From the NCBI GenBank assembly GCA_934087065.1, contig CAKOIS010000002.1, forward strand, positions 11,880 to 75,879: a stretch of 64,000 nucleotides of DNA, given 5' to 3'. The translations under genes were made by a program, and so were the position numbers. How positions within the stretch are numbered: the stretch's first letter is position 1; every line of letters starts with the position of its first letter. The DNA is from an uncultured Bacilli bacterium (GTDB taxonomy: Bacteria > Bacillota_I > Bacilli_A > RF39 > UBA660). Under the pieces are notes generated by a model. The model saw only the letters and a program-made list of their open reading frames with translations, was not told the origin of the DNA and ran no database searches. Shown piece by piece: positions 1-64,000 of this stretch.

Positions 1-788
1 ACTTATTAAATAGTTTAAGTGTAAAAGAAGCTAAATTATCAGTGTTATTAGATAACTTATTAAATAGATTAAATGAAGAATATGGTATAACTTATGAAAA
101 AGCAAGAAATGACTTTGAACTAGATATAGACATAGAAGTAGCTAGAAATGAAATAAATGAGATAAAGAGAATTCTTAAAACTTTGGGAGAAGTAAACTTA
201 GCAAGTATAGACGAGTACGATAGAGTTAGTAAGAGATTTGAATTTTTGACTACTCAAAAAAGTGACTTAGAAAGTAGTGAGAAGAACTTACTAGAGATAA
301 TTAATAATATGGATGATATAATGATAGATAAGTTTGCAACTACATTTAAGAAAGTGAACACTGAATTTACTAAAGTATTTAAAGACTTATTTGGTGGAGG
401 AAATGCATATCTTGTTATGACAGATCCAACTAACGTGCTTGAAACTGGTATAGATATAATTGCAAACCCACCTGGAAAACGTCCAGGAAGCCTTAGTCTT
501 TTAAGTGGTGGAGAAAAAACTTTAACTGCAATAAGCTTGTTGTTTGCAATAATGAACTTAAAAGATGTTCCATTTGTTATACTAGACGAAGTAGAAAGTG
601 CGCTTGATGAAATCAACGTTGAAAAGTTTGGAGAATACATAAAACATTATAAAGGAAAAACACAACTTCTTGTAATAACACACAAAAAGAAAACTATGGA
701 ATTCTTAGACTTACTATATGGTATTACAATGCAAGAAAGTGGAGTAAGTAAATTAGTTAGTGTTAAATTAGAAGATATAAAAGAGTAA
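1..788 (+). CDS. smc: chromosome segregation protein SMC, C-terminal part (5' end of the gene lies outside the window)
   Basis: Frame open from the window start. ABC signature LSGGEKTLTAISLLFA and Walker B FVILDEVESALD are typical of the SMC C-terminal head. Confidence 0.8.
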   Translation, partial: LLNSLSVKEAKLSVLLDNLLNRLNEEYGITYEKARNDFELDIDIEVARNEINEIKRILKTLGEVNLASIDEYDRVSKRFEFLTTQKSDLESSEKNLLEIINNMDDIMIDKFATTFKKVNTEFTKVFKDLFGGGNAYLVMTDPTNVLETGIDIIANPPGKRPGSLSLLSGGEKTLTAISLLFAIMNLKDVPFVILDEVESALDEINVEKFGEYIKHYKGKTQLLVITHKKKTMEFLDLLYGITMQESGVSKLVSVKLEDIKE

Positions 789-857
789 ACACCTAAGTGG
801 TGTTCTTTTATTTGACTTATATTATAAAATAAACTATAATGATTAGGCAGGTGTATT

Positions 858-2711
858 ATGAATATAAAAGAAATAAAGAATGATAAATTTTTAAAGAAAA
901 TGAATGAAAGAGAGTTAACTCTTTTAGCGAGTGATATAAGAGAGTTTTTAATTAGTAACATATCTAAAACAGGTGGACATTTATCAAGTAATTTAGGTGT
1001 AGTAGAACTTACTATTATGTTACATAAAGTGTTTAATTTTAATAAAGATAAGCTTATATTTGATGTTTCTCACCAAAGTTATGTACACAAGATACTTTCT
1101 GGACGTGCTCTAAAGTTTGACACATTAAGAAAATTTAATGGCTTAAGTGGCTTTCAAAAAATATCTGAAGGAGACTCTTATGAAGCAGGACACTCTGGTA
1201 CAAGTTTAAGTGCAGGGCTAGGGCTTGCTTTATCAAGAGATATGAATAAAGAAAAATATAACGTAATTAGCGTTATAGGAGACGCATCTATTTCAAATGG
1301 ACTATGTTATGAAGCACTAAACCATATAGGTGAAGTTAAAACAAAATATATAATAATCTTAAATGATAATGAAATGAGTATAAATAAAAACGTAGGTGCA
1401 CTACATAACCACTTAGATAATATAAGAAGTAACAAACATTATGAAAGCACTAAAGATAAAACTAAAGGAGTGTTAAATAAAATTCCATTAATAGGTAAAC
1501 CACTAGTTAGAATCATTAAAAATGTTAAACTAAGTATTAAAAAACTTTACTTAAAAGAAGGTTTTATATTTGAAGAACTTGGGTTAGACTACTATGGGCC
1601 AATTAATGGACATGATTTTAACGAATTAGAAATGTACTTAAAAAGAGCTAAAGAAAGCACACATTCTGTTTTGCTTCACGTTATAACTGAAAAAGGAAAA
1701 GGGTATATTTATTCAGAAAAAGATACAACTGGTAAATGGCATGGAGTAGGACCTTTCAATAAAGAAACTGGTGTAATACTCTCTAGTGACACTAACCCAA
1801 CATGGAGTGAAGTAATATCAAATAACTTAATTAGACTTATGAAAAAGAATATTGTTGTAATAACTCCAGCAATGGAAAGTGGAAGTAAATTAACTAAATT
1901 TAAAAGTATGTTTCCTAAAAACTTTATAGATGTCGGTATAGCTGAAGAACACGCTTTAGTACTTGCTAATGCAATGAGTTTAAATAAGATAATTCCTTTT
2001 GTAAGTATATACTCAAGTTTCTTACAAAGAGGATACGACGAAGTATTACACGATATTGCTAGAATGAACTCTCACGTAATAATTGGAGTAGACAGATGTG
2101 GTTTAGTAGGACCTGATGGGTCAACACATCAAGGAGTGTTTGATGTAACATTCTTACTTCCTATCCCTAATCTTATTATAAGTGTACCAAAAGACTCAGT
2201 TGAAAGTGCGAATTTACTTAATACTGCTATTAAAACTAATAGTCCATTTGTAATAAGATACTCTAAAAAAAGAATAGAGTATAAAGAAGAAAAAATAACT
2301 AGTATACAAGTAGGTTCTTGGGAAAAAATAACTGATGGGTTAGATGCTACACTTATAACTTATGGAGACTTTGTAAATGAAAGTATTAGTGTTATTGATA
2401 AACTAAAAAGTGATGGGTACAACGTTTCTTTAGTAAACGCTAGATTCTTAAAACCAATAGACTTTCAAATGTTTAATGAAATAACTAAGAAAAATAAGCC
2501 TATATTTGTATATGAAGAAAGTATGCAAATAGGTAGTCTCGGGAGTTACTTAAGTAGTATAACTGATAAAGAAATAATTACTTATGCTATAAAAGATGAG
2601 TTTGTAAACGAAGGAACTAGAGAAGAATTACTAGAGTACTTAGGACTTGACACAGATACAATTTATAATAAAATGAAAGAGGTGATTACTAGTGCTAGAG
2701 TACGAAAATAA
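858..2711 (+). CDS. dxs: 1-deoxy-D-xylulose-5-phosphate synthase
   Basis: 617 aa. TPP-binding GDG/IGDASISNGLCYEALNH region and GHSGTSLSAGLG motif. RBS ggcaggtg upstream. Confidence 0.9.
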   Translation: MNIKEIKNDKFLKKMNERELTLLASDIREFLISNISKTGGHLSSNLGVVELTIMLHKVFNFNKDKLIFDVSHQSYVHKILSGRALKFDTLRKFNGLSGFQKISEGDSYEAGHSGTSLSAGLGLALSRDMNKEKYNVISVIGDASISNGLCYEALNHIGEVKTKYIIILNDNEMSINKNVGALHNHLDNIRSNKHYESTKDKTKGVLNKIPLIGKPLVRIIKNVKLSIKKLYLKEGFIFEELGLDYYGPINGHDFNELEMYLKRAKESTHSVLLHVITEKGKGYIYSEKDTTGKWHGVGPFNKETGVILSSDTNPTWSEVISNNLIRLMKKNIVVITPAMESGSKLTKFKSMFPKNFIDVGIAEEHALVLANAMSLNKIIPFVSIYSSFLQRGYDEVLHDIARMNSHVIIGVDRCGLVGPDGSTHQGVFDVTFLLPIPNLIISVPKDSVESANLLNTAIKTNSPFVIRYSKKRIEYKEEKITSIQVGSWEKITDGLDATLITYGDFVNESISVIDKLKSDGYNVSLVNARFLKPIDFQMFNEITKKNKPIFVYEESMQIGSLGSYLSSITDKEIITYAIKDEFVNEGTREELLEYLGLDTDTIYNKMKEVITSARVRK

Positions 2712-3327
2712 TCTATATAAAGAAGGCGTTACACTAGTCGCTGGTGTAGACGAAGTAGGACGTGGGCCTTTAATCGGTCCAGTAGTCGCATGTGCTTGTA
2801 TTCTTCCTGTAAACTTTTACCATAAAGACATCAAAGACAGTAAAAAGCTAAGTGAAAAGAAAAGAGAAGAAATGTACAAAATTATAAAAGAAAATGCTTT
2901 AGCTATAGGGCTTGGCATAGTAAGTGAGAAAGTAATAGATGAAATAAACATATATGAAGCAACAAAAATAGCTATGAAAGAAGCAATAGAAAATCTGAAT
3001 ATCACTCCTGAACATATATTAATAGACGCTATGAAACTCGAATTAAATATCCCGTCAACTTCAATAATAAAAGGGGACGCTAAAAGTGAGTCAATTGCAG
3101 CTGCTAGTATAATTGCTAAAGTAACAAGAGACCATATGCTAGATGAGATGGACAAAGAGTATCCAATGTATGACTTAAAAAATAATAAAGGATATGGTAC
3201 TAAAAAACATTTAGAAGCACTACAGACTTATGGCCCATGCAAATATCACCGAGTAAGTTATTCGCCTGTAAGAAATGCATTAAATGAAAAAAACACAAAA
3301 ACAATTGAAAATAAAGTAAATGTATAG
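2692..3327 (+). CDS. rnhB: ribonuclease HII
   Basis: VAGVDEVGRGPLIGPVVACA N-terminal motif and DSKKLS. Overlaps the dxs 3' end by 20 nt. Confidence 0.9.
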   Translation: MLEYENNLYKEGVTLVAGVDEVGRGPLIGPVVACACILPVNFYHKDIKDSKKLSEKKREEMYKIIKENALAIGLGIVSEKVIDEINIYEATKIAMKEAIENLNITPEHILIDAMKLELNIPSTSIIKGDAKSESIAAASIIAKVTRDHMLDEMDKEYPMYDLKNNKGYGTKKHLEALQTYGPCKYHRVSYSPVRNALNEKNTKTIENKVNV

Positions 3328-3350
3328 TAAAATGATTATGGAGGGTAAAC

Positions 3351-4322
3351 ATGAAAGAATTTTTTAAAACAAATGGAAAAGGAATAATTATAGGTTTAGT
3401 AGTAGGTGTACTAGTAATGTATATTTTCTGGCCTAAGAGAATTGCTAAGTTAGAAAATGGAGAAGAAGTATCAATTACTGTTAAAGATCAAACTATAACA
3501 GCAGACTCACTTTACAGTGGATTAAAACTAAAATATGGTGCTAGTGAAATAGTACAACAAGTAGATAAATTAATACTTGATAAGAAGTACGAATTAACAG
3601 AAAGTGATTTAGAAGAAATCAATAAATCAAAAGAAAATTACTATTCAACATATAAAAGCTATTATGGAATAACAAAAGAACAATTTTTAAAACAAAATAA
3701 CTTTGACTCAGAAGAAGACTTTGTAGAATACTTAAAATTAGAGTATAAAAGAAACCTTTTAGTAGAAGAATACTTAAAAGCAAAAGTAACAGACGAAGAT
3801 ATTAAAGAATATTACAAAGAAAACTATTTTGCCCCATTTAAAGTGGAACACATACTAGTTAAAACTTCTTCTAGTGTTACAAAAGATGAAGCTAAAGCTA
3901 CTGCAGAAAAAATACTAAAAGCACTTAAAGGTGGAAGTTCTTGGGAAGATGTTAAAACTAAATACAAAGATGATATAACAACAGAAAACTTTACAGTAGA
4001 GTTTGACTCTAGTTTAGAAGAAAATTTTGTAAAAGCTGCTAAAAAACTAAAAGATAATAAATATACTACAAGCTTAGTAGAAACATCTTATGGTTACCAT
4101 ATTATATTAAGAACAGAAACAAAAGAAAAAGAAAGTGTTTCTGACATAAAAGATAGAGTAATAACTAAAGTTGTATCTCAAGAAAAAAACAAAGATACTA
4201 ATTATTACCAAAAGACTTTAGTAATAATGAGAAAAGAAGCTGGAATGGAAATAAAAGATACAGAACTAAAAAAAGTATACGATAATTTTGTAAGTAGTTT
4301 AGAAACAACAAAAAGTGAGTAA
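3351..4322 (+). CDS. membrane-anchored PpiC/parvulin-type peptidyl-prolyl isomerase (PrsA-like foldase)
   Basis: N-terminal TM helix. Parvulin-like core (HILVK...SYGYHII). K/E-rich, similar to PrsA family proteins. Confidence 0.6.
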   Translation: MKEFFKTNGKGIIIGLVVGVLVMYIFWPKRIAKLENGEEVSITVKDQTITADSLYSGLKLKYGASEIVQQVDKLILDKKYELTESDLEEINKSKENYYSTYKSYYGITKEQFLKQNNFDSEEDFVEYLKLEYKRNLLVEEYLKAKVTDEDIKEYYKENYFAPFKVEHILVKTSSSVTKDEAKATAEKILKALKGGSSWEDVKTKYKDDITTENFTVEFDSSLEENFVKAAKKLKDNKYTTSLVETSYGYHIILRTETKEKESVSDIKDRVITKVVSQEKNKDTNYYQKTLVIMRKEAGMEIKDTELKKVYDNFVSSLETTKSE

Positions 4323-4359
4323 AATCTCACTTTTTATATTGACAATACCTACTAAAAAA

Positions 4360-4567
4360 TGATAACATTATCTTGTAATAGTGAGAGTAACAAAAATTCT
4401 CAAGTTTTAAAAAACAAAGGAGAGATACACATGAAAACAAAATACACTTTAAAACCTAGTATGGGGGGGGGTTATTTAACTAGCGTAAATAACTATAGTT
4501 TTCATGTGCAATTAAATGGATAGAATAATTCTACCCATTTTTTCGTGTGTAAGAAAAGAGGTAAGGT
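4360..4567 (+). promoter_or_regulatory. conserved leader, copy 1: palindrome gataacattatc, uORF (4431-4484) containing a G9 tract (4463-4471), and a hairpin plus T-run (about 4505-4535)
   Basis: About 80% nucleotide identity with the leaders at 23205-23405, 33855-34049 and 45105-45302. The G-tract length differs between copies. Confidence 0.6.
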
Positions 4568-4810
4568 ATGACAAATGAAGAATTAAAGAAAATTGTTGGA
4601 AGAAACGTAAAAAAGTATAGGCTTATATATAATGCGTACAACAAAGAAAAACTTACTCAGAAAGACTTAGCTGAAAAGATAGGTGCAAAGACACCTCTTA
4701 TAGGTGCTTTAGAAAGCGAGAACAACAACATGGGAATAAGTATATATAACTTATATATGATAAGTAAAGTACTAAATGTACCAATAGAAAAGTTTTTTGA
4801 GGAGGAATAA
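4568..4810 (+). CDS. XRE-family helix-turn-helix transcriptional regulator (80 aa)
   Basis: HTH_3-like segment LTQKDLAEKIGAKTPLIGALE. Lies between the conserved leader and paralog 1, and only in this copy. Confidence 0.55.
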   Translation: MTNEELKKIVGRNVKKYRLIYNAYNKEKLTQKDLAEKIGAKTPLIGALESENNNMGISIYNLYMISKVLNVPIEKFFEEE

Positions 4811-4815
4811 AGTAT

Positions 4816-7308
4816 ATGAAGAATAAAAAAGGAATGATATATGGAGTACTATTAATGACTTGTTTAGTAATAGGTTTATCTTATGGAGCATTTATATTTA
4901 GTACAGATAAATATAGAAGTAGTGAATTATTAATAAGTAAGTTAAACTATAGTATAGATATACAAGAAGACGGAAGTAATAAGTCTACAATTAATGGAAG
5001 TTCAGTAACAGTACCAGCTAGTACTAAAGTATATTTAAATATTACTTTAACAAGTGTAAATGAAATAGATAGTAAATATACTTTAGCATATAAAACTAGC
5101 ACAAACGCTAAAGTAGAGTACTCAGATAGAACACCATGGAACACACAAGGAGTAATAAAAGGAATAGACAGTAACACTTATTCAAAAAAGATAAGAGTAG
5201 TAATAGATAACACAAATATCTCAACACCATCTACAGTAAACTTTCAAGTATATGGTGGATACTCATTTAACTCATATGCAAATATAGAACTAACTGATGG
5301 ATATGTATCAGTAAGTGGACCATACACAGAAGTTGCAACAAACATAGGAAATAGACTAGTAGATATAATAGAAAGTGATACAAGTTGTTTAACAAGTAAT
5401 TCTAACACTTGCTTGTATGGTGGAGAGAACATTAAAAACTATGTACAATACCCAGAAGACAATGACAAAACAAAGAACTTATGGAGAATAATAGGAAGTT
5501 ATCAAATAGAAGATCAAACACTACCAAAACTAATAAGTCAAAGTACAAGTAGTACTAGTACTTCAACACTAACAACAGACTTAACAAGTTTCTATAACAC
5601 ATTAGAAGATAAAGAAGTATTAGTACAACAAACAAATAAATTTAATTGTTTTACTAATACTTGTGTAGAAAGCACTTACAACAATATTGGCTTACTAACA
5701 GACTATGAATATAATCAAATAGGTGGAGTAAACTCATACTTAGCAACTACAGAAAAATATTACATAAATAGTTCTAGCGGAATAAAAGAAGTAACATCAA
5801 GTGGGATAACAAACCCAAGTAATACAAGTGGACTAAAACCAACAATATACTTACAAACTGGAGTACAAGTAACAGGAAGTGGAACAGTGAGTGACCCATA
5901 CATCATAAGTCCAGCAAGTGATATAAATTTAGTTGCTTATACATTAAATGGACAAGCAACAGATAAAAATTATGCAGATTTACTTAAAACAAATGTAGTA
6001 GATAAAGTAACATGTAAAAACGGAACAACAGCAACATGGGACAATACAGATTTTTCAATAAAATTAAAGAATATACATACACCAGACTATTGTACAATTG
6101 ATTTTGGAGATGGATACAGTGTTAGTTTAACAGCAACAAATGGTACAGTAAGTCCATCAAATATAACTGTAGGATATAATGGAAGTGCAAGTTTTACTGT
6201 AACACCTAACAGTGGATATAAACTAGAACTTGAAACAAACACATGTGGCGGAACACTATCAGGAAGTACATATACAATAAGTAATGTAACAAGTGCAAAA
6301 AGTTGTAGTATAACATTCAAGTCTTCTACACAAACATTATATGCTAAACTGCTTGCTGATAAATCAACAGTATTAACAAGAACAGACTTTAGTAAAGTTT
6401 TAACAAATGACAATACAAACACATTATATACAGGAACAGAGAATGGAACAACAGTATATTATTTTGCAGGGAATGCAACAGATAATTGGGTAAAGTTTGG
6501 AAAGAATGCAACTAATCAAGACTTATACTGGAGAATAATAAGAACAAACTCAGATGGTGGAGTAAGACTACTATACCATGGAACAAGTACTACAGCAACA
6601 GATGCGGTTATAAACACAAGTACAGCATTTAATACAACATATAATAACCCAATGTATGTAGGATATATGTATGGAACAAGCGGTTCATTAGTAAATAATA
6701 GAACAAATACAAATAATAGTACAATAAAAGGAATAATAGATACATGGTATGAAAATAATCTAAAAACTAACTATACAAAATACTTAAGTACAACAGCAGT
6801 ATATTGCAATGATAGAAGTAACCCAGCAGGTGGATATAACACTGGAGGTACAACATTCTACTATGGTGGATATACACGATTAATAACAAATAAAACACCA
6901 ACATATGACTGTACAGACACTAACGATAAATTCACAGTAGACACAAGTACAGGAAACGGGAAACTAACATACCCAATAGCATTAATGACAGCAGACGAAG
7001 TAAGTTTTGCAGGTGGACTAGCGGGAACAAACGCACCAACATGGTATTATTATAATAGTGCAAAGGGTAGCTCAACAGGTGACACCAGGTGGTGGCTGTT
7101 GTCTCCTTACTATTGGAGTAGCGGCCACGCTTACGTGTTTCGCGTGTACGGTTCGTCCTACCCTGGCCGCTTGAACTACAACAACGTCAACTACACCGCT
7201 CTTGGTGTTCGTCCGGCAGTTTCTCTCAAATCTTGTATCAAGACAAGTGGAGGAGATGGCTCGGCAAACGCACCATACACAATAGAAGAAAGTACAAGTG
7301 GGTGCTAA
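4816..7308 (+). CDS. secreted/surface protein, paralog 1 (830 aa). N-terminal signal anchor and S/T-rich linker. The C-terminal half is homologous to paralogs 2-4 and ends in an adenine-depleted hypervariable domain (WWLLSP...GVRPAVSLKSC)
   Basis: RBS gaggagg. The C-terminal ~330 aa align with ORFs 23406, 34050 and 45303. Terminal CLec/DUF1566-like pattern (YW..S...AY.V.F.V.G....GVRP). Confidence 0.8.
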   Translation: MKNKKGMIYGVLLMTCLVIGLSYGAFIFSTDKYRSSELLISKLNYSIDIQEDGSNKSTINGSSVTVPASTKVYLNITLTSVNEIDSKYTLAYKTSTNAKVEYSDRTPWNTQGVIKGIDSNTYSKKIRVVIDNTNISTPSTVNFQVYGGYSFNSYANIELTDGYVSVSGPYTEVATNIGNRLVDIIESDTSCLTSNSNTCLYGGENIKNYVQYPEDNDKTKNLWRIIGSYQIEDQTLPKLISQSTSSTSTSTLTTDLTSFYNTLEDKEVLVQQTNKFNCFTNTCVESTYNNIGLLTDYEYNQIGGVNSYLATTEKYYINSSSGIKEVTSSGITNPSNTSGLKPTIYLQTGVQVTGSGTVSDPYIISPASDINLVAYTLNGQATDKNYADLLKTNVVDKVTCKNGTTATWDNTDFSIKLKNIHTPDYCTIDFGDGYSVSLTATNGTVSPSNITVGYNGSASFTVTPNSGYKLELETNTCGGTLSGSTYTISNVTSAKSCSITFKSSTQTLYAKLLADKSTVLTRTDFSKVLTNDNTNTLYTGTENGTTVYYFAGNATDNWVKFGKNATNQDLYWRIIRTNSDGGVRLLYHGTSTTATDAVINTSTAFNTTYNNPMYVGYMYGTSGSLVNNRTNTNNSTIKGIIDTWYENNLKTNYTKYLSTTAVYCNDRSNPAGGYNTGGTTFYYGGYTRLITNKTPTYDCTDTNDKFTVDTSTGNGKLTYPIALMTADEVSFAGGLAGTNAPTWYYYNSAKGSSTGDTRWWLLSPYYWSSGHAYVFRVYGSSYPGRLNYNNVNYTALGVRPAVSLKSCIKTSGGDGSANAPYTIEESTSGC
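7090..7227 (+). other. putative DGR variable region (VR) of paralog 1
   Basis: A-depleted, GC-rich stretch in an AT-rich gene. The codons that vary against paralogs 2-4 are NNC (tac, cac, cgc, aac, acc). Conserved scaffold codons lack A. A conserved 3' boundary (gtttctctcaaatcttgtgtcaagacaag) contains a small inverted repeat. Confidence 0.55.
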
Positions 7309-7427
7309 TGACCCCATTAACTTAACTGTGTCTAACGATTAATTTACTAATATAATTACTAATAAGTAATCTAAGAGTTAAATGATAGTTTATATAATAA
7401 GATATATGAGTAAAAAAGTCAACAAAA

Positions 7428-7468
7428 AATGAAATACTTTAGCAAAAAAGGCTGAAGTATTTTTTATG
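7428..7468. terminator. bidirectional hairpin between convergent genes (gaaatactt...aagtattttt)
   Basis: Inverted repeat flanked by an A-run and a T-run. Sits between the paralog 1 stop (7308) and the pilB stop (7493). Confidence 0.4.
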
Positions 7469-7492
7469 GTATACTAAATTAAAACAGTAGAA

Positions 7493-8845
7493 CTAAAACT
7501 CTACTGTTTCTACATTGCTTTGTATTTGATTATTTATTTGTTGTACTTGCTGTGTTACTTGTGGAGTAGGTTGCTGCTGTGGTGTTTCTTTTATACTGTG
7601 GGCTTTTTGTGCCATCTTTAGGTTTGCAACTAAGTTATCGTCTTTGTAAGCTGTCATATCATTTTCTAAGTCAACTATCTTTAGTATTTCTTCAAATGAT
7701 GTTTCTCCTTCAACAACTTTGTTTAACCCATCTTGTAATAGTGTAACAACTTCTCCAGTATAAACTAAATCTCTTAGAACGTGTTTAGGAGCATTATTAG
7801 TAATTGCGTCTTTTATTTTTTCATTCATTACTAGTACTTCTAGTATTGCAAGTCTTCCTCTATAACCATGGTTACATCTAGGACAGCCTTCTTTATTTGC
7901 AACATACATTTCATTTATATCTTTTCCTATAACTGTTTTAAATACTTGTTTTTCATATTCTGTAGTTTGTCTTTTAATCATACAGTTAGGACATAATTTT
8001 CTAGCAAGTCTTTGACTTATTATTCCTTCAAGTGAGCTACCAAGTAAGTATCTTTCTACATCCATATCAGTAAGTCTTTCAATAGTATTAAGTGAGTTAT
8101 TAGTGTGTAGTGTACTAAGAACTAAGTGTCCAGTAATTGAAGCACGTACGGCAATTCTAGCTGTTTCATCATCACGAATTTCTCCGATCATTATTATATT
8201 AGGGTCTTGTCTTAAAATACTTCTTAAAATAGTAGCAAATGTAAGACCAATTTCAGTTTGAGTTTGAACTTGGTTAATACCAGCAATATCCATTTCAACT
8301 GGGTCTTCAACTGTTATGATGTTAACTTCTTCAGTATTAAGCTTTTGAAGAATAGAGTACAAAGTAGTACTTTTACCAGTTCCAGTAGCACCAGTAACTA
8401 AGATAATTCCATTAGGTATTCTAATTAATTTATTAATCTTTTCCATCGCGTCTTTACTAAAGCCTAAGTTATCAAGTCCAGCTAAACTCATAGAGTAGTC
8501 TAGAATTCTTATAACTATTTTTTCTGCATTATTTGTAGGTAGTGTACTTACACGCAAATCAAGTAGTCTATCTCCAATTTTACTCTTAATCGCACCATCT
8601 TGAGGAAGACGCGTTTCCATTATATTCATACCGGCTATCATTTTGATACGACTTATCATATTTCTTTTATATTTACTAGGGACTATACTGTAATCACTTA
8701 ATATACCATCAATTCTAAAACGAATTTTCAAAGAGTCTTTAGATGGGTCAAAGTGAATATCACTTGCGCCCTTATTAACTGCGTCTATTATAATTTCATT
8801 TGCTATTTCAACAATAGGTAATTTTTCAAAATTAAATTCTTTCAT
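7493..8845 (-). CDS. pilB: type IV pilus assembly ATPase (PilB/GspE family)
   Basis: Walker A GATGTGKSTT. GspE-type Asp/His boxes. Tetracysteine C-x-x-C...C-x-x-C motif. 450 aa. Confidence 0.85.
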   Translation of the reverse strand: MKEFNFEKLPIVEIANEIIIDAVNKGASDIHFDPSKDSLKIRFRIDGILSDYSIVPSKYKRNMISRIKMIAGMNIMETRLPQDGAIKSKIGDRLLDLRVSTLPTNNAEKIVIRILDYSMSLAGLDNLGFSKDAMEKINKLIRIPNGIILVTGATGTGKSTTLYSILQKLNTEEVNIITVEDPVEMDIAGINQVQTQTEIGLTFATILRSILRQDPNIIMIGEIRDDETARIAVRASITGHLVLSTLHTNNSLNTIERLTDMDVERYLLGSSLEGIISQRLARKLCPNCMIKRQTTEYEKQVFKTVIGKDINEMYVANKEGCPRCNHGYRGRLAILEVLVMNEKIKDAITNNAPKHVLRDLVYTGEVVTLLQDGLNKVVEGETSFEEILKIVDLENDMTAYKDDNLVANLKMAQKAHSIKETPQQQPTPQVTQQVQQINNQIQSNVETVEF

Positions 8846-8965
8846 ATATAGCCCTCTCTATTCTAATAATTATTATACAATAAAACACTATATAAATACA
8901 AGTATTTTTTGAAAATTTTATGTAATGCAAAGTAAAATAAATTTAGAAAAACATCAAACAAAGAG

Positions 8966-8994
8966 TTGACAAACATATATACTTATGTTAAAAT
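8966..8994 (+). promoter_or_regulatory. sigma-A-type promoter (TTGACA-17-TAAAAT)
   Basis: Consensus -35 with 17-nt spacer. Upstream of the pilin gene at 9092. Confidence 0.5.
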
Positions 8995-9038
8995 TTGGTT
9001 GTAGCTAGGAGAAAATAAGCGTGATATGGATATTTGTG

Positions 9039-9067
9039 TTGACATCAATTTTTCTCTATAGTAAAAT
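9039..9067 (+). promoter_or_regulatory. second sigma-A-type promoter (TTGACA-17-TAAAAT)
   Basis: Same architecture, 25 nt upstream of the pilin start. Confidence 0.5.
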
Positions 9068-9091
9068 TAAGTATGTAAAGTAGGTGGAAAT

Positions 9092-9454
9092 ATGAAAAAT
9101 AAAGGTTTTACTTTAGTTGAAGTAATTGCAGTTATTGCTTTAATTGCAGCTTTGGTTTTACTAGTAGTCCCAAAACTAGCAGACATGGATACGAAAAGCA
9201 AAGAAAAGATGTATAATGCAAAAGTGACGGAAATTTTATCAGGTGCTTATAAGTATGGAACAGATAATATTGATAACTTAACAAATGAATGCTTAGATGT
9301 AACAGTTGGTACTTTACTAAAACTAGGATATGTTAAATCAGATGATAATTCTGGTTTCTATGTGACTAATCCTAAAAATAATGAGTCAATGAATAACTTA
9401 ATTATATGTGTTAAATATGAAAATGGGAAAGTAGTAACTAATGTTAGTAATTGA
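9092..9454 (+). CDS. type IV prepilin-like protein (class III signal, KGFTLVEV)
   Basis: N-terminus MKNKGFTLVEVIAVIALIA has a G-F-T-L-x-E prepilin peptidase site followed by a hydrophobic helix. 120 aa. Confidence 0.75.
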   Translation: MKNKGFTLVEVIAVIALIAALVLLVVPKLADMDTKSKEKMYNAKVTEILSGAYKYGTDNIDNLTNECLDVTVGTLLKLGYVKSDDNSGFYVTNPKNNESMNNLIICVKYENGKVVTNVSN

Positions 9455-10316
9455 TAACTTTTTAAGATATTTGAAAGAATATAAAAACTATAGCGATTTA
9501 ACCATAAAGAGTTATAGCATAGACTTAAGGGAGTTTAGTGAGTACGTAAAAAAAGATTTAACTAGTGTTACTAAGGAAGATATTAAAAAGTATTTAAATT
9601 ATTTATTTGTTAAAGAAGACAAAAATAAAACAGTAAGTAGGAAGATTAGTACTTTAAAAAGCTTTTATAAATTTTTAAAGGAAAACGATGTTATTACTAT
9701 TAACCCAGCATCAAATATAAAATATCCTAAAAAAGAAAAGTCTTTACCAAAGTTTATTCCTTATAATGAGTTAGAAAGTATGATTAATGTAAGTAAAGAA
9801 GGAAAGTTTGGGGTAAGAAATAACCTTATAATTGAGTTATTATATGCAACAGGTACTAGAGTTAGTGAACTTGTTAGTATTAAATTAAGTGATATTGATT
9901 ATGATAATAAAAGTATTAGGATATTAGGAAAAGGAAGCTATGAGAGAACTGTTTTTTATGGAGACTATGCATGCGAATTACTTGACATTTATATAAATGG
10001 TTTAAGAAAAGAACTATTAGGTGGTAAACAAAATGTCTACTTGTTACTTAATAAAAATGGTGATAATATAACTACTAGAGGTATAGCAAAGATAATAGAT
10101 AATATTATAAAGGAAACCTCTATTAAAGTAAAAGTTAGTCCACATACTTTAAGACATACTTTTGCAACACATTTACTTGATAATGGATGTGATTTAAGAA
10201 GTGTACAAGAACTTCTTGGACATAAGAATATCAATACAACAGAAGTGTATACTCATGTTACAAGTGAGAGGTTAAAGGATGTATATTTTAAAAGTCATCC
10301 AAGAGGGAGGTTATAA
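9441..10316 (+). CDS. tyrosine site-specific recombinase, XerC/XerD family
   Basis: C-terminal catalytic box HTLRHTFATHLL...LGHKNINTTEVYTHV with R-H-R-Y residues. 291 aa. Start overlaps the pilin gene by 14 nt. Confidence 0.8.
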   Translation: MLVIDNFLRYLKEYKNYSDLTIKSYSIDLREFSEYVKKDLTSVTKEDIKKYLNYLFVKEDKNKTVSRKISTLKSFYKFLKENDVITINPASNIKYPKKEKSLPKFIPYNELESMINVSKEGKFGVRNNLIIELLYATGTRVSELVSIKLSDIDYDNKSIRILGKGSYERTVFYGDYACELLDIYINGLRKELLGGKQNVYLLLNKNGDNITTRGIAKIIDNIIKETSIKVKVSPHTLRHTFATHLLDNGCDLRSVQELLGHKNINTTEVYTHVTSERLKDVYFKSHPRGRL

Positions 10317-10900
10317 TGAGTAAATTGTATTTTAGATATGGTGCGATGAACTGCGGGAAAACAACAAGTTTACTACAAGTTGCACATAATTATGAAGAAA
10401 GAGGAATGAAAGTGGTTTTAATTAAACCTAGCATTGATACTAAAGCAAATGATAGCGTATCAAGTAGAATTGGTGTAGAAAGAAAAGTTGATCATTTAGT
10501 AAGTCCAGAAGAAAACTTAAAAGGATACCTAAGCTTACTAGTTGGTAACACTAGCTGTGTACTAGTTGATGAAGCACAGTTCTTAAGTGAAAATCAAGTT
10601 GAAGAGTTATTTGTATTTAGTAAACTTACCAATATACCTGTTATATGTTTTGGTTTAAGGTGTGACTTTAGAACTAATCTATTTCCAGGAAGTAAAAGAC
10701 TATTTGAACTTGCTGATGAGATAGAAGAGTTGTATACAATATGTAGATGTGGTAGAAAAGCTAGATTTAATGCAAGAATAGTAAATGGGGAGTTTACTTT
10801 GGATGGAGACCAAGTTGCAATTGATGGAGACGTAGAATATGAAAGTTTATGTGGCAAATGCTATTTAACTAAAGTTAGAAAAATGAAAGGATGGAATTAA
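10316..10900 (+). CDS. tdk: thymidine kinase
   Basis: YGAMNCGKTTSLLQ P-loop. C-terminal zinc ribbon CRCG...CGKC. Confidence 0.9.
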   Translation: MSKLYFRYGAMNCGKTTSLLQVAHNYEERGMKVVLIKPSIDTKANDSVSSRIGVERKVDHLVSPEENLKGYLSLLVGNTSCVLVDEAQFLSENQVEELFVFSKLTNIPVICFGLRCDFRTNLFPGSKRLFELADEIEELYTICRCGRKARFNARIVNGEFTLDGDQVAIDGDVEYESLCGKCYLTKVRKMKGWN

Positions 10901-10903
10901 CTT

Positions 10904-13528
10904 ATGAAATATGTTTATTTATTTAGTGAAGGAAATAAAGATATGAAAAATTTACTTGGAGGAAAAGGAGCTAACTTAGCAGAAATGACTAAACTTGGTT
11001 TACCTGTTCCACAAGGTTTTACTATAACAACTGAAGCTTGTACAAAATATTATGAAGATGGAGAAGTTATCAGTAAAGAAATAGAAAGTGAAATACTAGA
11101 AAACATTAAAAAGATGGAAAGTATTACTGGAAAAAGTTTTGGTAGTACAACAAACCCACTTTTAGTTAGTGTTAGAAGTGGTGCAAGAGCAAGCATGCCT
11201 GGTATGATGGACACAATACTAAATTTAGGATTAAATGAAAGTGTTGTAGAAACTTTAGCAGAAAAAAGTGGAAACGCTAGATGGGCATGGGACTCTTATA
11301 GAAGATTTATTCAAATGTATTCTGATGTTGTAATGGAAGTTGGAAAGAAATACTTTGAAGTGTTAATAGATAAAATGAAAGAAAGTAAAGGTGTTAAACT
11401 AGATACTGAGTTAACTAGTGAAGATTTAAAAGAACTTGCTAATATGTTTAAAGCTGAATATAAAAGCAAAGTAGGAAGTGACTTCCCAACAGACCCAGTT
11501 GAGCAATTAATGGGTGCAGTAAAGGCAGTATTCCGTAGTTGGGATAACCCAAGAGCAAACGTTTATAGAAGAGATAATGATATACCATATTCTTGGGGAA
11601 CAGCTGTAAATGTTCAAATGATGGCATTTGGTAATATGGGTGAAACATCAGGGACTGGTGTTGCATTTACAAGAGACCCAGCAACTGGAGAAAAACATTT
11701 AATGGGAGAATTCTTAATGAATGCTCAAGGAGAAGACGTAGTAGCAGGAGTTCGTACACCTGAACCTATTAGTCACTTAAAAGATGTGATGCCTATAGTA
11801 TACGAAGAATTTGTTGGTATTTGTGAAAAACTAGAAAATCATTATCATGATATGCAAGATATGGAGTTTACTATAGAAGATAAACATTTATATATGTTAC
11901 AAACTAGAAATGGTAAAAGAACTGCTAAGGCTGCATTAAAAATCGCGTGTGATTTAGTAGATGAAGGAAAAATTACAGACAAAGAAGCTGTTTTAATGAT
12001 AGACCCAAGAAACTTAGATACATTACTTCACCCAACATTTGACCCAGCTGAGTTAAAGAATGCTACTGAAATAGGAAAAGGGTTAGCTGCATCTCCTGGG
12101 GCCGCTAGTGGAAAAGTTGTATTTACTGCAGGGGACGCTAAAAAAATGCATGAAAGTGGAGAAAAAGTAGTGCTTGTAAGACTAGAAACATCTCCTGAAG
12201 ATATAGAAGGAATGAAATCAAGTGAAGGAATTTTAACAGTACGAGGTGGAATGACTTCTCATGCTGCTGTAGTTGCTCGTGGAATGGGTTCATGCTGTGT
12301 AAGTGGATGCTCTAGTATTGTGATGGATGAAGAAAACAAAGTCTTCACATTAGGTGGTTATACTTTTCATGAAGGAGATGAAATTTCTATAGATGGTTCA
12401 ACTGGTAAAATTTATAAGGGACTTATTAATAAGGTAGATGCAACTATCACTGGAGAGTTTGGTCGTATCATGGCTTGGGCTGATAAATATAGACGTCTTG
12501 GTGTTAGAACTAATGCTGATACACCAAAAGATGCATTAAAAGCAAGAGAACTTGGTGCAGAAGGTATAGGACTATGCCGAACTGAACACATGTTCTTTGA
12601 AAAAGATAGAATAGCTGCAATTAGAGAAATGATAGTATCTGATACCGTGGAAGAAAGAAAGGCTGCTTTAGCTAAAATTGAACCAATGCAACAAAAAGAC
12701 TTTGAAGCACTTTATGAAGCAATGGAAGAATATAGTGTAACAATAAGATACTTAGACCCACCACTACATGAATTTGTGCCTACTACAGAAGAAGACATTA
12801 AATTACTTGCTGATACTCAAGGAAAGAGTGTTGAACAAGTTAAAAATATTATTGCTTCACTTCATGAATTTAACCCAATGATGGGACATCGTGGTTGTCG
12901 TCTTGCTGTTACTTTCCCTGAAATAGCAGAAATGCAAACTGAAGCTGTTATAAAAGCTGCAATTGAAGTTAGTAAGAGAACTGGTAAAATGGTAACTCCT
13001 GAAATAATGATACCTTTAGTTGGTGAAGTTAAAGAATTAAAATATGTTAAAAATATAGTAACTAAAACAGCTGATGAGATTATTAAGAATGAAGAAATAG
13101 ATATGACTTATCATGTTGGTACAATGATAGAAATTCCACGTGCTGCTTTAACTGCAGATGAAATAGCAAAAGAAGCTGACTTCTTCAGTTTTGGTACTAA
13201 CGATTTAACTCAAATGACATTTGGTTTTTCAAGAGATGACGCAGGTAAATTCTTAACTGACTATTATGATAAAAAGATATATGAGAATGATCCATTTGCT
13301 AAACTAGACCAAAAAGGTGTTGGAAAACTTGTTAAAATGGCTAGTACTTTAGGAAGGGAAGCAAATCCTAACATACATTTAGGAATATGTGGAGAGCATG
13401 GAGGAGATCCATCAAGCGTAGAGTTCTGTCATAATGTAGGACTAGATTACGTATCTTGCAGCCCTTACCGTGTTCCAATAGCAAGGCTTAGTGCTGCGCA
13501 AGCCGCAATCAATAACGGGGATAAATAA
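10904..13528 (+). CDS. ppdK: pyruvate, phosphate dikinase
   Basis: 874 aa. ATP-grasp N-terminal domain, phosphohistidine domain GGMTSHAAVVARGMG, PEP-utilising C-terminal TIM barrel. Confidence 0.9.
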   Translation: MKYVYLFSEGNKDMKNLLGGKGANLAEMTKLGLPVPQGFTITTEACTKYYEDGEVISKEIESEILENIKKMESITGKSFGSTTNPLLVSVRSGARASMPGMMDTILNLGLNESVVETLAEKSGNARWAWDSYRRFIQMYSDVVMEVGKKYFEVLIDKMKESKGVKLDTELTSEDLKELANMFKAEYKSKVGSDFPTDPVEQLMGAVKAVFRSWDNPRANVYRRDNDIPYSWGTAVNVQMMAFGNMGETSGTGVAFTRDPATGEKHLMGEFLMNAQGEDVVAGVRTPEPISHLKDVMPIVYEEFVGICEKLENHYHDMQDMEFTIEDKHLYMLQTRNGKRTAKAALKIACDLVDEGKITDKEAVLMIDPRNLDTLLHPTFDPAELKNATEIGKGLAASPGAASGKVVFTAGDAKKMHESGEKVVLVRLETSPEDIEGMKSSEGILTVRGGMTSHAAVVARGMGSCCVSGCSSIVMDEENKVFTLGGYTFHEGDEISIDGSTGKIYKGLINKVDATITGEFGRIMAWADKYRRLGVRTNADTPKDALKARELGAEGIGLCRTEHMFFEKDRIAAIREMIVSDTVEERKAALAKIEPMQQKDFEALYEAMEEYSVTIRYLDPPLHEFVPTTEEDIKLLADTQGKSVEQVKNIIASLHEFNPMMGHRGCRLAVTFPEIAEMQTEAVIKAAIEVSKRTGKMVTPEIMIPLVGEVKELKYVKNIVTKTADEIIKNEEIDMTYHVGTMIEIPRAALTADEIAKEADFFSFGTNDLTQMTFGFSRDDAGKFLTDYYDKKIYENDPFAKLDQKGVGKLVKMASTLGREANPNIHLGICGEHGGDPSSVEFCHNVGLDYVSCSPYRVPIARLSAAQAAINNGDK

Positions 13529-13546
13529 TTAATTAAAATTTATAAC

Positions 13547-13580
13547 CAAAAATCCTAGAAAAATCTAGGATTTTTTTGTT
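13547..13580 (+). terminator. rho-independent terminator (aaaaatcctag...ctaggattttttt)
   Basis: Perfect 11-bp stem followed by a T-run, 20 nt after the ppdK stop. Confidence 0.7.
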
Positions 13581-13719
13581 TTTGATATAAATTTATATTT
13601 AATTAATTTTTATATAAAATTAATATAAAATTTGAAAATTAGACTAAGATATTGATTAATGTCGCATATCCTTAGCTTTTTTTATACTTTTTTGCGACAG
13701 GAAAAAAGGAGGTGAGAGA

Positions 13720-14181
13720 GTGCGAAATCGAATATATTTAAGGCCTGAACTTTATGATTTATCACAAGGAACAAGAATTAAATTTGTAAGGATATTTAGA
13801 CATTTAACTCAAGATAATATTTCAGATGATTTAGGAATAACTGGAGAAAACAAAAGAAGAACTTTAACTAGATATGAAAAAGGAGATAGAAATCCAAGTA
13901 AATCTAGATTACAGGAATTATCTAAGATACTTTTAGTAAATGATAATTTAATTAAACAATATGAATTTAAATGTGTATCAGATATTTTGTATTTTCTTTT
14001 ATGGTTAGAAGAAATGTTTCCTAAAATTAGAATTGATTTAGGAACAAATGATGAAACAATTAATTTATTCTTTGACGAATGGAATAATATGAGAGATAAA
14101 AAACAAAAAATGATAATTAATTATGAAGAATATTTTGAATGGAAGATAAATTATAAAGTAAAGGAAGATAGTAATGAATGA
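13720..14181 (+). CDS. hypothetical protein with XRE-like HTH (GTG start)
   Basis: RBS aaggaggtgagag. HTH-like DNISDDLGITGENKRRTLTRYEKG. Sits in an AT-rich island. Confidence 0.4.
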   Translation: MRNRIYLRPELYDLSQGTRIKFVRIFRHLTQDNISDDLGITGENKRRTLTRYEKGDRNPSKSRLQELSKILLVNDNLIKQYEFKCVSDILYFLLWLEEMFPKIRIDLGTNDETINLFFDEWNNMRDKKQKMIINYEEYFEWKINYKVKEDSNE

Positions 14182-14431
14182 AATAATAAAAATTAAAATT
14201 AGTGAAATAGATGATTTTAAGAATCATCCATATAAAGTAGAGTTAGGCGATGAATTAAATGATTTAGTAGAAAGTATAAAATTAAATGGATTATTAGTAC
14301 CTATTGTAGTAAGAAGAAAAGAGAATGATAGATATGAATTGTTATCAGGTCATAGAAGAAAGAAAGTATATGAAATATTAGGGTTAGAAGAAATAGATGC
14401 AATTATTAAATTAATTTACAGTTTTAAATAA
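14174..14431 (+). pseudogene. ParB N-terminal (ParB/Srx) domain fragment, 85 aa, apparently truncated
   Basis: ParB-box-like GLLVPIVVRRKENDRYELLSGHRRKKV. Only ~85 aa where a full ParB is ~250-300 aa. Overlaps the previous ORF (ATGAATGA). Confidence 0.45.
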
Positions 14432-14575
14432 AAATTATTTTAACTATAATGTGTTAGAAACTAAAACTATTAATCACAAATGATTGAGGCAAGAGAAAAA
14501 TCTAGTCCTTTTAAATTTTATATTTATTAATTTATAAAAATATGGTATAATGTATTTGATGAGGAGGACAATAAT

Positions 14576-14842
14576 ATGAGTAAAAGATATGATGAATATA
14601 TAAATAAAGTTACAAATAAAATGAACAATAATTTTCTAGCTGAAGTAATACCAATGGTTCCAGATGTTGATCAAAAATTAGAAAGAGAAATTAGAGATAG
14701 AGCAATCATCGAATTGGTAAAAATGTCTATTAGCAAAGGAATGGAATTAACATATGGTGATATCTGTCTAATGATAGATGACGATCCTTCTGAAAAAGAA
14801 TATGAAAATATAAAAAATGAATTAACGCCTAGAACAAAGTAG
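14576..14842 (+). CDS. hypothetical protein (88 aa)
   Basis: RBS gaggagg. Upstream extended -10 promoter (tgGTATAAT) at about 14540-14553. Confidence 0.3.
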   Translation: MSKRYDEYINKVTNKMNNNFLAEVIPMVPDVDQKLEREIRDRAIIELVKMSISKGMELTYGDICLMIDDDPSEKEYENIKNELTPRTK

Positions 14843-15120
14843 TTTGAACTAATCAAATTGTATCTTTAAAATAATGATGGTATAATTATAATCATCATGT
14901 ATTAACGAGTAAGGTATCAAAACTTTTAAATAATATTTTTATAATGATTGGGATTTAATCTATTACCTTTATTGATTGCGGTATATACTATTGAAAGTTG
15001 GTAGTAGAAATCTATCCCCTATAAAGACGGTGGCACAAGCTGCTTTAAAAAGTGAATAGTTTATAGGCAATTAACTGTAATAAAAAAATAATTTCTGAAT
15101 AAAATATAAGTGTATGCTAT

Positions 15121-15149
15121 TTGACATTTTCTTAAAAATATAGTATACT
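15121..15149 (+). promoter_or_regulatory. sigma-A promoter TTGACA-17-TATACT driving the toxI-like repeats
   Basis: Consensus -35 TTGACA (15121-15126), 17-nt spacer, -10 TATACT (15144-15149). Confidence 0.6.
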
Positions 15150-15172
15150 TATAATGCACTGAGAAAGTGTGT

Positions 15173-15290
15173 AAATGTTTGCCGCTTATGGATGGCGCGG
15201 GTTATAAATGAGTCCAATCGCGAAATGTTAGTCGCTTCCGAGTGGTGCGAGTTATAAGTGATCTCGGTTGAAAATGTTTGAAAACTCCTA
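15173..15290 (+). ncRNA. putative type III antitoxin RNA (ToxI/antiQ-like): about 2.2 tandem ~50-nt repeats each starting AAATGTT
   Basis: Repeat 1 (15173-15222) and repeat 2 (15223-15272) match at 33 of 50 positions in register. A partial third repeat starts at 15273. The segment is GC-richer than its surroundings and lies between a promoter and a terminator directly upstream of the toxN-like CDS. Confidence 0.5.
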
Positions 15291-15312
15291 CATTTTGATG
15301 GAGTTTTCTTTT
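15281..15312 (+). terminator. rho-independent terminator/attenuator (aaaactcc...ggagttttcttttt)
   Basis: 8-bp stem plus a T-run, 35 nt upstream of the toxN start. Typical transcriptional attenuator of type III TA loci. Confidence 0.6.
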
Positions 15313-15346
15313 TCATTGTGATAAAATACTTTTAGGAGGCGATAAT

Positions 15347-15817
15347 ATGAAAGTACAAACCGGCTATATTTACCATATTAAAGACAAGTTTTTTGATGTT
15401 GTGAATGATGAAGGGCTAATGATAAATCATGAGAATTGTAAAACAAGACCAACATATTTTACTATTCGCGATAATGATATTTTATGGTTTATACCACTAA
15501 GTAGCAAAGTACAAAAATATCAGCCCATAATTGATAAAAAAATTAAAAAGTATGGAAGTTGTAAGTCTATATTAATAGGTCAAATTGCAAATAGAAAGTC
15601 AGCTATTTTACTACAAAATGCATTTCCAACTTTAGAAAAGTATATCGATCATGTACATACTATTAATGGTGCTCCCGTTAGAGTAGCTGATAATTTAAAA
15701 GATAAAATATTGGAAAACTTTAATTCTATGTTGGCTATGAAAAAAGAAGGTATTAATTTATTTTTTGCTGATATAGATACATTAAAACAAAAAATGTTGA
15801 ATGAGTTAAACGAATAA
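15347..15817 (+). CDS. toxN: type III toxin-antitoxin toxin, ToxN/AbiQ-family endoribonuclease
   Basis: 156 aa. The N-terminal YIYHIKDKFFDVVND and the TRPTYFTIRDNDILWFIPLSSKVQKY core resemble AbiQ/ToxN. The genomic context (promoter-repeats-terminator-CDS) is diagnostic. Confidence 0.65.
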   Translation: MKVQTGYIYHIKDKFFDVVNDEGLMINHENCKTRPTYFTIRDNDILWFIPLSSKVQKYQPIIDKKIKKYGSCKSILIGQIANRKSAILLQNAFPTLEKYIDHVHTINGAPVRVADNLKDKILENFNSMLAMKKEGINLFFADIDTLKQKMLNELNE

Positions 15818-15968
15818 CTAATTTAAAGAGAAATATTTAAAAATCAATTAAATTTTTCTCTTTTGTATTTATAAAAATACACTTAAAAATAAAGTTAAAA
15901 ATATTATAGAATTTCACTTGTAATATTTGCCCATTTAATATAAAATAGATTTATAGGAGGAATAGCTT

Positions 15969-17270
15969 ATGAATAAAGTAACACTTTTACCAGCAGACAT
16001 TTATCAAGTTATAAATAAGAGTTTACTAAGTGAAATGGATAAACTTGTTTTAAATATGCTTTATATGCCTATAATAGGAAATACTAGTGTTACTTTATAT
16101 AACATTTTATATAATGAATTAAAAGCTAACAATTATATCTCAAGTGAACTTACACATCACCACTTAATGACTAATTTAGGTGATACTTTAGAAAACATTA
16201 AAGAAGCAAGAATAAAACTAGAAGGAGTAGGTTTAATGAAAACTTACGTAAAAGAAGGAAATGTTAATTCATATGTTTATGAGTTATATAGTCCATTATC
16301 GGTAAGTGAGTTCTTTAACCATCCTATATTCAATATGGTGCTTTATAATAATGTTGGTAAAGAAGAATATTTAAGAATTAAATCTTATTTTAAATTGCCT
16401 ACTGTAAATTTAAGCAATTACACTGACATTACTAGTGCTTTTGATATGACTTTTAAAAGCAAAAATTATACAAGTTTTGAACTTAACTATGATAAAGAAC
16501 TTGTCAAAAAAGAAAAAAGACCACTTGAATATGAAATGATGTTTGACTTTGATGCGATGTTAAGTGGAATTCCAAAAAATCTTTTAAATGACAAAGCACT
16601 TATGAAAAGTTCTAAAGAACTTATTACAAACTTAGCTTTTCTATATAATTTAGACCCACTTACAATGGGGGATCTTGTTAAAATTAGTCTAAACGAAAAA
16701 GGTCTTATTGATAAAGAACTATTAAAAACAAATGTAAGAAAATACTATCAATTTAATAATGATGGCAGATTACCTAGCTTAATATTTAAATGCCAACCTG
16801 ATCATTTGAGAAGCCCAAGTGGAGATAATACTTTAAAAGGAAGAATTATTAAAGTATTTGAAACACTAAAACCTTATGACTTTTTAAAGAGCAAATATAA
16901 AGGTGTTAGACCAACTGAAAGAGATATGAAAATTCTTGAGATGCTTGTAGTTGACCTAAAACTTAACCCAGCAGTGGTAAATGTTTTAATTGATTATGTT
17001 TTAAAAACTCAAAATAATCGTTTAGTAAAAGCATATGTTGAAACAATTGCTGGTGAGTGGAAAAGAGCAAATATTGAAACAGCAAAAGAAGCAATGGAAT
17101 ACGCTGAAAAAGCACATAAGAGATTAAAAAAAATTAAAGAAACAAAAGTCTCACCTAAAGTGAAGAAAGAAGAAACAACACCAGACTGGTTTAATAAAAA
17201 TTTACAAAAAGAAGAAGTAAATGATGAAGCAAAAGAAGAAATAGAAAGTTTCTTAAAGGAGTATGTATGA
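15969..17270 (+). CDS. replication initiation and membrane attachment protein (DnaD-domain, B. subtilis DnaB-like)
   Basis: 433 aa. DnaB_2/DnaD-like domains. Translationally coupled to the downstream dnaI (ATGA overlap). Confidence 0.7.
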   Translation: MNKVTLLPADIYQVINKSLLSEMDKLVLNMLYMPIIGNTSVTLYNILYNELKANNYISSELTHHHLMTNLGDTLENIKEARIKLEGVGLMKTYVKEGNVNSYVYELYSPLSVSEFFNHPIFNMVLYNNVGKEEYLRIKSYFKLPTVNLSNYTDITSAFDMTFKSKNYTSFELNYDKELVKKEKRPLEYEMMFDFDAMLSGIPKNLLNDKALMKSSKELITNLAFLYNLDPLTMGDLVKISLNEKGLIDKELLKTNVRKYYQFNNDGRLPSLIFKCQPDHLRSPSGDNTLKGRIIKVFETLKPYDFLKSKYKGVRPTERDMKILEMLVVDLKLNPAVVNVLIDYVLKTQNNRLVKAYVETIAGEWKRANIETAKEAMEYAEKAHKRLKKIKETKVSPKVKKEETTPDWFNKNLQKEEVNDEAKEEIESFLKEYV

Positions 17271-18175
17271 GAAATGTAGAAAATTTAGTTTCAAGTAAAA
17301 AAGATTTAGCAGCAATTAATAGAAAAAATTTTAAATTATCTATGACAGACAATGATTTTGCAAATCTTGCATACAAGTTAGACTTAAGTGAAGACGTATT
17401 AATGAAATATACTACCAAACTAGAGCATACTGTTTGTGAACTTAAAAACTGTAAAAATTGTAAGGGCTTGAAGTTTTGCAAAAATGAAGTAAAAGGGTAT
17501 GTAAACTTTCCTTCAAAAAAAGATGAGGTACTTATATTTAGTTACACACCATGTAGGTTTAAAAAAGAATATGACAAATATAAAAGCAATACTGTATTTT
17601 ATGAAATGCCAACTAGTTTAATGAATGCGAGAATGAAAGATATTTATGTAGATGATAATGCTAGAGTAGAGCTCTTAAAGTACATCAAAAGTTTTATGAA
17701 GGAGTTTCCTAATAAAAAAGGAATATACTTAAGTGGTTCTTTTGGTAGTGGAAAAAGTTATATAATAAATGCCGTATTAAATGAGCTTAGTAGAAAAGGA
17801 TACACTTCAGTAAGTATTTACTATCCAACACTTCTAAAAAAGTTAAAAGACTCATTTAATAATAAAAATGAAAGTTTTGAGCAAATGTTTAACGAACTCC
17901 TTAACTCTGATTTGCTTTTAATAGACGATATTGGTGCAGAAAATAATACCCCTTGGGCAAGAGATGAAGTATTAGGTAGTTTATTACAAAGTAGAATGGA
18001 TAACAAAAAAATAACATTCTTTACTTCAAATTTTACACTTCAAGAATTAGAAAGTCATCTTAGTGAAACTTCTTCAAGCACAGATAAAATTAAAGCAAGA
18101 AGAATAATTGAAAGAATAAAAGAACTAACTGTGCCAATTAGTTTAATTGGTGAAGATAAGAGAAATAGGGAGTAG
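17267..18175 (+). CDS. dnaI: primosomal protein DnaI (helicase loader)
   Basis: N-terminal Cys-rich zinc module (CELKNCKNCKGLKFC). AAA+ Walker A LSGSFGSGKSY and Walker B LLLIDDIG. Confidence 0.8.
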   Translation: MRNVENLVSSKKDLAAINRKNFKLSMTDNDFANLAYKLDLSEDVLMKYTTKLEHTVCELKNCKNCKGLKFCKNEVKGYVNFPSKKDEVLIFSYTPCRFKKEYDKYKSNTVFYEMPTSLMNARMKDIYVDDNARVELLKYIKSFMKEFPNKKGIYLSGSFGSGKSYIINAVLNELSRKGYTSVSIYYPTLLKKLKDSFNNKNESFEQMFNELLNSDLLLIDDIGAENNTPWARDEVLGSLLQSRMDNKKITFFTSNFTLQELESHLSETSSSTDKIKARRIIERIKELTVPISLIGEDKRNRE

Positions 18176-18180
18176 TAGTT

Positions 18181-18378
18181 ATGAATGTAAAAGATATTGA
18201 TAACAAAATAAGTGAGTTAGTTAGGGAAAAACAACTATTAAATAAGAGTTTGAAAAGAACTAATGATATTAATGAAATAAAGGGTATAAAAAAGAGAATA
18301 ATTGAATTAAACGGTTTAATTAATATAGAAAAAAGTAAATATAATGAAGTAGAAAAAAGTTTGGAAGTAAATATTTGA
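18181..18378 (+). CDS. hypothetical coiled-coil protein (65 aa)
   Basis: ORF only. Tightly follows dnaI. Confidence 0.3.
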   Translation: MNVKDIDNKISELVREKQLLNKSLKRTNDINEIKGIKKRIIELNGLINIEKSKYNEVEKSLEVNI

Positions 18379-18547
18379 TATAATTAAAGTTACGTAATTA
18401 AGTAAAAATATCTATATATAAGAGGGGAAAAAGTGATAACCCTCTTTTTACTATTTAGTTAAATTGTGAAAACTTTAAAAATTGTTTTTTTGCTTGCAAA
18501 ATATACTTTTTTATTATAAAATATTAATAGAGAATAGAAGGGATAAT

Positions 18548-19441
18548 ATGGAAGTACTATGTATAGGTGAGTCTAGGGTAGACACAGTTATGTTTACAGA
18601 TGGTTTTATTAAAGAAAATACTAAAAATACTATAAAAGAAAAAATTGTGTGTCCTGGTGGATGTGCTTTAACTAGTAGCATATTACTTAGTAAATGGGGA
18701 CATGTTACTTACTTGTCTTCAATAGTTGGAAATGACGACAAATCTAAGTTAATAATTGATGCGTTAGATAATAACGAAGTAAATAGTGAGTATTTAATTA
18801 AAACAGACAAAGAAACATCTATATCATACATAGTAGTAAACAAGTATAATGCGAGTAGAACTGTATTAAATTCTATAGCAAAAGAAGAAAATGTAAAAGT
18901 AGACTTAAATATTAATCCTGATATAATTCTTATGGATGGTACAAACTATAATGTTGCAGCAATAGCTTGTAATAAATTTAAAGACAAAATAAAAGTACTA
19001 TCTGCAAGTGTAGTGAATGAAGAAACTACAAAACTATGTAAATTATCTGACTACATAATATGTGATAAAACATTTGCTGAAATTCTTGCAAGAGAAAGAA
19101 TAAATTACGATAAACCTGACACACTAAAAAGTGTACTAAATAAATTAGAAAGTATGTATAAAAGTAAAGTGATAATTACCCTTGGAGAAAAGGGCTCTCT
19201 TTACAAAATAGACGATAAAATCAAAGTAATGGGTGCTATTAAAGTAAAAGAGATAGACAAGTCTGGTGTAGGAGACATATATTTTGGGGCATTTGTTTAT
19301 GGTTTAGCTGAAAATCTAGATTTAGAAAAATGCTTAAAAATTGCTACAATAGCAGCAGGCTTATCTGTAAAGAAAGTGGGAGAGATATTTAGTATACCAG
19401 ATGTAAGAGAGGTACATAATATATATGGAAAGAACAAATAA
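18548..19441 (+). CDS. PfkB-family carbohydrate/nucleoside kinase (start moved to the internal ATG at 18548)
   Basis: N-terminal GGCALTSS motif and C-terminal DKSGVGDIYFGAFVYGL (PfkB signature 2). RBS gaaggga before 18548. Confidence 0.7.
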   Translation: MEVLCIGESRVDTVMFTDGFIKENTKNTIKEKIVCPGGCALTSSILLSKWGHVTYLSSIVGNDDKSKLIIDALDNNEVNSEYLIKTDKETSISYIVVNKYNASRTVLNSIAKEENVKVDLNINPDIILMDGTNYNVAAIACNKFKDKIKVLSASVVNEETTKLCKLSDYIICDKTFAEILARERINYDKPDTLKSVLNKLESMYKSKVIITLGEKGSLYKIDDKIKVMGAIKVKEIDKSGVGDIYFGAFVYGLAENLDLEKCLKIATIAAGLSVKKVGEIFSIPDVREVHNIYGKNK

Positions 19442-19694
19442 TCCATTTTATTACTATTATGAAAAAATAGATTTGCATGGCTTAGATGCATTAACAGCGT
19501 TAATAAAAGTAAATGAATTCATAAATGATAACATTAAACTAAAAAAATATGGTATAATAATTGTGCATGGTAAAGGAACAGGTGTTTTAAAGAAAGCTGT
19601 CCATGAATATTTAAGAAAAGATAAAAGAGTAGAAAAATATGAAATAGATATATATAATGATGGGGCTACCATTGTGAAGTTGAAGGAGGAATAA
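19425..19694 (+). CDS. Smr-domain protein (small MutS-related)
   Basis: IDLHGLDALTALIKV...IVHGKGTGVLKKAVHEYL Smr signature. Confidence 0.6.
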   Translation: MERTNNPFYYYYEKIDLHGLDALTALIKVNEFINDNIKLKKYGIIIVHGKGTGVLKKAVHEYLRKDKRVEKYEIDIYNDGATIVKLKEE

Positions 19695-19696
19695 AA

Positions 19697-20194
19697 ATGA
19701 AAAAGAAAGGATTTACACTAATTGAGGTTATTGCAGTAATTGCGCTTGTATCACTTTTACTACTTTTGGTAGTGCCAAATATAACTGAAAGTTATAAGAA
19801 AAGTCAAAAGAAAATATTCTATGATAACGTACTAGGTATATATAACACTGCTACACAGTCATTCTTATTAGAAGATACTAAAGTTAATAACTTTTGTCAT
19901 TCTGGTACTAAATTAAAAGCTGACTTAGGAGAAGATGTAGAATATAATGTTATATTAGACGACTTTGGGCAAGTTACTAGTTTAGCTGTAAGTAATGGAA
20001 GATTTTACTATTCTAAATCTAATTCAAGTGGAGTAAGTAGGTCAGACATTTCTATAGACGACATCCAAGAAAGCAAAATTAATATTAATTGTGACGGGAC
20101 AATAAGTTATCAAAATAACTGTATAATAACTGATTCAAATAGGTCTTGTCAAATATACGGTTTCACATTTTTTAGAAAAAATGCTACGATTTAG
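19697..20194 (+). CDS. type IV prepilin-like protein
   Basis: N-terminus MKKKGFTLIEVIAVIALVSLLLL with G-F-T-L-I-E. 165 aa. Cys pair near the C-terminus. Confidence 0.7.
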   Translation: MKKKGFTLIEVIAVIALVSLLLLLVVPNITESYKKSQKKIFYDNVLGIYNTATQSFLLEDTKVNNFCHSGTKLKADLGEDVEYNVILDDFGQVTSLAVSNGRFYYSKSNSSGVSRSDISIDDIQESKININCDGTISYQNNCIITDSNRSCQIYGFTFFRKNATI

Positions 20195-20242
20195 TAGCAT
20201 TTTTCTTTGTTTTATGGTATTATATTTCTGAGGTAACAAATT

Positions 20243-20731
20243 ATGAAAGAGAAAACAAATGATTTAAGCGAATTAAAAGGGTTAGGTAAGATAATATTAA
20301 TACTAGCGGGAGCATTCATTATAATGTATTTACTTACATTAGGCGCTACTAAACTAGGATGGTTTGATACAGGTTATACTAAACCTAATGTAGAAGATGC
20401 AGTAATTAGTTATGAAAAAATAATGGCAGGTAGTGTATTTGATAAGAAAGATGATAGTTACTATGTAGCTATTGCTAATTTTGAAAACACTAACAATATG
20501 TATTATCAGTCAATAGTAAGTTCTTATAAGAGTAAAGAAGAACATTTACCATTCTATGTAGTTGACTTGAGTGACGAGTTAAACAAAAGCATAATTGCTG
20601 ATACAAACAATACTAAAGCTACAAAGGCAAGTGAACTTAAAGTTAAAGACTTAACACTTATAAAAATAACTAATGGCAAAATAGAAAAATACATAACTGG
20701 TATAGAAAATATAGAGACAGAGCTAAAATAG
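20243..20731 (+). CDS. hypothetical membrane-anchored protein (162 aa)
   Basis: Single N-terminal TM. Follows the pilin gene and may be pilus-associated. Confidence 0.35.
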   Translation: MKEKTNDLSELKGLGKIILILAGAFIIMYLLTLGATKLGWFDTGYTKPNVEDAVISYEKIMAGSVFDKKDDSYYVAIANFENTNNMYYQSIVSSYKSKEEHLPFYVVDLSDELNKSIIADTNNTKATKASELKVKDLTLIKITNGKIEKYITGIENIETELK

Positions 20732-20747
20732 CAAGTCTCTTTTTTGT
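20713..20747 (+). terminator. rho-independent terminator (agagac...gtctcttttttg)
   Basis: Hairpin plus a T-run overlapping the end of the 20243 CDS. Confidence 0.5.
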
Positions 20748-20784
20748 ACGCAAATGAATAAAATAACTCACTAAAAAACCGAGG

Positions 20785-21516
20785 CTAGACAGTCTCGGTT
20801 TCAATATTAAAATTCTCTAAATACTTGTTATATGCTTTAACTTCATTAGTCTTACTGATAATCTTAAATTTATATTTAGGATTTTTTTCTTTCATAATAT
20901 TTTTTAAAATATAACTAGTGAAGTAGGGGTTTCTAATAAGAAGTGGTCCAAATACATAAGTAGCAAAGAAGTTTTTATAGTGTATTCCTTCAGTTTTAGA
21001 ATTAATAGAACTACCTGTACCACTAATAACTTTAAATAGAGGTTTATCAATATCGTTCATAATACCACATCTATTTTGAAAACCAATTATCTTTTCCTTA
21101 ATTAACTTAGTGCTAAAAGTAACACTACCTACAATTCTAAACGCTTCATGAACACTATTATAATTAAATACACCTAATGCATCATATTTAACACCATTAT
21201 CCACTATATATGAGCCAAATAACTCACTAGCATTACCTGTAATAATAAATGTTTTCCCACTTTCAATAGATGCTTTTATTTTATCCTTATACTTAATTAA
21301 ATCTTCTAAAACTAATAGTTCTGACTTTTCATCTCCTGAACCCATATAGTATATATCATAACTATTAAAATCTATTTTATCATTAATAGTCTTTAAACTA
21401 ACTTCACAAGTAATACCTTGATACTCACACATCTTTTCTATAGCTCTAATATTAGCATTCTCTCCATATAAATTCATTATATCATAATATAAATGACATA
21501 CTTTAATCTTACTCAT
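20785..21516 (-). CDS. gatD: lipid II isoglutaminyl synthase glutamine amidotransferase subunit GatD (CobQ/CobB-type GATase)
   Basis: 243 aa. N-terminus KVCHLYYDIMNLYGENANI is typical of GatD. Overlaps and is coupled with the upstream MurT. Confidence 0.7.
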   Translation of the reverse strand: MSKIKVCHLYYDIMNLYGENANIRAIEKMCEYQGITCEVSLKTINDKIDFNSYDIYYMGSGDEKSELLVLEDLIKYKDKIKASIESGKTFIITGNASELFGSYIVDNGVKYDALGVFNYNSVHEAFRIVGSVTFSTKLIKEKIIGFQNRCGIMNDIDKPLFKVISGTGSSINSKTEGIHYKNFFATYVFGPLLIRNPYFTSYILKNIMKEKNPKYKFKIISKTNEVKAYNKYLENFNIETETV

Positions 21517-22879
21517 TACTAATACCTTCTTTCTTTAAAATAGCTTTAAGTTCAATTTCTTTATCAAAACATACACAACTATAAATAGATCCTTTAGTTT
21601 TCTTTCTTAAAGTAGGTATTAATTCAGTATCTAAATCTTCTATTAAAATAATTTTACTCTTTGGTATACCTGTATAAGACATTCTTGTAAGCATATCATA
21701 CTTAAATCTTCCTACTAGTACTATTTTATCAATAGTCTTATTGTTTAACTCTTCAAAATCAATATCCCATATCCAACTTAAATCATTTTCAGAATATCTT
21801 CTACTAGAATTATCAAAACCAAGTACTACTGTTTTAATACCTTTTTCGTTAACTATAAAATCTAAACTCTGTTTATAACTTAAATTATTCTCGTTCTTAC
21901 TAGCAAGCATTTGCCACTTTCTACCGAAAAAGTTAAACACATTAAGTCTTTTAGGTTTAAATGTTTCATCATTAGTTACTTTTATTATGTCTTCATTACT
22001 TATTCCAAGAGTACTACATAAACTATATGCTGCAGTTACAAAATAAACTGAATACAAAAAGTTACTAGGCAAATGTACTTTATTCTTATTTATATAGATA
22101 TAACCCTTAGTAACATTTATGTTGTGGGCTAAAAAGTCAACATTACCTCTTTCAAAATCTCCTGTTGGACACTTGTAACACCCAATGTGTCCATATTGAT
22201 AAAATTTATACTTTAATTTACTATGGCATATTGGACAGTACTGAGCATCTATATTATTTAACTTAGTCTTAACACTATAATTATTTTTATCAAGTCCGTA
22301 AGTAGTAAGTTTACCTTTATGATTAATACTAAGTGACTTTACAAGTGGATCATCTGCATTAATAATCAAATGCACTTTATCTTTAACACTTTTAGAAATA
22401 ACACCCTTAATAAAGTCAGGATGTAAATTTCTAGGTGGTTGGTCTCTAGTAATATTGGTAACTACTAAATGAGTTAAATCAAAATTCTTTAGTGTACCTT
22501 CCATATATCTTTCATCCATTTCCATAAGAAGTACATCAGCATCTAGCTTGCCTTTTTTAGTATTATTAATTATTAAACTAGCAAGTCCATTTAAAACATT
22601 ACTACCATTTTTATTATAAACTACCTTATAACCGTTTTTACTAAGAATTCTAGCTACTAACTCAGTAGTACTTCCTTTACCACTTGAACCAGTTATCCCA
22701 ATAACATACTTAGGCATTTTAATTTTTTTTAAAACATTCTTATCTATCTTAAGAGCATAATACCCACCGATAACACTTCCATCATGTCCCATAAGCTTAC
22801 TCATTTTACTAACAAGCTTACAAGCTATTATTGATAAATTAAACATAAATATCACATCCTTATAAATATTATAAACCAA
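21509..22879 (-). CDS. murT: Mur ligase family protein MurT (lipid II isoglutaminyl synthase)
   Basis: GITGSSGKGSTT Mur ligase P-loop. C-terminal DUF1727-like Cys4 ribbon (CPICH...CYKC). Confidence 0.75.
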   Translation of the reverse strand: MVYNIYKDVIFMFNLSIIACKLVSKMSKLMGHDGSVIGGYYALKIDKNVLKKIKMPKYVIGITGSSGKGSTTELVARILSKNGYKVVYNKNGSNVLNGLASLIINNTKKGKLDADVLLMEMDERYMEGTLKNFDLTHLVVTNITRDQPPRNLHPDFIKGVISKSVKDKVHLIINADDPLVKSLSINHKGKLTTYGLDKNNYSVKTKLNNIDAQYCPICHSKLKYKFYQYGHIGCYKCPTGDFERGNVDFLAHNINVTKGYIYINKNKVHLPSNFLYSVYFVTAAYSLCSTLGISNEDIIKVTNDETFKPKRLNVFNFFGRKWQMLASKNENNLSYKQSLDFIVNEKGIKTVVLGFDNSSRRYSENDLSWIWDIDFEELNNKTIDKIVLVGRFKYDMLTRMSYTGIPKSKIILIEDLDTELIPTLRKKTKGSIYSCVCFDKEIELKAILKKEGISNE

Positions 22880-23002
22880 AAATATAAATAATAAAATATA
22901 CTTTAGTAAAAGAAGTGTAAAGAAAAATATATCTAGTTTTGTCGTATTTAATGAAATAAACTATTTTTAAGTTTATAATAAATATAGAAAAGAGGAAAAA
23001 CA

Positions 23003-23209
23003 ATGAATTTAACATATCAAAACAAAACTCTATATATAGATCTAGTAGGAGATGTGAACATAACAGAAGTAACAAAGAAAGTCACAAGTATTAGTGATAC
23101 ATACAAAATAAATAACTTAGTAGTTAATACAGATGAGGCATTCATTACTGACTACAAAAAAGCAAAACTAAAAAAAATAATAAGTAACACTCTTGACAAC
23201 CCTAATTAA
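23003..23209 (+). CDS. hypothetical small protein (68 aa)
   Basis: RBS agaggaaaa. No recognisable motif. Confidence 0.25.
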   Translation: MNLTYQNKTLYIDLVGDVNITEVTKKVTSISDTYKINNLVVNTDEAFITDYKKAKLKKIISNTLDNPN

Positions 23210-23405
23210 AAAATGATAAGATTATCTTGTAATAAAGATAGGAAGTGAAGCACATGGAAGTTAATTCTTTAGTACAAAACAAAGTACAAATTGGGGGGGG
23301 GTTATTTAAATAGTATAAATAACTATAGTTTTTCATGTGCAATTATATGGATAGAATAAGTCTACCCATTTTTTCGTGTCTTAAAAAGAAAGGAGTGCAT
23401 TAAAT
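23205..23405 (+). promoter_or_regulatory. conserved leader, copy 2: palindrome gataagattatc, uORF from ATG 23255, G10 tract 23293-23302, hairpin plus T-run about 23346-23372
   Basis: Homologous to the leaders at 4360, 33855 and 45105. Confidence 0.6.
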
Positions 23406-24905
23406 ATGCAAAGGAAACAATTAACACTTGTAATAGTAAGCTTACTAGTAGTAGTACTAAGTGTATCACTTGCTTACTTTACAGCACAAATAATAGGAAA
23501 GGGAAAAGATGTAAGTGTAACAAGCGCAAACCTACAAATAGTATTTACAGATAGTGATGGAGCTTTAACAGAAACTGATATAGAACCTGGCTGGACTAAA
23601 ACTAAAACATTTACTATTAAAAATGATACTAAGATAGAATACAAATATAATATAGTAATAAAAGACTTATTAAATACTTTTGTAACTAATGGATACTTAA
23701 AGTACAAGATAACTAGTACAAATAATGGATATAATATGACTGAGTTTAAAGATATTCCAAAGTCTAGTGCACCTAAAGATACAATATTAGCTTATAGTGT
23801 AGTAATACCTAATGGAGTAACACAAAGTTATACAATTGAATTTAAGTATGCAAACGATGAAAGTGTAGACCAAAGTGATGATATGGGTAAGAAACTAAGT
23901 GGAACACTATTTATAACTGAGGAAACAGAAGATCCAAACAAAACACTATATAATCAATTACTTGTAGACAAATCAAAAGTATTAACAAGAACAGACTTTA
24001 GTAAAGTTTTAATAGATAATAATACAAACACATTATATACTTCTACTGAAGATAGTAAAACAGTATATTATTTTGCAGGGAATGCAACAGATAACTGGGT
24101 AAAGTTTGGAAAGAATGCAAGTAATCAAGACTTGTACTGGAGAATAATAAGAACAAACTCAGATGGTAGTGTAAGACTTCTTTACCACGGAACAAGTACT
24201 ACAGCAACAGATGCATATATTGGTGAATCAGCATTTAATAATAGTAGTTATACTAATATAGCATATGTAAGTTATATGTACGGAAGTACAGGAAGTATAG
24301 CAAATGCTAGAACTAACCAAAAAAACTCTAGTACAATAAAAGACAAAATAGATAACTGGTATAAAATCAACTTAGAAGCAAAAGGTTATACAAAATACTT
24401 AAGTACAACAGCAGTATATTGTAATGATAGAACATATGCAGTATCTGGAGATACATACTTTGGAGCATACACAAGACTAATAACAAATAAAACACCAAGT
24501 TATGACTGTGCAACAACAGAAGACAAATTCACAGTAGACACAAGTACAGGTAACGGAAAACTAACATATCCAATAGCATTAATGACAGCAGACGAAGTAA
24601 GTTTTGCAGGTGGACGATATGGTACAAATGCACCAACATGGTATTATTATAATAGTGCAAATGGTAGTTCTACAGAATCAAATGCTTGGTGGTTGTTGTC
24701 TTCTCGCAATTGGAATGGCGGCGACGCTATTGTGTTCTTCGTGTATGGTTCGTCCGAACAACCTGGCAATTTGAGCAACAGTAGGGTTGACGGCACTTAC
24801 GGTGTGCGTCCAGCCTTATCACTAAAATCTTGTGTAAAATATGCAAGTGGAGATGGCTCAGCAAGTGACCCATACACAATAAAAGAAACTACAAATGGAT
24901 GCTAA
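23406..24905 (+). CDS. secreted/surface protein, paralog 2 (499 aa) with C-terminal A-depleted hypervariable domain
   Basis: N-terminal signal anchor MQRKQLTLVIVSLLVVVLSVSLA. First ~170 aa nearly identical to paralogs 3 and 4. C-terminus WWLLSS...GVRPALSLKSC. Confidence 0.85.
   Translation: MQRKQLTLVIVSLLVVVLSVSLAYFTAQIIGKGKDVSVTSANLQIVFTDSDGALTETDIEPGWTKTKTFTIKNDTKIEYKYNIVIKDLLNTFVTNGYLKYKITSTNNGYNMTEFKDIPKSSAPKDTILAYSVVIPNGVTQSYTIEFKYANDESVDQSDDMGKKLSGTLFITEETEDPNKTLYNQLLVDKSKVLTRTDFSKVLIDNNTNTLYTSTEDSKTVYYFAGNATDNWVKFGKNASNQDLYWRIIRTNSDGSVRLLYHGTSTTATDAYIGESAFNNSSYTNIAYVSYMYGSTGSIANARTNQKNSSTIKDKIDNWYKINLEAKGYTKYLSTTAVYCNDRTYAVSGDTYFGAYTRLITNKTPSYDCATTEDKFTVDTSTGNGKLTYPIALMTADEVSFAGGRYGTNAPTWYYYNSANGSSTESNAWWLLSSRNWNGGDAIVFFVYGSSEQPGNLSNSRVDGTYGVRPALSLKSCVKYASGDGSASDPYTIKETTNGC
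24687..24824 (+). other. putative DGR variable region (VR) of paralog 2
   Basis: A-depleted. Variable NNC/NNT codons (cgc, aat, ggc, gac, att, ttc, agc, aac, agt, gac, ggc, act, tac). One extra codon relative to copies 1 and 3. Confidence 0.5.
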
Positions 24906-24948
24906 CAATATATTAAAAATATGCCAAAATGGAATAAAATTTTGAAAA

Positions 24949-24986
24949 ATAAGTAATTTAATCTTTTTAAGTTACTTATTTTTTGA
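24949..24986 (+). terminator. rho-independent terminator (aaataagtaa...ttacttattttttg)
   Basis: 10-bp stem plus a T-run after paralog 2. Confidence 0.6.
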
Positions 24987-25014
24987 TACAATATACTTAT
25001 AAGGATGTGAGAAT

Positions 25015-27600
25015 ATGAAACGAGCAATTTTAATAGATGGTAATAACTTATTATTTAGAAGTTATTATGCAACAGCTTATAATGGTAATTTAATGAAGAA
25101 TAGTAAAGACTTTCCTACAAATGCTTTATTTGGTTTTGTTAATATGATTAATAAAATAATGTCTATAGAAAAGCCTGAATATATTATGGTAGCTTTTGAT
25201 AAAGGAAAGAACTTTAGACATGAAAAGTATACTGAATATAAAGCTGGAAGAATTGAAACACCTAATGACTTGAAAATTCAGTTTCCAATTGCCTATGATA
25301 TACTAGACGCGATGGGGATAACTGCAGTTGCAATTGACAACTATGAGGCTGACGATATAATTGGAACATTTGCTAAAATGGCTGATATAGATGACTTATA
25401 TGACGCGACTATTGTAAGCAGTGATAAAGACCTTTTGCAACTTATTAGCCATGATGTTAATGTAAAACTTCTTAAACAAAAAGATTATATCTTAATGGAC
25501 GAGAAAGTATTCTTTGATACATATGGCTTGGAACCTATAAGAATGATAGACATAAAAGCTCTTATGGGAGATGCATCAGACAATATTCCTGGAGTAAAAG
25601 GAATAGGTGAAAAAACAGCACTTAACTTATTACATGAGTATGACACAGTAGAAAACTTATACAATAACATTGATAATGTTAAAGGTAAAATTAAGGAAAA
25701 GTTAATTGAAGGAAAAGATAGTGCCTTTTTTAGTAAAGATATAGCAACTATTTATAAAGATGTTCCTCTTAATATGACATTTAATGATATTAAACTAAAA
25801 TCTAGAAATATGACTAAGTTAATGAGCATCTATAAAGATTTAGAGTTTTATAGTTTACTTAAAAAATTAGATACAGACATAATAGAAAACCCAAGAAATA
25901 CTAATGATGTTACTATTGTTAAAGATAAACTAGACATAGATAAAGATTTCTCATTCTATTTAGAAGTTTCTAATGATAATTATCATATGGCTGATTTTAT
26001 TGGTTTATCTATTTATGATGGTGAAAAGTGTTACTTTCTTGATGAAGAGGCAGTTATCTTAAACAAAGATATATTTACTCATGCAGTTAGTACTTATGAT
26101 TTAAAGAAAAGTATGTGCTTCTTAAGTAAATATGGAATAGTCTTAAATAATTGTAAATACGACACTATGATTAGTGTGTACTTGCTTAATTATAACACTA
26201 AAGAAGACATCTCATACATTGCTAATAGTTTGGGTTATGATATACCTTTTTATGATAGTATAATAAAAGACAATAACTTAGTAGTAGATGAAAGTACTCT
26301 TATAAATACTCTAGCTAGTAAAGCAAAGTTTATCTATGAAACAAAAGATAAATACATTGAAGAATTAACTACCGAAGGAATGCTTGAGTTATTTAACACT
26401 CTTGAAATGCCTTTAGTAGGCGTGCTTGCTAGGATGGAAATGAATGGTATTAGAGTAAGTGAAAGTGTAATTGATGAGTTAAAAGACGAGTTAGAGAGTA
26501 GAATATGTAACATTACTAAAGAAATATATAGTTATGCAGGATGTGAATTCAATATTCAAAGTGCTAAACAAACTGCAGAAATATTATTTGAAAAGTTAGA
26601 TTTACCACATGGTAAGAAAAAAGGAAGAAATGGTTATTCAACTGACAAAGATACTTTGATGAAGTATTATGATATGCATCCAATTATACCATGTTTACTA
26701 GAATATAGAAATTTAACTAAACTTACTAGTACATATACAGATAAACTAAAAAGTTATATCTTGGATGATGGTAAAATTCATACTATATTTAAACAAGCAA
26801 TCACTAGAACAGGTAGACTTTCTTCAGTTGAACCGAACTTACAAAATATTCCTATTAGAAGTGAAGAAGGTAGAAAAATTAGAGAAGCTTTTATTCCTGA
26901 AGAAGATAGTGTTATTTTAGACTGTGATTATTCGCAAATTGAGCTTAGATTAATGGCTCATATATCAAAAGATAAAAACTTAATAAATGCATTTTTAAGT
27001 AGTGAAGACATACATACTAAAGTTGCAAGTGACGTGTTTGGTGTTCCTATGAATGAAGTTACTAAAAATCAAAGAAGAACAGCAAAAGCTGTAATATTCG
27101 GTATAGTCTACGGAATAAGTGGTTTTGGGTTGGGAGAAAACCTTCATTTGAGCGCTACTGATGCTAAAAAGTATATTGATAAATACTTAGAGATGTATCC
27201 TGGAGTAAAAGAATACATGAATAACATAGTTGAAACAGCTAAGCAAACTGGTTATGTTAGAACTCTATTTAATAGAAAAAGAGTAATAGAAGAATTAAAA
27301 AACACAAACTATATAATAAGAAAAAGTGGAGAGAGAATAGCTTTAAATACGCCTTTACAAGGTACAGGTGCTGATATTATTAAAAAAGCTATGATAGAAA
27401 TAGATAAGGAACTTACAAAAAGAGACTTAAAAAGTAAAATGCTTATTCAAGTACATGATGAACTCGTGTTTACTGTACCAAAGAGTGAATTAAACATCAT
27501 GAAAGAACTTGTTACTAACATTATGGAAAATACATATACTTTAGAAGTACCATTAAAAGTTGAATGCGAAATGGGGGATAATTGGTATGAAGCAAAGTAG
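25015..27600 (+). CDS. polA: DNA polymerase I
   Basis: 861 aa. 5'-3' exonuclease N-terminal domain (GNNLLFRSYYA). Polymerase motifs A (DYSQIELR) and C (VHDEL). Confidence 0.9.
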   Translation: MKRAILIDGNNLLFRSYYATAYNGNLMKNSKDFPTNALFGFVNMINKIMSIEKPEYIMVAFDKGKNFRHEKYTEYKAGRIETPNDLKIQFPIAYDILDAMGITAVAIDNYEADDIIGTFAKMADIDDLYDATIVSSDKDLLQLISHDVNVKLLKQKDYILMDEKVFFDTYGLEPIRMIDIKALMGDASDNIPGVKGIGEKTALNLLHEYDTVENLYNNIDNVKGKIKEKLIEGKDSAFFSKDIATIYKDVPLNMTFNDIKLKSRNMTKLMSIYKDLEFYSLLKKLDTDIIENPRNTNDVTIVKDKLDIDKDFSFYLEVSNDNYHMADFIGLSIYDGEKCYFLDEEAVILNKDIFTHAVSTYDLKKSMCFLSKYGIVLNNCKYDTMISVYLLNYNTKEDISYIANSLGYDIPFYDSIIKDNNLVVDESTLINTLASKAKFIYETKDKYIEELTTEGMLELFNTLEMPLVGVLARMEMNGIRVSESVIDELKDELESRICNITKEIYSYAGCEFNIQSAKQTAEILFEKLDLPHGKKKGRNGYSTDKDTLMKYYDMHPIIPCLLEYRNLTKLTSTYTDKLKSYILDDGKIHTIFKQAITRTGRLSSVEPNLQNIPIRSEEGRKIREAFIPEEDSVILDCDYSQIELRLMAHISKDKNLINAFLSSEDIHTKVASDVFGVPMNEVTKNQRRTAKAVIFGIVYGISGFGLGENLHLSATDAKKYIDKYLEMYPGVKEYMNNIVETAKQTGYVRTLFNRKRVIEELKNTNYIIRKSGERIALNTPLQGTGADIIKKAMIEIDKELTKRDLKSKMLIQVHDELVFTVPKSELNIMKELVTNIMENTYTLEVPLKVECEMGDNWYEAK

Positions 27601-27605
27601 GGGAT

Positions 27606-28454
27606 TTGATGAATGTTTTAATTAAAAGTTTTCTTGTTAATTTATTTTTAACTATATTAAAATTACTAGGAAGTGTCGTGTCTAACTCTAAAACACTTCT
27701 AGCTGATAGTATTCACTGTATGAGTGATATGTCAACTGATTTAATAAGCATTATAGGTACTAAAATATCTAATAAAAAGCCAGACTTAAATCATCCGTAT
27801 GGACATGGTAAAATAGAATATTTAACTAGTATAATAATGAGTTTCTTTATAATAAGTTTAGGTATAAGTATTTTATTTAATTCATTTAATGGAAAAACTG
27901 TAGTACCTAATATGTATGCGATTATTGTATTACTAATAACTATAGTTGTAAAATATATATTAAGTTCTTATCTTTTTAAAAAGGGCAAACTACTTAATAG
28001 TAACATTATTAAAACAAATGCTATAGAAAGCAGATATGACACATATAATTCTATTTTAGCACTTATATTTATTATAATAACTATAATTGGAAGTGATAAT
28101 GATATACTAAAATACTTTGATAAAGTAGGTAGTGTAGTAATGAGTTTACTTACTATTAAAGTAGGAATAGAAGTACTATTAAAAAATACAAGTAGTATAC
28201 TAGGAGAAGTAGAAGAAGATAAGAGTATCTTATCAACTGTAGAAGATATTATTAAAAGTAAAGACTATAAAGTAAGAAGACTATCTTTACTTAAATATGG
28301 TTCATACTATGATGCTACTATAGATATATTATTAGATAAGAATATAACATTAGAAAATCTATATAATATAGAAAAGAAAATAAAAAGAGATCTAAAAAGA
28401 AGCGATATGTCTATTAGATATGTTACAGTAAACTTTAAACCAAAAAATAAATAA
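27606..28454 (+). CDS. cation diffusion facilitator family transporter
   Basis: HCMSDMSTDLISIIG...HPYGHGKIEYL CDF signature. Six predicted TM segments plus a cytoplasmic C-terminal domain. Confidence 0.7.
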   Translation: MMNVLIKSFLVNLFLTILKLLGSVVSNSKTLLADSIHCMSDMSTDLISIIGTKISNKKPDLNHPYGHGKIEYLTSIIMSFFIISLGISILFNSFNGKTVVPNMYAIIVLLITIVVKYILSSYLFKKGKLLNSNIIKTNAIESRYDTYNSILALIFIIITIIGSDNDILKYFDKVGSVVMSLLTIKVGIEVLLKNTSSILGEVEEDKSILSTVEDIIKSKDYKVRRLSLLKYGSYYDATIDILLDKNITLENLYNIEKKIKRDLKRSDMSIRYVTVNFKPKNK

Positions 28455-28473
28455 TGCACAGATATAATGTGCA

Positions 28474-29601
28474 TTATTTTGTTATTACATGACTAGTTAT
28501 TTCACTTTTAAATATAGATTTATCATTAACTATCAAACTATATAAATAACTTGCTTTTAATTCAGTATCCATAACATTCTTTTCAAACTTAGTATAAACG
28601 GGAATACTAATATTCTTTTTTATCTTTGAGTAGTACTTTTTTCCTTCACTAGATAAACCTAGTAACTTAATATAACTTAAATTTTTAGTGTTTTCCTTGT
28701 CTTTCTTAGTAAACCCTATAAATATATTAATAAGCATTCTATTTACTTTATTAATAGTAACTCTCTTATTACTTACATAACTTACTAATTCATCATAATT
28801 ATCACTCTTAAGAATAGCTTCATATATTCTTTTTTCTATACCTTCAGTTATTAAGTGATAATCATTTATTTTATCATACTCACTTATTACTTTATACTTA
28901 ATTAACAAGAACAACTTAGCATAGTCAATATTTCTAATATATTTCTTATTATATGGTATATACTTACTAATATTTATGTTACTTTTAAGTAATTCTCTTA
29001 TTTGATAAGCACTTATAATATCACTACTTATTATATTACTCTTAAAACTATTTGTTCTTTTAATAGGAACAACATTAATATTATAATTATTCTTTATTAT
29101 CTCTTTTATATAACTAACTGCTAAAATATCATTACTTTCTTTAATAGTGTAGCCAGTAATATCGTGTATGCTTTTTCCTAAACTAGTAGGGTAGTTATAA
29201 CCCTTATCTAAGTATTTCTTTACCAAACTATCAAACTCATTGTTATCTATTTGCACTTTGCTAATGGCTTTTAATTTATCTAAATTATTACTTTCACTTC
29301 CAAATACAAGAGTATCTATTTTAAAAGCACTGAGTATTTTTATAGCAGCATAACTAAATATATCACTAGACTGATTAGCATATATAAAAGGTATTTCTAA
29401 AACAATATCAATTCCATTCTCTAAACAAAGTTTAGTCTTAGTCCACTTATCTAAAACGCTTATTTCCCCACGCATAGTATAGTTAGCACTCATTGCAACT
29501 ACAATAATGCTATCTGGATACATTTCTTTAATTTTCTTAATTTGATAAATATGTCCATTATGTAGTGGGTTATACTCTGTAACAATTCCAATTACATTCA
29601 T
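28474..29601 (-). CDS. tmcAL: nucleotidyltransferase-superfamily protein, probably TmcAL (tRNA(Met) cytidine acetate ligase; YlbM/UPF0348 family)
   Basis: N-terminus GIVTEYNPLHNGHIYQI (HxGH-type). 375 aa. Confidence 0.6.
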   Translation of the reverse strand: MNVIGIVTEYNPLHNGHIYQIKKIKEMYPDSIIVVAMSANYTMRGEISVLDKWTKTKLCLENGIDIVLEIPFIYANQSSDIFSYAAIKILSAFKIDTLVFGSESNNLDKLKAISKVQIDNNEFDSLVKKYLDKGYNYPTSLGKSIHDITGYTIKESNDILAVSYIKEIIKNNYNINVVPIKRTNSFKSNIISSDIISAYQIRELLKSNINISKYIPYNKKYIRNIDYAKLFLLIKYKVISEYDKINDYHLITEGIEKRIYEAILKSDNYDELVSYVSNKRVTINKVNRMLINIFIGFTKKDKENTKNLSYIKLLGLSSEGKKYYSKIKKNISIPVYTKFEKNVMDTELKASYLYSLIVNDKSIFKSEITSHVITK

Positions 29602-29649
29602 TTTTCTTCACCAACAATATTTTACTAAAATAACACTCATTTTACAAGA

Positions 29650-31080
29650 TTAATTAAAACTTAATGTTCTAGGCTTCTTTAGTTCTATACTAAAGTCATC
29701 ACTTAGAACATCTTCAGTTAAAGTAATACTTTCTAATTCACCAGTCATAATAGGAATTAATAGTTTAGACTTAACTTCATTCATAATAGTAAGTAGTCCC
29801 CTTGCGCCTGTATCATTTTTAAGTGCAAGATAAACAACTTGATTAATAAACCCTTCTGTGTAGTCTATATCTACATCGTATAACTTACCAATTTGAATAA
29901 ATGACTTTAATGGACTAATATTCGAATTAAGTAAAATATCTAATAGAATATCTTTATTTAAATCATTTAACACTAGCTTTAAATTAAGCCTACCCATAAA
30001 TTCTCTATTCATACCAAATTCAATGTAATCTTTAGTATTTGATTTAACTATTTTAGTACTATTAAATCCAATTGAACTTTTGTTATCTTTAATTTTTGAG
30101 AATGCTCCTAAAAACACAAATGTAAGTAAACTTGTATCAAAAGAATATTCTTTTTTCCCAACGTTCACCTTAACACTAGTACCACTTATCCAAGTAAGCA
30201 ACTCTTGCATTAAACCTTTTCTAATTTCTAAAGTACTGTCCCCAAGTTTATCTATCTCGTCTAAACAAATAATACCTCTTTTAGCTCTAGATAAGTCTCC
30301 ACCTGTTTTTCTAATCAAATCAGCTAAAACTGTTTTTAAACTTTCTCCAACATATCCAACTGTACTATAGTTAGTCGCACTTCTTACAACTACAGGAATA
30401 TCTAAAATGCTAGATAACTCATTAACCATCAAAGTTTTACCTGTACCAGTACTACCATCAAGTAAAATATTAACTTTTTGAGTTCTAATTAAATCTATAT
30501 TTTCAGTTTCAACTATCTTTTGATTTAAGACTATATTAGGTACTAAACTCTCTAGTATTTTATCTTGTCCTTTAATCTTACACTCCATCTGTTCAATTAT
30601 ATCTAGTATATCAATTCTTTTATCAATGAAATTAGGATTCAAAACTTTTTCAAGTTCAGCCATTGCAGTATATATTTGAGTTCTATAATATTCCTTTATA
30701 ATTTCTGTTTTTCCCCCATTAAAATTCATACTATTAGTAGGGTGTTCAATGAAATTATTTTCTATCTTAATTTTATTGAAGTCTAAATTAGTGCAGTAAT
30801 TAACTAAACTTTCTAATTTCTCATCAATATTTGAAGTATAGTCTCCATTTATAATTTGAAATAACTTAGTATCAAATAACTTAATAGCATTAGTATTAAC
30901 TGTAGTTTCAAACTTAACATTAACCATTTTTAAATCAGACAAATTAGTATCCTTATATCTACCAGTTTTAATTACTTCGTCAACTGAAAAGAACACACTA
31001 TCTATGTCTAAATACAAATTCCTCGCGTCTAACTCACTTTCCTTAGCAATGAAAATAATTCCAAAATCTATCTTTGACAT
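29650..31080 (-). CDS. ClpX-like AAA+ ATPase lacking the N-terminal zinc-ribbon domain (476 aa)
   Basis: Walker A DGSTGTGKTL and Walker B ICLDEIDKL. The ATNYSTVGYVGESL and LTFVFLGAF blocks are colinear with ClpX/HslU. The N-terminal 190 aa have no recognisable motif. Confidence 0.6.
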   Translation of the reverse strand: MSKIDFGIIFIAKESELDARNLYLDIDSVFFSVDEVIKTGRYKDTNLSDLKMVNVKFETTVNTNAIKLFDTKLFQIINGDYTSNIDEKLESLVNYCTNLDFNKIKIENNFIEHPTNSMNFNGGKTEIIKEYYRTQIYTAMAELEKVLNPNFIDKRIDILDIIEQMECKIKGQDKILESLVPNIVLNQKIVETENIDLIRTQKVNILLDGSTGTGKTLMVNELSSILDIPVVVRSATNYSTVGYVGESLKTVLADLIRKTGGDLSRAKRGIICLDEIDKLGDSTLEIRKGLMQELLTWISGTSVKVNVGKKEYSFDTSLLTFVFLGAFSKIKDNKSSIGFNSTKIVKSNTKDYIEFGMNREFMGRLNLKLVLNDLNKDILLDILLNSNISPLKSFIQIGKLYDVDIDYTEGFINQVVYLALKNDTGARGLLTIMNEVKSKLLIPIMTGELESITLTEDVLSDDFSIELKKPRTLSFN

Positions 31081-31217
31081 AAAACCACTTCCTAAATGTC
31101 TTTTATTCTATCAAATATGATTTACAAAATCAAGAAAAAATCAAATTTTACTCTTTAAAAAAACTAATCTTTATGATATACTTAATTATAGTAGGAAAGG
31201 ACTAAAGAGGTGAAGGT

Positions 31218-33011
31218 ATGAAAAAGAATAAAAAGAACGTTCATAAAGTTTCATTATTTACTAATTTGTCCTATGTTCTTAAACAAATGGCAACTGAATT
31301 ATATAAAACAGCTAAGTTTGCTGGGTTAGGCTTATTTAAAGTTTTTGATTTTATAATGACTAACTTAATTACAATAGTAACATATATTTTCTATGCGATA
31401 TATTATATTAGTATGTATATTGGAAAATTTACTTATACTTTAGGTAAATTCATGTATTATAAAGTGTTTAAACCTATTGGTTTTGAAGTATATTATTTAT
31501 TTAAAGCAATGTACTTGGGTGCTTACAGGGTAGGTAAAATATTATTTTATGAAATTCCTTTATTTATATTTAACTCATTTAGTGACTTTTTTGACTTGAT
31601 AAGAAAAAAATTAAAACTATTAAAAGAAAGACTAATGTATTTCTTTAAACATACACCTAATACAGTTAAAAATTACTTCTTAGATAGATTTAACAATATT
31701 AGTATAGTAAAACACTATAGGAATAAGAAAGAAAGAGAATTAGAAGTTCTATTAATAGATAAGTTTGGTAAAGATGCTGAAAGGACCAGCAAAAAACAGA
31801 CTTATAAATACTTAGTAAGAAATGAAGAAGGTAAACTAATTACTGGATATTTTGCAGCTTTATCTAGGTTAGATGTGCATTCATACTTACTTGATGAAGG
31901 ATATGAAGTATACGAGATTAAAACAAACTGGTGGATAAATTTTGCACATGGAGAAAGTAAGTACTTAGAAAAGCAAATGAAAGCAAAAGACTTAATTTTC
32001 TGGTTAGCCCAGTTAAGTACTTATTTAAAAGCAGGAATACCACTTACTGATTCAGTTAAAATACTTGCTGAACAAGATAAAAGAAAAAAATATAAAAAGA
32101 TATATGACTCAGTTATATATGAGTTATCTATGGGTGAAGCATTTAGTGATGCTTTAAGAAAACAAGGAAGTGTGTTTCCACCTTTACTAATTAATATGAT
32201 TAAAGGTGCAGAACTAATAGGAGACTTAGAAAACACACTTGACGATATGAGTAAATACTATGAAGAAAGAGAATCAACTAGAAAACAATTAATAGGTTCA
32301 CTTGTATACCCAGCTGTAATACTAGTGTTCTCATTAGTTGTAGTAATATTTATGGTAGTATATATAATACCTCAATTTGAAGGAATATACTCAAGCTTAG
32401 GTGCAGAGTTAAACCCAATAGTATTATTCTTACTTAAATTTAGTGCATTCTTAAAAACTAATTATATGTTACTAATTGCAGGATTTATATTAGTAGTAGT
32501 ACTATTAACATTTATGTATAAAAAAGTTAAAGCTTTTAGAACACTAGTACAATATATAGCAATGCATCTACCATTAGTAGGGAAACTAATTATATATAAT
32601 GAAATGCACTTATTTGCAAAAACATTTAGTGTACTTAATAAAAATAATGTACTTTTAACTGATAGTATAGATATACTTAGTAAAATAACTAGTAATGAAT
32701 TTTATAAAATGATAATGTATGACACAATTAGTAACTTATTAAGAGGAGACAAAATAAGTTTATCATTTAAAGACAACTGGGCTGTTCCAACACTAGCTTA
32801 TTACATGATATCAACTGGTGAAGCAACAGGTGAATTAAGTGAAATGTTAGAAAAAGTAAGCGTTTATTATGAACAAGAACAAAGAAACTTGGGTAACTCA
32901 TTAAAAACGCTAATTGAACCAATACTTATGATTATATTAGCTGTTATAGTTGGTGGAATAATGATTTCTATAATCGTGCCAATGTATGATATAACAAAGA
33001 ACATCTTGTAG
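31218..33011 (+). CDS. pilC: type IV pilus inner-membrane platform protein (PilC/GspF family) with a ~190-aa N-terminal extension
   Basis: Two GspF-type domains. The canonical PilC N-terminus (TYKYLVRNEEGKLITGYFAALS) begins around aa 196. Strong RBS agaggtgaagg at 31218. Confidence 0.8.
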   Translation: MKKNKKNVHKVSLFTNLSYVLKQMATELYKTAKFAGLGLFKVFDFIMTNLITIVTYIFYAIYYISMYIGKFTYTLGKFMYYKVFKPIGFEVYYLFKAMYLGAYRVGKILFYEIPLFIFNSFSDFFDLIRKKLKLLKERLMYFFKHTPNTVKNYFLDRFNNISIVKHYRNKKERELEVLLIDKFGKDAERTSKKQTYKYLVRNEEGKLITGYFAALSRLDVHSYLLDEGYEVYEIKTNWWINFAHGESKYLEKQMKAKDLIFWLAQLSTYLKAGIPLTDSVKILAEQDKRKKYKKIYDSVIYELSMGEAFSDALRKQGSVFPPLLINMIKGAELIGDLENTLDDMSKYYEERESTRKQLIGSLVYPAVILVFSLVVVIFMVVYIIPQFEGIYSSLGAELNPIVLFLLKFSAFLKTNYMLLIAGFILVVVLLTFMYKKVKAFRTLVQYIAMHLPLVGKLIIYNEMHLFAKTFSVLNKNNVLLTDSIDILSKITSNEFYKMIMYDTISNLLRGDKISLSFKDNWAVPTLAYYMISTGEATGELSEMLEKVSVYYEQEQRNLGNSLKTLIEPILMIILAVIVGGIMISIIVPMYDITKNIL

Positions 33012-33022
33012 GGGGAAACAAA

Positions 33023-33760
33023 ATGATTTACGTATTTATATTTATAACTGGTGTATGCCTAGGAAGTTTTTATGCTTGTATAGGCTACAGAATTCCAAAC
33101 AAAATTAGTACAGTAAAACCTAGTAGTTTTTGTCCAAACTGTAAAAAAAGTTTAAAGTGGTATATGAATATACCACTTCTAAGCTATATATTTTTAAAAG
33201 GAAAATGCGCTTACTGTAAAGAAAAGATAAGTATAACTTACTTTCTAATAGAACTAACTACAGGAATACTTTTCTTAATAAGCTACATGATATTTGGATT
33301 AAACTATCAATTAATAGTAGTATTAACTCTAATAAGTGCCTTAATGGTTAGTTTAGTAACAGACTTAAAATATTACTACATTTCAGATAGAGTAATAGTA
33401 GTTTCTTCTATTTTAGTAGCGTTTACTTACTTAAAATTCTTAGGAGTTAACTCATTTTTAAGCCATATACTATCAGGCGCTTTGATGTTTATATTAATGT
33501 ATTTACTAAAAATAATAACTACAAAAATATTTAAAAAAGAGTCACTAGGTGACGGGGACATCAAACTAATGATACTTATTGGTTTAACACTAGGAGTGTT
33601 TAACTCGTTTATTTCTTTATTTATATCAAGCGTAACAGCGCTTATATATACAATACTATTTATAAAGAAGAAAGATGCACTTATCCCATTTGGACCTTTC
33701 CTTTTAATAGGTGCGATAGTTACATACATTCTAGTTTTTTATCAAATAACTATAATATAG
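33023..33760 (+). CDS. pilD: prepilin peptidase (A24 family)
   Basis: N-terminal CPNC...CAYC zinc-binding module. Catalytic-region motif GDGDIKLM. Polytopic membrane protein. Confidence 0.85.
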   Translation: MIYVFIFITGVCLGSFYACIGYRIPNKISTVKPSSFCPNCKKSLKWYMNIPLLSYIFLKGKCAYCKEKISITYFLIELTTGILFLISYMIFGLNYQLIVVLTLISALMVSLVTDLKYYYISDRVIVVSSILVAFTYLKFLGVNSFLSHILSGALMFILMYLLKIITTKIFKKESLGDGDIKLMILIGLTLGVFNSFISLFISSVTALIYTILFIKKKDALIPFGPFLLIGAIVTYILVFYQITII

Positions 33761-33854
33761 TCTCATTTCGTAAAAACTTGCAAATGCAGGAAAGTTCGGA
33801 ATGAGTTTTTATAAAATATGTAAAACATGTGAAAAAAACTTGAAATATAGTGCT

Positions 33855-34049
33855 TTTTTTGATAAGATTATCTTGTAATAAAGATAGGAAGTGAAGTACA
33901 TGAAAATTAACTCTTTAGTACAAAATAAAGTACAAAATGGGGGGGGGTTATTTAACTAGCATAAATAACTATAGTTTTTCATGTGCAATTAAATGGATAG
34001 AATAAGTCTATCCATTTTTCGTGTCTTAAAAAGAAAGGAGAGCATTAAT
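33855..34049 (+). promoter_or_regulatory. conserved leader, copy 3: palindrome gataagattatc, uORF from ATG 33900, G9 tract 33939-33947, perfect 11-bp hairpin plus T-run about 33991-34026
   Basis: Homologous to the other three leaders. The hairpin aaatggataga-ataag-tctatccattt is followed by tttcgtg. Confidence 0.6.
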
Positions 34050-35531
34050 ATGCAACGAAAACAATTAACACTTGTAATAGTAAGCTTACTTGTAGTAGTA
34101 CTAAGTGTATCACTAGCTTACTTTACAGCACAAATAATAGGAAAGGGGAAAACTGTAGACGTTAGTAGTGCTAACTTACAAATAGTATTTACAGATAGTG
34201 ATGGAGCTTTAACAGAAACTGATATAGAACCAGGCTGGAGTGCAACTAAAACATTTACTATTAAAAATGATACTAAGACAGAATACAAATATAATATAGT
34301 AATAAAAGACTTATTAAATACTTTTGTAACAGAAGGATATTTACAATACAAAATAACTAGTACAAACGATGGATATAATATGACTGAGTTTAAAGATATT
34401 CCAAAGTCTAGTATAGCAACAGATACAATACTAGCTTATAGTGTAGTAATACCTAATGGAGTAACACAAAGTTACACAATTGAATTTAAGTATGCAAACG
34501 ATGAAAGTGTAGACCAAAGTGATGATATGGGTAAGAAACTAAGTGGAACATTATTTATAACTGAAGGAACAGAAGATCCAAATAAAACACTATATAATCA
34601 ATTACTTGTAGACAAATCAACAGTATTAACAAGAACAGACTTTAGTAAAGTTTTAACAGATAATAATACAAACACATTATATACTTCTACTGAAGACAGT
34701 AAAACAGTATATTATTTTGCAGGGAATGCAACAGATAACTGGGTAAAGTTTGGAAAGAATGAAAGTAATCAAGATTTATACTGGAGAATAATAAGAACAA
34801 ACTCAGATGGTGGAGTAAGACTACTATATCATGGCACAAGTACTACAGCAACAGACGCATATATAGGAATATCAAAATTTAATACAGAATATAATGATCC
34901 AATGTATGTAGGATATATGTATGGAACAAGCGGATCACTAGTAAACAACAGAACAAATATAAGTGATAGTACAATAAAAACAACACTAGATAATTGGTAT
35001 AAAGATAATTTGAATACAAATTATGGAAAATACTTAAGTACAACAGCAGTATATTGTAACGATAGAAGTACATCAAATGATACATCCTTTGGAGCATTCA
35101 CAAGACTAAAAACAAATAAAACACCAAGTTATGACTGTGCAGCAACAGAAGACAAATTCACAGTAGATAATAGTACAGGCAACGGTAAACTAACATACCC
35201 AATAGCCTTAATGACAGCAGACGAAGTAAGTTTTGCAGGTGGACTATGGGCAACAAATGCTTCTACTTGGTATTATTATAATAGTGCAAACGGAAGCTCA
35301 ACAGGCTCAAACTGGTGGTGGTTGTTGTCTCCTCGCCTTTGGATTGGCGGCTACGCTAGCGTGTTCAACGTGAACGGTTCGTCCGGCCCTGGCCGCTTGT
35401 ACTTCGACGACGTCAACAACTCTTACGGTGTGCGTCCGTCAGTTTCTCTCAAATCTTGTGTCAAGACAAGTGGTGGAGATGGCTCAGCAAGCACACCATA
35501 CACAATAGAAGAAACTTCAAGTGGATGCTAA
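34050..35531 (+). CDS. secreted/surface protein, paralog 3 (493 aa; start moved from 33993 to the conserved MQRKQ ATG)
   Basis: RBS aaaggagag plus ATG 34050 is the position conserved in paralogs 2 and 4. C-terminus WWLLSP...GVRPSVSLKSC. Confidence 0.85.
   Translation: MQRKQLTLVIVSLLVVVLSVSLAYFTAQIIGKGKTVDVSSANLQIVFTDSDGALTETDIEPGWSATKTFTIKNDTKTEYKYNIVIKDLLNTFVTEGYLQYKITSTNDGYNMTEFKDIPKSSIATDTILAYSVVIPNGVTQSYTIEFKYANDESVDQSDDMGKKLSGTLFITEGTEDPNKTLYNQLLVDKSTVLTRTDFSKVLTDNNTNTLYTSTEDSKTVYYFAGNATDNWVKFGKNESNQDLYWRIIRTNSDGGVRLLYHGTSTTATDAYIGISKFNTEYNDPMYVGYMYGTSGSLVNNRTNISDSTIKTTLDNWYKDNLNTNYGKYLSTTAVYCNDRSTSNDTSFGAFTRLKTNKTPSYDCAATEDKFTVDNSTGNGKLTYPIALMTADEVSFAGGLWATNASTWYYYNSANGSSTGSNWWWLLSPRLWIGGYASVFNVNGSSGPGRLYFDDVNNSYGVRPSVSLKSCVKTSGGDGSASTPYTIEETSSGC
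35313..35450 (+). other. putative DGR variable region (VR) of paralog 3
   Basis: 17 A in about 138 nt within an AT-rich genome. All but one A lie in NNC codons (att, tac, agc, aac, aac, tac, gac, gac, aac, aac, tac). Scaffold codons (tgg tgg ttg ttg tct cct ... ggt tcg tcc ... cct ggc cgc ttg ... ggt gtg cgt ccg) are A-free. Confidence 0.55.
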
Positions 35532-35558
35532 TAGTATAAAATTAAATACTGAAAAGAA

Positions 35559-35590
35559 AGAGATAATTAAAAATATTATCTTTTTTCTAT
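35559..35590 (+). terminator. rho-independent terminator (agataat...attatcttttttc)
   Basis: Hairpin plus a T-run after paralog 3. Confidence 0.55.
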
Positions 35591-35670
35591 GTTTGGCTTT
35601 GCAAAAAGTAAAATCTTGTGATATGATTAAATGGTAAGAAAAGTAAAGACAGTGTATATATTTACACATT

Positions 35671-37590
35671 ATGTTAGGAAGTGAAAGAATGGCTTATGAT
35701 GATAAAAGCATAAAAATATTAGAAGGCTTGGAAGCAGTTAGAAAGCGTCCTGGTATGTATATAGGCTCTACTGATAAAAGAGGATTACATCATTTAGTTT
35801 GGGAAATTGTTGATAATGCAGTAGATGAAGCAATAAACGGATACGGTAATATAATTAAAGTGACTTTAACTAAAACTGGTAGTGTTATTGTTGAAGATGA
35901 AGGCCGTGGTGTACCATGTGGAATGCATGAAAGTGGAAAAAGTACACCTGAAGTAATTTATACAGTTTTACATGCTGGTGGTAAATTTGAAACTGATGGG
36001 TACAAAGTAAGTGGTGGCTTACATGGCGTTGGTGCAAGTGTTGTAAACGCATTATCCAAAAAGATGGTAGTTACTATTTGTAGAGATGGTAGTATAAGTG
36101 AAATTAGTTTTAAAAATGGTGGACACGTTGACGTGCCATTAAAGAAAATAGGTACAACTAGAAAAACTGGTACAAAGGTAGAATTTTGGCCTGACCCTGA
36201 AATATTTGATACAGTTAAATTTAGTTTTAGTACTATTGAAGAAAGAATGCAAGAAAGTGCATTTTTAATAAATGATTTAACAATTGAAATTAATGATGAA
36301 AATGAAGATAAACACGTGAACTTTCATTATGAAAATGGACTAGTTAGTTTTGTTGAATACATTAATGAAAATAAAACACCTTTACATAAAGTAATTGATA
36401 TGGAAGGGACTAAAAATGGAATAGAAGTTAAAATTGCAATGTGCTATACTGACTCATATAGTGAAAATATCATATCATTTGTAAATAATGTTAAAACAAT
36501 TGATGGAGGAACTCATGAAGTTGGTTTTAAAACAGCTGTTACTAAAGTGTTTAACGAGTATATTAAAAATAATAATTTATTAAAAGGAAAGAGTACTACT
36601 TTAGAAGGAAGTGATACTAGAGAAGGCTTAACTGCAGTAATAAGTGTTAATATTCCTGAAAATATGTTACAGTTTGAAGGACAAACTAAAGGGAAGTTGG
36701 GTACACCTCAAGCTAAAGCTGTAGTAGAAAGTATTGTTTATGAAAAATTAAGTTATTACTTAGAAGAAAATAAGAGTGTTGCTTCTTTAATAATGGATAA
36801 AGCACTTAAAAGTAAAGTTGCACGTGAAGCTGCTAGAAAAGCTAGAGAAGAAGCAAGAAGTGGTAAAACTAAAAGTGATAAAAATAAGATACTTAATGGT
36901 AAGCTTACTAAGGCTGCTGGAAAAGACCCAAGTAAGAATGAGTTATTCTTAGTAGAAGGAGACTCAGCTGGAGGTAGTGCTAAAACAGGAAGAAACCGTG
37001 AAACACAGGCTATTCTACCTTTAAGAGGTAAGGTTTTAAACTGTGAAAAAGCAAGTACTAATGATATAAATGGAAATGAAGAAATTAATCAAATTATTCA
37101 AACAATAGGTGCAGGTATTGGAAGTGATTTTGATCCTAAAGAAAGCAATTATGGTAAAGTTATAATTATGACCGATGCGGATGATGATGGGGCACATATT
37201 CAAATATTATTAATTACTTTCTTCTATAGATTTATGAAAGGTTTAATAGAAAATGGAATGCTATATATTGCGAATCCACCACTTTATAGTATTGAATACA
37301 ATAAAACAAAAGAGTATATTCAAACTGATGAAGAACTAGCTATTAAAAGAAAAGAAATTAAAGGTGCTTATAAAATAAACAGATTTAAGGGACTTGGTGA
37401 AATGGACGCTGAAGAGTTATTTGAGACAACTATGGATCCAAGACATAGAAGTTTAATAAAGGTTAATATAGAAGATGCGATGCTTGCTGAAAAAAGAGTA
37501 AGTGTGTTAATGGGAGATAAAGTTGAGCCTAGAAAAGACTGGATAAATGAGAATGTTGACTTTACTCTAGAAGATGATTTTAGGAGGTAA
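35671..37590 (+). CDS. type IIA topoisomerase ATPase subunit B (ParE or GyrB)
   Basis: LEGLEAVRKRPGMYIGS, GHKL ATPase, TOPRIM (EGDSAGGS) and PLRGK motifs. 639 aa. Confidence 0.85.
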   Translation: MLGSERMAYDDKSIKILEGLEAVRKRPGMYIGSTDKRGLHHLVWEIVDNAVDEAINGYGNIIKVTLTKTGSVIVEDEGRGVPCGMHESGKSTPEVIYTVLHAGGKFETDGYKVSGGLHGVGASVVNALSKKMVVTICRDGSISEISFKNGGHVDVPLKKIGTTRKTGTKVEFWPDPEIFDTVKFSFSTIEERMQESAFLINDLTIEINDENEDKHVNFHYENGLVSFVEYINENKTPLHKVIDMEGTKNGIEVKIAMCYTDSYSENIISFVNNVKTIDGGTHEVGFKTAVTKVFNEYIKNNNLLKGKSTTLEGSDTREGLTAVISVNIPENMLQFEGQTKGKLGTPQAKAVVESIVYEKLSYYLEENKSVASLIMDKALKSKVAREAARKAREEARSGKTKSDKNKILNGKLTKAAGKDPSKNELFLVEGDSAGGSAKTGRNRETQAILPLRGKVLNCEKASTNDINGNEEINQIIQTIGAGIGSDFDPKESNYGKVIIMTDADDDGAHIQILLITFFYRFMKGLIENGMLYIANPPLYSIEYNKTKEYIQTDEELAIKRKEIKGAYKINRFKGLGEMDAEELFETTMDPRHRSLIKVNIEDAMLAEKRVSVLMGDKVEPRKDWINENVDFTLEDDFRR

Positions 37591-37592
37591 TT

Positions 37593-40184
37593 ATGGCAAA
37601 AAAGAAAACTGAAGAAAATATTGTAGAAAAAATATATGATTACACTCTAGAAGAAATAATGGGAGATAGGTTTGGAAGATATGCAAAGAGTATTATACAA
37701 GACCGTGCTTTACCAGATGTTAGAGATGGCTTAAAGCCAGTTCAAAGAAGAATACTTTGGAGTATGTATGAAAGTCATAACACATATGATAAACCTTTTA
37801 GGAAAAGTGCTAAAGCAGTTGGAGATATCATGGGACATTATCACCCACATGGAGATAGTTCTATATATGATGCGTTAGTAAGGCTTAGTCAAAGATGGAA
37901 AATGCGTGAACCACTTGTAGAAATACACGGAAATAATGGTTCAATTGATGGAGATGGTCCAGCAGCAAGCCGTTATACTGAGGCAAGACTTTCTAAAATA
38001 GCAAATGTAATGCTATCAGATATAAATAAAGATGCTGTTAAAATGACGCTTAACTATAGTGATGAAGATTTAGAGCCTACTGTTTTACCAGCACACTTTC
38101 CAGCACTATTAGTTAATGGGTCTACTGGAATAAGTGCAGGTTATGCAACAAACATTCCACCACATAATTTATCTGAAGTAATAGATGCGACTATAAAAAG
38201 AATTGATAGTCCTAACTGCAGACTTGATACTATACTAGAAATAATAAAAGGACCTGACTTTCCAACAGGTGGAGTAGTTGAAGGTAAAGAAGGGCTTATT
38301 CAAGCATATACTACTGGTAAAGGGAAAGTAGTATTAAAAGCTAACTATGAAATTATAGAAGAAAAAGGTAAAAAACAAATTCTTATAAAAGAAATACCTT
38401 ATGAAGTGTTAAAAGAACAATTAAAGAAAAAGATAGAAGATATTAAGAGTGATAAAAAAATTGATGGTATAACTGATGTAATTGATGAGTCTGATAGAAC
38501 TAACATGGCTAGATTAGTAATTGAACTTAAAAAAGATACTGATGCTAACTTGATAATCAATTATTTACTAAAAAATACTGACTTACAAATAAACTATAAC
38601 TTTAATGTTGTTGCAATAGATAATAAAAGGCCTAAAACTTTAGGGCTTCTTGAAATATTAGATGCATTTATTCTTCATAAAGAAGAAGTTGTAATAAATA
38701 GAAGTAAGTTTGATTTAGAGCATTCTAAAAAAAGACTTCATATAGTAGAAGGCTTTATAAAAGCACTAGATATATTAGATGAAGTAATTAAAACTATTAG
38801 GAAAAGTAAGAATAAGGCTGATGCAATAGAAAACTTAGTTAAAGAGTATGATTTTACTACTGAACAGGCTACTGCTATTGTTATGATGCAGTTATATAAA
38901 CTTACTAATACTGATGTTACTGACTTACAAAATGAACATGCTAACTTACTTGAACTTATTAAATATTTAACAAGTGTAATAAATGATGAAAGTGTTCTAA
39001 AGGGAGTAATGAAAGATGAACTTAGGAGTATTAAAAAAGAGTTTGCAACTCCTAGAAGAACTATTATTAAAGATGAGATTACAGAAATTAAGATAGATGA
39101 GTTAAGTATGATACCTAAAGAAGACTTTATAGTAAGTGTAAGTAAAAGTGGATATATAAAGAAATTAAGTGTTAAAGTATATAATGCTAATAATGATAGT
39201 GAATACGTATTAAAAGAAAAAGATTATTTAATAGGTTTATACAAAATTAATAATATTGATACAATTATACTAATTACTAACTTAGGAAATTATTGTTATT
39301 TACCAGTAAGAGATATTACTGAATGTAAATATAAAGATATTGGTAAACATATAAGTAGTTATATTCCTTTATCTGAAGGAGAAACTATTATTGCAAGTTT
39401 TGGTATAAAGAATTTTGACTCAAGAACTATAACACTATTTAGTAAAGATGGTCTTGTAAAACAAACTGAATTATCTAATTTACCAGTTACAAGATACTCT
39501 AAACCTATGACTATATTTAAACTTAAAGATAATGATGAAGTGGTGAGTGCAAGTATAAATGATGGAGTGGTGTATATAGTTACAGAAAACGGGTTTGCTC
39601 TTAAGTTTAATAAAGAAGAAATACCTGTTGTTGGACTAAAAACGAGTGGAGTTAAAGGTATTAAACTAGTGAGTGATGCTGTAGTAAGTGCATTTGTAAC
39701 TAATGAGAACCACGAATACATTACTATATTTACTGATAAAAATACTGCTAAAAGAGTAAAACTTGAAGAAATAGATTATAGTAAGAGAAGTTTAAAAGGA
39801 GATAATATTTTACATAGTCCTAAATCAAAGAAATACAAAATAACTGAATGCTATGCAGGAAGTTCTAAAACTAATTATGGTCTTATAAGGGAAGAGACTG
39901 AAACAATTAAGTCAAGTGATATAAGCATAATGGATAAATCTAGTACGGGTAGTACAATATCTAAAAAAGACTTAACAGATGTGTTTAAAGAAGCAAGACT
40001 TAAAGTAATAGACGATGCACAACCAAGTACTGCTGAACATGAAGAAAACAGTAGTGGAGAAACGCCTAAAAAGGAAGAAAAAACTCAAGTAACAAAAGAA
40101 GAACCTAAAGAAGATAAAAAACAAGAAGAACAAGTTTATGAAACTTTAACAATGAGTGACTTCTTTGACGAATTCAAGATATAG
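37593..40184 (+). CDS. type IIA topoisomerase subunit A, probably ParC (topoisomerase IV); no GyrA box was found
   Basis: Catalytic Tyr region (AASRYTEARLS). The C-terminal beta-pinwheel lacks a QRGGKG-type GyrA box. Long K/E-rich C-terminal tail. Confidence 0.8.
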   Translation: MAKKKTEENIVEKIYDYTLEEIMGDRFGRYAKSIIQDRALPDVRDGLKPVQRRILWSMYESHNTYDKPFRKSAKAVGDIMGHYHPHGDSSIYDALVRLSQRWKMREPLVEIHGNNGSIDGDGPAASRYTEARLSKIANVMLSDINKDAVKMTLNYSDEDLEPTVLPAHFPALLVNGSTGISAGYATNIPPHNLSEVIDATIKRIDSPNCRLDTILEIIKGPDFPTGGVVEGKEGLIQAYTTGKGKVVLKANYEIIEEKGKKQILIKEIPYEVLKEQLKKKIEDIKSDKKIDGITDVIDESDRTNMARLVIELKKDTDANLIINYLLKNTDLQINYNFNVVAIDNKRPKTLGLLEILDAFILHKEEVVINRSKFDLEHSKKRLHIVEGFIKALDILDEVIKTIRKSKNKADAIENLVKEYDFTTEQATAIVMMQLYKLTNTDVTDLQNEHANLLELIKYLTSVINDESVLKGVMKDELRSIKKEFATPRRTIIKDEITEIKIDELSMIPKEDFIVSVSKSGYIKKLSVKVYNANNDSEYVLKEKDYLIGLYKINNIDTIILITNLGNYCYLPVRDITECKYKDIGKHISSYIPLSEGETIIASFGIKNFDSRTITLFSKDGLVKQTELSNLPVTRYSKPMTIFKLKDNDEVVSASINDGVVYIVTENGFALKFNKEEIPVVGLKTSGVKGIKLVSDAVVSAFVTNENHEYITIFTDKNTAKRVKLEEIDYSKRSLKGDNILHSPKSKKYKITECYAGSSKTNYGLIREETETIKSSDISIMDKSSTGSTISKKDLTDVFKEARLKVIDDAQPSTAEHEENSSGETPKKEEKTQVTKEEPKEDKKQEEQVYETLTMSDFFDEFKI

Positions 40185-40293
40185 TGCAAAATAAAGTACT
40201 TGATTTGATTAGCAAAATTTGTTATAATTAAATTGTCTTAAAGACATATAATATAATGGACAAACAAAAAGAGCAATACCTAGCTTTTGCCTG

Positions 40294-40551
40294 CTAGGTG
40301 TTCCTCAGTCCATATTGTGTTCTGAAGAACACCGTTTCATTAGTTGATACGGTGTTCGTTTTTGATTAAAAGTATTGGTTACTTTTAATCTCTGTGATTC
40401 GTATAGTGATCTAGCACAGTTATGATCACTACAAGTATAATTAAATACTCCATATTTGGGGTTAATTCCTTTCATATGACTCATACAGACCACCTCCATT
40501 CCTAAATTAATAGTAATTTTCGGACTGAGGAAAGACCACCTAACTACTAGG
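40294..40551. mobile_element. small (~260 bp) element bounded by ~18-20-bp imperfect inverted repeats (ctaggtg-ttcctcagtcc / ggactgaggaaagaccacctaactactag); possible MITE or IS remnant
   Basis: The terminal inverted repeats are visible directly. The interior has an atypical composition and a 64-aa minus-strand ORF with no clear function. It also shares the 19-mer gtatagtgatctagcacag with 40782-40800. Confidence 0.3.
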
Positions 40552-40867
40552 TATTACTCTGGTACTAATTATACCATATAGTAATAGGTTAAACAAGCAA
40601 ACAATGTGAAAATATTAAAAAATATTTTACAAAATATGGTTGACTAAGTGTGTAAACTTTGATACAATTAAGTTGTCATTAAGAAACAAAGTATTAATGA
40701 TAAAAAGTAGTATTAAGCATTGCAATGTTAGACGATATTGAATATTTACGTTTCTTTGCTAGAAACTACTTTCTGCTGTTTGTATAGTGATCTAGCACAG
40801 CTAGGTCATTTTTTATTTCATTTTAAGTCAAGAATTATATCTTTCCAAAAGATTTTCGCATTCACAC

Positions 40868-40896
40868 TTGCATTTCTAGGCATTTTATGGTAAAAT
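40868..40896 (+). promoter_or_regulatory. sigma-A promoter (TTGCAT-17-TAAAAT) plus ~100-nt leader upstream of rplU (possible L21 autoregulatory leader)
   Basis: Consensus spacing. A long 5' UTR precedes the L21 RBS aaaggaggt. Confidence 0.45.
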
Positions 40897-41004
40897 TTAT
40901 TTGTTTCTCAAGGCGTATTCACTTGAAAAACCGCTCAGAATAGGTTGTAAAAGGTTAAACCTTACCTCAATGGCGCGTCTTATTATTTAAAGGAGGTATG
41001 AAAA

Positions 41005-41307
41005 GTGAAAGCAATTATCGTTACTGGTGGAAAACAATATTTAGTTACAGAAGGAACTGTTTTATATGTTGAAAAACTTGATAATGAAGTTAATACAGAT
41101 GTTACTTTTAATGAAGTACTTTATGTTGATGGAAAAGTTGGAACACCTACAGTTAAAGGTGCAAGTGTTACTGCAACAGTTTTAAAGCATGGTAAACAAA
41201 AGAAGATTAGAGTATTTAAATATAAAAACAAAACTAAATCTTCAAGAGTAACTAAAGGACATAGACAACCATACACTAAAATAGAAATTAAGAAAATAGT
41301 TGGTTAA
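41005..41307 (+). CDS. rplU: 50S ribosomal protein L21
   Basis: [17 protein letters not shown]... is a canonical L21 N-terminus. GTG start with a strong RBS. Confidence 0.9.
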
Positions 41308-41614
41308 TATGATTAAAGTTAATATTAAACGAAAAGAAAATATAATAAAAGAAATAAAACTAACAGGACATGCAAAGTATGACGAATACGGCAAAGACAT
41401 TGTGTGTGCAGGAGTTAGTACGTCGCTTACTGTAACTATCAATGCTTGTTTATCTTTTGATAAAGAAAGTATTACTTATAACGAGAGTGACCCATTTATA
41501 TTAACTAATGTAAATGAAAGTGAAATAACTAATAAATTATTAGAAAACTTAGTTAGAACTCTTAAAGATATAGAAAGTGACTACAAGAAAAACATTACAA
41601 TTAAGGAGGAATAA
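41300..41614 (+). CDS. prp: ribosomal-processing cysteine protease Prp (YsxB family)
   Basis: Conserved position between rplU and rpmA. GHA...CAGVS catalytic His/Cys pattern. Confidence 0.7.
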
Positions 41615-41617
41615 ATA

Positions 41618-41905
41618 GTGAAATTTTTAAAATTAGATTTACAACTATTCGCATCCCACAAAGGTGTTGGTTCAACTAAAAACGGACGTGACTCTGCTGG
41701 TAGAAGACTTGGTGCTAAAGTTGCTGATGGACAATTTTGTACTGCAGGTTCTATTATTTATAGACAAAGAGGTACTAGAATTTATCCAGGTACTAACTGT
41801 GGAATGGGTAAAGACCACACATTATTCGCACTAGTTGATGGAGTAGTTAAATACGAAAGATTAGGAAGAGATAAGAAAAAAGCAAGTGTTTATGTTGTTG
41901 AATAA
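41618..41905 (+). CDS. rpmA: 50S ribosomal protein L27 (with Prp-cleaved N-terminal extension)
   Basis: The N-terminal extension [26 protein letters not shown] is the Prp cleavage motif typical of Firmicutes L27. Confidence 0.9.
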
Positions 41906-41942
41906 ACACTTTTCTTATGCTATAATTTATCTAGAGGTGCAT

Positions 41943-42347
41943 ATGGTGGAAAAATTATTTATATATAAATGTGAAAATGTAACAATGAAAAATGGCTTAG
42001 TAGCTGATTTTGTGTATGCCTATAATTTAACTAAAGATAAGTATATGTATTTATTAAATAGTGATTTAAAAGAATATAATGTAACATATTTAGATTGGTT
42101 AGTAAATGATTTCTATTATATATATGGACCAGTTATGCTTGAATTTACAGTTAAAAAGAATTATGTGGGAGAAGAACTTTTTAAAGAAGTTGCTACTCAT
42201 ATTAATGAAGTTGATAAAGAATACTTTCATATTATAAAAGAAAAACTCGGCGTACAACAAAGGTTTGAATGTGGTATAACTCATGAATATTTATTAGAAA
42301 TGATAGATGAGACTAATAGTCAAATTTTAAGATACATTAAAAAGTAA
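41943..42347 (+). CDS. hypothetical protein (start moved to the ATG at 41943, after a TATAAT at 41923)
   Basis: ORF with RBS gaggtg. No motif recognised. Confidence 0.35.
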   Translation: MVEKLFIYKCENVTMKNGLVADFVYAYNLTKDKYMYLLNSDLKEYNVTYLDWLVNDFYYIYGPVMLEFTVKKNYVGEELFKEVATHINEVDKEYFHIIKEKLGVQQRFECGITHEYLLEMIDETNSQILRYIKK

Positions 42348-42455
42348 TGTTTCTTTTTTTATTTTGTAAATTATTCCAAAACACGTTAAAAAACTTATGT
42401 AAATTAACTCTTTTTTCTTTTATGAAAATGTAGTATAATATTATCATTAAAGGAA

Positions 42456-42656
42456 GTGACTAGTATGACAGACAATAATAATGATAATAATAACAATTTT
42501 AATGACTTAGAATGGGTAGTTAGTGAAGAAATAAATAAATGTGATGGTTGTTCAGGAAGTTGCTTTTTAAGAGAACTTATAGAAGAACAAAGAAAAGGAC
42601 TAATTACAGAAGAAGAAATTGTAGAAAGATTAAAGGAGTACTATGGTGAAGAATGA
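42456..42656 (+). CDS. small acidic hypothetical protein (66 aa), overlapping and possibly partnered with the downstream Fic gene
   Basis: RBS aaaggaag. N/D-rich N-terminus. CDGCSGSC motif. The stop overlaps the Fic start by 14 nt. Confidence 0.35.
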   Translation: MTSMTDNNNDNNNNFNDLEWVVSEEINKCDGCSGSCFLRELIEEQRKGLITEEEIVERLKEYYGEE

Positions 42657-43293
42657 TCCGTATGTACAAAAGAATGGTGTTTTAAAAAATAAGCTAAATA
42701 TAAAGAATGAAGAAAAACTAAAACAAGCAGAAAGTGATATAGTAATAACTAGAATACATGAGTATTTTAGTAATATGTCGTTTTCAAGAACTAAAGAGTT
42801 TTATTTAGCTTTACATAAGCACTTATTTGGAGATATTTATCCTTTTGCAGGAGAAATAAGAACTATTAATATAGAAAAACAAGAAAGAGTACTTGCTTGG
42901 GATAGTGTTAAATATATTGATTGTGATAAAATAAATACTGAACTAGACGCAACATTTGAAATACTATCTCATACAGACTTTTTAAGTTTAGATATAGAAA
43001 TGCAAAAAGACTTTTTAACCTCTTTAATAAGTGACTTATGGGGAATACATGCTTTTAGAGAAGGAAATACTAGAACAGTGCTTGTTTTCTTAAGAGGATA
43101 CTTAAATAGTTATGGAATTAATTTTAATATAAATTTCTTTAAAAATAGTAATACTTATCAATATGCAAGAGATGCTTTAGTTGCTTCATACTTTGAAAGC
43201 GATATACTAGGCATTACTAGAAATTATACTTATTTAAGAAAACTTATTGGAGATATTATAGAAGAAGATTTGGAAAGGAAAAGAAATATATGA
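42643..43293 (+). CDS. Fic/Doc-family protein (216 aa)
   Basis: HAFREGNTRTVLVFL matches the Fic core HxFx(D/E)GN(G)R, with G->T at the second glycine. Size and layout are typical of small Fic proteins. Confidence 0.55.
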   Translation: MVKNDPYVQKNGVLKNKLNIKNEEKLKQAESDIVITRIHEYFSNMSFSRTKEFYLALHKHLFGDIYPFAGEIRTINIEKQERVLAWDSVKYIDCDKINTELDATFEILSHTDFLSLDIEMQKDFLTSLISDLWGIHAFREGNTRTVLVFLRGYLNSYGINFNINFFKNSNTYQYARDALVASYFESDILGITRNYTYLRKLIGDIIEEDLERKRNI

Positions 43294-44672
43294 AATTAGA
43301 TATTAAAGAATTACATGAAAAATATGAAAGTTTAATGGGAAAAGAAATAGAGTTAAATGGTTGGATAAAAAGTAATAGGGATCAATCATCTTTAGGATTT
43401 ATTGATTTAAATGATGGTACATCTTTTAAAGGAGTACAAGTGGTTTATACTCCTGAGTTAAAAGATTTTGATGATATTTGTAAATTACAAGTAGGTAGTA
43501 GTGTTAATGTTAAAGGTGTACTTGTTAAAAGTGAAGGAGCTAACCAAGAATACGAAGTAAAATTGGATGAAATTACTTTACTAGGTGGAGTTGATATAGA
43601 CTATCCATTACAAAGCAAAGGTAGGCCTACAAGAGAATTTTTAAGAGAAATTGCTTACTTAAGACCTAGAACAAACTTATTTAATGCAGTTTTTAGAGTA
43701 AGAAGTATAGCTGCGTTTGCAATACATAAATATTTTCAAGAAAGAGGATACGTTTACTTTCATGCACCACTTATAACAGCAAGTGACTGTGAAGGTGCTG
43801 GGGAAATGTTTCAAGTAACTACACTTGACTTAGACAGAGTAGCAAGTTCTGGTAAAGTAGACTACTCAAAAGACTTCTTTGGCAAGCAAGCTAATCTTAC
43901 AGTATCAGGTCAATTAGAAGCTGAAACTTTTGCAATGGCTTACAAGAAAGTTTACACTTTTGGGCCAACTTTCAGAGCAGAAAACTCAAACACTAAAACA
44001 CACGCTAATGAATTTTGGATGATAGAGCCTGAAATGGCATTCATGGACTTGCATGACGATATGGATGTGATGGAGGATATGCTAAAATACGTAGTTAAAT
44101 ACGTACTAGAAAACGCTAAAGATGAAATGGCTTTCTTTGATAAATTCGTTGAAAAAGGATTACTTGAAAAACTAAATAAATTAGTAAATAGTCATTTTAC
44201 AAGAATTACTCATGAAGAAGTAATAACTATTTTAAAACAAGCAGATGTTAAATGGGAGTTTACTCCTGAATATGGAGAAGATATAGCAAAAGAACATGAA
44301 AAATATATAACAGAATACTTTAATGGACCAGTATTTATTACTAATTGGCCTAAAGATATAAAAGCATTCTATATGAAACAAAATGATGATGGGAAAACTG
44401 TTGCAGCAGTTGATCTAGAAGTACCAGGTGCAGGAGAGTTAATGGGTGGAAGTCAAAGGGAAGAAGATTATACTAAACTACTTAACATAATGACTGAACT
44501 TGGTATGAAAGAAGAAGATATGAAGTGGTACTTAAATCTTAGAAGATTTGGTGGATGTGTTCACTCAGGATTTGGAATGGGATTTGAAAGACTACTAATA
44601 TATTTAACTGGTGTAGAAAACATTAGGGATGTTATACCATACCCTAGAACACCAGGAAACTGTGAATATTAA
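43290..44672 (+). CDS. asnS: asparagine--tRNA ligase
   Basis: Class II aaRS motifs. FRAENSNTKTHANEFWMIEPE is diagnostic of AsnRS. 460 aa. Confidence 0.9.
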   Translation: MKLDIKELHEKYESLMGKEIELNGWIKSNRDQSSLGFIDLNDGTSFKGVQVVYTPELKDFDDICKLQVGSSVNVKGVLVKSEGANQEYEVKLDEITLLGGVDIDYPLQSKGRPTREFLREIAYLRPRTNLFNAVFRVRSIAAFAIHKYFQERGYVYFHAPLITASDCEGAGEMFQVTTLDLDRVASSGKVDYSKDFFGKQANLTVSGQLEAETFAMAYKKVYTFGPTFRAENSNTKTHANEFWMIEPEMAFMDLHDDMDVMEDMLKYVVKYVLENAKDEMAFFDKFVEKGLLEKLNKLVNSHFTRITHEEVITILKQADVKWEFTPEYGEDIAKEHEKYITEYFNGPVFITNWPKDIKAFYMKQNDDGKTVAAVDLEVPGAGELMGGSQREEDYTKLLNIMTELGMKEEDMKWYLNLRRFGGCVHSGFGMGFERLLIYLTGVENIRDVIPYPRTPGNCEY

Positions 44673-44691
44673 TTAGAAAGGATGGGAGTTT

Positions 44692-45084
44692 ATGGAAATT
44701 ATAGAAACTAAAATACAAAAAATATACGTATCAAATAATTGTGTAACTTATGCTTTTATGGTAGACTGCAATAAAGGTTACGCTTTCAGTGTAGTAAACT
44801 ATTCAAGAGAATGTGACTTCATGTCAAATGCTTTTGGTGCATCAAAGAAATTAAAACTAGGTAAAACAGCATACATTACACTAACTAAAGATAACAAAAT
44901 ACTTAGTATATCAAACGAACTTGGTGAGACAATTATCACAACTTTAACTTACGATTATGCTTATGGTACAGTAGATACTAAGAACAGAGATTACATAATA
45001 AATGAACTTGGTACAACTATGGAAGAATATACTTTAGATGTAGCAAAAACTGTTAAAGGAAAAAGTTTAACAAAAACTATGTAA
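44692..45084 (+). CDS. hypothetical protein (130 aa)
   Basis: ORF with RBS ggatggga. No motif recognised. Confidence 0.35.
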   Translation: MEIIETKIQKIYVSNNCVTYAFMVDCNKGYAFSVVNYSRECDFMSNAFGASKKLKLGKTAYITLTKDNKILSISNELGETIITTLTYDYAYGTVDTKNRDYIINELGTTMEEYTLDVAKTVKGKSLTKTM

Positions 45085-45104
45085 AGGTACTTGAAAAGAG
45101 TATC

Positions 45105-45302
45105 TTTTTTTGATATCATTAATTATGTAATAAAGATAGGAAGTGAAGTACATGAAAATTAACTCTTTAGTACAAAATAAAGTACAATATGGGGGGGGTT
45201 ATTTAAATAGTATAAATAACTATAGTTTTTCATGTGCAATTAAATGGATAGAATAAGTCTATCCATTTTTTCGTGTCTTAAAAAGAAAGGAGAGCATTAA
45301 AT
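45105..45302 (+). promoter_or_regulatory. conserved leader, copy 4: uORF from ATG 45152, G8 tract 45191-45198, perfect hairpin plus T-run about 45239-45272
   Basis: Homologous to the other leaders. With 8 G the uORF stays in frame through the left arm of the hairpin and stops at the TAA in its loop. Confidence 0.6.
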
Positions 45303-46931
45303 ATGCAACGAAAACAATTAACACTTGTAATAGTAAGCTTACTTGTAGTAGTACTAACTGTATCACTAGCTTACTTTACCGTACAAATAATAGGAAAGGG
45401 GAAATCTGTAGACGTAACAAGTGCTAACTTACAAATAGTATTCACAGATAGTGATGGAGCTTTAACAGAAACTGATATAGAACCTGGCTGGACTAAAACT
45501 AAAACATTTACTATTAAAAATGATACTAAGATAGAATACAAATATAATATAGTAATAAAAGACTTATTAAATACTTTTGTAACTAATGGATACTTAAAGT
45601 ACAAGATAACTAGTACAAATAATGGATATAATATGACTGAGTTTAAAGATATTCCAAAGTCTAGTGCACCTAAAGATACAATATTAGCTTATAGTGTAGT
45701 AATACCTAATGGAGTAACACAAAGTTATACAATTGAATTTAAGTATGCAAACGATGAAAGTGTAGACCAAAGTGATGATATGGGTAAGAAACTAAGTGGA
45801 ACTCTTTATATAGAGAAAGGGACTTTACCAACGTTAAGTGAGAAACTTTTTGCTGATAACCCAACAATACAAACAAGAAGTTCATTTGATGCAGTATTTA
45901 CTGAAACAAACACAGGAACTTTATATAAAGCAACAGAAAGTATAGCAGGTAGTCCTGCAAAAGATGTGTATTACTTTGCAGGAGATGCAAAGAATAACTG
46001 GGTTAATTTTGGAAAATATCAAACAGATTATGTTGTCTATAGAGGTTATTCTGAAACAGGCAGTAAATACATAGATTATTTGACAATGGATGCATGTACT
46101 AGTGCCTCAAATTATAATATTAATTGTACTGAACAAATATATTGGAATAAGGGTAATGATATATACTGGAGAATAGTAAGAACAAACTACGATGGAAGTG
46201 TAAAACTTCTATATGCGGGAAATAGCCCTGATACAACAAGTGGATACATAGGAACAAGTGCATTCAATAGCACAAATAATGATTCAATGTATGTAGGATA
46301 TAAATATGGTACAAGTGGGACTCTAGCAAATAACAGATTAAATACAAATGATAGTACAATAAAAACTTTTATAGATAACTGGTATAGTAATAACTTAACA
46401 AGTTATACAAAATATATAAGTACAGAAGCAGTATATTGTAATGACAGAAAAGCACTAAGCTATAGTATAAGTAGTTCTTTTGATTACTATGTACAAACAA
46501 GACTAGGTGCAGGAAATCCAACATATGATTGTGAAGATAGTAGTGATGCATTTTCAGGAAGTAATAGTGAAGCAAAATTAACACACCCAATAGGACTAAT
46601 GACAGCAGATGAAATAACATATGCAGGTGGTAAAGATACTACAGGCTTAACAAGTCCATATGCATGGTATTATCTAAACAGTGCTGGGGAAAGTATAACC
46701 GGAACACAATGGTGGTGGTCCTTGTCACCTCGACTCTGGAATGGTGTCATTTCGTACGTTTGGTTCGTTTTTGGTTCTTCTATTCCGGGTGCCCTTTTGA
46801 GCACCGCCGATGTGAACTTTGAGAATGGTGTTCGCCCCGCCATTTCTCTCAAATCTTGTGTCAAGACAAGTGGTGGAGATGGTTCAGCTAGTAACCCATA
46901 CACAATACAAGAAACAGCAAGTGGTTGTTAA
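45303..46931 (+). CDS. secreted/surface protein, paralog 4 (542 aa), with a more divergent C-terminal half and an A-depleted hypervariable terminal domain
   Basis: The N-terminal 170 aa are nearly identical to paralogs 2 and 3. The C-terminal domain WWWSLSP...GVRPAISLKSC is related but more diverged. Confidence 0.85.
   Translation: MQRKQLTLVIVSLLVVVLTVSLAYFTVQIIGKGKSVDVTSANLQIVFTDSDGALTETDIEPGWTKTKTFTIKNDTKIEYKYNIVIKDLLNTFVTNGYLKYKITSTNNGYNMTEFKDIPKSSAPKDTILAYSVVIPNGVTQSYTIEFKYANDESVDQSDDMGKKLSGTLYIEKGTLPTLSEKLFADNPTIQTRSSFDAVFTETNTGTLYKATESIAGSPAKDVYYFAGDAKNNWVNFGKYQTDYVVYRGYSETGSKYIDYLTMDACTSASNYNINCTEQIYWNKGNDIYWRIVRTNYDGSVKLLYAGNSPDTTSGYIGTSAFNSTNNDSMYVGYKYGTSGTLANNRLNTNDSTIKTFIDNWYSNNLTSYTKYISTEAVYCNDRKALSYSISSSFDYYVQTRLGAGNPTYDCEDSSDAFSGSNSEAKLTHPIGLMTADEITYAGGKDTTGLTSPYAWYYLNSAGESITGTQWWWSLSPRLWNGVISYVWFVFGSSIPGALLSTADVNFENGVRPAISLKSCVKTSGGDGSASNPYTIQETASGC
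46710..46850 (+). other. putative DGR-type variable region (VR) of paralog 4, a divergent class
   Basis: About 12% A. The conserved 3' boundary tttctctcaaatcttgtgtcaagacaagtggtggagatgg is shared with copies 1 and 3. Confidence 0.45.
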
Positions 46932-46958
46932 GATACTTGAAAAAGTATCTTTTTTCTT
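46932..46958 (+). terminator. rho-independent terminator (agatactt gaaa aagtatcttttttc)
   Basis: 8-bp stem plus a T-run directly after the paralog 4 stop. Confidence 0.6.
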
Positions 46959-47004
46959 TGACAAAATTTCACGTAAATTTCACAAAATAATTAGCACTTA
47001 GGTA

Positions 47005-47033
47005 TTGACTTTGCTAATTATGCATAGTATAAT
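47005..47033 (+). promoter_or_regulatory. sigma-A promoter TTGACT-17-TATAAT of the hrcA operon
   Basis: Perfect -10 and a near-consensus -35 with 17-nt spacing. Confidence 0.65.
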
Positions 47034-47037
47034 ATTG

Positions 47038-47064
47038 TTAGCACTTGTAAAGAAAGAGTGCTAA
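47038..47064 (+). promoter_or_regulatory. CIRCE operator (TTAGCACTT-N9-GAGTGCTAA), the HrcA binding site
   Basis: Exact match to the CIRCE 9-N9-9 inverted repeat between the promoter and the hrcA RBS. A degenerate second half-site-like copy (ttagcactt...tttgctaa) lies at 46991-47017. Confidence 0.85.
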
Positions 47065-47074
47065 GGAGGTAAAT

Positions 47075-48082
47075 ATGTTAAGCGAAAGACAAGCATTACT
47101 TTTAAAAGAGATATGTAGTGAATATATAAAAACTGCTCATCCTATTGGAAGTAAGGCGTTAACTAAAAAGTTTAAGTGTTCTAGTGCAACATTAAGAAAT
47201 GACATGATGTTACTAGAAAGCATGGGATACTTAGAAAAGCAACATATTTCTTCTGGACGTATTCCTAGTGAAAAGGGATATCGTTATTATGTAGACCATT
47301 TAATGGAGCCTAAGAAAATAAGTGGAAGTGATATGTTAAAACTTCAAACAATATTTTCAAATAGGGAGTTAGACCTAAACGATGCAATAACAAAAAGTTT
47401 AGAGATAATTAGTGATATAACTAACTATACATCTGTAGTACTTGGTTCTGCTTCTAAAGAGAATAATCTAGAGAAAGTAGAAGTAATACCTATTACAGAT
47501 AATAGACTTATTGCAATAGTCGTAACTGATAAAGGACATGTTGAAAATAAGATAATTAACTTGGAAGAAAGCGTTGAAGCAAAAGAAGTTAGTAAAACAA
47601 GTGAGTTATTAAACAAGATGTTAAAGGGTACTCCAATAAGTGAAGTAAGTGCTAAATTAGAGTTTGAAATAAAGCCTATAATTGGTAACTACGTTAAGAA
47701 CTATGAAGTTTTATATAATGCGTTTTATGAAGCACTAAGTAATTTTCAAAATGAAAAAGATGTTCATTGGGAAGGTAAAAGCAATATATTAAAACAACCA
47801 GAATTTAGTACAGTTGATGATGTTAAAAATATCATTAGTAAATTTGAAAACAAAGAATTAGTAAGTAAAATTGAAGAAACTGATGATGAGGTTAAGGTAT
47901 ATATTGGTACAGAAACTTCACTAGATGATAACGTTACTGTTATTAAAACTAAGTATAAAGCACTTGGTAAAGTTGGAACTCTTGCAATAATCGGGCCTAA
48001 GAGAATGGACTATGAAAGAGTATTAAACTTACTTGAATATATAAAAAGTGAGATAGAAAAGAAAGGTGGCAGTAATGAATAA
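47075..48082 (+). CDS. hrcA: heat-inducible transcription repressor HrcA
   Basis: N-terminal winged helix (ERQALLLKEICSEYIKTAHPIGSKAL). 335 aa. First gene of the CIRCE-controlled operon. Confidence 0.85.
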   Translation: MLSERQALLLKEICSEYIKTAHPIGSKALTKKFKCSSATLRNDMMLLESMGYLEKQHISSGRIPSEKGYRYYVDHLMEPKKISGSDMLKLQTIFSNRELDLNDAITKSLEIISDITNYTSVVLGSASKENNLEKVEVIPITDNRLIAIVVTDKGHVENKIINLEESVEAKEVSKTSELLNKMLKGTPISEVSAKLEFEIKPIIGNYVKNYEVLYNAFYEALSNFQNEKDVHWEGKSNILKQPEFSTVDDVKNIISKFENKELVSKIEETDDEVKVYIGTETSLDDNVTVIKTKYKALGKVGTLAIIGPKRMDYERVLNLLEYIKSEIEKKGGSNE

Positions 48083-48587
48083 CGAGAGTAAAAAGAGTAA
48101 ACCTAAAAAAGAAAACAAAAATGAAAAACTGTATAATGAAATAAATGAACTTAAAGAAAAGGTTAGTTTATTAGAAGATAAAAACAAAAGAACTCAAGCA
48201 GAATTCATTAATTATATGACAAGAACTGATAAAGAAAAAGCAAGTCTCTTAAAATATGATGGAGAAAAGCTAATTAAAAAGATCTTAGATGTAACTGATG
48301 ACTTTGAACGAGCAATAATGATGGATGATAATGATTTATCTGATGAAGTGAGTAATTTCTTAAAAGGTTTTAAAATGATTTATACAAGACTTATTGGTTT
48401 ACTAGATGAAATGGAAGTAAAACCAATTGATGTTGAAGGTAAAGAGTTTGACCCTAGTATTTCTGAAGCAGTACTAACTGAACATGATGAAACTAAACCT
48501 GAAAATGTAGTTTTAGAAGTATTAAAGAAAGGATATACTTATAAGGATAAACTTGTAAGGCCAGCAATGGTAAAGGTAAATAAGTAA
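48066..48587 (+). CDS. grpE: nucleotide exchange factor GrpE
   Basis: Coiled-coil N-terminus. C-terminal GrpE core (KGFKMIYTRLIGLLDEMEVKPI...VLKKGYTYKDKLVRPAMVKV). Confidence 0.85.
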   Translation: MAVMNNESKKSKPKKENKNEKLYNEINELKEKVSLLEDKNKRTQAEFINYMTRTDKEKASLLKYDGEKLIKKILDVTDDFERAIMMDDNDLSDEVSNFLKGFKMIYTRLIGLLDEMEVKPIDVEGKEFDPSISEAVLTEHDETKPENVVLEVLKKGYTYKDKLVRPAMVKVNK

Positions 48588-48871
48588 TGGACAAAAAAGA
48601 CATTATGAGAACTCTGTTGTTTCCTGAGTTTGTTAAAAATTCTTGTTTAATAGAAGATATTAATAAAGATAATAATGATTTTGATAAGCTATATAGTAAT
48701 GCAAAATTAGATTTAATGGTGTATGTTGTATGCTTAGAAAATGATGGTAAAACAGATGAAGAAATAATAGAAGAAGTAACTAGTTATAATAAGAGTAAAC
48801 ATTTTAATGGTTTAGATGAAATAACTAGAACTAATTTAATTAAAAGTACATTAAAAACACTTAAGAGGTAG
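48587..48871 (+). CDS. hypothetical protein (94 aa) inserted in the heat-shock operon
   Basis: Start overlaps the grpE stop (TAATG). No recognised motif. Confidence 0.45.
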   Translation: MDKKDIMRTLLFPEFVKNSCLIEDINKDNNDFDKLYSNAKLDLMVYVVCLENDGKTDEEIIEEVTSYNKSKHFNGLDEITRTNLIKSTLKTLKR

Positions 48872-48874
48872 TTT

Positions 48875-49162
48875 ATGGATAATATTTATAAGTTTTTATT
48901 GTTTGGTGGTATGATTGGTCCTTATACAATGAGTATAGAAGAGTTATACTACTTAAATAAAGATGAAGTAAGAGACATGAGTATAGGGTTACTTCTTGAA
49001 ATGAGAGAACTTAAAAATAACGGATATACTATGGATGAAATACTTAAACTTATTGAAGAATGTTTTCCATTAAAAGACTTTAAAAGTGATGAAAGCGACT
49101 TTTTAAAGAAAGACGCGATAAAAAATTTAAAAATAATATATAGAAAAGAGAGGAATGATTAA
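48875..49162 (+). CDS. hypothetical protein (95 aa) inserted in the heat-shock operon
   Basis: Lies 3 nt after the previous ORF and 2 nt before dnaK, so it is translationally coupled. Confidence 0.45.
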
Positions 49163-49164
49163 TT

Positions 49165-50997
49165 ATGAGTAAAATTATAGGAATAGACCTTGGTACTACA
49201 AACTCATGTGTTGCAGTATTAGAAGGTGGTAAAGCAAGCGTTATTACAAACGCTGAAGGAGAAAGAACTACACCAAGTGTAGTAAGTTATAAGAATGGAG
49301 AAATTAAAGTAGGTACTGTTGCTAAAAACGAAGCTATTACTAGTAGTGACGTTGTAAGAAGTAACAAGAGATATATAGGAACAGACCATAAATTCCATGT
49401 AAATGGAAAAGATGTAACATCAGTAGAAGTAAGTGCCCAAATTCTTATGAAATTAAAGAAAGATGCTGAAGCTTATTTAAATGATAAAGTTACAAAAGCA
49501 GTTATTACTGTTCCAGCATACTTTAATGATGCACAAAGACAAGCTACAAAAGACGCTGGTAAAGTAGCAGGCTTAGAAGTAGAAAGAATAATAAACGAGC
49601 CTACAGCTGCTGCTATTGCTTATGGAATTGACAAACAAGACAAGAATCAAAAGATATTAGTATACGATTTAGGTGGAGGAACATTCGATGTATCTGTTCT
49701 AGAAATAGGTGATGGAGTGTATGAAGTACTTGCTACAGCTGGTAATAATAAACTAGGAGGAGACGATTTCGACCAAAGAGTAATTGATTACTTAGTAGAA
49801 GAATTCAAAAAAGCAAATGGAATAGATTTAAGTACAGATAAACTAGCTCTTCAAAGATTAAAAGATGCTGCAGAGAAAGCTAAGAAAGACTTAAGTAGTG
49901 CTGTTACAACTAATATTAGTTTACCATTTATTACACAAGGTGCTAATGGTCCACTACATTTAGATGTTACATTAACAAGAGCTAAATTTGAAGATTTAAT
50001 TAGAGATTTAGTAGAAAGTACAACTAAACAAGTAAAAGATGCTTTAAAAGAAGCTAACCTTAGTTCAAGTGACTTAGATAAAGTATTACTTGTAGGTGGT
50101 TCAACACGTATTCCATGTGTACAAGAACTTGTTAAACGTGAAACTGGTAAAGAACCAAGTAAAGAAGTTAATCCAGATGAAGTAGTTGCAATGGGTGCTG
50201 CTATACAAGGTGGAGTTTTAACTGGTGAAGTTGAAGACTTAGTACTACTTGATGTTACACCACTAAGTTTAGGTATTGAGACACTTGGTAATGTGATGAC
50301 TGTATTAATTCCAAGAAATACAACAATTCCAACAACAAAGAGTCAAGTATTTAGTACAGCCGTAGATAATCAACCTGCAGTAGATATTCATATCTTACAA
50401 GGTGAAAGACCAATGGCAGCTGATAATAAAACTCTTGGAAGATTCCAACTTTCAGATATCCCACCAGCACCAAGAGGTGTACCACAAATTGAAGTATCAT
50501 TTGATATAGATGCTAACGGAATAGTTAATGTTAAAGCAAAAGATTTAGGTACAAATAAAGAACAAAAGATAACTATTACTTCAAGTACTAACCTTACTGA
50601 AGAAGAAATAGATAAGATGATGAAAGAAGCTGAAGCAAATAAAGAAGCAGATGCTAAACGTAAAGAAGAAGCTGAAGTTAAAAATGAAACTGAACAAATG
50701 ATATTTACTGCTGAAAAAGCTATTAAAGATTTAGGGGATAAAGTAACTGAAAGTGAAAAAACTGAAATTAATGAGTTAATAGATGCTGCTAAGAAAGCTA
50801 TGGAAGGCTTAAACGTTGAAGAAATCAAAGCTGCAAAAGACAAACTTGCTGAAAAGGCTATGGCATTAAGTTCTAGAGTATATGAGGAAGCTGCTAAAGC
50901 ACAACAAGCACAAGCTGGAAATAATGCTGAACAAACAACTAGCGAAAATACAAGTAAAGACGACAATATAAAAGAAGCAAACTTTGAAGAAAAATAA
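49165..50997 (+). CDS. dnaK: molecular chaperone DnaK (Hsp70)
   Basis: [24 protein letters not shown] and [11 protein letters not shown] signatures. 610 aa. Confidence 0.95.
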
Positions 50998-51059
50998 TTA
51001 TTGAAAGTAGGCTAGTAAAATAACTAGTCTACTTATTCTTGAATAAAGAAGGAGTACGT

Positions 51060-52190
51060 ATGAATAAAAGAGATTACTATGAAGTATTAGGTGTTAGTAA
51101 AGATGCTTCAGCTGACGAAATTAAAAGTGCTTTTAGACGTCTTGCAAAAAAATACCATCCAGATGTATGTAAAGAAGAAGGTGGCGCTGAAAAGTTTAAA
51201 GAAGCACAAGAAGCTTATGCAGTATTAAGTAACCCTACAGAAAGAGCAAAATATGATAAATACGGCTTTAATGCATTTGATAACCCAGGAGCTAATGGAG
51301 GTCGTGGTGGATACGATTTTAGTGGTTTTGATTTTTCAGATATATTTGAAGATATGTTTGGAGGAAGAGACTTCTCTTCATTTAGCTGGGGAGACTTATT
51401 TGGTGGAAGCTCTAGAGCAGATAGACCATCACATGGTAGCGACTTACTTTATAGCATGAAAGTTGACTTTATGGAAGCAGCTCTTGGTACTAAAAAAGAC
51501 ATAACTTTAGATGTAGTTGAAAATTGTCCTGATTGTAACGGCATAGGTGGGTTTGATAAAACTACTTGTCCAGACTGTGGTGGTAAAGGAGTAGTAAACA
51601 AAACTCAAACTTCACTTTTCGGTCAAATCATGACAAGAGTGACATGTTCTACTTGTGGTGGTAAAGGATATACTTTCAAAACTAAATGTAAAGCATGTGG
51701 TGGTAAAGGAAGATACAAACAAAGAAAAACATATACTGTTGAAGTTCCAAAAGGCGTTGATACTGGAGACAGAGTTCGTATGAGTGGTAAAGGCGAGCCT
51801 GGTAAAAATGGCGGAGCTAATGGAGACTTATATATTGAGTTTACAGTTTCAGATAGTTCTCTATACAAAAGAGAAAAAGACGACTTATATATGGATGTAC
51901 CAGTTACTATTACTGAACTTGTTTTAGGCGGAAAGAAAACTATTAAAACACTTGACGGGGAAATAGAACTTAAAATACCATCAGGTAGTCAAACAGGAGA
52001 TGTGTTAAGAGCTAAAGGAAAAGGTATGACTAACGTAAGAACTGGCCGAGTAGGAGACTTATATTTAGTGCTTAACTTATATTTGCCAACTAAACTTACA
52101 AGAGAGCAAAAAGATTTATTTGAAGAATTAGCTAAAACAGATTTAACTAATAATGATGCTTTTAAAAAATTTGATAAAATGAATAGGTAA
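51060..52190 (+). CDS. dnaJ: molecular chaperone DnaJ (start moved to the ATG at 51060 after RBS aaggag)
   Basis: J-domain with HPD (KYHPDV). G/F-rich region. Four CxxCxGxG zinc-finger repeats. Confidence 0.9.
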
Positions 52191-52340
52191 ATTTTAATGT
52201 TTACCTATTTATTTTTAAGGTTGTGCATAAATGATTGAGTATAATTGTATTTATTTAGTTACCTAGTATAAACTTAGATAAATGTCAATACTTTTATTTA
52301 AGTTTTTTAATTGTTATAATAGTTAAGAAGGTGTATTAGT

Positions 52341-55300
52341 ATGGATAGTAAATTGGTGAGGTTTTTTAATAAGATTGGACTTAAAGAAGAAGAGTATTCT
52401 TGTTTTAGTGGTGCTAAACTAGAGAATGTTATAGTAGACAACAACGACCAAAGTTGGTCTTTATATATCAGTTTAGACAAAATGATAGATGTTAATACTT
52501 TTAATTTATTATGCACTAAAAGTGAAAACATTAAAGAAACTAGAAGAATATACTTCATTTTTAAACATGCTACAGATGAATATATTAACGATTACGTTAA
52601 TTACATATTTAAAATATATCAAGAAAAATGTCCTATGTTAAGTGGAGTATCAAATGAAGATATAACTATAAATGAAAACATAATAAATATTAAAGTAACG
52701 AGTAAAAGTGAAGAAGAAAAGATAAATACTATAAAACCTAAACTAATTGAATTCATGAGTAGGATGGGATACCTTAATTTGAAATTAGTGCCTATACTAG
52801 ACGAAGAAAAGCAAAAAGAAGTAACAGAAATGCTTAAGCAAAAAGACTATAAAATGGAAGAAGTGAACATTGGCAAAAAAGAAAGTACATTAATAATTGG
52901 TAACGAAATAAAAGGAAAACCGCTTGAACTTAAAAACATAATTGCTGAAATGAGTGACGTTGTAGTTGAAGTGTTTGTTTTTGGTGTAGAACTTAAGGAA
53001 ACTGCTAAAGGTTTCAACATAATTACATATAAAATAAGTGATTACTCTGATAGTTTGTTTGCAAAAATATTTACTAAAGATAAAGAAATTACTAAGACTT
53101 TAATGAAAAGGGTTACTGAAAGCTCTTGGTATAAAATGAGAGGTTATGTTAAAAATGATAGTTTTTCAGGAGAGTTAGTGTTTAATATAAGAGATATTGA
53201 AACGTTTGATAGAAATACTGTTAAAAGGGTAGATGAAGCAGAAGTTAAAAGAGTGGAGTTACACTGTCATACTACTATGAGTCAAATGGACGGTTTAATT
53301 GAGCCTAAGAAATTACTTAAAAAAGTAAGAAGTTTAGGTATGAGGGGTATTGGTATAACTGATAAAAATGGTATACAATGTTTTCCTAAAGTATATAAAG
53401 CTAAAGAAGACTTGGAAGTATATTTTGGTGTAGAACTTTTTGTAGTAGATGATGAAGTGTTAATAATAAATAAAGATAGTGATTATCCACTACTAGAGAG
53501 TACATACGTTGTATTTGATACAGAAACAACCGGTTTTAATGCTGCAGCTGGAGACCAAATGATAGAAATAGGTGCTGTTAAAATTAAAAATGGTGAAATT
53601 ATTGATAGATTTGATGAATTAATTAATCCTGGAATTAATTTAAGAAGTGAAATAGTTAATTTAACTAATATAACTGATGAGATGTTAAAGGATAAAGATA
53701 ATGAAGAAAATGTAACTAAGAGATTTAAAGAATGGATTAGTGACTTACCTATGGTCGCACAAAATGCTAGATTTGATATATCATTTATGGAAAGTGCTTA
53801 TAAAAAGTATAATTTAGGGGAATTTTCTAATGTAGTAATTGATACTATGGAAATAAGTAAAGCACAAAACCCTGATAGTGCAAAACATAATTTAACAGCA
53901 TTATCTAAAAGATATGGAGTACATTTTGATGAGTCAGGCCATCACCGTGCAGACTATGATGCTGAAGGGACAGCGTTAGTATTCTGGAAAATGATAGCTA
54001 ATTTAGGAAGTAACTATAAAACAATAAGTGATTTAAGAAATATGGTTGATCCAACTTTAGCTTTTAAAAATAATAGACCTTACCATTTAACTTGTTATGC
54101 AATTAATAATATAGGACTTAGAAATATGTTTCAAATAATAAGTTATGCTACAACTGAGTATTTCTATAAAACTCCTAGAACACCTAAAAGTTTGCTTAAT
54201 AAATTTAGAGATGGATTGATATTAGGTTCAGGGTGTGTGTTTGGTGAAGTATTTGAAGCAGCTAAGAGAAATACTGAAGAAGAGTTAATGGAAATTATGA
54301 AGTATTATGACTTTATAGAAATAAATCCACCTAGTATAATGGAATTTTTAGTTGAAAGTGGAGAAGTGTCTAGTAAGAGTGACTTGTATGCTTTAATTAA
54401 TAAGATTATAAGATGTGCTGATAAAATAGGAAAAATGGTTGTAGCAACGGGAGACGTGCATACACTTGACCCGGAAGACAATATATATAGAGAAATACTT
54501 GTTAGAACTAAACAAGCAGGAGGAGGATTACATCCCTTAAATAAACCTAGTATTAAAACTATACCTAATGCATACTTAATGACTACTAATGAAATGTTAA
54601 AAGAGTTTGACTTTTTACCTGAAGAAAAGGCTTATGAAATAGTAGTAACTAACTCTAATAAAGTTGCTGATATGTTTGGTACAGTAGAAATTGTCAAACC
54701 TGGACTTAACCCACCTAGAATGGAAAACTCAGTTCAAATAATAAAAGATACAGTTTATGGAAATGCTCATAGGTTGTATGGAAAAGAGCTTCCTGAGATA
54801 ATCGCAACAAGACTTGATAAAGAGCTTACCGGTATTATAAATGGTGGATACGATGTTATTTATTTGATCGCACAAAGACTAGTTGAAAACTCAAATGCAC
54901 ATGGTTATATAGTAGGATCTCGTGGTAGTGTAGGATCATCGTTGGTTGCAACATTCTGTGGTATTACTGAAGTTAATCCACTTCCTCCACATTATGTGTG
55001 TCCTAATTGTAAAAAGAGTTTATTTAATATAGACGGAGTTCCATTAGTAAACGACTATGACTCTGGTTTTGACCTTCCAGAAAGAACTTGCGAATGTGGT
55101 ACTCTTATGAAAAGACAAGGACAAAATATTCCATTTGAAACATTCTTAGGATTTAATGCTGATAAAACACCAGATATAGACCTTAACTTTAGTGGAGAAT
55201 ATCAAGCTGAAGCTCATAACTATACAAAAGTATTGTTTGGTGAAAAGAATGTATATCGTGCTGGAACGGTTTCAACTATTGCTGAAAAAACAGCATATGG

Positions 55301-56621
55301 TTTTGTTAAAGGGTATGCTGAAGACAAAGGTATTACTATGAGAAGATGTGAAATTGAACGTCTTGCAAAAGGTATTACAGGTATTAAAAGAACTAGTGGA
55401 CAACACCCTGGAGGAATTATTGTTATACCTGACTATAAAGATGTATTTGATTTTACACCATACCAATATCCTGCTGAAAATACAGAAGCAGCTTGGTTTA
55501 CAACACACTTTGAGTTCCATGATATTGAAGAAAACGTACTTAAACTAGATATACTTGGACACGATGATCCGACTGTATTAAAGTATTTAAGTGACGATGT
55601 TAAAATAGATATAAATGATATACCATTAGATGATAGAGGAGTAATAAGCTTGTTTAATAGTCCTGAAGCCTTAGGAGTTACTAGAGAACAAATTAAATGT
55701 TACTCTGGCACTCTTGGTGTACCAGAATTTGGTACAAACTTTGTAATAAACATGCTTCAAGAAATTAAGCCACAGAAGTTTGCAGACTTAATTAAGATAT
55801 CAGGATTATCTCATGGTACTGATGTTTGGAATGGTAATGCTAGAGACTTAATACTTGATGGAACTTGCGAATTTTCTAAAGTAATTGGGTGTCGTGATGA
55901 TATAATGAACTACTTTATATCTTGTGGAATTGATAAAGGCAAATCATTTAAAATGAGTGAGTTTATTCGTAAAGGTAAAGTAGGAAAAGAACCTGAAAAA
56001 TGGGTTGAATATAAGGCCCTTCTTAATGAGCATAAAGTACCAGAGTGGTATATCAAGTCTTGTGAAAAAATTAAGTACATGTTTCCTAAAGCTCATGCTG
56101 CTGCTTATGTTATCAATGGTATAAGAGTTGCTTGGTTTAAGTTGTATCATCCAATATATTACTATAGAGTCTACCTAAGTATTCGTGAGCATTCATTTGA
56201 TATAAATGCAATGAAAAATGGTTTAAACTCTGTAAAAGCACAAATAGAACTTTTAGAGAGCAAAGGATTTGATAGATCTAACAAAGAAGAAGATACATTA
56301 TCAAGTTTATATATGTGTAACGAAATGATAGAAAGAGGTTTCTATTTTACAAATATTAGTATTACTGAAAGTGATGCTTTGATGTTTAAAGTTACACCTG
56401 ATAAAAAAGGACTTATTCCACCATTTATAGCGCTTGATGGAATGGGAGATGTTGCTGCAAAGAAAATTGTTGAAGAAAGAAATAAAGGCGCTTTTGTAAG
56501 TATTGAAGATTTACAGATGAGAGGCAAAGTCAGTCAAGCATTAATTGATAAACTTAGGGGACTTGGTGCACTTGATGATATGCCTGAGAGCAGCCAATTA
56601 TCTCTTGACTTATTCATGTAG
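52341..56621 (+). CDS. polC: DNA polymerase III PolC-type (Gram-positive replicative polymerase)
   Basis: 1426 aa. PHP domain, DEDD 3'-5' exonuclease (YVVFDTETTG), and PolIII alpha core with its zinc module. Confidence 0.95.
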   Translation: MDSKLVRFFNKIGLKEEEYSCFSGAKLENVIVDNNDQSWSLYISLDKMIDVNTFNLLCTKSENIKETRRIYFIFKHATDEYINDYVNYIFKIYQEKCPMLSGVSNEDITINENIINIKVTSKSEEEKINTIKPKLIEFMSRMGYLNLKLVPILDEEKQKEVTEMLKQKDYKMEEVNIGKKESTLIIGNEIKGKPLELKNIIAEMSDVVVEVFVFGVELKETAKGFNIITYKISDYSDSLFAKIFTKDKEITKTLMKRVTESSWYKMRGYVKNDSFSGELVFNIRDIETFDRNTVKRVDEAEVKRVELHCHTTMSQMDGLIEPKKLLKKVRSLGMRGIGITDKNGIQCFPKVYKAKEDLEVYFGVELFVVDDEVLIINKDSDYPLLESTYVVFDTETTGFNAAAGDQMIEIGAVKIKNGEIIDRFDELINPGINLRSEIVNLTNITDEMLKDKDNEENVTKRFKEWISDLPMVAQNARFDISFMESAYKKYNLGEFSNVVIDTMEISKAQNPDSAKHNLTALSKRYGVHFDESGHHRADYDAEGTALVFWKMIANLGSNYKTISDLRNMVDPTLAFKNNRPYHLTCYAINNIGLRNMFQIISYATTEYFYKTPRTPKSLLNKFRDGLILGSGCVFGEVFEAAKRNTEEELMEIMKYYDFIEINPPSIMEFLVESGEVSSKSDLYALINKIIRCADKIGKMVVATGDVHTLDPEDNIYREILVRTKQAGGGLHPLNKPSIKTIPNAYLMTTNEMLKEFDFLPEEKAYEIVVTNSNKVADMFGTVEIVKPGLNPPRMENSVQIIKDTVYGNAHRLYGKELPEIIATRLDKELTGIINGGYDVIYLIAQRLVENSNAHGYIVGSRGSVGSSLVATFCGITEVNPLPPHYVCPNCKKSLFNIDGVPLVNDYDSGFDLPERTCECGTLMKRQGQNIPFETFLGFNADKTPDIDLNFSGEYQAEAHNYTKVLFGEKNVYRAGTVSTIAEKTAYGFVKGYAEDKGITMRRCEIERLAKGITGIKRTSGQHPGGIIVIPDYKDVFDFTPYQYPAENTEAAWFTTHFEFHDIEENVLKLDILGHDDPTVLKYLSDDVKIDINDIPLDDRGVISLFNSPEALGVTREQIKCYSGTLGVPEFGTNFVINMLQEIKPQKFADLIKISGLSHGTDVWNGNARDLILDGTCEFSKVIGCRDDIMNYFISCGIDKGKSFKMSEFIRKGKVGKEPEKWVEYKALLNEHKVPEWYIKSCEKIKYMFPKAHAAAYVINGIRVAWFKLYHPIYYYRVYLSIREHSFDINAMKNGLNSVKAQIELLESKGFDRSNKEEDTLSSLYMCNEMIERGFYFTNISITESDALMFKVTPDKKGLIPPFIALDGMGDVAAKKIVEERNKGAFVSIEDLQMRGKVSQALIDKLRGLGALDDMPESSQLSLDLFM

Positions 56622-56643
56622 TTTGTGCTACAATTCTTACATA

Positions 56644-56684
56644 AGAAGTGGTCCCGCCGTTAATCGGAGGGGTCACTTCTTTTA
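56644..56684 (+). terminator. GC-rich imperfect hairpin terminator after polC
   Basis: agaagtggtcccgccg ttaat cggaggggtcacttcttttaaa. Confidence 0.5.
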
Positions 56685-56794
56685 AATTGTATTTTTATAA
56701 TTAAAGTAAGGCACCTTATGAAAAAATTAAAAACATCACTATTGACAAACAAATGTGTTTGGTGTAAAATTATATATAGGTGGAGGTGAAGAGA

Positions 56795-57730
56795 ATGTTT
56801 TATATTCTATATGGAGAAAACGCAGTGATGTTAGATGACTTTATAGAAGAGTTAATGAAGAGTAAAGATATTTCTGATAAGATAGTATATGATTATAATG
56901 AAAGTAATATTAAAGATGTAATAGAAGAGTGTTCATATAATGATTTATTTGGTTCAAAGAAAATGGTAGTATTAGATAACTCCGTATTTTTAACAAGTAA
57001 AGGTAGTTTAGAAGATAAAGCATTTGATAGTTATATATCATCTCCAAATGAAAACACTGTACTAGTGTTTAAAGTGATATGTGAAAAGTTAGATGAAAGA
57101 AAGAAATTAGTAAAAGATTTAAAAAGTAAAAGTATAGTAAAAGAGTTTAAAGATTTAGATAAGACCAATATAAATGGGTATATAAATAGTTATTTTACAA
57201 ATTTAGGTTATAAAATTGAGTATAATGCAGTTAGTGAAATTATTAGTAGAATTGGAGAAACTAGAAGAGCATTATATAGTGAACTAGAAAAACTAGAACT
57301 ATATAAAATTAAAGATAAACACATAACTATAGAAGATGTTAAAAAGGTAGTTACTAAATATGAAGAAGATAATATTTTTAAATTAGTAGACGCAGTTATA
57401 CAAAGAGACAAAAAGCTTATATTTAATACGTATAAGAAATTAGTTGATGATAAAGAAGAACCAGCAGTAATAATAAGTTTGCTAGCTAACAATATCATGC
57501 TTATTCTAGAATGTTCTATTCTTACTAAAGAAGGAATGAGTAGTAAAGATATTGCTAGTAAACTAAAAGAACACCCTTATAGAGTTGGCCTAGCAATAAA
57601 TAATAGTTATAAGGTTAAAAAGGAAGAATTAATTGATAATCTAAACAAATTAGCAGAATTAGATTATCAAATAAAAACTGGTGAAGTAGATAGATTTAAA
57701 GGACTTGAAGCCTACTTCATAAATCTGTAG
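56795..57730 (+). CDS. holA: DNA polymerase III delta subunit (HolA-like); start moved to the ATG at 56795 after RBS ggaggtg
   Basis: N-terminus YILYGENAVMLDDFIEEL with the overall ~310-aa delta architecture. Positioned near polC. Confidence 0.55.
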   Translation: MFYILYGENAVMLDDFIEELMKSKDISDKIVYDYNESNIKDVIEECSYNDLFGSKKMVVLDNSVFLTSKGSLEDKAFDSYISSPNENTVLVFKVICEKLDERKKLVKDLKSKSIVKEFKDLDKTNINGYINSYFTNLGYKIEYNAVSEIISRIGETRRALYSELEKLELYKIKDKHITIEDVKKVVTKYEEDNIFKLVDAVIQRDKKLIFNTYKKLVDDKEEPAVIISLLANNIMLILECSILTKEGMSSKDIASKLKEHPYRVGLAINNSYKVKKEELIDNLNKLAELDYQIKTGEVDRFKGLEAYFINL

Positions 57731-57837
57731 TGTAGCTTAAAAAATACGAGTAAAAATTTTCATTAAAAAAACTTAAAAAAGGGTAGACAAAAGTTTAAAA
57801 ACTCATTATAATAATAAGCCATACGGAGGTGAAATAC

Positions 57838-60189
57838 ATGTCTAAAAGTAACTTACCAGTAATACTACTGAAGAACCTTGTATTATTCCCTCTTGGAGAC
57901 GCTAGAATTGAATTAAATAATAATATTACAAAGAAAATAATGGATATATCAAGAGAATATTTTGATAATAAAGTTTTAATTGTAACTCCACTTAATGATT
58001 TAGAAGAAGTGCCAGATACAAATGATTTGCCTAAAGTTGGAGTAGTAGCAAATATTGCTAGTAGAATTGATTTACCTAATGGTAACACTAGAATTGTTTT
58101 AAATGGTTTAAACAGGGTAAGAGTACTTAAATATATGTATTATTCTAGCAATAAAGATATATTAGAAAGTGAAGTGATTACTTTCCCTGAAGTTCAATAT
58201 AATGAAATAGAAGAAACAGCATTATTAAGAAAACTACTTGAAACTTTAGAAACTTTTATCTCAGTAAATCCATTTTTGTCTAATGCAGTTTTAAATAAAA
58301 TAAAAGGAATAAATGATTTAGATAAACTAACTGATATTGTATGTAACTTTGTTAACTTTAGCACTCAAAAAAAACTAAAACTCGTAGTTGAGCCTAATAG
58401 AATTAGCCGTGCTAAAAGATTAATTACAGAACTTAATGTAGAACTTGCTATATTGAAATTAGAAAATAAGATAGAAAATGATCTAAAAAGAGATTTAGAT
58501 GAAATGCAAAAAGAAATGCTTTTAAAAGAAAAGATTAAAATAATCAAAAAAGAACTTGGAGAAGTAGACAATAAATCTATTTATATTGATAAAGTAAATG
58601 AAGTGCTTAAAAATAGGCATATACCATTACATATCAAGGAAAAATTAAAAAGCGAAGTAAACAAGTATGAAAGTACACTAGAAACTAGTCCAGAACTAGG
58701 AGTAATTAAGTCATATATTGATTATTTATTAAGTATTCCTTTTGGTAAAATTACAAAAGATGAAACTGACTTAAATAAAGTGAGTGAAAGCTTAAATAAA
58801 ACTCACTATGGACTAGATGAAGTTAAAACAAGAATACTAGAATATGTAGCAGTTGAAACTAACAAAGAGAGTAATAATCCTATTATCTGTTTAGTTGGTC
58901 CACCAGGTGTTGGTAAAACAACTTTAGCAGAAAGTATTGCGAATAGTTTAAATAAAAAGTTTGTTAAAATAAGTTTAGGTGGACTAAACGATCCTGCTGA
59001 ACTTCTAGGTCACAGAAAAACCTATATAGGTAGTGCACCTGGTAAAATAATTGCATCTTTAATTAAGAGTAATGTAATGAACCCAGTTATATTATTAGAT
59101 GAAATTGATAAAATGAGTAAAGATTATAAAGGAGACCCAGTAAATGCTTTACTTGATATTTTAGATAGCAAGCAAAATAGAGATTTTATTGATAACTATA
59201 TTGAAGAAAAAATAGATTTATCTAATGTTACATGGATACTAACTGCAAATGACAGAACATCAATTCCTATGGTGCTTCAAGATAGATTAGATATAATTGA
59301 ATTAAATTCATACCTTGATTATGAAAAAATATCTATTGCAAAAGATTATCTAATTAATAACTCATTAAAGAAAAATGGAGTAAAGAGTAATATTACATTT
59401 ACCAATAAAGCTATACTTAAATTAATTCAAGATTACACTAAAGAAAGTGGTGTTCGTGAACTAGATAGACTTATTAATAGAATAATTAGAAAAGTTGTAA
59501 CTGAACACAAATTAAAAAACACAGAACTTACTGACTTAGTTATTACACCTAGTTTGGTAAGAGAATATATTGGTATTGAAAAATATTCAAGTAATGTGAA
59601 ACTTGGAACATCTACTATAGGATATGTAAAAGGATTAGCTTATACTCCATATGGTGGAGAGACTTTAGAAATAGAAGTTACTGGTTATGCTGGAAAAGAA
59701 TCGTTTTTTACTTCAGGACATCTTGGTGAAACTTTAAAAGAAAGTATCATGGTATCTTTGGGGTACATTAAATCTAATAAAGATTTGTTTAAAATAAATG
59801 ATGAAATGTTTAATAGTACTCTTCATATTAACTTTAGAGAGGGTGGTATTCCTAAAGAAGGCCCATCAGCTGGCGCGATTATAACGACTGCATTGCTAAG
59901 CTATTTGTTAAAAAAAGAAGTGCCTTCTACTATCAGTGCAAGTGGAGAAATTACTCTTTTAGGTGATATTCTTCCAGTTGGTGGTATAAGAGAAAAAAGT
60001 TTAGCTGCTATAAAAGATGGCATAACTAAAGTATACGTTTCAGTATTAAATAAAAGAGATGTTGAATATTTAGATAAAGAAATAAAAGATAAAATTAAAT
60101 TTGTTTTTGTTAAAAATTATATAGAAATTTATAATGATATTTTTGAAGGTGACAATAATGGTAGAAACAGAAAGAATGAAAATGATTAA
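57838..60189 (+). CDS. lon: ATP-dependent Lon protease (start moved to the ATG at 57838 after ggaggtg)
   Basis: LON N-terminal domain. AAA+ (GPPGVGKTT, ILLDEIDKM). C-terminal S16 protease with catalytic PKEGPSAG. Confidence 0.9.
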   Translation: MSKSNLPVILLKNLVLFPLGDARIELNNNITKKIMDISREYFDNKVLIVTPLNDLEEVPDTNDLPKVGVVANIASRIDLPNGNTRIVLNGLNRVRVLKYMYYSSNKDILESEVITFPEVQYNEIEETALLRKLLETLETFISVNPFLSNAVLNKIKGINDLDKLTDIVCNFVNFSTQKKLKLVVEPNRISRAKRLITELNVELAILKLENKIENDLKRDLDEMQKEMLLKEKIKIIKKELGEVDNKSIYIDKVNEVLKNRHIPLHIKEKLKSEVNKYESTLETSPELGVIKSYIDYLLSIPFGKITKDETDLNKVSESLNKTHYGLDEVKTRILEYVAVETNKESNNPIICLVGPPGVGKTTLAESIANSLNKKFVKISLGGLNDPAELLGHRKTYIGSAPGKIIASLIKSNVMNPVILLDEIDKMSKDYKGDPVNALLDILDSKQNRDFIDNYIEEKIDLSNVTWILTANDRTSIPMVLQDRLDIIELNSYLDYEKISIAKDYLINNSLKKNGVKSNITFTNKAILKLIQDYTKESGVRELDRLINRIIRKVVTEHKLKNTELTDLVITPSLVREYIGIEKYSSNVKLGTSTIGYVKGLAYTPYGGETLEIEVTGYAGKESFFTSGHLGETLKESIMVSLGYIKSNKDLFKINDEMFNSTLHINFREGGIPKEGPSAGAIITTALLSYLLKKEVPSTISASGEITLLGDILPVGGIREKSLAAIKDGITKVYVSVLNKRDVEYLDKEIKDKIKFVFVKNYIEIYNDIFEGDNNGRNRKNEND

Positions 60190-60388
60190 AAGTTTATATC
60201 AAGGTGAAATAAAAGAACTTTGCTATGATGAGATAAAAAGAGAAGACGGGATAACTCTTATTAATGTATATATTAAATTAGATGATGGGTTTGACACAAA
60301 ACTAAACTTGGGAATTATTGGTGTGTCAACTGAAGAAAAAAAGAAAGAGCTAGAAAGTCTTGGATATAAAAGAATACTTAAAAAATAG
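60158..60388 (+). CDS. hypothetical small protein overlapping the 3' end of lon
   Basis: ORF only. Start choice is uncertain (ATG 60134, 60158 or 60176). Confidence 0.25.
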   Translation: MVETERMKMIKSLYQGEIKELCYDEIKREDGITLINVYIKLDDGFDTKLNLGIIGVSTEEKKKELESLGYKRILKK

Positions 60389-60439
60389 TAATAAAATAAA
60401 CACTTCTTCATATTTATTAAATGAAAGGAGTGTTTTATT

Positions 60440-61135
60440 ATGAAAGAAACAATAGAATTTAAAAAAGACTGTATGTTAAAAACGTACGCATCAAGTATTA
60501 GTGATATCACTTTATCACACGACTACAAAATATTAGAAGACACTATAGAAGGATATTTTGATGTAGCAGGTTCATATAAAGCTACTATATCAAGCGTAGA
60601 AACTGAAGACTTCTTTTATACAATTCCATTTACTATTGCTTTATCAAGTTTAATTGACAAAGATAGTATTAACCTAAGCATACATGACTTTAGTTATGAA
60701 ACTGAAAAAGATGTATTACACTTAAAAATGGTACTAGATATGGAATATACTAAATTGCCAGAAGAAGTTAATAATGAAGAAACGGAGGAAAATGAAATGG
60801 AAGAAGTTAACGATGTAATAGATGATTACATTAATGAGAAAGACCTTCTTAGTCCAAAAGACTTTCACGATGAAGTAATGCTTGACAAAACAACTACTAT
60901 TAAAGAAACTAATAATGAAATAACAGATAATAATATGAAAACAATTTTTAATAATGTAACAGAAAAAGAATATTCTAAATTTAAAGTATACATTATGAGA
61001 GAAGAAGATACATTAGATAGTATTTTACTTAAGTATAACGTAAAAATGGATGAGATTACAGAATATAACGACGTAGAAAACATTCATGTTGGAGACAAGA
61101 TAATTATTCCTATTATTAAAAATGAAGAAAATTAA
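60440..61135 (+). CDS. LysM-domain protein (231 aa), possibly a SpoVID/SipL-like spore morphogenesis protein
   Basis: C-terminal LysM (YIMREEDTLDSILLKYNVKMDEITEYNDV...VGDKIIIP). Followed by a YsxE/CotS-like gene, as in B. subtilis spoVID-ysxE. Confidence 0.4.
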   Translation: MKETIEFKKDCMLKTYASSISDITLSHDYKILEDTIEGYFDVAGSYKATISSVETEDFFYTIPFTIALSSLIDKDSINLSIHDFSYETEKDVLHLKMVLDMEYTKLPEEVNNEETEENEMEEVNDVIDDYINEKDLLSPKDFHDEVMLDKTTTIKETNNEITDNNMKTIFNNVTEKEYSKFKVYIMREEDTLDSILLKYNVKMDEITEYNDVENIHVGDKIIIPIIKNEEN

Positions 61136-62003
61136 AAAAATAAAAATAATTGGAAAAGCTAAAATATATGAAACAGATGATGGTAAATATGTAGTTAAAA
61201 AAGAAAAGAAAGACTTAACTAACTTGTTTGATTATCTTAGTTCTAGGGGGATTACCACATTCGCAAATAGAACTAACACTACTGATAATCTTACAAGGTA
61301 CGAGTACGTTGAAAACTCTACTTTTACAAACGATGCTGACTATATAGAATTCATAAAAAATGTAGCTATACTACACTATAAAACTGCATACTTTAAAACA
61401 GAAAGTAGAAAAGTTTTTAAAGATATTTATAACAAACTAATAGATAAAGTTGACTATCTAAAAGATTACTATAATAAATTAATTGAAAAAATTGATAATG
61501 AACACTTTATGAGCCCATCTAGTTATTTAATTGCAAGAAATTATACTATAATAAGTTCCAATTTATATTTTATTGAAAGAGAATTAAATAGTTGGTATAA
61601 TTTAGTAAAAGATCAAACTAAAACTAGGGTATGTATAGTTAACAATAATCTTAAATTTGATAATTTTATAAAAGGGGATAAATTAATATTTACAAGTTGG
61701 GATAATTATTTGGTTGATACACCTATCATTGACATATATAAAATATATAGAAATGAATATAAAAGTACTGATATGACTACATTATTTAAAGAATATAATA
61801 GTGTATTTAAACTTAACAATGAAGAAATAAAACTATTTAATATAATGATAAGTTTTCCTATTAGTATAAACTTAGAATGTAGTGAGTACAATAAAGTAAG
61901 GTCAGTAAAAGAAATGCTAGACTATACTTATAGAACTAGTAAGTTTATATCTTCAGGAGTCTTTAAAGAGTTGATACACGAGAGCGCTGATCAAAATGAG
62001 TAA
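61122..62003 (+). CDS. CotS/YsxE-family (phosphotransferase-like) spore-coat-associated protein
   Basis: 293 aa. K/Y-rich with the general CotS family layout. Synteny with the upstream LysM protein. Confidence 0.4.
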   Translation: MKKIKKIKIIGKAKIYETDDGKYVVKKEKKDLTNLFDYLSSRGITTFANRTNTTDNLTRYEYVENSTFTNDADYIEFIKNVAILHYKTAYFKTESRKVFKDIYNKLIDKVDYLKDYYNKLIEKIDNEHFMSPSSYLIARNYTIISSNLYFIERELNSWYNLVKDQTKTRVCIVNNNLKFDNFIKGDKLIFTSWDNYLVDTPIIDIYKIYRNEYKSTDMTTLFKEYNSVFKLNNEEIKLFNIMISFPISINLECSEYNKVRSVKEMLDYTYRTSKFISSGVFKELIHESADQNE

Positions 62004-62247
62004 AAGAACGACATTGCTTCTTGATGGACTAATAAGAGAGAAAATAGCTTGCCAAAATATCAAGACAATATTAACTAATACCAAAAGAGTATTAAATAAA
62101 TGTCTATTATTTTTATAAAGATTTTTAATATCATTTAATTTATTCATACTATATATTATGATAAAAGAGACTATTTGTGAGTTTCTTTTATTTTTCTAGT
62201 GAAATATATTTATTTTTATGTTATACTTATAATAGGAGTGAGACAAT

Positions 62248-62412
62248 ATGAAAAAAGGGTTTGTATCAATGGCTACTGTGTATACATTTTTAATAGTATT
62301 CTTATTAATATTATCGTCTATATTATCTAAATATGTAATGAGAAATAGACTAATTAATAGTCTTAATGAAACAGTAAAAAATGAACTTAATGAGAGGTAT
62401 AACAGTGAATAA
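62248..62412 (+). CDS. small pseudopilin-like membrane protein (54 aa; not in the supplied ORF track)
   Basis: RBS ataggagtgag plus ATG. N-terminus MKKGFVSMATVYTFLIVFLL. First gene of a pseudopilin cluster. Confidence 0.3.
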   Translation: MKKGFVSMATVYTFLIVFLLILSSILSKYVMRNRLINSLNETVKNELNERYNSE

Positions 62413-62857
62413 GAATGGTTTTGTATTTATAGAAACAATAATAGTAATTGTCTTACTTAGTGTTGGTATTGCTAGTATGTACTCTTTAATGACTAATATA
62501 ACAACTGATATAAAATCAAGAAAATACTTTGATAATATAAGTGATTTATATAAAACTAATATTATAAGAGATAATGTAAGTAAAAATTTAACTGGTACAA
62601 CATACTTAGAGATTACAAAAGATAACTGTACTTCATACATGAGTAGTACATGTTATAGTTTACTTACTGACTTAGAAGTAGAAAGAGTAGTAGTTAACTT
62701 TGCAAGTTTAGATAACATAATAAATAGTGATACAACCATCCCTAACAGTATGAATGAATACCTAAAAACAATTAATACATATAAAACAAACAAATACATA
62801 ATAGTAAACTACAAATACAATAACAAAAACTATTATGCTTCCCTAGAGGTGAAATAA
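62381..62857 (+). CDS. prepilin-type pseudopilin (likely true start GTG 62405: VNKNGFVFIETIIVIVLL)
   Basis: G-F-V-F-I-E-T class III signal. RBS gagagg before the GTG. Confidence 0.6.
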   Translation: MNLMRGITVNKNGFVFIETIIVIVLLSVGIASMYSLMTNITTDIKSRKYFDNISDLYKTNIIRDNVSKNLTGTTYLEITKDNCTSYMSSTCYSLLTDLEVERVVVNFASLDNIINSDTTIPNSMNEYLKTINTYKTNKYIIVNYKYNNKNYYASLEVK

Positions 62858-63297
62858 TGAAAAAAAATGGATTTACCTTAGTTGAACTAACTATTAGTAT
62901 TGCTCTATTATCAGTAGTAATGGTCTTCTTACTAAACTTTCTAACACTTGTTAAAAAAGAAGATGTAGGAATAGAAGAAACTACAAGCATGGAAATAGAT
63001 AAAAGTGTAATTTCTAAAACTATTAATAGTGATATCTTAAAAGAAAACTATATAAGTACTCTGTCTTGTACAGATGTGTTATGTAGTGTAACCTTAAAAA
63101 GTGGGGCTAAAAGAACTATTACTATAGACGGTAATATCGTTAAATACACCGATACTACAAACAATAAAGTACTCATGTCTAGAAAGACTAACTTATCATA
63201 CACTTTAAAAAGTACTAGCTTAACCACTATTGATAAAATAACACTTGTCACAGAAAACTCAGAATACAATATAGAAATAATATCTAGTAAAATCTAG
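62857..63297 (+). CDS. prepilin-type pseudopilin
   Basis: N-terminus MKKNGFTLVELTISIALLSVV. Start overlaps the previous stop (TAATG). Confidence 0.65.
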   Translation: MKKNGFTLVELTISIALLSVVMVFLLNFLTLVKKEDVGIEETTSMEIDKSVISKTINSDILKENYISTLSCTDVLCSVTLKSGAKRTITIDGNIVKYTDTTNNKVLMSRKTNLSYTLKSTSLTTIDKITLVTENSEYNIEIISSKI

Positions 63298-64000
63298 ATA
63301 TTTTTAAATACAATAAAAGTTAAGAATACACTAATGAGTACTAATAGAGCCTTGTTTTTTATAAATATTTTGTAGTCTATCTTAGTGCCTGATAATATTC
63401 CAAACGCTTGCATTATCACTGACATTCCACTTGTGCTTAGCCCTAGAGCTAATAATGTATATTTATAAACTAAAGAAATATTAAGGATGCTTATGCTTTT
63501 AACACCAGTAGTTAGTTCTAAAAAACTATTTATAACTGCAAGAATAACTGGGTTTACTCTTAAATAATACTTAATAATATTTATAATTATACTAAAAACT
63601 ACTATTATTCCAAGTATAATTAAAAGAGTAGAAAAACTATTTTGTATACTTTTTTTTAAAAGAGTGAAAAAGTTTATAGTGTTATTTTTATTTATATAGT
63701 CTTTATCTTCTAGTTTTTTATAATTAATTAAATAAACTATGAAACTACTAAGATATATGATACCTAAAACAATAACAGGATACACCTTGCTTTTAAATAG
63801 CATTGCAACACTACCTATAACAAACATCGGGTTAGGGAAAAATGAAAAAGCTAAAACTCTTGACGTGTCACTCACACTAATGCTATTATTTTTAATCATG
63901 TCAGACAAATATTTCGCATTACTGGGTAGTCCACTTATCATACTAACTATCAAAAAGTTTATATACTTAAACTTAAAAATGCGCTTTAGATTATCAAAAT
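63294..64000 (-). CDS. polytopic membrane protein (N-terminus outside the window)
   Basis: The minus-strand frame remains open to the window end. The 63953 'start' in the ORF track is a TTG. Multiple predicted TM helices. Confidence 0.4.
   Translation of the reverse strand, partial: FDNLKRIFKFKYINFLIVSMISGLPSNAKYLSDMIKNNSISVSDTSRVLAFSFFPNPMFVIGSVAMLFKSKVYPVIVLGIIYLSSFIVYLINYKKLEDKDYINKNNTINFFTLLKKSIQNSFSTLLIILGIIVVFSIIINIIKYYLRVNPVILAVINSFLELTTGVKSISILNISLVYKYTLLALGLSTSGMSVIMQAFGILSGTKIDYKIFIKNKALLVLISVFLTFIVFKNI

Follow-up and report, generated by a model that had tools for sequence, protein, structure and literature searches.

Attenuation of the trp, his and pheA type depends on the position of a ribosome on a leader-peptide ORF, which decides whether a downstream terminator forms. 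In Neisseria, Haemophilus, Campylobacter and Helicobacter, poly-G or poly-C tracts of 8-12 nucleotides slip, and surface proteins are thereby switched stochastically and reversibly. Phasevarions and other phase-variable regulators (Mod methyltransferases, FlgRS of C. jejuni, bvgS of B. pertussis with its poly-C tract) place a regulator under a hypermutable tract. The closest described system is that of the pil1 and pil3 loci of S. gallolyticus, where a leader-peptide gene gains or loses GCAGA repeats and the point at which the ribosome stops moves accordingly (Danne et al., 2014, PMC3894217). When the ribosome stops about 28 nt or more upstream of the terminator, expression is low; when it stops within or beyond the hairpin, expression is high through ribosome-induced destabilisation, as was shown experimentally (PMC3894217).

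The leader examined here, which we call copy 1, occupies positions 4339-4567 of the window, the whole 64-kb stretch of DNA that was analysed, and all coordinates below are positions in that window. Its layout resembles that of pil1/pil3: a promoter-proximal leader ORF with a slippage-prone repeat precedes an intrinsic terminator that lies before the structural genes, several copies occur per genome, and a surface structure is the target. The features that characterize pil1, namely an ORF with Shine-Dalgarno sequence and ATG, a polymorphic repeat, a predicted terminator and frame-dependent stops, are present in copy 1. We consider it probable that this leader functions as a phase-variable, ribosome-dependent transcription attenuator of an operon composed of an XRE-type regulator gene and a gene for a hypervariable secreted protein (paralog 1). 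A literature search for poly-G leader-peptide attenuators or for phase variation in the RF39 lineage returned nothing but the study of Danne et al. (2014).

Anatomy of the copy 1 leader

Runs of eight or more G occur at four sites in the window (seven overlapping matches, against 0.03 matches expected by chance), and all four fall within homologous leaders. A candidate fifth leader at 40184 was rejected, since it shows promoter-type similarity only. The original prediction held that copy 1 carries the same leader as the other three copies and that, in copies 2-4, the leader abuts its paralog directly. A check of the sequence recovered every leader element that had been named, and in copies 2-4 the leader does run straight into the ribosome-binding site and ATG of the paralog (23406, 34050 and 45303). 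The identity of the leaders held in part: copy 1 is homologous to the others, but its uORF and 5'UTR sequences are unlike those of copies 2-4. The features of the locus are collected in Table 1.

Table 1. Features of the copy 1 locus and of leader copies 2-4, in window coordinates.
Feature	Position	Strand	Description
Hairpin with flanking T/A runs	4308-4337	+	12-bp stem; reported by the scan on the - strand (symmetric)
Sigma-70-type promoter	4339-4368	+	-35 TTGACA 4339-4344; 18-nt spacer; TG-extended -10 TAACAT 4363-4368
Palindrome GATAACATTATC (GATAA-CA-TTATC)	4361-4372		Imperfect; 5-bp arms, 2-nt non-symmetric centre
Predicted 5'UTR hairpin GUGAGAG...UUCUCAA	4382-4402	+	From RNA folding
uORF Shine-Dalgarno AAAGGAGAG	4416-4424	+	Strong; 8 nt before the ATG; from sequence
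Segment A CACAUGAAAAC	4428-4438	+	Includes the uORF AUG; pairs with A' in MFE and centroid folds
Leader peptide uORF, G9 state	4431-4523	+	30 codons; stop TAG 4521-4523 within the terminator 5' arm; long frame, predicted ON
Poly-G tract G9	4463-4471	+	Gly-Gly-Gly codons of the uORF; hypermutable
Hairpin 1 TTATTTA-ACTAGCG-TAAATAA	4472-4492	+	7 bp; holds the early stops of both short frames
Segment A' GUUUUCAUGUG	4498-4508	+	Conserved block TTTTCATGTG / GTTTTCATGTG; perfectly complementary to segment A
Intrinsic terminator AAATGGATAGAA / TAA / TTCTACCCATTT	4514-4543	+	Predicted; hairpin 4514-4540, T6 4538-4543
XRE/Cro-C1-type HTH gene, 80 aa	4568-4810	+	RBS GAGG 4558-4561; Pfam match
Paralog 1, 830 aa	4816-7308	+	RBS GAGGAGG 4799-4805; N-terminal signal-like segment, P1N-type N-terminal region, shared C-terminal domain
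Leader copy 2	23176-23405	+	G9 23293-23301; short frame, predicted OFF; paralog 2 at 23406-24905
Leader copy 3	33822-34049	+	G9 33939-33947; short frame, predicted OFF; paralog 3 at 34050-35531
Leader copy 4	45090-45302	+	G8 45191-45198; long frame, TAA in terminator loop, predicted ON; paralog 4 at 45303-46931

The upstream neighbour of the leader is a co-directional prsA-like (rotamase) gene at 3351-4322. This gene is closed by the first hairpin of Table 1, and the leader therefore requires a promoter of its own. The promoter assigned to it, with 10 of 12 matches plus the TG extension, is the top-scoring plus-strand promoter of the area in a promoter scan, and an alignment of promoters places the same -35/extended -10 arrangement in diverse leaders. 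Downstream of it, the GAGA/TCTC arms of the predicted 5'UTR hairpin recur in sister leaders, and a Shine-Dalgarno sequence followed by an ATG is found, under a simple rule, in 95 of the 125 unique leaders collected. In the G9 state the uORF that starts at ATG 4431 encodes MKTKYTLKPSMGGGYLTSVNNYSFHVQLNG. The stem of hairpin 1, which follows the tract, is rebuilt with other letters (ATTAAGA/TCTTAAT) in the leaders L007 and L027. At -8.7 kcal/mol and with one A·C mismatch among its pairs, the terminator of copy 1 is weak, and switching may therefore be leaky.

Reading frames, RNA helices and tract length

The leader collection was extended by a pattern scan of metagenome contigs, which added 120 loci preselected for a run of G8 or longer and for ATAG...CTA terminators; the collection is thus biased by the search pattern. 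For copy 1 itself, the set compared consists of the window and nine of the ten loci retrieved through the exact XRE protein. Among these 10 assemblies, whose flanks are near-identical, the tract is G9 in four, G10 in four and G11 in two, lengths that are taken from assemblies in which homopolymers may carry sequencing or assembly error. Among 16 leader groups represented more than once, tract length varies in 9, and it does so in every group of at least five instances. This polymorphism between otherwise near-identical assemblies backs the earlier proposal of a phase-variable leader, and we conclude that copy 1 is very probably phase-variable.

The length of the tract sets the frame in which a ribosome would approach the terminator. 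In copy 1 the G9 frame stops at TAG 4521-4523, whereas G7 and G10 lead to TAG 4481-4483 and G8 and G11 to TAA 4477-4479; these short-frame stops lie at least 31 nt upstream of the terminator 5' arm. Exactly one frame reaches the terminator in all 13 hand-checked leaders and in 117 of the 125 unique ones. Across leaders, the stop of the long frame falls in the 5' arm (45), the loop (55), the 3' arm (2) or beyond the hairpin (24). Short frames stop 1-57 nt past the tract (median 11), with a median distance of 34 nt left to the 5' arm. Which phase is long varies by leader type, and the same tract length can consequently have different readings: G9 is long in copy 1 and short in copies 2 and 3, and G8 is long in copy 4. 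Long and short states occur 38 and 66 times, respectively, about 1:2, the ratio expected under free switching. Two further leaders bear on this pattern. L028, a tract-less leader in the genome UBA11492, contains a 33-codon uORF that is open up to the terminator loop, and the long frame of L039 closes with a TGA that overlaps the main ATG, a layout of the translational-coupling kind.

The frame pattern was gauged by spacer shuffling. Exactly one long frame arose with a probability of about 0.53 per leader, and it was observed in 14 of 19 sequence clusters against 8.6 expected. Many of the 125 leaders are, moreover, related to one another. The test is modestly significant, and for this reason frame logic was dropped as a stand-alone proof and is used jointly with covariation, tract polymorphism and precedent. 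Taken in this way it supports the attenuator model without proving it alone.

The second line of evidence is RNA folding. The duplex of segments A and A' has a free energy of -15.4 kcal/mol (z -5.0) and encloses the start codon of the uORF. In other leaders this start-codon helix is rebuilt from different sequence, with the AUG included each time: as AAACTATGAGAG : CTCTCATAGTTT in L041 and L118, as ATGAAAAAGATAA : TTATCTTTTTCA in L045 and as TATATGAAAGCTT : AAGTTTTCATATG in L110. Register-shifted compensatory helices were found in L041, L045, L110 and L215, and in leaders of the type whose uORF is longer, the segment after the tract pairs with the Shine-Dalgarno region instead. Compensatory changes affect 4 of the 10 pairs of the terminator helix across leaders. 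In a 20-sequence alignment, 90.9% of the cells of both helices are paired, as compared with at most 63% in slid registers, and the observed covariation of the two helices was reached by none of 500 shuffles. No antiterminator that would compete with the terminator appeared in the folds, in which the downstream half always folds into the terminator.

On the mechanism we favour, transcription would begin at the TTGACA/TG-TAACAT promoter, and a ribosome would load at the strong Shine-Dalgarno sequence and AUG of the tract-bearing leader ORF. Replication slippage would alter the length of the G tract and thereby shift the reading frame. In copy 1 with 3n G residues (G9, for example), the ribosome would travel roughly another 50 nt and enter the 5' arm of the terminator, where it would block folding of the hairpin during the passage of RNA polymerase over the T-run, and the operon would be ON. 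In the other two frames the ribosome would halt at TAA 4477 or TAG 4481, the hairpin would form, and the operon would be OFF. A leader that is not translated would be closed by the covarying helix 4428-4438 : 4498-4508. We infer that this start-codon helix confines translation of the uORF to a co-transcriptional window and keeps the OFF state tight. With copy 1 ON, the small HTH protein would be made together with the hypervariable secreted protein. The assignment of the long frame to the ON state is drawn from the analogy with pil1 of S. gallolyticus and is supported by the TGA/ATG overlap of L039. In some Firmicutes the coupling between ribosome and RNA polymerase is reportedly poor, and antitermination by the ribosome would be weakened accordingly.

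The G tract might instead act outside translation, through RNA structure or transcriptional slippage, or it might be assembly noise in a constitutive attenuator. The run of G could pair, by G-C and G-U, with the 3' arm and the U-run (for instance CCCAUUUUUU, on the 3' side of the terminator), and the frame statistic is, as noted, modest. The leader has no match to an Rfam family at the gathering threshold (best E-value across 4300-4600, 1.2), so that a ligand or protein sensor is conceivable. Such readings seem improbable to us, since the strong Shine-Dalgarno sequence and ATG put the tract inside an ORF in most leaders, short frames stop almost at once, and the long frame reaches the hairpin whatever its phase. 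Moreover, the tract-less L028 retains its long ORF, length polymorphism pervades all the larger leader groups, and the S. gallolyticus precedent has been proven to be translation-dependent. An attenuator of reversed polarity, with the long frame OFF because a terminating ribosome hinders initiation at the XRE ribosome-binding site and the short frames ON, finds no direct support beyond a long-frame stop merely 45 nt before the XRE ATG, and we regard it as very improbable given that nothing would stop the terminator from folding in the short frames, that the L039 overlap has the layout of translational coupling and that long leader peptides mean high expression in S. gallolyticus.

The XRE gene and its partner paralog

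The first gene behind the copy 1 attenuator matches Pfam HTH_3 (PF01381; 28.5 bits against a cutoff of 23, E 1.6e-6). Its PDB profile matches include lambda cI, C.BclI and SinR, a similarity that is generic for XRE HTH proteins. Only 24 nt (4544-4567) separate the T-run from the XRE ATG, which leaves the gene no room for a promoter of its own, and a scan of 4545-4816 returned neither a promoter nor a terminator on the plus strand. At its other end, 5 nt separate the XRE stop from the ATG of paralog 1, whose ribosome-binding site GAGGAGG lies inside the 3' end of the XRE gene; a spacing of 2-5 nt between the two genes recurs in L015-L023. The short gap, the overlapping ribosome-binding site and the outcome of the scan bear out the original proposal that the leader controls a regulator co-transcribed with the paralog, and it is very likely that a phase-variable leader here controls a transcription factor together with paralog 1.

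The XRE family is narrow, with 133 matches of 57-93% identity that are confined to uncultured gut Bacilli, and at least 22 contigs from human-gut metagenomes encode the identical protein. The nearest genome, 'Bacillota bacterium UBA11492', carries at least five copies 85-94% identical to that of the window; other matches bear the names Clostridium sp. CAG:628, Mollicutes or Bacilli MAGs. No second XRE homolog was found in the 64-kb window.

A tblastn map of related genomes places an XRE gene directly beside a P1N-type paralog in at least 45 loci. The XRE gene comes first in the window and in L015-L023, L026 and L028; the paralog comes first in L011-L014, L039, L041, L045, L047-L068 and others. 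Most of these XRE-P1N loci lack a poly-G tract. Conversely, 29 unique poly-G leaders precede an XRE gene, and wherever the sequence continues (24 of 24) the gene after the leader-driven XRE is of the P1N type, never of the P2N type that follows copies 2-4. Four poly-G leaders drive operons of the opposite order, paralog before XRE. Leader types are shuffled relative to the type of the downstream gene, as in L024, where a uORF of the copy 2 type stands before an XRE gene, and the portable element is accordingly the leader. In a species with an 86%-identical XRE, a leaderless operon encodes the XRE protein, a protein of ~800 aa and one of ~500 aa, with a divergent gene for an 81-aa HTH protein upstream; its promoter bears a 17-bp palindrome in the spacer, and L030 repeats this layout but with another palindrome.

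The original prediction had taken the XRE gene for an insertion between leader and paralog. The map contradicts this, in that XRE and the P1N paralog form a widespread conserved pair, found in both orders and mostly without a poly-G leader. The comparison argues that the XRE gene is a conserved, old regulatory partner of the P1N-type paralog and not a recent insertion, and we propose that in this lineage the portable poly-G leader was placed ahead of the XRE-paralog pair.

Little can be read from the paralog itself. Sequence searches of NCBIfam, PADLOC and PDB yielded only a weak DUF6273 match, which falls in the C-terminal domain shared by the paralogs, and an Ig-like stretch. An AlphaFold2 model of paralog 1 from a 21-sequence alignment (pLDDT 43.5) was unusable. 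Its designation as a surface or secreted protein derives from the N-terminal signal-like segment and from its hypervariability among strains: the XRE protein is identical across many strains, whereas paralog 1 falls into more than 120 clusters at 85-92% identity. Such a contrast is what one would expect if a conserved regulator is paired with an exposed protein that diversifies.

As to what the XRE protein regulates, its action as a repressor or controller on a putative locus-specific operator appears most likely. One form of this idea makes it a purely local controller, similar to the C protein of a restriction-modification system or to Cro, that governs its own operon and has no wider regulon. 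The protein is similar over its full length to C.BclI and to the PADLOC 'Control_protein' models, the gene sits directly up- or downstream of the gene that it accompanies in compact operons, and in relatives a divergent HTH gene lies opposite the XRE gene, with a promoter between them that bears a palindrome particular to the locus. In copy 1, however, the promoter and leader contain neither a C-box-like element nor a 17-bp palindrome, a divergent partner is missing (the upstream gene being the co-directional prsA-like gene), and the resemblance to C proteins is no closer than any XRE HTH protein would show. A strictly local role is therefore a serious candidate, though on the present evidence we would not call it the likelier outcome.

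More tentatively, the pool of nearly identical small XRE repressors that P1N-type modules would produce in the ON state may cross-regulate paralogs and possibly other genes, and would then constitute a 'phasevarion' based on a transcription factor. If true, it would coordinate which hypervariable surface proteins the bacterium displays.

A specific version of such cross-regulation formed part of the original prediction, according to which the XRE protein acts back on palindromes shared by all four leader promoters, making copy 1 a master switch with feedback. The palindrome motif is present in copies 1-3, with a diverged relative, GATATCATTAATTATG, in copy 4; allowing one mismatch, it occurs four times in the window against 1.24 by chance. 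It overlaps the -10 element, a typical position for a repressor, and the nearly identical XRE paralogs of UBA11492 (85-94%) make cross-talk conceivable. An alignment of the promoters of diverse leaders, however, left the palindrome unsupported as an operator. The left arm coincides with the extended -10 (TGaTAAsAT), kept in all leader promoters, and the right arm, around +1, is not conserved in sister leaders that, like copy 1, stand before an XRE gene (GATATTATTATAATG, GATAAGATTAATTATG and GTTATCATTAATTATG), so that the conserved half is accounted for by the promoter. The centre base is C or G depending on the strain, and the motif recurs in the window because the leader as a whole was duplicated. 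Arms of 5 bp that lie 7 bp apart, centre to centre, are short for an HTH dimer. Leaderless XRE operons, moreover, bear unrelated 17-bp palindromes in the promoter spacer. A palindrome scan of all four leaders found arms of only 5-6 bp, and only 5-bp arms within 4290-4575; the L016-type operator ATAGCCTAATAGGCTAT is absent from the window. Feedback of the XRE protein through the shared palindromes is accordingly improbable, and a locus-specific operator remains the reading that we prefer.

Relation to known systems

The copy 1 leader would have in common with trp- and his-type attenuation the principle that ribosome position decides termination, but its input would be a heritable frameshift where theirs is a metabolic signal. 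The leader contains no tRNA-sensing codon run and no 2:3 helix; its only codon run is the GGG that arises from the tract. In the pathogens with phase-variable surface proteins, the tract lies in the structural ORF, where it acts on translation, or in a promoter spacer, where it acts on transcription. Here the tract is in a separate leader ORF and would act on termination, so that the structural genes are never frameshifted. The same distinction separates the locus from phase-variable regulators: the XRE ORF is itself intact, and the switch is the attenuator upstream of it.

The regulator gene invites two further comparisons. As with the C proteins of restriction-modification systems (C.BclI, PDB 2b5a), an XRE HTH protein of about 80 aa is encoded directly upstream of its partner and co-transcribed with it; unlike in those systems, the partner is a secreted paralog and not a nuclease, the promoter carries no C-box, and the similarity to the PADLOC Control_protein is weak. 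A layout of the CI/Cro kind, with XRE opposite a divergent 81-aa HTH gene and a 17-bp palindrome, is found in L016-L023, L026, L029 and L030. It is absent from the window, where the poly-G attenuator occupies that position.

It is with pil1/pil3 that the comparison is closest and the differences are most instructive. The repeat there consists of about 13-22 GCAGA units, and here it is a G homopolymer of 8-12. One of three frames is long in the present leaders, whereas in pil1/pil3 out-of-frame changes yield long peptides. The clear difference in repeat type makes the relation one of analogous mechanism rather than of homology. Beyond this, the present leaders have an additional covarying helix predicted to sequester the start codon of the uORF, they belong to a large portable family of at least 125 unique members in uncultured gut Bacilli, and the first gene that copy 1 would control encodes a transcription factor. 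Relative to pil1/pil3, the features that appear new are thus the use of a homopolymer, the helix that would sequester the start codon and the size of the family.

The same attenuation logic would, on this evidence, have been built independently with a homopolymer and dispersed as a portable module, of which at least 125 distinct leaders stand before a family of hypervariable secreted proteins in uncultured human-gut Bacilli. If the mechanism is confirmed, the ON/OFF code is tract length modulo 3 and can be scored directly in metagenomes of commensals that cannot be cultured; the XRE-bearing modules would place a transcription factor under stochastic control, and co-ordination among paralogs would become testable. 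Judged from its sequence features, the system is best described as a variant, built on a homopolymer, of a mechanism that is known but rare, and this variant is widespread in a gut lineage that is uncultured.

Leader variants and promoter motifs

The genome closest to that of the window, UBA11492, carries a leader upstream of an XRE gene (a relative of the small HTH gene that separates leader copy 1 from paralog 1) that lacks a poly-G tract and has ATGGAAGAATG... in the tract's place. Its uORF comprises 33 codons and is open as far as a TAA in the terminator loop. Judged by its sequence, this leader looks like a 'locked long-frame' variant, that is, one held in the frame predicted to be ON. 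Among 68 sites sharing this terminator motif, it is the only tract-less leader with an open uORF.

Immediately 5' of the G tract, the uORFs of copies 2-4 contain a mini-hairpin motif, GTACAAAAYAAAGTAC, which is absent from leader copy 1. Its nucleotide sequence is conserved among several types of leader that have otherwise diverged. In many leader promoters, a GTACT...AGTAC hairpin with a T-run behind it carries the -35 element TTGAAA in its loop; from its sequence, this hairpin would terminate transcription of the upstream gene and so overlap with the promoter of the leader.

A fifth match to the leader-promoter palindrome, GATAAGAGTATC, carries one mismatch and lies inside a cation-efflux gene. 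No leader surrounds this site, and the match is most likely due to chance.

Locations of features in the window and in retrieved loci from related genomes and metagenome contigs (L numbers)
Feature	Location	Strand	Remark
Mini-hairpin	23272-23287		uORF of copy 2
Mini-hairpin	33918-33933		uORF of copy 3
Mini-hairpin	45170-45185		uORF of copy 4
Hairpin with -35 in loop	45086-45112; L104, L109, L132		examples
Tract-less leader	L028:5860-6000		UBA11492
Fifth palindrome match	28218-28229
Cation-efflux gene	27606-28454
Paralog 1	4816-7308		homologs P0121-P0240
GspE/PilB/ComGA-type ATPase gene	7493-8845	-	convergent with paralog 1
ComGC-like prepilin gene	9092-9454	+	near ATPase gene
XerC/D-type recombinase	9441-10316	+	near ATPase gene
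Stretch without long ORFs	40230-40900
L21 leader	40919-40990		Rfam RF00559
Leaderless XRE-paralog operons	L016:3893-4000; L030:5900-6000; L026; L029

An intergenic stretch before the L21 leader

Between a gyrA/parC-like gene and the L21 leader lie ~670 nt without long ORFs, with an extended -10 promoter of their own and two occurrences of TATAGTGATCTAGCACAG (at about 40403 and 40774). Because this stretch has no match in Rfam, it may, on sequence grounds, represent an uncharacterised RNA gene.

Paralog 1 and XRE-paralog modules

Paralog 1 is hypervariable between strains, its homologs forming more than 120 clusters at 90% identity, with 85-92% identity to paralog 1; by contrast, at least 22 contigs encode an identical copy of the XRE next to it. 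The conserved motif ...SLKSC.K..GDGSA..PYTI.E...GC, with its C-terminal Cys, closes each of the four paralogs in the window.

More distant XRE family members (48-57% identity) occur as XRE(+)/XRE(-)/XRE(+) triplets with no paralog nearby (L073, L076, L080-L103). Leaderless XRE-paralog operons are accompanied by a divergent HTH gene of ~81 aa, and their promoter spacer holds a 17-bp palindrome that differs by locus (ATAGCCTAATAGGCTAT in L016, TAGAAGAAATTCTTCTA in L030). This arrangement of divergent HTH gene and spacer palindrome resembles that of CI/Cro, and XRE-paralog modules may originally have been controlled in this way.

What the first reader, a model, noticed from the sequence alone, without database searches (positions are those of the whole stretch)
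7090..7227. Same A-depleted NNC-variable block at the C-terminus of paralog 1 (830-aa mosaic protein)
Paralog 1 has an unrelated N-terminal half but carries the same terminal module. Its VR-like block uses the identical A-free scaffold (ggttcgtcc, cctggccgcttg, ggtgttcgtccg, gtttctctc) and differs from copies 2-4 at NNC codons (tac, tat, agt, agc, cac, tac, cgc, tac, tac, aac, tac, aac, aac, aac, tac, acc). It retains several aac codons, as expected for a VR close to its template. A direct side effect is visible: the A-depleted plus strand leaves no stop codons on the minus strand, producing a spurious 81-aa antisense ORF (7072-7317).
Basis: partly seen in the sequence, partly recalled or inferred. 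Interest (0 to 1): 0.8.

Follow-up and report, generated by a model that had tools for sequence, protein, structure and literature searches.

The report
Static, orphaned DGR variable region
The GC-rich, adenine-poor block at the end of this 830-aa gut-bacterial protein was written by a diversity-generating retroelement, a known kind of system; its template and reverse transcriptase are absent from the window, and this copy looks frozen.

Summary
Window 7093-7226 has 15% A and 54% GC, against 40% A and 29% GC for the window. None of its 42 codons ends in A, and only the four paralog termini reach 50% GC anywhere in the 64 kb.

I inferred a template repeat (TR) from an alignment of the variable blocks. 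A 33-nt guess hit 11 human-gut metagenome contigs, and every hit was that TR: non-coding, 131-132 nt, 36 adenines. It lies just downstream of a paralog gene and upstream of MutS-like, unknown, Avd-like and DGR-type reverse transcriptase genes.

Against these TRs, p1 differs at 17 of 36 adenines but at only 4 of 95 other bases (p=3e-8). It also carries one extra codon. So the block is a DGR variable region in a C-type-lectin-like (DUF6273-type) domain.

No TR or RT occurs in the window, in 10 kb beyond either end in syntenic strains, or beside 46 related loci.

This VR is identical in 13 of 15 near-identical proteins from other assemblies and in three strains whose gene differs at 44-48 other sites. 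The three informative non-A changes are G:C>A:T. The copy therefore looks orphaned and static. Paralog 3 matches the TR perfectly; paralogs 2 and 4 are progressively decayed.

It is a new member of a known kind.

The parts
4816..7308 (+). Paralog 1 gene (830 aa). It has a hydrophobic N-terminal signal or anchor and a strain-variable N-terminal half. The C-terminal ~325 aa is the module shared with paralogs 2-4.
7093..7226 (+). Variable region: the stretch homologous to the 131-132-nt template repeat of the related DGR cassettes.
   Evidence: Alignment to 8 distinct TR sequences from 11 metagenome contigs. 17 of 36 TR adenines are changed, 4 of 95 non-adenines are changed, and there is one 3-nt insertion; Fisher p=2.7e-8. 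Composition outlier.
7195..7203 (+). ACC GCT CTT: the site of the extra codon relative to the TR (ACY AAC), plus a C>T change at 7203.
   Evidence: 106 of 112 family VRs recovered among the 120 closest hits are 41 codons long; p1's is 42.
7120..7140 (+). Two non-adenine substitutions relative to the TR: G>A at 7120 (GGC>AGC) and C>T at 7140 (TTC>TTT).
   Evidence: Two cluster members (P0251, P0253) still have Gly (SGG) at the first site, the residue the TR's GGC encodes; inferred to be the ancestral state.
7204..7226 (+). GC-rich 3' end of the VR (GGTGTTCGTCCGGCAGTTTCTCT). This is an IMH-like boundary where VR/TR homology stops.
   Evidence: VR and TR diverge right after TTTCTCT (VR ...CAAATC, TR ...AGAGTT) in all pairs. 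Non-A differences between cognate VR/TR pairs cluster in this segment.
7072..7317 (-). 81-aa antisense ORF. It is a compositional artefact of the A-poor + strand, not a gene.
35319..35449 (+). VR of paralog 3, the copy that conforms perfectly to the TR.
   Evidence: 20 of 36 adenines changed. The single non-A difference lies in the 3' boundary and matches other TR variants.
24690..24824 (+). VR of paralog 2, decayed.
   Evidence: 17 of 36 adenines changed, 10 of 95 non-A changed (7 of them C>T), two indels. The last 305 nt of p2, VR included, are identical in four assemblies in which PolA shows 0 differences in 2,586 nt.
46716..46849 (+). VR-like block of paralog 4, strongly diverged from this TR.
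   Evidence: 26 of 96 non-A positions changed, plus an indel.

Best explanation
Window 7093-7226 is the variable region (VR) of a diversity-generating retroelement target. It encodes the exposed face of a C-type-lectin-like (DUF6273-type) domain at the C-terminus of a secreted or membrane-anchored protein.

How the sequence was made. A ~131-nt template repeat (TR) has this sequence: TGGYTGTTGTCTCCT AAC AAT TGG AAT GGC AGC AAC GCT AAC GTG TTC AAC GTG AAC GGT TCG TCC AAY CCT GGC AAC TTG AAC AAC AAC AAC GTC AAC AAC ACY AAC GGK GTK CGY CC... The TR is transcribed and then copied by a DGR reverse transcriptase that misreads template adenines. The cDNA replaces the VR, so AAC codons become NNC while every non-adenine base is copied faithfully. 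That accounts for the A-free, GC-rich scaffold in a 29%-GC genome.

Where the machinery is. In related strains the cassette is: target gene, ~230-nt spacer with a GC hairpin, TR, MutS-like gene, unknown gene, Avd-like gene, RT. It sits directly after one paralog and must act in trans on the others.

State of this copy. In this window the cassette is absent. The p1 copy has since gained one codon and three G:C>A:T point changes, and it is invariant among related strains. It is therefore best read as an orphaned, currently static VR: a frozen product of earlier mutagenic retrohoming.

Shown: composition, the TR/VR relation, the cassette in relatives, absence from the window, invariance. Inferred: the retrohoming mechanism itself (from the Bordetella phage paradigm), the protein's location, and inactivity.
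For: (1) Prediction test. I deduced the TR from the VR alignment alone. A 33-nt guess found 11 metagenome contigs, and all 11 were the non-coding A-rich TR.

(2) Cassette genes beside the TR:
- RT of 371 aa: RVT_1 E=1.3e-14, with LPIGNYSSQ and YMDD motifs.
- A 114-aa protein matching bAvd/DivGenRetAVD over its full length, below cut-off.
- A 133-aa protein with MutS_I above cut-off.
. This is the MSL-containing architecture D of Wu et al. 2018 (PMC5758913).

(3) Cognate VR/TR pairs on the same contigs differ almost only at adenines, e.g. L050 with 23 A changes and 0 non-A changes.

(4) p1 against the TR: 17/36 A changed versus 4/95 non-A changed, p=2.7e-8.

(5) Across 120 homologues, residue entropy is concentrated at the codons that are AAC/AAT in the TR and is ~0 between them.

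(7) Static state:
- The VR is identical in 13 of 15 members of the P0121 cluster, whose overall identity to p1 ranges from 94.6 to 100%.
- Three strains have 44-48 nt differences in the gene, none of them after 6807.
- Every informative non-A change is G:C>A:T.
- p1 carries an extra codon.

(8) No RT motif or TR copy in the window, in 46 related loci with 10-kb flanks, or in 10 kb beyond each window end in syntenic strains.
Against: - The source genome outside the 64 kb could not be read. A cassette elsewhere could still rewrite p1.
- A strain of the same species (N-terminal half 95% identical) carries a long-form paralog followed by the TR at a locus not covered by this window.
- p1's 3' boundary is intact and nearly identical to that of VRs sitting next to intact cassettes.
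- An indel does not by itself prove inactivity. The cassette-adjacent VR in L055 has a 12-nt insertion relative to its own TR.
- The strains that share the p1 VR are close relatives. The three strains compared at nucleotide level are also identical to the window from 6808 through the downstream spacer. Part of the invariance may therefore reflect recent common descent or a recombined segment.
- The Avd hits are below the curated cut-offs.
Confidence: 0.8

Rival explanations
1. p1 is an active remote target. A single cassette elsewhere in the same chromosome still rewrites 7093-7226 in trans, and the invariance seen is only because the compared strains are near-clonal.
For: - Remote targets more than 100 kb from the RT are known for non-phage DGRs (PMC5758913).
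- The 3' boundary is intact.
- p3 in the same window has no informative non-A mismatch.
- A same-species strain has the cassette at another locus.
- Flanks of the compared strains are very similar: PolA shows 0 differences in 2,586 nt in four assemblies.
Against: - Cluster members that share the VR differ from p1 by up to 5.4% elsewhere in the protein.
- The extra codon and three G:C>A:T changes would be erased by one full-length retrohoming event.
- Two cluster members (P0251, P0253) differ from p1 only at the G>A site, where they have the Gly that the TR encodes. That is ordinary point mutation in a fixed sequence.
Confidence: 0.15
2. p1 is serviced by a second, slightly different template repeat of 42 codons with AAC-GGC instead of GGC-AGC near the start. 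It would then be a perfect VR of a TR that was not recovered.
For: p1 and the CAG:628 copy L007 both have five codons between GTC and GGT, and both have NNC-GGC where the TR has GGC-AGC.
Against: - All 11 TRs recovered are 131-132 nt and nearly identical.
- 106 of 112 recovered family VRs are 41 codons long.
- L007 and p1 disagree at a would-be scaffold base (GCG versus GCT).
- The Gly (SGG) variants in the p1 cluster point to a simple G>A change.
- The pattern used for the search would not have matched such a TR only if its core also differed.
Confidence: 0.04
3. The block has nothing to do with a retroelement. It would be a compositional island kept by selection on the lectin fold, or spread by gene conversion among paralogs.
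For: The paralogs do exchange modules. The p1-type N-terminal half is joined to many different C-terminal modules in other strains.
Against: - Gene conversion cannot explain why differences fall on positions that are adenine in an independent non-coding repeat lying next to an RT.
- It also cannot explain why synonymous scaffold bases are conserved across species while the flanks drift.
Confidence: 0.01

Closest known systems
Treponema denticola DGR (TvpA and remote targets)
   Same: - Chromosomal, non-phage DGR with one cassette and several dispersed target genes.
- Remote targets are documented (PMC5758913).
   Different: - Per Wu et al., the Treponema cassette belongs to the HRDC-containing architecture family; this one has MutS-like plus Avd genes.
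- The target domain here is DUF6273-type rather than the FGE-sulfatase type (the TvpA assignment is from memory, not tested).
- The family here is larger: at least 14 loci in MAG UBA11492.
- Many copies here are decayed.
MSL-containing DGRs (architecture D of Wu et al. 2018; includes the Legionella pneumophila DGR)
   Same: Small MutS_I-domain accessory gene together with avd, a TR and an RT, all on one strand (PMC5758913).
   Different: - The host is a low-GC gut Bacillota lineage.
- There is an extra 118-aa gene of unknown family between the MSL and Avd genes.
- Targets are DUF6273-type lectin-like proteins.
Bordetella phage BPP-1 DGR (Mtd/TR/Avd/Brt)
   Same: - Same logic: AAC-rich TR, adenine-specific changes.
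- VR at the C-terminus of a C-type-lectin fold.
- GC-rich 3' boundary.
   Different: - Here the element is not phage-borne.
- The target studied here is not adjacent to the cassette.
- No conserved hairpin downstream of the VR was apparent by eye; this was not tested.
DUF6273-type DGR targets of Faecalibacterium prophages and 'tentaclins'
   Same: Same Pfam family: weak, sub-threshold hits here, and family membership precomputed for many homologues. A C-lectin-like domain carries the VR (PMC10743442).
   Different: Those are phage receptor-binding proteins. These are chromosomal paralogs interleaved with housekeeping and type IV pilus-like genes.

Membership tests
DGR variable region | A cognate template repeat exists, and VR/TR differences are confined to TR adenines | tested here: met
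   TRs come from 11 contigs of related strains. p1 has 17/36 A changed versus 4/95 non-A changed, p=2.7e-8, plus one 3-nt insertion.
DGR variable region | TR and RT are present in the same genome as the VR | not testable with these tools
   Absent from the 64-kb window and from 10 kb beyond each end in syntenic strains. The rest of the source genome could not be retrieved.
DGR variable region | DGR-clade reverse transcriptase next to the TR (motif-4 [LIV]GxxxSQ, YxDD) | tested here: met
   Met in relatives only: a 371-aa RT with RVT_1 E=1.3e-14, LPIGNYSSQ and YMDD. No phylogenetic placement was done.
DGR variable region | Avd-type accessory protein in the cassette | tested here: inconclusive
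   The 114-aa protein matches over its full length but below cut-off. bAvd scores 28.3 bits against a cut-off of 40; NF033474 scores 28.5 against 80.
DGR variable region | VR lies at the C-terminus of the target within a C-type-lectin (or Ig) fold | tested here: met
DGR variable region | IMH-type 3' boundary that directs homing | tested here: inconclusive
   VR/TR homology stops sharply after the GC-rich GGTGTKCGYCCG..TTTCTCT. Non-A differences of cognate pairs cluster there. Function was not tested.
DGR variable region | This VR is currently diversifying (adenine-site variation among close relatives) | tested here: not met
   Identical in 13 of 15 cluster members and in L058, L065 and L066. 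The family as a whole does vary at these sites. L051 and L053 differ only at A sites in the 3' part.
MSL-type DGR cassette (architecture D, Wu et al. 2018) | Small MutS-like accessory gene together with avd | tested here: met
   The 133-aa ORF hits MutS_I with E=1.8e-7, 31.8 bits against a cut-off of 20.6. The definition comes from PMC5758913. This holds for relatives only.

The most novel reading that the evidence does not exclude
One small MSL/Avd-type DGR cassette may service, in trans, a very large dispersed family of lectin-like surface proteins (4 copies in this 64 kb; at least 14 loci in one related MAG).

That family would then be varied by three layers acting together:
- adenine mutagenesis of the VR;
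- recombinational swapping of whole N- and C-terminal modules between loci;
- poly-G (G8-G10) tracts in a conserved leader uORF/terminator that could switch each copy on or off.

Individual VRs would be repeatedly 'parked' as frozen alleles (p1, p2) and one or a few kept live (p3). The array would work as an archive of past binding specificities rather than a set of dead copies.
Probability: 0.2. Interest if true: 0.6.

Novelty: new member of a known kind. Interest (0 to 1): 0.35.

Why it matters
The result confirms that a reader working from raw sequence can spot DGR variable regions when the template and reverse transcriptase are not in view. It also shows that the template can be reconstructed from the VR copies alone and then recovered from metagenomes.

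Biologically, it documents a common human-gut Bacillota lineage (relatives: Clostridium sp. CAG:628, UBA11492). In this lineage many dispersed lectin-like surface proteins carry DGR-written ends, in states ranging from perfect to frozen to decayed. That gives a natural series for asking how remote targets are gained, kept and lost.

The element and its mechanism are of a known kind, so the finding is useful annotation rather than a surprise.

Tried and rejected
- **RT motifs.** Six-frame YxDD scans of the window, of 46 GTDB loci (527 kb) and of the later loci (SQ...YxDD scan) found only chance hits.
- **A-rich VR copy.** Sensitive blastn of the VR against the window and the 46 loci found none.
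- **Pattern searches.** The first degenerate scaffold pattern in genome contigs gave 0 hits, so the source species is not among the GTDB representatives as searched. The TR pattern in viral contigs gave 0 hits, which argues against a phage-borne cassette.
- **Exact-protein look-ups.** p1, T2SSE, P0242, P0255 and ParE were not on record, so the source contig (123,711 nt) could not be read beyond the window.
- **Walking off the window ends.** Identical proteins in syntenic strains showed only housekeeping genes.
- **Testing whether p3 is live.** The only contig recovered (L078) is 100% identical to the window over 10.7 kb, so it is uninformative. All other contigs break at the paralogs.
- **Positional orthology of L055.** I first took L055 as the positional orthologue of the p1 locus carrying a cassette, then withdrew that. 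Long-form genes with the same HTH and N-terminus occupy other loci in other strains, so orthology by position is not established.
- **Indel as proof of inactivity.** I rejected 'an indel proves inactivity' after seeing a 12-nt insertion in a cassette-adjacent VR.
Full report
**1. The observation**

It closes an 830-aa ORF (4816-7308). The ORF's last ~325 residues are shared with three paralogs ending at 24905, 35531 and 46931.

Over the 135 nt from 7093, adenine is 14.8% and G+C is 54.1%. The window means are 40.3% and 28.8% (z = -4.2 and +4.5). Only 35 of 63,866 windows are as extreme on both measures, and all lie in p1 or p3. The four paralog termini are the only places in the window that reach 50% G+C. 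None of the 42 codons ends in A, whereas 398 of 758 do in the rest of the gene.

The 81-aa antisense ORF (7072-7317) exists and follows from the composition.

The 'identical scaffold' claim holds only for paralog 3. Two of the four quoted strings are absent or mismatched in paralogs 2 and 4.

**2. Context**

The window is a bacterial chromosome with 29% G+C. It carries housekeeping genes (Dxs, PPDK, PolA, GyrB/ParE) and type IV pilus-like genes (T2SSE, T2SSF, prepilin peptidase, pilins) interleaved with the paralogs.

Relatives in GTDB are uncultured human-gut Bacillota: Clostridium sp. CAG:628, UBA11492 and several 'Bacilli bacterium' MAGs. Each has many copies of the family, for example at least 14 loci in UBA11492. 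The family is huge: more than 6,400 proteins among the candidates scored.

Across the 120 closest proteins, residue entropy is near zero everywhere except at a comb of positions inside the block.

**3. Finding the template**

No RT motif and no A-rich copy of the block occurs in the window or in 46 related loci with up to 10-kb flanks, 527 kb in total.

I therefore aligned 20 VR blocks codon by codon. Scaffold bases were conserved across species even at synonymous sites. The variable codons were NNC/NNT.

Replacing the variable positions with A gave a predicted template. A 33-nt piece of it (GTGTTCAACGTGAACGGTTCGTCCAAYCCTGGC) matched 11 human-gut metagenome contigs and no viral contig. Every match was the predicted element:
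- a non-coding repeat of 131-132 nt with 36 adenines (16 AAY codons plus AGC, ACY and two adenines in the 3' boundary, ...CAATTT...);
- about 230 nt downstream of the stop codon of a paralog gene;
- followed by ORFs of 133, 118, 114 and 371 aa.

The 371-aa protein is a reverse transcriptase (RVT_1, E=1.3e-14) with LPIGNYSSQ and YMDD motifs. The 114-aa protein matches bAvd/DivGenRetAVD over its full length but below cut-off. The 133-aa protein has a MutS_I domain above cut-off. This is the MSL+Avd architecture D of Wu et al. 2018 (PMC5758913).

Cognate VR/TR pairs on those contigs differ almost only at adenines. L050 has 23 A changes and 0 others. L051, L053 and L056 each have one non-A change, at the 3' boundary.

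**4. The four window copies against the template**

| Copy | TR adenines changed | Non-A changed | Indels |
|---|---|---|---|
| p3 | 20/36 | 1/95 (in the 3' boundary; matches other TR variants) | none |
| p1 | 17/36 | 4/95 | one extra codon at 7195-7203 |
| p2 | 17/36 | 10/95 (7 are C>T) | two |
| p4 | 22/35 | 26/96 | one |

- p3 is a perfect VR.
- For p1 the Fisher test gives p=2.7e-8. Its non-A changes are G>A at 7120, C>T at 7140, C>T at 7203 and G>T at 7209. The last one matches other TR variants.

The DGR origin of the block is thus established as far as sequence can establish it.

**5. Fold**

- dozens of C-type lectin domains;

Pfam gives sub-threshold DUF6273 hits for p1 and p2. DUF6273 has been described as a C-lectin-like DGR target in phages (PMC10743442).

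**6. Is this copy live?**

Several results say no:
- The window has no cassette. After the p1 stop codon there are 184 nt and then a convergent T2SSE gene. The cassette-bearing loci instead continue with a conserved GC hairpin and the TR.
- Syntenic strains show only housekeeping genes for 10 kb beyond either window end.
- The P0121 cluster holds 15 listed proteins from other assemblies. Thirteen have exactly p1's VR, although they differ from p1 by up to 5.4% elsewhere. Two (P0251, P0253) differ only by Gly for Ser at the G>A site, the residue the TR encodes.
- Three strains (L058, L065, L066) differ from the window at 44-48 nucleotides in the gene. None of these lies after 6807, and the downstream spacer is identical.
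- The last 305 nt of p2, VR included, are likewise identical in four assemblies.
- 106 of the 112 VRs recovered among the 120 closest family hits have 41 codons. p1 has 42.

By contrast, proteins with the p1-type N-terminal half and 41-codon VRs carry many different VRs that differ at the AAC positions. L051 and L053 share a TR and the first 80 nt of the VR but differ at adenine sites in the 3' 50 nt. The system therefore does diversify in nature.

Caveats:
- The rest of the source genome could not be read.
- A same-species strain has a long-form paralog followed by the TR at a locus outside this window.
- p1's 3' boundary is intact.
- A cassette-adjacent VR (L055) has a 12-nt insertion, so indels alone do not prove inactivity.
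- The only extra p3 sequence obtained is from the same clone.

**7. Mechanism**

- Shown: a TR with 36 adenines; VR copies that differ from it at adenines; an RT/Avd-like/MutS-like cassette beside the TR in relatives.
- Inferred from the established DGR paradigm (Bordetella phage BPP-1; review and survey in PMC5758913): TR RNA is reverse-transcribed with adenine-specific misincorporation, and the cDNA replaces the VR from a 3' GC-rich boundary. Sixteen AAY codons plus two single-A codons allow roughly 10^20 protein variants (my arithmetic: 15^16 x 16).
- Inferred: the protein is exported or anchored by its hydrophobic N-terminus and binds a ligand through the lectin-like face.

For p1 in this strain, the most likely state is a fixed allele left by earlier retrohoming.

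**8. Verdict**

The identification as a DGR VR is correct. It is a new member of a known kind: an MSL/Avd-type chromosomal DGR with dispersed targets. This copy is probably static, and whether the genome still holds the cassette is unresolved.

Interest is moderate to low. The more interesting aspects are the size and mosaic nature of the target family, the decay series among copies, and the poly-G leaders noted below.

Noticed in passing
window 4461-4567; also ~23291-23405, ~33937-34050, ~45188-45302: Each paralog is preceded by a conserved leader. It contains an RBS and a short uORF (MKTKYTLKPSMGGG...) that holds a poly-G tract: G9, G9, G9 and G8 in the window, G10 in L060, G9 in L059. A hairpin (ATGGATAG...CTAYCCAT) plus a T-run follows, just before the gene's RBS. 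G8-G10 tracts in a 29%-GC genome suggest slipped-strand phase variation or attenuation control of each DGR target.
   Followed up: partly
window 4816-6333 (p1 N-terminal half); proteins P0121-P0240: The p1-type N-terminal half (93-98% identical) is fused in other assemblies to many different C-terminal modules. One is a 767-aa form without any GC-rich VR, seen in about half of the 120 best hits. Long forms with the same HTH gene occupy the p2 and p3 positions in another strain (L060). This points to module shuffling between loci by recombination.
   Followed up: partly
window 4558 (left breakpoint) compared with L058: A strain 98.2% identical from 4558 rightwards has entirely different genes to the left of the HTH gene and lacks the poly-G leader. 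L065 and L066 share the window's left flank. The paralog leaders therefore coincide with rearrangement breakpoints.
   Followed up: no
window 24690-24824 and 46716-46849; L019:1147-1269: There is a decay series of VRs. p2 has mostly C>T changes and indels. p4 is very diverged. One CAG:628 copy (L019) has drifted to NNT codons and 45% GC. Old VRs erode toward the genome's AT-rich composition.
   Followed up: partly
L055, L054, L051, L056, L059: the ~230 nt between target stop codon and TR: A conserved GC-rich hairpin (CCGTCCGAAAACCCTTTCGGACGG) and further conserved non-coding sequence lie between the target gene and the TR. About 250 nt of conserved non-coding sequence follows the TR. These may be the terminator of the target gene and/or structured parts of the DGR RNA.
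   Followed up: no
L049:1064-1417 (and the same ORF in L052, L054, L056): A conserved 118-aa ORF with no Pfam or NCBIfam match sits between the MutS-like and Avd-like genes of the cassette. It is a possible additional DGR accessory protein.
   Followed up: no
L055:~3580-3720 (VR of the cassette-adjacent gene): This VR carries a 12-nt insertion relative to its own TR, a duplication of the NNT-TGG-NNT motif. It is otherwise changed only at adenines.
   Followed up: no
window 4568-4810: An 80-aa HTH (Xre-type) gene sits between the leader and the long-form paralog p1, and before long forms in L055, L059 and L060. The short-form paralogs p2-p4 lack it.
   Followed up: no
window 7487-7673: This is the only other strongly A-poor stretch on the + strand (A as low as 11.7% per 120 nt). 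It covers the 3' end of the convergent T2SSE gene on the - strand. Its cause was not determined: my check translated it out of frame, so nothing can be said about its coding content. It is not GC-rich and did not match the VR block in the blastn search of the window.
   Followed up: no
window 40919-40990: Rfam L21 leader upstream of rplU, the only Rfam hit in the window.
   Followed up: no

Follow-up and report, generated by a model that had tools for sequence, protein, structure and literature searches.

A dispersed family of putative binding proteins in an uncultured human-gut Bacillota probably varies by recombination, DGR-written variable regions and poly-G leaders

The four paralogous genes in the 64-kb stretch of DNA analysed here (the window) prove, on comparison of their sequences, to be real mosaics whose N- and C-terminal modules have been swapped by homologous recombination. 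We consider it likely that they represent a recombining mosaic family in which variable regions are written by a diversity-generating retroelement (DGR) and leaders carry poly-G tracts, which would together provide combinatorial variation of binding proteins. Their host, a low-GC uncultured Bacillota of the human gut, is probably conspecific with the metagenome-assembled genome UBA11492. An earlier note on this DNA had proposed cassette-like recombination between family members; recombination itself is well supported, whereas a programmed cassette system is not.

All four copies named in that note are present on the same (+) strand, in direct orientation and 10–20 kb apart. They are labelled c1 to c4 here, while L-numbers designate the loci of strains and relatives with which they were compared. 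The first copy, c1 (4816–7308, 830 aa), joins a unique N-terminal half to a shared C module. c2 (23406–24905, 499 aa) consists of an N module (23406–23905), a linker (~23906–23940), and a C module (23941–24905). c3 (34050–35531), identical to database protein P0112, encodes 493 aa counted from its MQRKQ start, the program-called ORF beginning at 33993, inside the leader, and lies directly downstream of pilC-like and prepilin-peptidase genes. c4 (45303–46931, 542 aa) combines an N module (45303–45802) with a divergent C-module subtype. The architecture is leader, N module, linker, and C module; the middle regions previously described as swapped do not form a distinct module, and the units are instead the two domains plus the leader.

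In an AlphaFold model of c2, of moderate confidence (pLDDT 69), the N domain is a beta-sandwich and the C domain a mixed alpha/beta fold. Foldseek searches against the PDB returned just weak generic beta-sandwich matches, and the N module matched neither the family profiles nor the TasA fold of the TasA/camelysin (SipW-dependent) family. The C module, ~320 aa, is best described as a DUF6273-type domain, with the window copies scoring slightly under the Pfam DUF6273 (PF19789) gathering cut-off of 23.5 bits. A family search yielded >7600 matches, mostly falling into clusters of one to few sequences at 90% identity; the C module was found in 5417 clusters at 50% identity, whose proteins measure 250–4905 aa and match it over as many as 11 stretches, and other architectures include N+C+C proteins of ~815 aa. 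Judging from these matches, the four genes belong to a very large and hyperdiverse family of secreted or membrane-anchored, putatively binding proteins.

The evidence for module exchange begins with the distribution of identity along the copies. As first described, c2, c3 and c4 share their first ~170 aa (~167 codons, plus ~190 nt of upstream leader, at 93–96% nucleotide identity), and c1, c2 and c3 share their C-terminal ~330 aa (the last ~325 codons, from TLY(A/N)(K/Q)LL, at 77–83% nucleotide identity). Two other parts of that description had to be corrected: c2 and c3, said to diverge after ~170 aa, keep 83% nucleotide identity to the end, and c4, said to have a different middle and C-terminal region, is homologous over its full length (49% amino acid and ~65–69% nucleotide identity), with a ~43-aa insertion at about 46017–46145 and its own VR-like adenine-poor segment.

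At the nucleotide level the junction is sharp rather than gradual, since c2 and c4 are identical over a run of 359 nt (23547–23905 and 45444–45802, + strand), which ends at the domain boundary (codon ~167) and is followed by 20-codon windows of 55–69% identity. The chance of such a run at the 3.6–7.4% divergence seen between N modules is 2e-6 to 1e-12, and it is most readily interpreted as a recent gene-conversion tract. The N module of c4 is itself mosaic, with a c3-like 5′ end ahead of the stretch identical to c2. In addition, the ~75 nt closing the N module are identical across c2, c3, and c4, and ~40 nt located 3′ of the variable region are identical between c3 and c4, so that the C module seems to be bracketed by recombination anchors. 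The breakpoints, reported to coincide in all copies, do so only approximately: both lie inside the inter-domain linker, but 36 nt apart, the c4 junction corresponding to c2 nt 23905 and the homology with c1 starting at c2 nt 23941 (c1 6332).

Comparison of orthologous loci between strains, which the earlier note had advised, revealed alternative module combinations at one chromosomal site. The c4 locus, between asnS and hrcA, is either empty or occupied by alleles of 497, 514, or 542 aa among strains with an identical HrcA protein. Relative to the empty site of L036, the c4 insert is bounded by a 26–27-nt direct repeat with a terminator hairpin, the left copy of which (AAGGTACTTGAAAAGAGTATCTTTTTT, 45084–45110, +) overlaps the c4 −35 element while the right copy (46930–46955, +) directly follows the c4 stop codon. 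Identity matrices for the N and C modules are incongruent, as illustrated by the pairs c2–c4 (N 96.4%, C 64.5%), L037–L038 (N 84.2%, C 97.9%), and c4–L042 (N 96.8%, C 100%). A homoplasy test was significant (P<0.001), and the minimum number of recombination events came to 26 for the N module and 69 for the C module. Exchange is also visible below the module scale: L030 carries c2/c3-type sequence at c1 positions 6432–6512, and a patch of the c4 locus (~45380–45425) is c3-like in the window and c2-like in L042, conversion tracts overall starting and ending at many different positions. These patterns indicate that short conversion patches pass between paralogs and, from the strain comparisons, that exchange is ongoing. 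Within a single locus, some of the allelic diversity could nevertheless stem from horizontal exchange between strains and not from intragenomic conversion. A further candidate, the UBA11492 locus L007, was taken for a c4-type allele with an insertion and rejected, the supposed insertion being a run of N in the scaffold.

The junction of c1 may have a different history. Its unique half (~505 aa, 4816–6330, +) does contain the S/T-rich linker noted before (SQSTSSTSTSTLTT), together with a signal anchor, a beta-rich domain, and an InlB-B-repeat-like domain, and it precedes the shared C module delimited by paralog alignment (6331–7308, +). As this upstream half is without counterpart in the other copies, the c1 junction may be an old domain fusion instead of a recent crossover. 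Pfam returned a weak Flg_new_2 match in this half, which possibly also includes a VR-less DUF6273-like remnant (aa 289–368; hhalign probability of 44% against the end of the C module). An apparent homology between the c1 N-terminal half and the N module (hhalign, alignment A4) was discarded: it was circular because c1 itself was in the profile, and the signal was gone with a c1-free profile. Between the shared leader and c1 lies an 80-aa XRE-type helix-turn-helix gene (4568–4810, +; Pfam HTH_3, E=1.6e-6, above the cut-off), which is confined to the c1-type locus and similarly arranged in L027, L030, and L031; a tyrosine recombinase gene is located nearby (9441–10316).

The C module ends in a 131–134-nt adenine-poor segment followed by a conserved 3′ end, and the previous reading of a VR module was borne out, the segment being a DGR variable region (VR). 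The scaffold of the VR served to predict the template repeat (TR), which was subsequently located in 11 related gut contigs; the A-site counts that follow use this TR, which comes from other strains and not from this contig. The cleanest DGR-written copy is that of c3 (35319–35449, +), which has no internal indel and departs from the TR at 20 of the 36 A sites but at a single one of the 95 others. The c1 VR, with its TR-homologous 3′ end (GGTGTTCGTCCGGCAGTTTCTCT; 7093–7226, +; adenine 0.12–0.22, compared to 0.43 for the whole gene), differs at 17/36 A sites and 4/95 non-A sites and has a 3-nt insertion, and that of c2 (24690–24823, +) is partly decayed, with a weaker fit (17/36 A sites, 11/95 non-A sites) and a degenerate 3′ end (CCAGCCTTATCACT). 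The VR-like segment of c4 (46716–46849, +; adenine 0.08–0.15) has a different scaffold that departs from the TR at 26/96 non-A sites and is not cognate to it. This c4-type scaffold also occurs in L037, L038, and L043 and is 100% identical in L042, L044, and L045; no TR for it was found in any fetched locus. An IMH-like 3′ end, GGTGTGCGTCCGnCAnTTTCTCT, is common to the TR, c1, c3, and c4 and degenerate in c2, and beyond it TR and VR diverge.

In the related contigs the cassette is ordered target, TR, MutS_I-like ORF, bAvd-like ORF, and RT. L021, L024, L026, and L028 carry the TR, ORFs of 133 and 118 aa, a 114-aa bAvd-like ORF (E=1.6e-6, below the cut-off), and a 371-aa RVT_1 protein (E=1.2e-14). 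A split RT occurs in L023, L025, and L029, and most RT-bearing contigs are short. Because their mismatches to the TR are A-specific, the c3 and c1 VRs are best read as written by a chromosomal DGR (TR, bAvd, RT) of this kind. The window contains no TR or RT (blastn with 7-nt words; YxDD motif scan), and no DGR lies within 10 kb of either of its ends. A scan of one genome per species detected VRs in UBA11492 and CAG:628 alone, besides chance matches, and neither TR nor RT in the assemblies of these two; viral contigs scanned with the VR scaffold pattern gave one match, by chance. No ongoing DGR writing was observed at the remote copies c1, c2, and c4, whose VRs are identical among the near-identical strains compared, including the c1 VR in L030 and L031. 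Across 118 homologs, entropy is concentrated in the VR, with several other variable patches in the C module.

Could the mosaic pattern have arisen without recombination, from an N module under strong purifying selection and a fast-evolving C module drifting apart after old duplications? A break at the domain boundary and the variable patches of the C module outside the VR would fit such a difference in rate. Yet selection at the protein level cannot clear every synonymous difference from 359 nt that adjoin a region of 55–65% identity, nor does it account for the opposite pattern in L037–L038 (N 84%, C 98%), the switch of the c4 N module from c3-like to c2-identical, or the homoplasy result, and we regard this reading as highly unlikely. 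Even less probable is an artefact in which repeats of ~500 nt at 93–100% identity were chimerically joined during metagenome assembly. The family does disturb assemblers, since contigs from several samples break inside its genes (L043–L045, L046–L052). However, two other, independent assemblies, made from different samples with different assemblers, contain the c4 gene in the same context without a single nucleotide difference, one of them on a 420-kb contig at ~134x coverage, and other Hadza assemblies again yield the c2 protein and locus, so that chimerism can be excluded for these copies; c1 orthologs also recur, in L030 and L031.

Mutagenesis by the DGR as the sole source of the differences between copies is scarcely tenable: the VR has the highest entropy of the family, and c3 and c1 differ from the TR in an A-specific manner, but DGR mutagenesis is limited to template adenines within the 131–134-nt VR, and therefore leaves unexplained the N-module patches, the linker junction, the 43-aa insertion, and the presence or absence of whole genes. 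Somewhat more credence, although still little, is due to a programmed system, be it conversion from silent donors, as in pilE/pilS or vlsE, or a dedicated recombinase that shuffles site-specifically, for which one might invoke the short identical anchors flanking the C module, the tyrosine recombinase gene near c1, and the direct repeat around the c4 insert. Against it, no copy lacks a promoter, leader, ribosome-binding site, start codon, or intact ORF, and hence none is a silent donor cassette, nor did the window contain any partial family copies. Moreover, the copies are spaced 10–20 kb apart in direct orientation, conversion tracts begin and end at many positions, and the recombinase gene has the placement of a housekeeping XerC/D-type gene, with no association to the other three loci. 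Homologous recombination between complete genes remains our preferred reading.

Each copy is preceded by a conserved ~190-nt leader in which a poly-G tract is followed by a terminator-like hairpin. In the alignment of the four upstream regions (all +), the c1 promoter and leader (4339–4567) include a −10 element (TGATAACAT, 4360–4368), an inverted repeat (ACACATGAAA, 4427–4436, and TTTTCATGTGC, 4499–4509) around the poly-G tract (G9, 4463–4471), and the hairpin with its T-run (4517–4543). Those of c2 (23193–23405) comprise TTGACA, an 18-nt spacing, and TAAGAT with an upstream TG, then G9 (23293–23301) and the hairpin (23348–23374); those of c3 (33822–34049) have G9 at 33939–33947 and the hairpin at 33994–34019. 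The c4 leader (45111–45302) starts with its −10 element (TGATATCAT, 45111–45119), followed by G8 (45191–45198) and the hairpin (45245–45271). These four tracts are the sole G/C runs of ≥7 in the 64 kb. Their lengths vary across near-identical strains (9/9/10/9 for c1, 9/8/10 for c2, 8/9/8/10 for c4), the c2 coding sequence staying unchanged while its tract measures 8, 9, or 10, and a related locus beside a DGR cassette (L027) has G12. The leaders thereby show one hallmark of a simple-sequence contingency locus (slipped-strand phase variation), a homopolymer of ≥8 in a control or 5′ coding region that is polymorphic in length between near-identical genomes, and poly-G length changes faster than anything else in these loci.

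We infer that poly-G length may affect expression. Depending on frame, the product of a leader ORF is a 34-aa peptide whose end falls in the hairpin loop, or else a truncated one of 17–19 aa, c4 being in the long frame. The leaders match no known RNA family in Rfam, and the hairpin was not called by a terminator scan because it has too few G-C pairs. One tentative and rather speculative explanation is that the shared leader is an undescribed phase-variable attenuator, in which slippage of the poly-G tract would shift the conserved 34-aa ORF (…GGGYLxSINNYSFSCAIKWIE*) in and out of frame. In frame, translation would continue as far as a stop codon located in the loop of the terminator-like hairpin, so that the ribosome would invade this hairpin and the main gene could be reached by read-through; with the frame shifted, translation would end ~46 nt sooner and leave the hairpin to form. 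If this were true, DGR writing, gene conversion, and the attenuator would be three independent diversity generators stacked on one adhesin-like family, and every DGR target would be separately switchable in a gut commensal.

In the explanation we favor, recombination among complete genes, each gene is an independent expression unit made of four conserved or exchangeable blocks: the promoter and ~190-nt leader with its poly-G inside a short leader ORF and its hairpin; the signal anchor and beta-sandwich N module (~167 aa); the short linker; and the DUF6273-type C module (~320 aa), the last part of which is the 131–134-nt VR with its conserved 3′ end. Homologous recombination moves modules and sub-module patches, both through intrachromosomal gene conversion between paralogs and through allelic replacement or insertion–deletion between strains, probably by way of three near-identical stretches, namely the leader, the ~75 nt that close the N module, and the ~40 nt following the VR. 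Junctions may be concentrated in the linker because recombinants would persist only with an uninterrupted reading frame and both domains. The net effect would be a combinatorial change in the set of binding proteins produced and in their ligands.

Several known systems share some of these features. DGRs with several remote targets exist in Treponema denticola and Legionella. Neisseria opa genes and the poly-G genes of Campylobacter and Helicobacter are contingency families that couple slipped-strand phase variation to gene conversion between paralogs; they resemble the present family in their multiple, dispersed, complete paralogs, here separately switchable by inference, in a homopolymer whose length varies between otherwise identical strains, and in mosaic alleles derived from recombination among members and strains. 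They differ in that the poly-G tract is here located in a short upstream leader ORF before a hairpin, rather than in a promoter spacer or the main ORF, and that the DGR adds a third, templated layer of variation. In Clostridioides difficile cwpV, a 5′ leader switch operated by recombinase-mediated DNA inversion decides whether an intrinsic terminator forms. As here, this control element belongs to the transcribed leader of a surface-protein gene and precedes a terminator-like hairpin, whereas the switch in the present leaders would presumably be a poly-G frameshift in a leader peptide.

DUF6273 itself has been described as a C-type-lectin-like DGR target domain (PMC10743442, PMC11792537), and known targets with a C-terminal DUF6273 domain include those of Faecalibacterium prophage DGRs and the “tentaclins” (PMC11792537, PMC10743442). 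Those targets, like ours, occur as several paralogs per genome, with an adenine-poor scaffold of variable NNC codons closing the DUF6273-type domain at its C-terminal end. In both cases the cognate TR is rich in AAC codons and adjoined, here in the related contigs, by a bAvd-like gene and RT, and TR homology extends past the VR over a short conserved 3′ stretch. Unlike them, the targets in the window are located on the chromosome, are not tail genes of a phage, and are remote from any cassette, which was seen in related strains only and holds a small MutS-domain-I-like ORF; each has its own poly-G leader, they swap modules by recombination, and the VR-like segment of c4 mismatches the TR found. 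A DUF6273 domain is also N-terminal in the IgA peptidase of Thomasclavelia ramosa (PDB 9qa6; PMC12402451), a sortase-anchored M64 metallopeptidase with no VR reported (PMC12402451). The present proteins do not have a peptidase domain.

The usual picture of a DGR is that of a cassette accompanied by one or a few adjacent targets, which change only at template adenines. Here the DGR targets are instead a dispersed, recombining paralog family in a common uncultured human-gut bacterium, on which three known mechanisms of variation meet: recombination, a DGR hypervariable patch, and poly-G slippage. As a practical warning, these loci break metagenome assemblies, and almost every protein cluster of the family is a singleton. 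Taken together, our results suggest that one set of surface-binding proteins can be subject at once to templated hypermutation, to homologous recombination, and to slipped-strand switching, and if so, the rate at which binding to phage, host glycans, or antibodies changes would need to be estimated differently.

The window, a chromosomal segment with a low GC content (about 28%), carries the housekeeping genes dxs, polA, gyrB/gyrA, dnaK/dnaJ, polC, and lon. A tblastn search of it with the flagged ORF as query identified four paralogous putative surface-protein genes, all on the + strand: c1, the flagged ORF itself (4816-7308, 830 aa), c2 (23406-24905, 499 aa), c3 (34050-35531, 493 aa from an MQRKQ start, the mechanical ORF opening at 33993), and c4 (45303-46931, 542 aa). 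Hadza human-gut metagenome contigs encode a protein identical to that of c2, and the c2-locus flanks match the GTDB representative MAG "Bacillota bacterium UBA11492" (MurT 98%, PolA 91% protein identity), "Clostridium sp. CAG:628" being a relative. The window also contains dispersed type IV pilus or competence-pseudopilus genes, among them a T2SSE ATPase, T2SSF, a prepilin peptidase, and several N_methyl pilin-like ORFs (7493-8845 on the − strand, 9092-9454, 19697-20194, 31218-33760, and 62381-62857), and some adjoin paralogs: the T2SSE ATPase gene is convergent with c1, and c3 directly follows the prepilin peptidase gene. An Rfam L21 ribosomal-protein leader (40919-40990, 37.9 bits, just over the gathering score) is unrelated to the paralog mosaic. 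Near the c2 locus, some strains carry a Schlafen/AlbA_2-HATPase_c_4 gene beside a gatD-like gene (L056 2435-3760, L057 1394-2329; L-numbers denote loci fetched from other strains or related gut contigs), an insertion absent from the window.

Copies c2, c3, and c4 are built from an N module (the first ~167 codons, signal anchor included) and a C module ending in the variable region (VR), and c1 joins the C module to a unique N-terminal half. From ~190 nt upstream through these ~167 codons, c2, c3, and c4 share 93-96% nucleotide identity, and between c2 and c3 an identity of 83% continues through the C-terminal part. A 359-nt stretch is perfectly identical between c2 (23547-23905) and c4 (45444-45802), for which the chance probability is 2e-6 to 1e-12 given the divergence between N modules; it ends inside the KLSGT codons, and the next 20-codon windows are 55-69% identical. 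Such an improbable run and so abrupt a drop in identity therefore indicate that the c2/c4 junction is sharp, rather than the product of gradual divergence, the alternative raised in the earlier note. The homology of c1 to c2 and c3 begins at c1 6332 (c2 23941), 36 nt 3' of the c4 junction, and the two junctions accordingly lie within the short linker that separates the predicted domains. The "swapped middle regions" proposed earlier could not be upheld, as no separate middle cassette exists, and the C-terminal region of c4, previously considered different, is homologous throughout (49% aa, 65-69% nt identity) and includes an insertion of ~43 aa and an adenine-poor segment of its own. Around the C module, anchors identical between otherwise divergent copies, namely ~75 nt ending the N module (c2, c3, and c4) and ~40 nt after the VR (c3 and c4), are natural substrates for homologous exchange. 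This exchange may be of the RecA type, proceeding as gene conversion or allelic replacement with these conserved anchors as guides, and with the linker junctions possibly representing those that selection lets through.

Recombination among family members, suggested in the earlier note, was substantiated by this sharp junction, by incongruent modules, by a homoplasy-type test, and by strain-level patches. Identity matrices of eight alleles from the window and other strains were incongruent between N and C modules, with nucleotide identities of 96.4% (N) and 64.5% (C) for c2-c4, 84.2% and 97.9% for L037-L038, and 96.8% and 100% for c4-L042. The c4 N module is itself mosaic, c3-like 5' of 45443 and c2-identical beyond. 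A local-incompatibility permutation test was significant (P<0.001), and by the four-gamete criterion at least 26 recombination events are needed within the N module (501 nt) and at least 69 within the C module. The c1 ortholog of L030, a strain whose Dxs protein is identical, is nearly identical except for c2/c3-type sequence over 6432-6512, a patch that is a conversion tract from a paralog. Assembly chimerism as the source of the mosaic can be ruled out, the c4 gene being nucleotide-identical in two independent assemblies.

Whole units also come and go. Among strains with identical HrcA protein, the asnS-hrcA site, which houses c4, lacks the paralog (L036, L039) or holds 497-aa alleles with a common C module and differing N-module patches (L037, L038), a 514-aa allele (L040, L041), or the 542-aa c4 type (L042). 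A 26-27-nt direct repeat (terminator hairpin) flanks the c4 insert (45084-45110 and 46930-46955), and the empty site retains one repeat copy (L036 3351-3381), the entire c4 unit thus being present or absent between strains.

The "VR module" of the earlier note is indeed the variable region of a diversity-generating retroelement (DGR). In all four copies, the adenine fraction falls to 0.08-0.22 over a stretch of 131-134 nt, vs 0.39-0.43 for the whole gene, and the GC content of this stretch is 0.43-0.60. Since variable codons in this segment are NNC and invariant codons contain no A, a template repeat (TR) with AAC at variable codons was predicted, and 11 contigs from human-gut metagenomes proved to contain it. 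The cassette runs from the target through ~270 nt of spacer and the TR to a 133-aa ORF matching MutS domain I (E=3.8e-6, which exceeds the Pfam cut-off), in some cases a 118-aa ORF, then a 114-aa ORF resembling the accessory gene bAvd, and a 371-aa reverse transcriptase (RT). This cassette is chromosomal and complete in L021, L024, L026, and L028 (e.g., L028 766-3361), and lies between whiA-side and folD-side genes in related strains; in L023, L025, and L029 the RT is broken up into two ORFs, one of 81 aa and the other of 226-243 aa.

Scored against the TR from related contigs, the c3 VR was the cleanest, differing at 20/36 A sites and 1/95 other sites, followed by c1 (17/36 and 4/95, plus a 3-nt insertion), c2 (17/36 and 11/95, with a degenerate 3' end), and c4 (22/35 and 26/96, on a different scaffold common to L037, L038, and L043). 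Given the adenine-specific mismatches of c3 and c1, these two VRs were clearly written in the past by the DGR of the related contigs. Cassette-adjacent targets vary in architecture between strains (492, 481, 634, and 1115 aa), and in L023 and L025, which have a common cassette background, the VR differences between the adjacent targets are confined to adenine positions of the TR. Neither a TR nor an RT was found in the window or in the 10 kb beyond each end, the assemblies of UBA11492 and CAG:628 yielded none either, and the VRs of c1, c2, and c4 were unchanged among the near-identical strains compared. The second adenine-poor scaffold (…VWxVFGS…) occurs in c4-type alleles (window 46716-46849, L037 ~3130-3285, L043 ~1181-1345); it mismatches the TR found, which implies either a second TR or DGR or fossil VRs, and no matching TR was present in any fetched locus.

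A conserved leader precedes all four copies (4339-4567, 23193-23405, 33822-34049, and 45073-45302), with a c2 promoter consisting of TTGACA, 18 nt, and TAAGAT with an upstream TG. Each leader includes a short ORF containing a poly-G tract (4463-4471, 23293-23301, and 33939-33947, all G9, and 45191-45198, G8, from c1 to c4); nowhere else in the 64 kb does a G/C run reach 7 nt. The poly-G region is bracketed by an 11-bp inverted repeat (GCACATGAAAA / TTTTCATGTGC) and lies upstream of a terminator-like hairpin, TGGATAGAATAAGTCTACCCA, followed by T6. Tract length varies among otherwise near-identical strains, being 9, 9, 10, and 9 at the c1 locus, 9, 8, and 10 at c2, and 8, 9, and 8 at c4 where the gene is identical at the nucleotide level, with 10 in L042; it reaches 12 in L027, a c1-like locus beside a DGR. 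This length sets the frame: the long frame encodes a conserved peptide of 34 aa that ends …INNYSFSCAIKWIE and whose stop codon is located in the hairpin loop, and the remaining frames are cut short at 17-19 aa. A UBA11492 allele without the tract keeps the long frame. The poly-G tract is thus a putative slipped-strand on/off switch whose length may control expression, possibly via translation-dependent attenuation. An 80-aa XRE-type HTH gene (4568-4810) sits between this leader and c1, and hence would share the c1 transcript; in L027, leader and HTH gene are likewise paired ahead of the c1-like target of 1115 aa beside the DGR.

The family is very large, with >7600 matches in a 5.8-billion-protein set, mostly in 90%-identity clusters of one to few sequences; at 50% identity, the clusters number 5417. 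Proteins containing the C module range from 250 to 4905 aa and have up to 11 matched stretches, and an N+C+C architecture is also known (~815 aa). C modules of the window copies score just below the Pfam DUF6273 cut-off, and many close homologs have a precomputed DUF6273 match. DUF6273 has been described as a C-type-lectin-like DGR target domain, and Faecalibacterium prophage DGR targets carry their VR at its C-terminal end (PMC10743442, PMC11792537). In an AlphaFold model of c2 (pLDDT 69), the N domain is a beta-sandwich and the C domain is alpha/beta. The extra half of c1 shows a weak InlB-B-repeat-like match and may include the remnant of a DUF6273 domain without a VR (hhalign probability 44%).

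The paralog products are probably surface-exposed binders. Each layer of diversification is already known from DGR target families, contingency loci, or mosaic surface-protein paralogs, and our literature search found no paper that connects DGR targets to phase variation by homopolymers or to gene conversion between paralogs. The mosaic itself is real yet mechanistically ordinary, and the novelty lies in the combined system.

Follow-up and report, generated by a model that had tools for sequence, protein, structure and literature searches.

Organization and conservation of the locus

The locus lies on the forward strand of the window, by which we mean the whole 64,000-nt stretch of DNA that was analysed. 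It comprises a promoter, a leader hairpin, a short array of ~50-nt repeats, a terminator hairpin, a candidate second promoter and a 156-aa open reading frame (ORF). The array and the ORF are designated cptI and cptN, respectively, following the family assignment presented below, and the coordinates of all features are collected in Table 1.

Table 1. Coordinates of the features of the locus, with the basis of each call
Feature	Position	Strand	Basis
P1, sigma-A-type promoter of the cptI precursor (TTGACA-17-TATACT)	15121–15149	+	11/12 consensus positions
5′ leader hairpin GCACU-GAGAA-AGUGU, at the predicted transcript start	15156–15170	+	−4.9 kcal/mol, z = −3.9
cptI unit 1, 50 nt	15173–15222	+	Alignment, covariation
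Unit 1 pseudoknot, helix S1	15182–15185 with 15197–15200		
Unit 1 pseudoknot, helix S2	15189–15192 with 15213–15216		
Unit 1 A-rich loop UAUAAAUG	15203–15210	+	
cptI unit 2, 49 nt	15223–15271	+	Alignment, covariation
Unit 2 pseudoknot, helix S1	15232–15235 with 15247–15250		
Unit 2 pseudoknot, helix S2	15238–15242 with 15263–15267		
Partial third unit AAAUGUUUG, 9 nt	15272–15280	+	Alignment
Intrinsic terminator/attenuator: 9-bp stem, 11-nt loop, T-run	15280–15314	+	Fold
P2, candidate promoter, extended −10 element TGTGATAAAAT (TRTGnTAnnnT)	15317–15327	+	Pattern in relatives
cptN ribosome-binding site AGGAGG	15334–15339	+	Direct sequence reading
cptN, 156-aa CptN-family endoribonuclease toxin	15347–15817	+	NF047359 and PDB 4RMO matches

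Related loci were collected by a scan of species-representative genomes, which yielded 80 loci with toxins 63–91% identical, nearly all of them from metagenome-assembled genomes of uncultured gut Bacilli, including "Clostridium sp." CAG:628, CAG:914 and CAG:302. At least 76 of the 80 have the same layout ahead of the homologous gene, namely a promoter, a self-complementary leader, two units of 48–51 nt that each begin (A/C)(A/C/G)ATGTT, a partial third unit, a terminator hairpin and a ribosome-binding site. Chance is therefore ruled out as the source of this arrangement. Among the loci outside the 76, two (L006 and L073) are cut by contig ends and one (L008) has a variant third junction, GACAATG, that was missed by the extraction pattern. 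The array lies further upstream in L022 and has been lost in L024. An insertion between the terminator and cptN of L022 had a riboswitch-like look; it gave no match in Rfam and was set aside.

The sigma-A promoter pointed out in the earlier note was confirmed as P1, which is the top-scoring promoter-like site within 14800–16000, and TTGAC(A/T)-17-TATA(C/T)T occurs at the equivalent position in most related loci. The leader hairpin differs in sequence among the relatives and keeps its self-complementarity, as in GCATT...AATGC; it perhaps protects the 5′ end of the transcript. The intrinsic terminator between the repeats and the ORF was likewise recovered, with a stem, GAAAACTCC/GGAGTTTTC, that spans 15280–15308 and is followed by TTTTTC (−11.8 kcal/mol, z = −3.3). 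It was overlooked by a simple terminator scan because its loop is 11 nt long. The corresponding hairpins of the relatives have different stems, with energies from −10.8 to −16.5 kcal/mol, and are followed by GTTTTCTTTT or a close variant. Between P2 and the start codon of cptN there are 19 nt. The P2 pattern occurs in 58 of 76 related loci, 32 of which have it at a fixed distance, whereas it was seen in 4.8% of shuffles. On the strength of this recurrence, the toxin gene may have an extended −10 promoter of its own.

The toxin

The 156-aa ORF stands after the terminator and is preceded by AGGAGG, as had been described. Its sole significant match in NCBIfam was NF047359 ("type III toxin-antitoxin system CptIN family toxin"), an equivalog model with a curated cutoff of 90 bits, which was matched at 159.2 bits over profile positions 1–150 of 150. 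Among all PDB sequences, the only real match was chain A of 4RMO, which is CptN (E 2.4e-18, residues 6–139), and the window protein is about one third identical to CptN of E. rectale (CptN_Er). The Pfam search returned no family at E ≤ 1, hence no ToxN_toxin match, and no PADLOC model was matched. At the level of sequence, the HMM and PDB matches settle membership of the CptIN family.

The earlier note had recognized a type III toxin–antitoxin locus, which stands, and had placed it in the ToxIN/AbiQ family with a ToxN/AbiQ-type ORF, which does not: in a profile search, the check that it had proposed, the ORF matched CptIN (NF047359) and not ToxN (Pfam). A ToxIN/AbiQ-family locus would encode a ToxN-type toxin and a ToxI-type antitoxin that assemble into a 3:3 triangular complex. 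The overall gene layout would be the same, and CptN and ToxN have a common fold and a similar active-site network (PMC4627078). However, the ORF found its counterparts in the curated CptIN model and in CptN itself rather than in Pfam or PADLOC, and the length, copy number and RNA sequence of the repeats match CptI, not ToxI. A ToxIN/AbiQ identity is thus already contradicted at the sequence level and is very improbable.

For comparison of the active sites, 81 clade proteins were aligned with the 4RMO sequence. In the active site of CptN, a Ser-Ser/Thr-Arg triad and the residues Asp81, Ser85 and Tyr104 surround the scissile adenine, with Tyr104 of CptN_Er stacking on G44 and positioning the scissile A45 (PMC4627078). 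The triad S51-S52-R53 of CptN_Er aligns with S52-S53-K54 of the window protein, of which S52 is present in 81/81 and S53 in 79/81 clade proteins, and position 54 is occupied by lysine in 79 and by arginine in two. The window protein retains Ser85 as well. At the position of Tyr104, all 81 clade members have histidine (His104), inside an invariant YIDHxH motif, and Asp81 falls on a position that varies within the clade and has no fixed counterpart. The protein thus belongs to the CptN family and departs from CptN_Er, in a manner specific to its clade, at the residue that positions the base. An AlphaFold2 model computed with 30 homologues (76–99% identical) reached a pLDDT of 47 and was too poor to use.

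The window allele also carries a rare substitution, G31C, at a position occupied by glycine in 111 of 113 scoreable close cluster representatives. This substitution would be compatible with a decayed or attenuated CptIN locus, with the architecture kept, the toxin weakened and no working toxin–antitoxin pair in this strain. G31E is all that separates the array-less L024 from L023, its closest relative with an array; truncated toxins occur (e.g., 128 aa in L038), and short cptN remnants have been reported (PMC3401426). In the window, however, the ORF is full length with an intact catalytic triad; array, promoter and terminator are all intact; and the exact protein was found on 14 contigs from several samples. 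Moreover, another G31E allele, P0113, retains an intact array, so substitution of G31 is not simply coupled to loss of the antitoxin. The rule that such a substitution marks antitoxin loss, drawn from L024 and L023, was rejected on this ground, and we consider decay of the window locus improbable.

Repeat array and pseudoknots

The two full repeats and one partial ~50-nt repeat that had been noticed were confirmed over 15173–15280, with AAATGTT starts at 15173, 15223 and 15272, i.e., ~2.2 copies; a motif search of the window found these two full units and no others. The reported match of 33 of 50 positions in register (66% identity) between units 1 and 2 was reproduced: identity at an offset of 50 across the window had a mean of 14.7 (sd 3.3), and 33 matches were not attained at any of the 9129 positions sampled. 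The array is also GC-richer than its surroundings, as had been remarked, with 46.5% G+C compared with 24.5% just upstream and 28.8% in the whole window. Tandem Repeats Finder returned nothing for the array because the units are too divergent, and the repeats were confirmed by repeat search and alignment instead. Rfam, searched at a permissive threshold, gave chance-level matches only (rnk leader, a CRISPR repeat, snoRNAs), and no CptI family appears to be curated there. Across the 76 loci, the identity between units 1 and 2 has a median of 80% (range 65–98%) and is ≥95% in only 6 loci, so that in this branch the repeats as a rule differ from one another. A partial unit starting with AAAT is present in 76/76 extracted arrays and is predicted to be the downstream half of the last processing site.

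For the covariation analysis, a set of 94 distinct aligned units was compiled, the pseudoknot was read from the sequences, and pairs were then counted. Helix S1 joins alignment columns 10–14 with 28–32 and helix S2 columns 16–21 with 45–50, in the order S1-5′, L1 of 1–2 nt, S2-5′, UGG(Y) linker, S1-3′, 12-nt A-rich loop and S2-3′. As judged from the pairing pattern, the two interleaved helices of each unit are an H-type pseudoknot. Standard pairs occupy 86.2% of cells, compared with 30–53% when the 3′ partners are slid by 1–3 columns, and neither the pairing nor the covariation score was equalled by any shuffle. Both sides have changed in 7 of the 11 pairs, and five pairs have at most one unpaired case each: 11:31 (UA 70, CG 24), 18:48 (CG 56, UA 37), 19:47 (GC 86, AU 8), 20:46 (GC 87, AU 6) and 21:45 (AU 54, GC 40). 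The terminal pairs 10:32 and 16:50 are weak. Between units 1 and 2 of the window, four pairs have changed in a compensatory way. Minimum-free-energy predictions, whether for single units or for the leader as a whole, gave no useful signal (z from −1.5 to +0.4), as would be expected for pseudoknots, and RNAalifold recovered S1 only.

Invariant positions comprise the 5′ tail (AUGUU), CGCU of S1, the UGG linker, the loop adenines and the 3′ G. As the tails and loop are invariant and the helix sequences variable, the protein would read the tails and the loop, and the helices would need only to pair. The 76 related loci constitute natural covariation data that confirm the crystallographic pseudoknot and reveal the constrained parts of the RNA: the unpaired tails at its 5′ and 3′ ends, the UGG linker and the A-rich loop, with the helix sequences free.

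The covariation also bears on two further readings of the array. One holds that the repeats are a cis-acting leader or attenuator controlling the downstream ORF rather than a trans-acting antitoxin, consistent with their location in the 5′ region of the ORF, followed by a terminator, and with a non-pseudoknot fold of the whole leader that is possible but not unusual (z = −1.5). The covarying structure is, however, a per-unit pseudoknot repeated twice and not one leader-wide fold, a candidate promoter, P2, is located after the terminator and ahead of the ORF, and the unit is homologous to the E. rectale RNA (CptI_Er) that was crystallised bound to CptN and is itself sufficient for antitoxicity in trans (PMC4627078). 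We consider a purely cis-acting role highly improbable. The other reading assigns the region to a minus-strand 55-aa ORF (15149–15316). This ORF exists, and a stop-free stretch of at least 50 codons is found on the minus strand in 46/76 related loci, but it is broken in the other 30/76 and its ATG is not preceded by a Shine-Dalgarno sequence. The array lengths of the relatives (97, 98, 99, 100 and 102 nt) would shift the reading frame, and the substitutions are compensatory at the RNA level. With its broken frame and these array lengths, the minus-strand ORF is not credible, and its probability is negligible.

Comparison with known systems

The sequence of CptI_Er was obtained from the reverse primer "CptI-WT", which encodes the 45-nt E. 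rectale unit (PMC4627078). Its reverse complement is AAGUUUACCACUGACCGAUAUGUGGUAUAUAAAUGGUCGGGUUGA, the numbering of which fits all residues named in that study (G13, G22–24, A27–G35, A29, U30, A33, G44 and A45; PMC4627078). S1 of CptI_Er (A7–C11 with G22–U26) and the 5′ strand of its S2 fall in the same columns as S1 and S2 of the window. The loop UAUAAAUG is common to CptI_Er and window unit 1, and includes A29 and the kink residue U30, both of which are required for antitoxicity (PMC4627078). CptI_Er and window unit 2 both end in GUUGA, with AA immediately after it; CptI of E. rectale is cut after A45 (GUUGA|AAG), leaving a 2′,3′-cyclic phosphate (PMC4627078).

CptIN of E. rectale (4RMO; Rao et al. 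2015, PMC4627078) thus resembles the window locus in its homologous toxin with the Ser-Ser-Arg/Lys triad and Ser85, in its chromosomal location in a Firmicutes host, in its array of roughly two repeats and a further partial one, with a terminator after it, and in an H-type pseudoknot with a short L1, an A-rich loop and an AA(A/G)U 5′ end. It differs in having 45-nt units, compared with 49–50 nt in the window, and UAU in place of the 4–6-nt UGG(Y) linker that leads from the S2 5′ strand to the S1 3′ strand. The window locus further departs from it in its 66% identical units, His104, the Asp81 that is not conserved and the possible toxin promoter. The cptIN family, whose prototype is from Coprococcus catus (Blower et al. 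2012, PMC3401426), was surveyed in 2012 over 33 loci, all chromosomal and mostly from Firmicutes, with toxins averaging 149 aa and 1.9–3.4 copies of repeats of 40–48 nt (mean 44.8; PMC3401426). The window locus fits this survey, with units 1–2 nt longer. The earlier note rightly held that ~50 nt × 2.2 is unlike ToxI; the distinct subfamily that it suggested was not borne out, as these values are typical of known CptIN (PMC3401426).

ToxIN of Pectobacterium atrosepticum and Bacillus thuringiensis and AbiQ/antiQ of Lactococcus have in common with the window locus a repeat RNA that the toxin processes to inhibitory pseudoknot monomers, a terminator between the antitoxin and toxin genes, and related catalytic chemistry (PMC4627078). 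In contrast, ToxI units are 34–36 nt long, occur in 2.9–5.5 near-identical copies and form a 3:3 heterohexamer with the toxin; repeats of the ToxIN/AbiQ family as a whole range from 31 to 62 nt (mean 38; PMC3401426). The window ORF has no sequence-level membership of that family (Pfam, PADLOC). Abortive infection, the role implied in the earlier note, is documented for ToxIN and AbiQ, and no CptIN system is known to confer it (PMC3401426, PMC4627078). TenpIN of Photorhabdus luminescens has long repeats of 39–57 nt in about 2 copies, and some tenpIN loci have non-identical repeats, unlike the toxIN and cptIN repeats, which were reported to be near identical (2025 paper; PMC12283969). TenpIN differs in its toxin family, the only significant NCBIfam match of the window ORF being CptIN.

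Taken together, we assign a probability of about 90% to a chromosomal CptIN-family type III toxin–antitoxin module. Counted against it were the 66% identity between units, their length of 49–50 nt, His104, the lack of a clear equivalent of Asp81, G31C, the deviating junction between units 1 and 2, the low pLDDT and the lack of an Rfam family. The locus is a member of the already described CptIN family with variant features; it does not represent a novel type of system and leaves the current understanding of type III systems as it was. The family assignment is corrected, and a well-populated branch from uncultured gut Bacilli is added to CptIN. To our knowledge, the family has only one solved structure and no known physiological role.

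Proposed mechanism

We infer toxicity, self-processing, the exact cut sites, stoichiometry and physiological role from E. rectale CptIN. Transcription from P1 would give a short precursor consisting of the 5′ hairpin, the two ~50-nt CptI units and the partial third unit, and most transcripts would end at the hairpin and T-run of the terminator. The cptN mRNA would arise from read-through, from the weak extended −10 promoter downstream of the terminator, or from both. CptN, presumably an RNase A-like, metal-independent endoribonuclease, would then cut at all three unit junctions of the precursor, around (G)A|AAAUGUU, and free two ~50-nt H-type pseudoknot RNAs. By analogy with the A45 cut of E. 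rectale, one cut is predicted at 15271|15272. For the other two, near 15222/15223 and 15172/15173, the prediction carries an uncertainty of 1 nt, since the junction between units 1 and 2 reads GCG|AAAUG and not GA|AAAUG, and the one ahead of unit 1 reads UGU-AAAUG.

Each RNA would be held across CptN active sites in a closed protein–RNA ring, which is 2:2 in E. rectale, so that the toxin would be inactive. If cptI transcription stopped or the locus were lost, CptI would not be replenished, and free CptN would cleave cellular RNA, as well as phage RNA if present, with arrest of growth as the expected outcome. CptIN_Er stabilises plasmids and gave no protection in E. coli against >200 coliphages (PMC4627078), and two cptIN loci gave no phage protection in the 2012 study (PMC3401426).

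Genomic context and probable cassette replacement

The locus is flanked by ppdK (10904–13528) on one side and by genes for a DnaB_2/DnaD-like protein and a DnaI-like ATPase on the other, and from this position among housekeeping genes the locus is therefore chromosomal. In 31 of the 80 related loci, ppdK was found upstream within the 3-kb flank. Compared with L054 (UBA11492) and L001 (CAG:628), the window carries an insertion of ~1.53 kb (13507–15032) in the last codons of ppdK. The inserted DNA has coding sequences for an HTH protein and for a ParB_N-only fragment, as well as an 88-aa ORF, and it recurs in longer form in another metagenome contig, L083.

The flanks of L054 are 97–100% identical to the window, whereas the segment that begins at the cptI transcript start and ends at the cptN stop (about 15155–15800) shows only 50–85% identity and the two CptN proteins only 63%; the L054 toxin groups with a different subclade, at 84–86%. 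Near-identical flanks around a divergent cassette therefore indicate that the whole cassette was replaced at a fixed site. Such replacement between near-identical genomes, the non-identical repeats and the His-for-Tyr exchange are test cases for the co-evolution of the toxin with an RNA that is both its substrate and its inhibitor.

Tentatively, cptIN of this gut-Bacilli clade might be a swappable cassette at a fixed chromosomal position just downstream of ppdK, with two deliberately non-identical pseudoknots that form mixed CptI-1/CptI-2 rings, a toxin with its own promoter, and alleles exchanged under diversifying selection; we consider this possible, with the odds well below even. If so, the antitoxin:toxin ratio would be set by two promoters and not by terminator read-through alone, and selection, for example from phage, would act on whole toxin-plus-RNA alleles.

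A search of GenBank phages found no homologue. Distant homologues (32–35% identity) were found in 16 plasmid records, and a copy with 68% identity and the same layout was found on one IMG/VR contig, adjoining a gene with an LPD28 domain.

Comparison of the cassette with related loci

The cptI–cptN cassette was compared with L054, a related locus from UBA11492 whose flanks are 97–100% identical to the window. Amino-acid identity between the two loci is 98% for each of PpdK, the DnaD-like protein and DnaI, whereas the cassette DNA lying between these flanks is only 50–85% identical and CptN itself 63%. The divergence begins near the transcript start and runs to about the stop codon of cptN, a pattern that would fit exchange of the entire toxin-plus-RNA allele.

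Relative to L054 and L001, the latter a related locus from CAG:628, the window also carries an insertion of ~1.53 kb, located within the final ~7 codons of ppdK. It is bordered by an imperfect 8-nt direct repeat (GCGCAAGC/GCACAAGC) and leaves the original 3′ end of the gene still present. The metagenome contig L083 has a longer form of the insertion, encoding a ParB_N protein of 284 aa and an ORF of 265 aa. Coordinates are collected in the table.

Positions of features in the window and in related loci
Feature	Sequence	Position	Remark
Direct repeat, first copy	window	13497–13504	
ppdK insertion	window	13507–15032	
HTH_19/HTH_3 protein	window	13720–14181	within ppdK insertion
ParB_N-only 85-aa ORF	window	14174–14431	within ppdK insertion
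88-aa ORF, without family	window	14576–14842	within ppdK insertion
Direct repeat, second copy	window	15036–15043	
Original ppdK 3′ end	window	about 15036–15058	
55-aa ORF	window	15149–15316	minus strand
Compared cassette	window	15155–15800	
Compared cassette	L054	2810–3470	
5′ hairpin	window	15156–15170	
Two antitoxin units	window	15173–15271	
Extended −10 element	window	15317–15327	
cptN codon 31	window	15437–15439	
cptN codon 104	window	15656–15658	
Insertion before cptN	L022	585–800	~230 nt
Loss of units and promoter	L024	2583–2722	

Searching PLSDB returned distant CptN homologues (32–35% identity) on 16 plasmids, all annotated "hypothetical protein", with hosts including Clostridium perfringens, Megamonas and Oscillibacter. 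The 2012 survey described cptIN on chromosomes only (PMC3401426). On one contig of the viral collection IMG/VR, L087, a 68% identical copy adjoins an LPD28-domain gene.

Antitoxin RNA and candidate toxin promoter

Where transcription of cptI is predicted to begin, the RNA can form a small hairpin, GCACU-GAGAA-AGUGU (z = −3.9), and the sequences at the equivalent position in related loci, while differing, are also self-complementary. The two antitoxin units share just 66% identity, with four compensatory base-pair changes between them; the median between-unit identity in related loci is 80%, and cptIN arrays have been described in print as near identical (PMC12283969).

Antisense to the array lies a 55-aa ORF. 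A minus-strand stop-free stretch of at least 50 codons is kept in 46 of the 76 related loci, which is commoner than expected; the ORF was nevertheless rejected, given the absence of an RBS and the frame shifts that differences in array length would introduce.

Downstream of the terminator T-run and ahead of the RBS, TGTGATAAAAT forms a candidate extended −10 element (TRTGnTAnnnT). This pattern recurs in 58/76 related loci, compared with 4.8% of shuffles, and usually ends 19 nt before the ATG. In several loci, where the spacer is 100–140 nt, a full TTGAC(G/A)-17-TAnnnT promoter takes its place. cptN may be transcribed from its own promoter.

Variant loci and toxin residues

At the related locus L022, an insertion parts the cptI terminator from cptN. 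It contains a TTGACA-17-TATAAT promoter of its own, a segment with strong structure (z = −4.0), a possible 5-codon ORF and a terminator-like hairpin; an Rfam search with it gave no match. The related locus L024 lacks both full cptI units and the P1 promoter, retaining directly 3′ of ppdK only the leader, partial unit and terminator, together with a full-length toxin ORF.

The toxin of L024, where the array is lost, differs from that of its nearest relative, L023, solely by G31E; the related allele P0113 also carries G31E, with its array intact. Of the 113 close cluster representatives with a scorable residue 31, 111 have Gly there; the window CptN has Cys. His104 and His102 (in YIDHxH) are invariant across 81/81 clade proteins, whereas CptN_Er, from Eubacterium rectale, has Tyr104 and Arg102 at these positions, Tyr104 stacking on G44 of its RNA and positioning the scissile A45 (PMC4627078).
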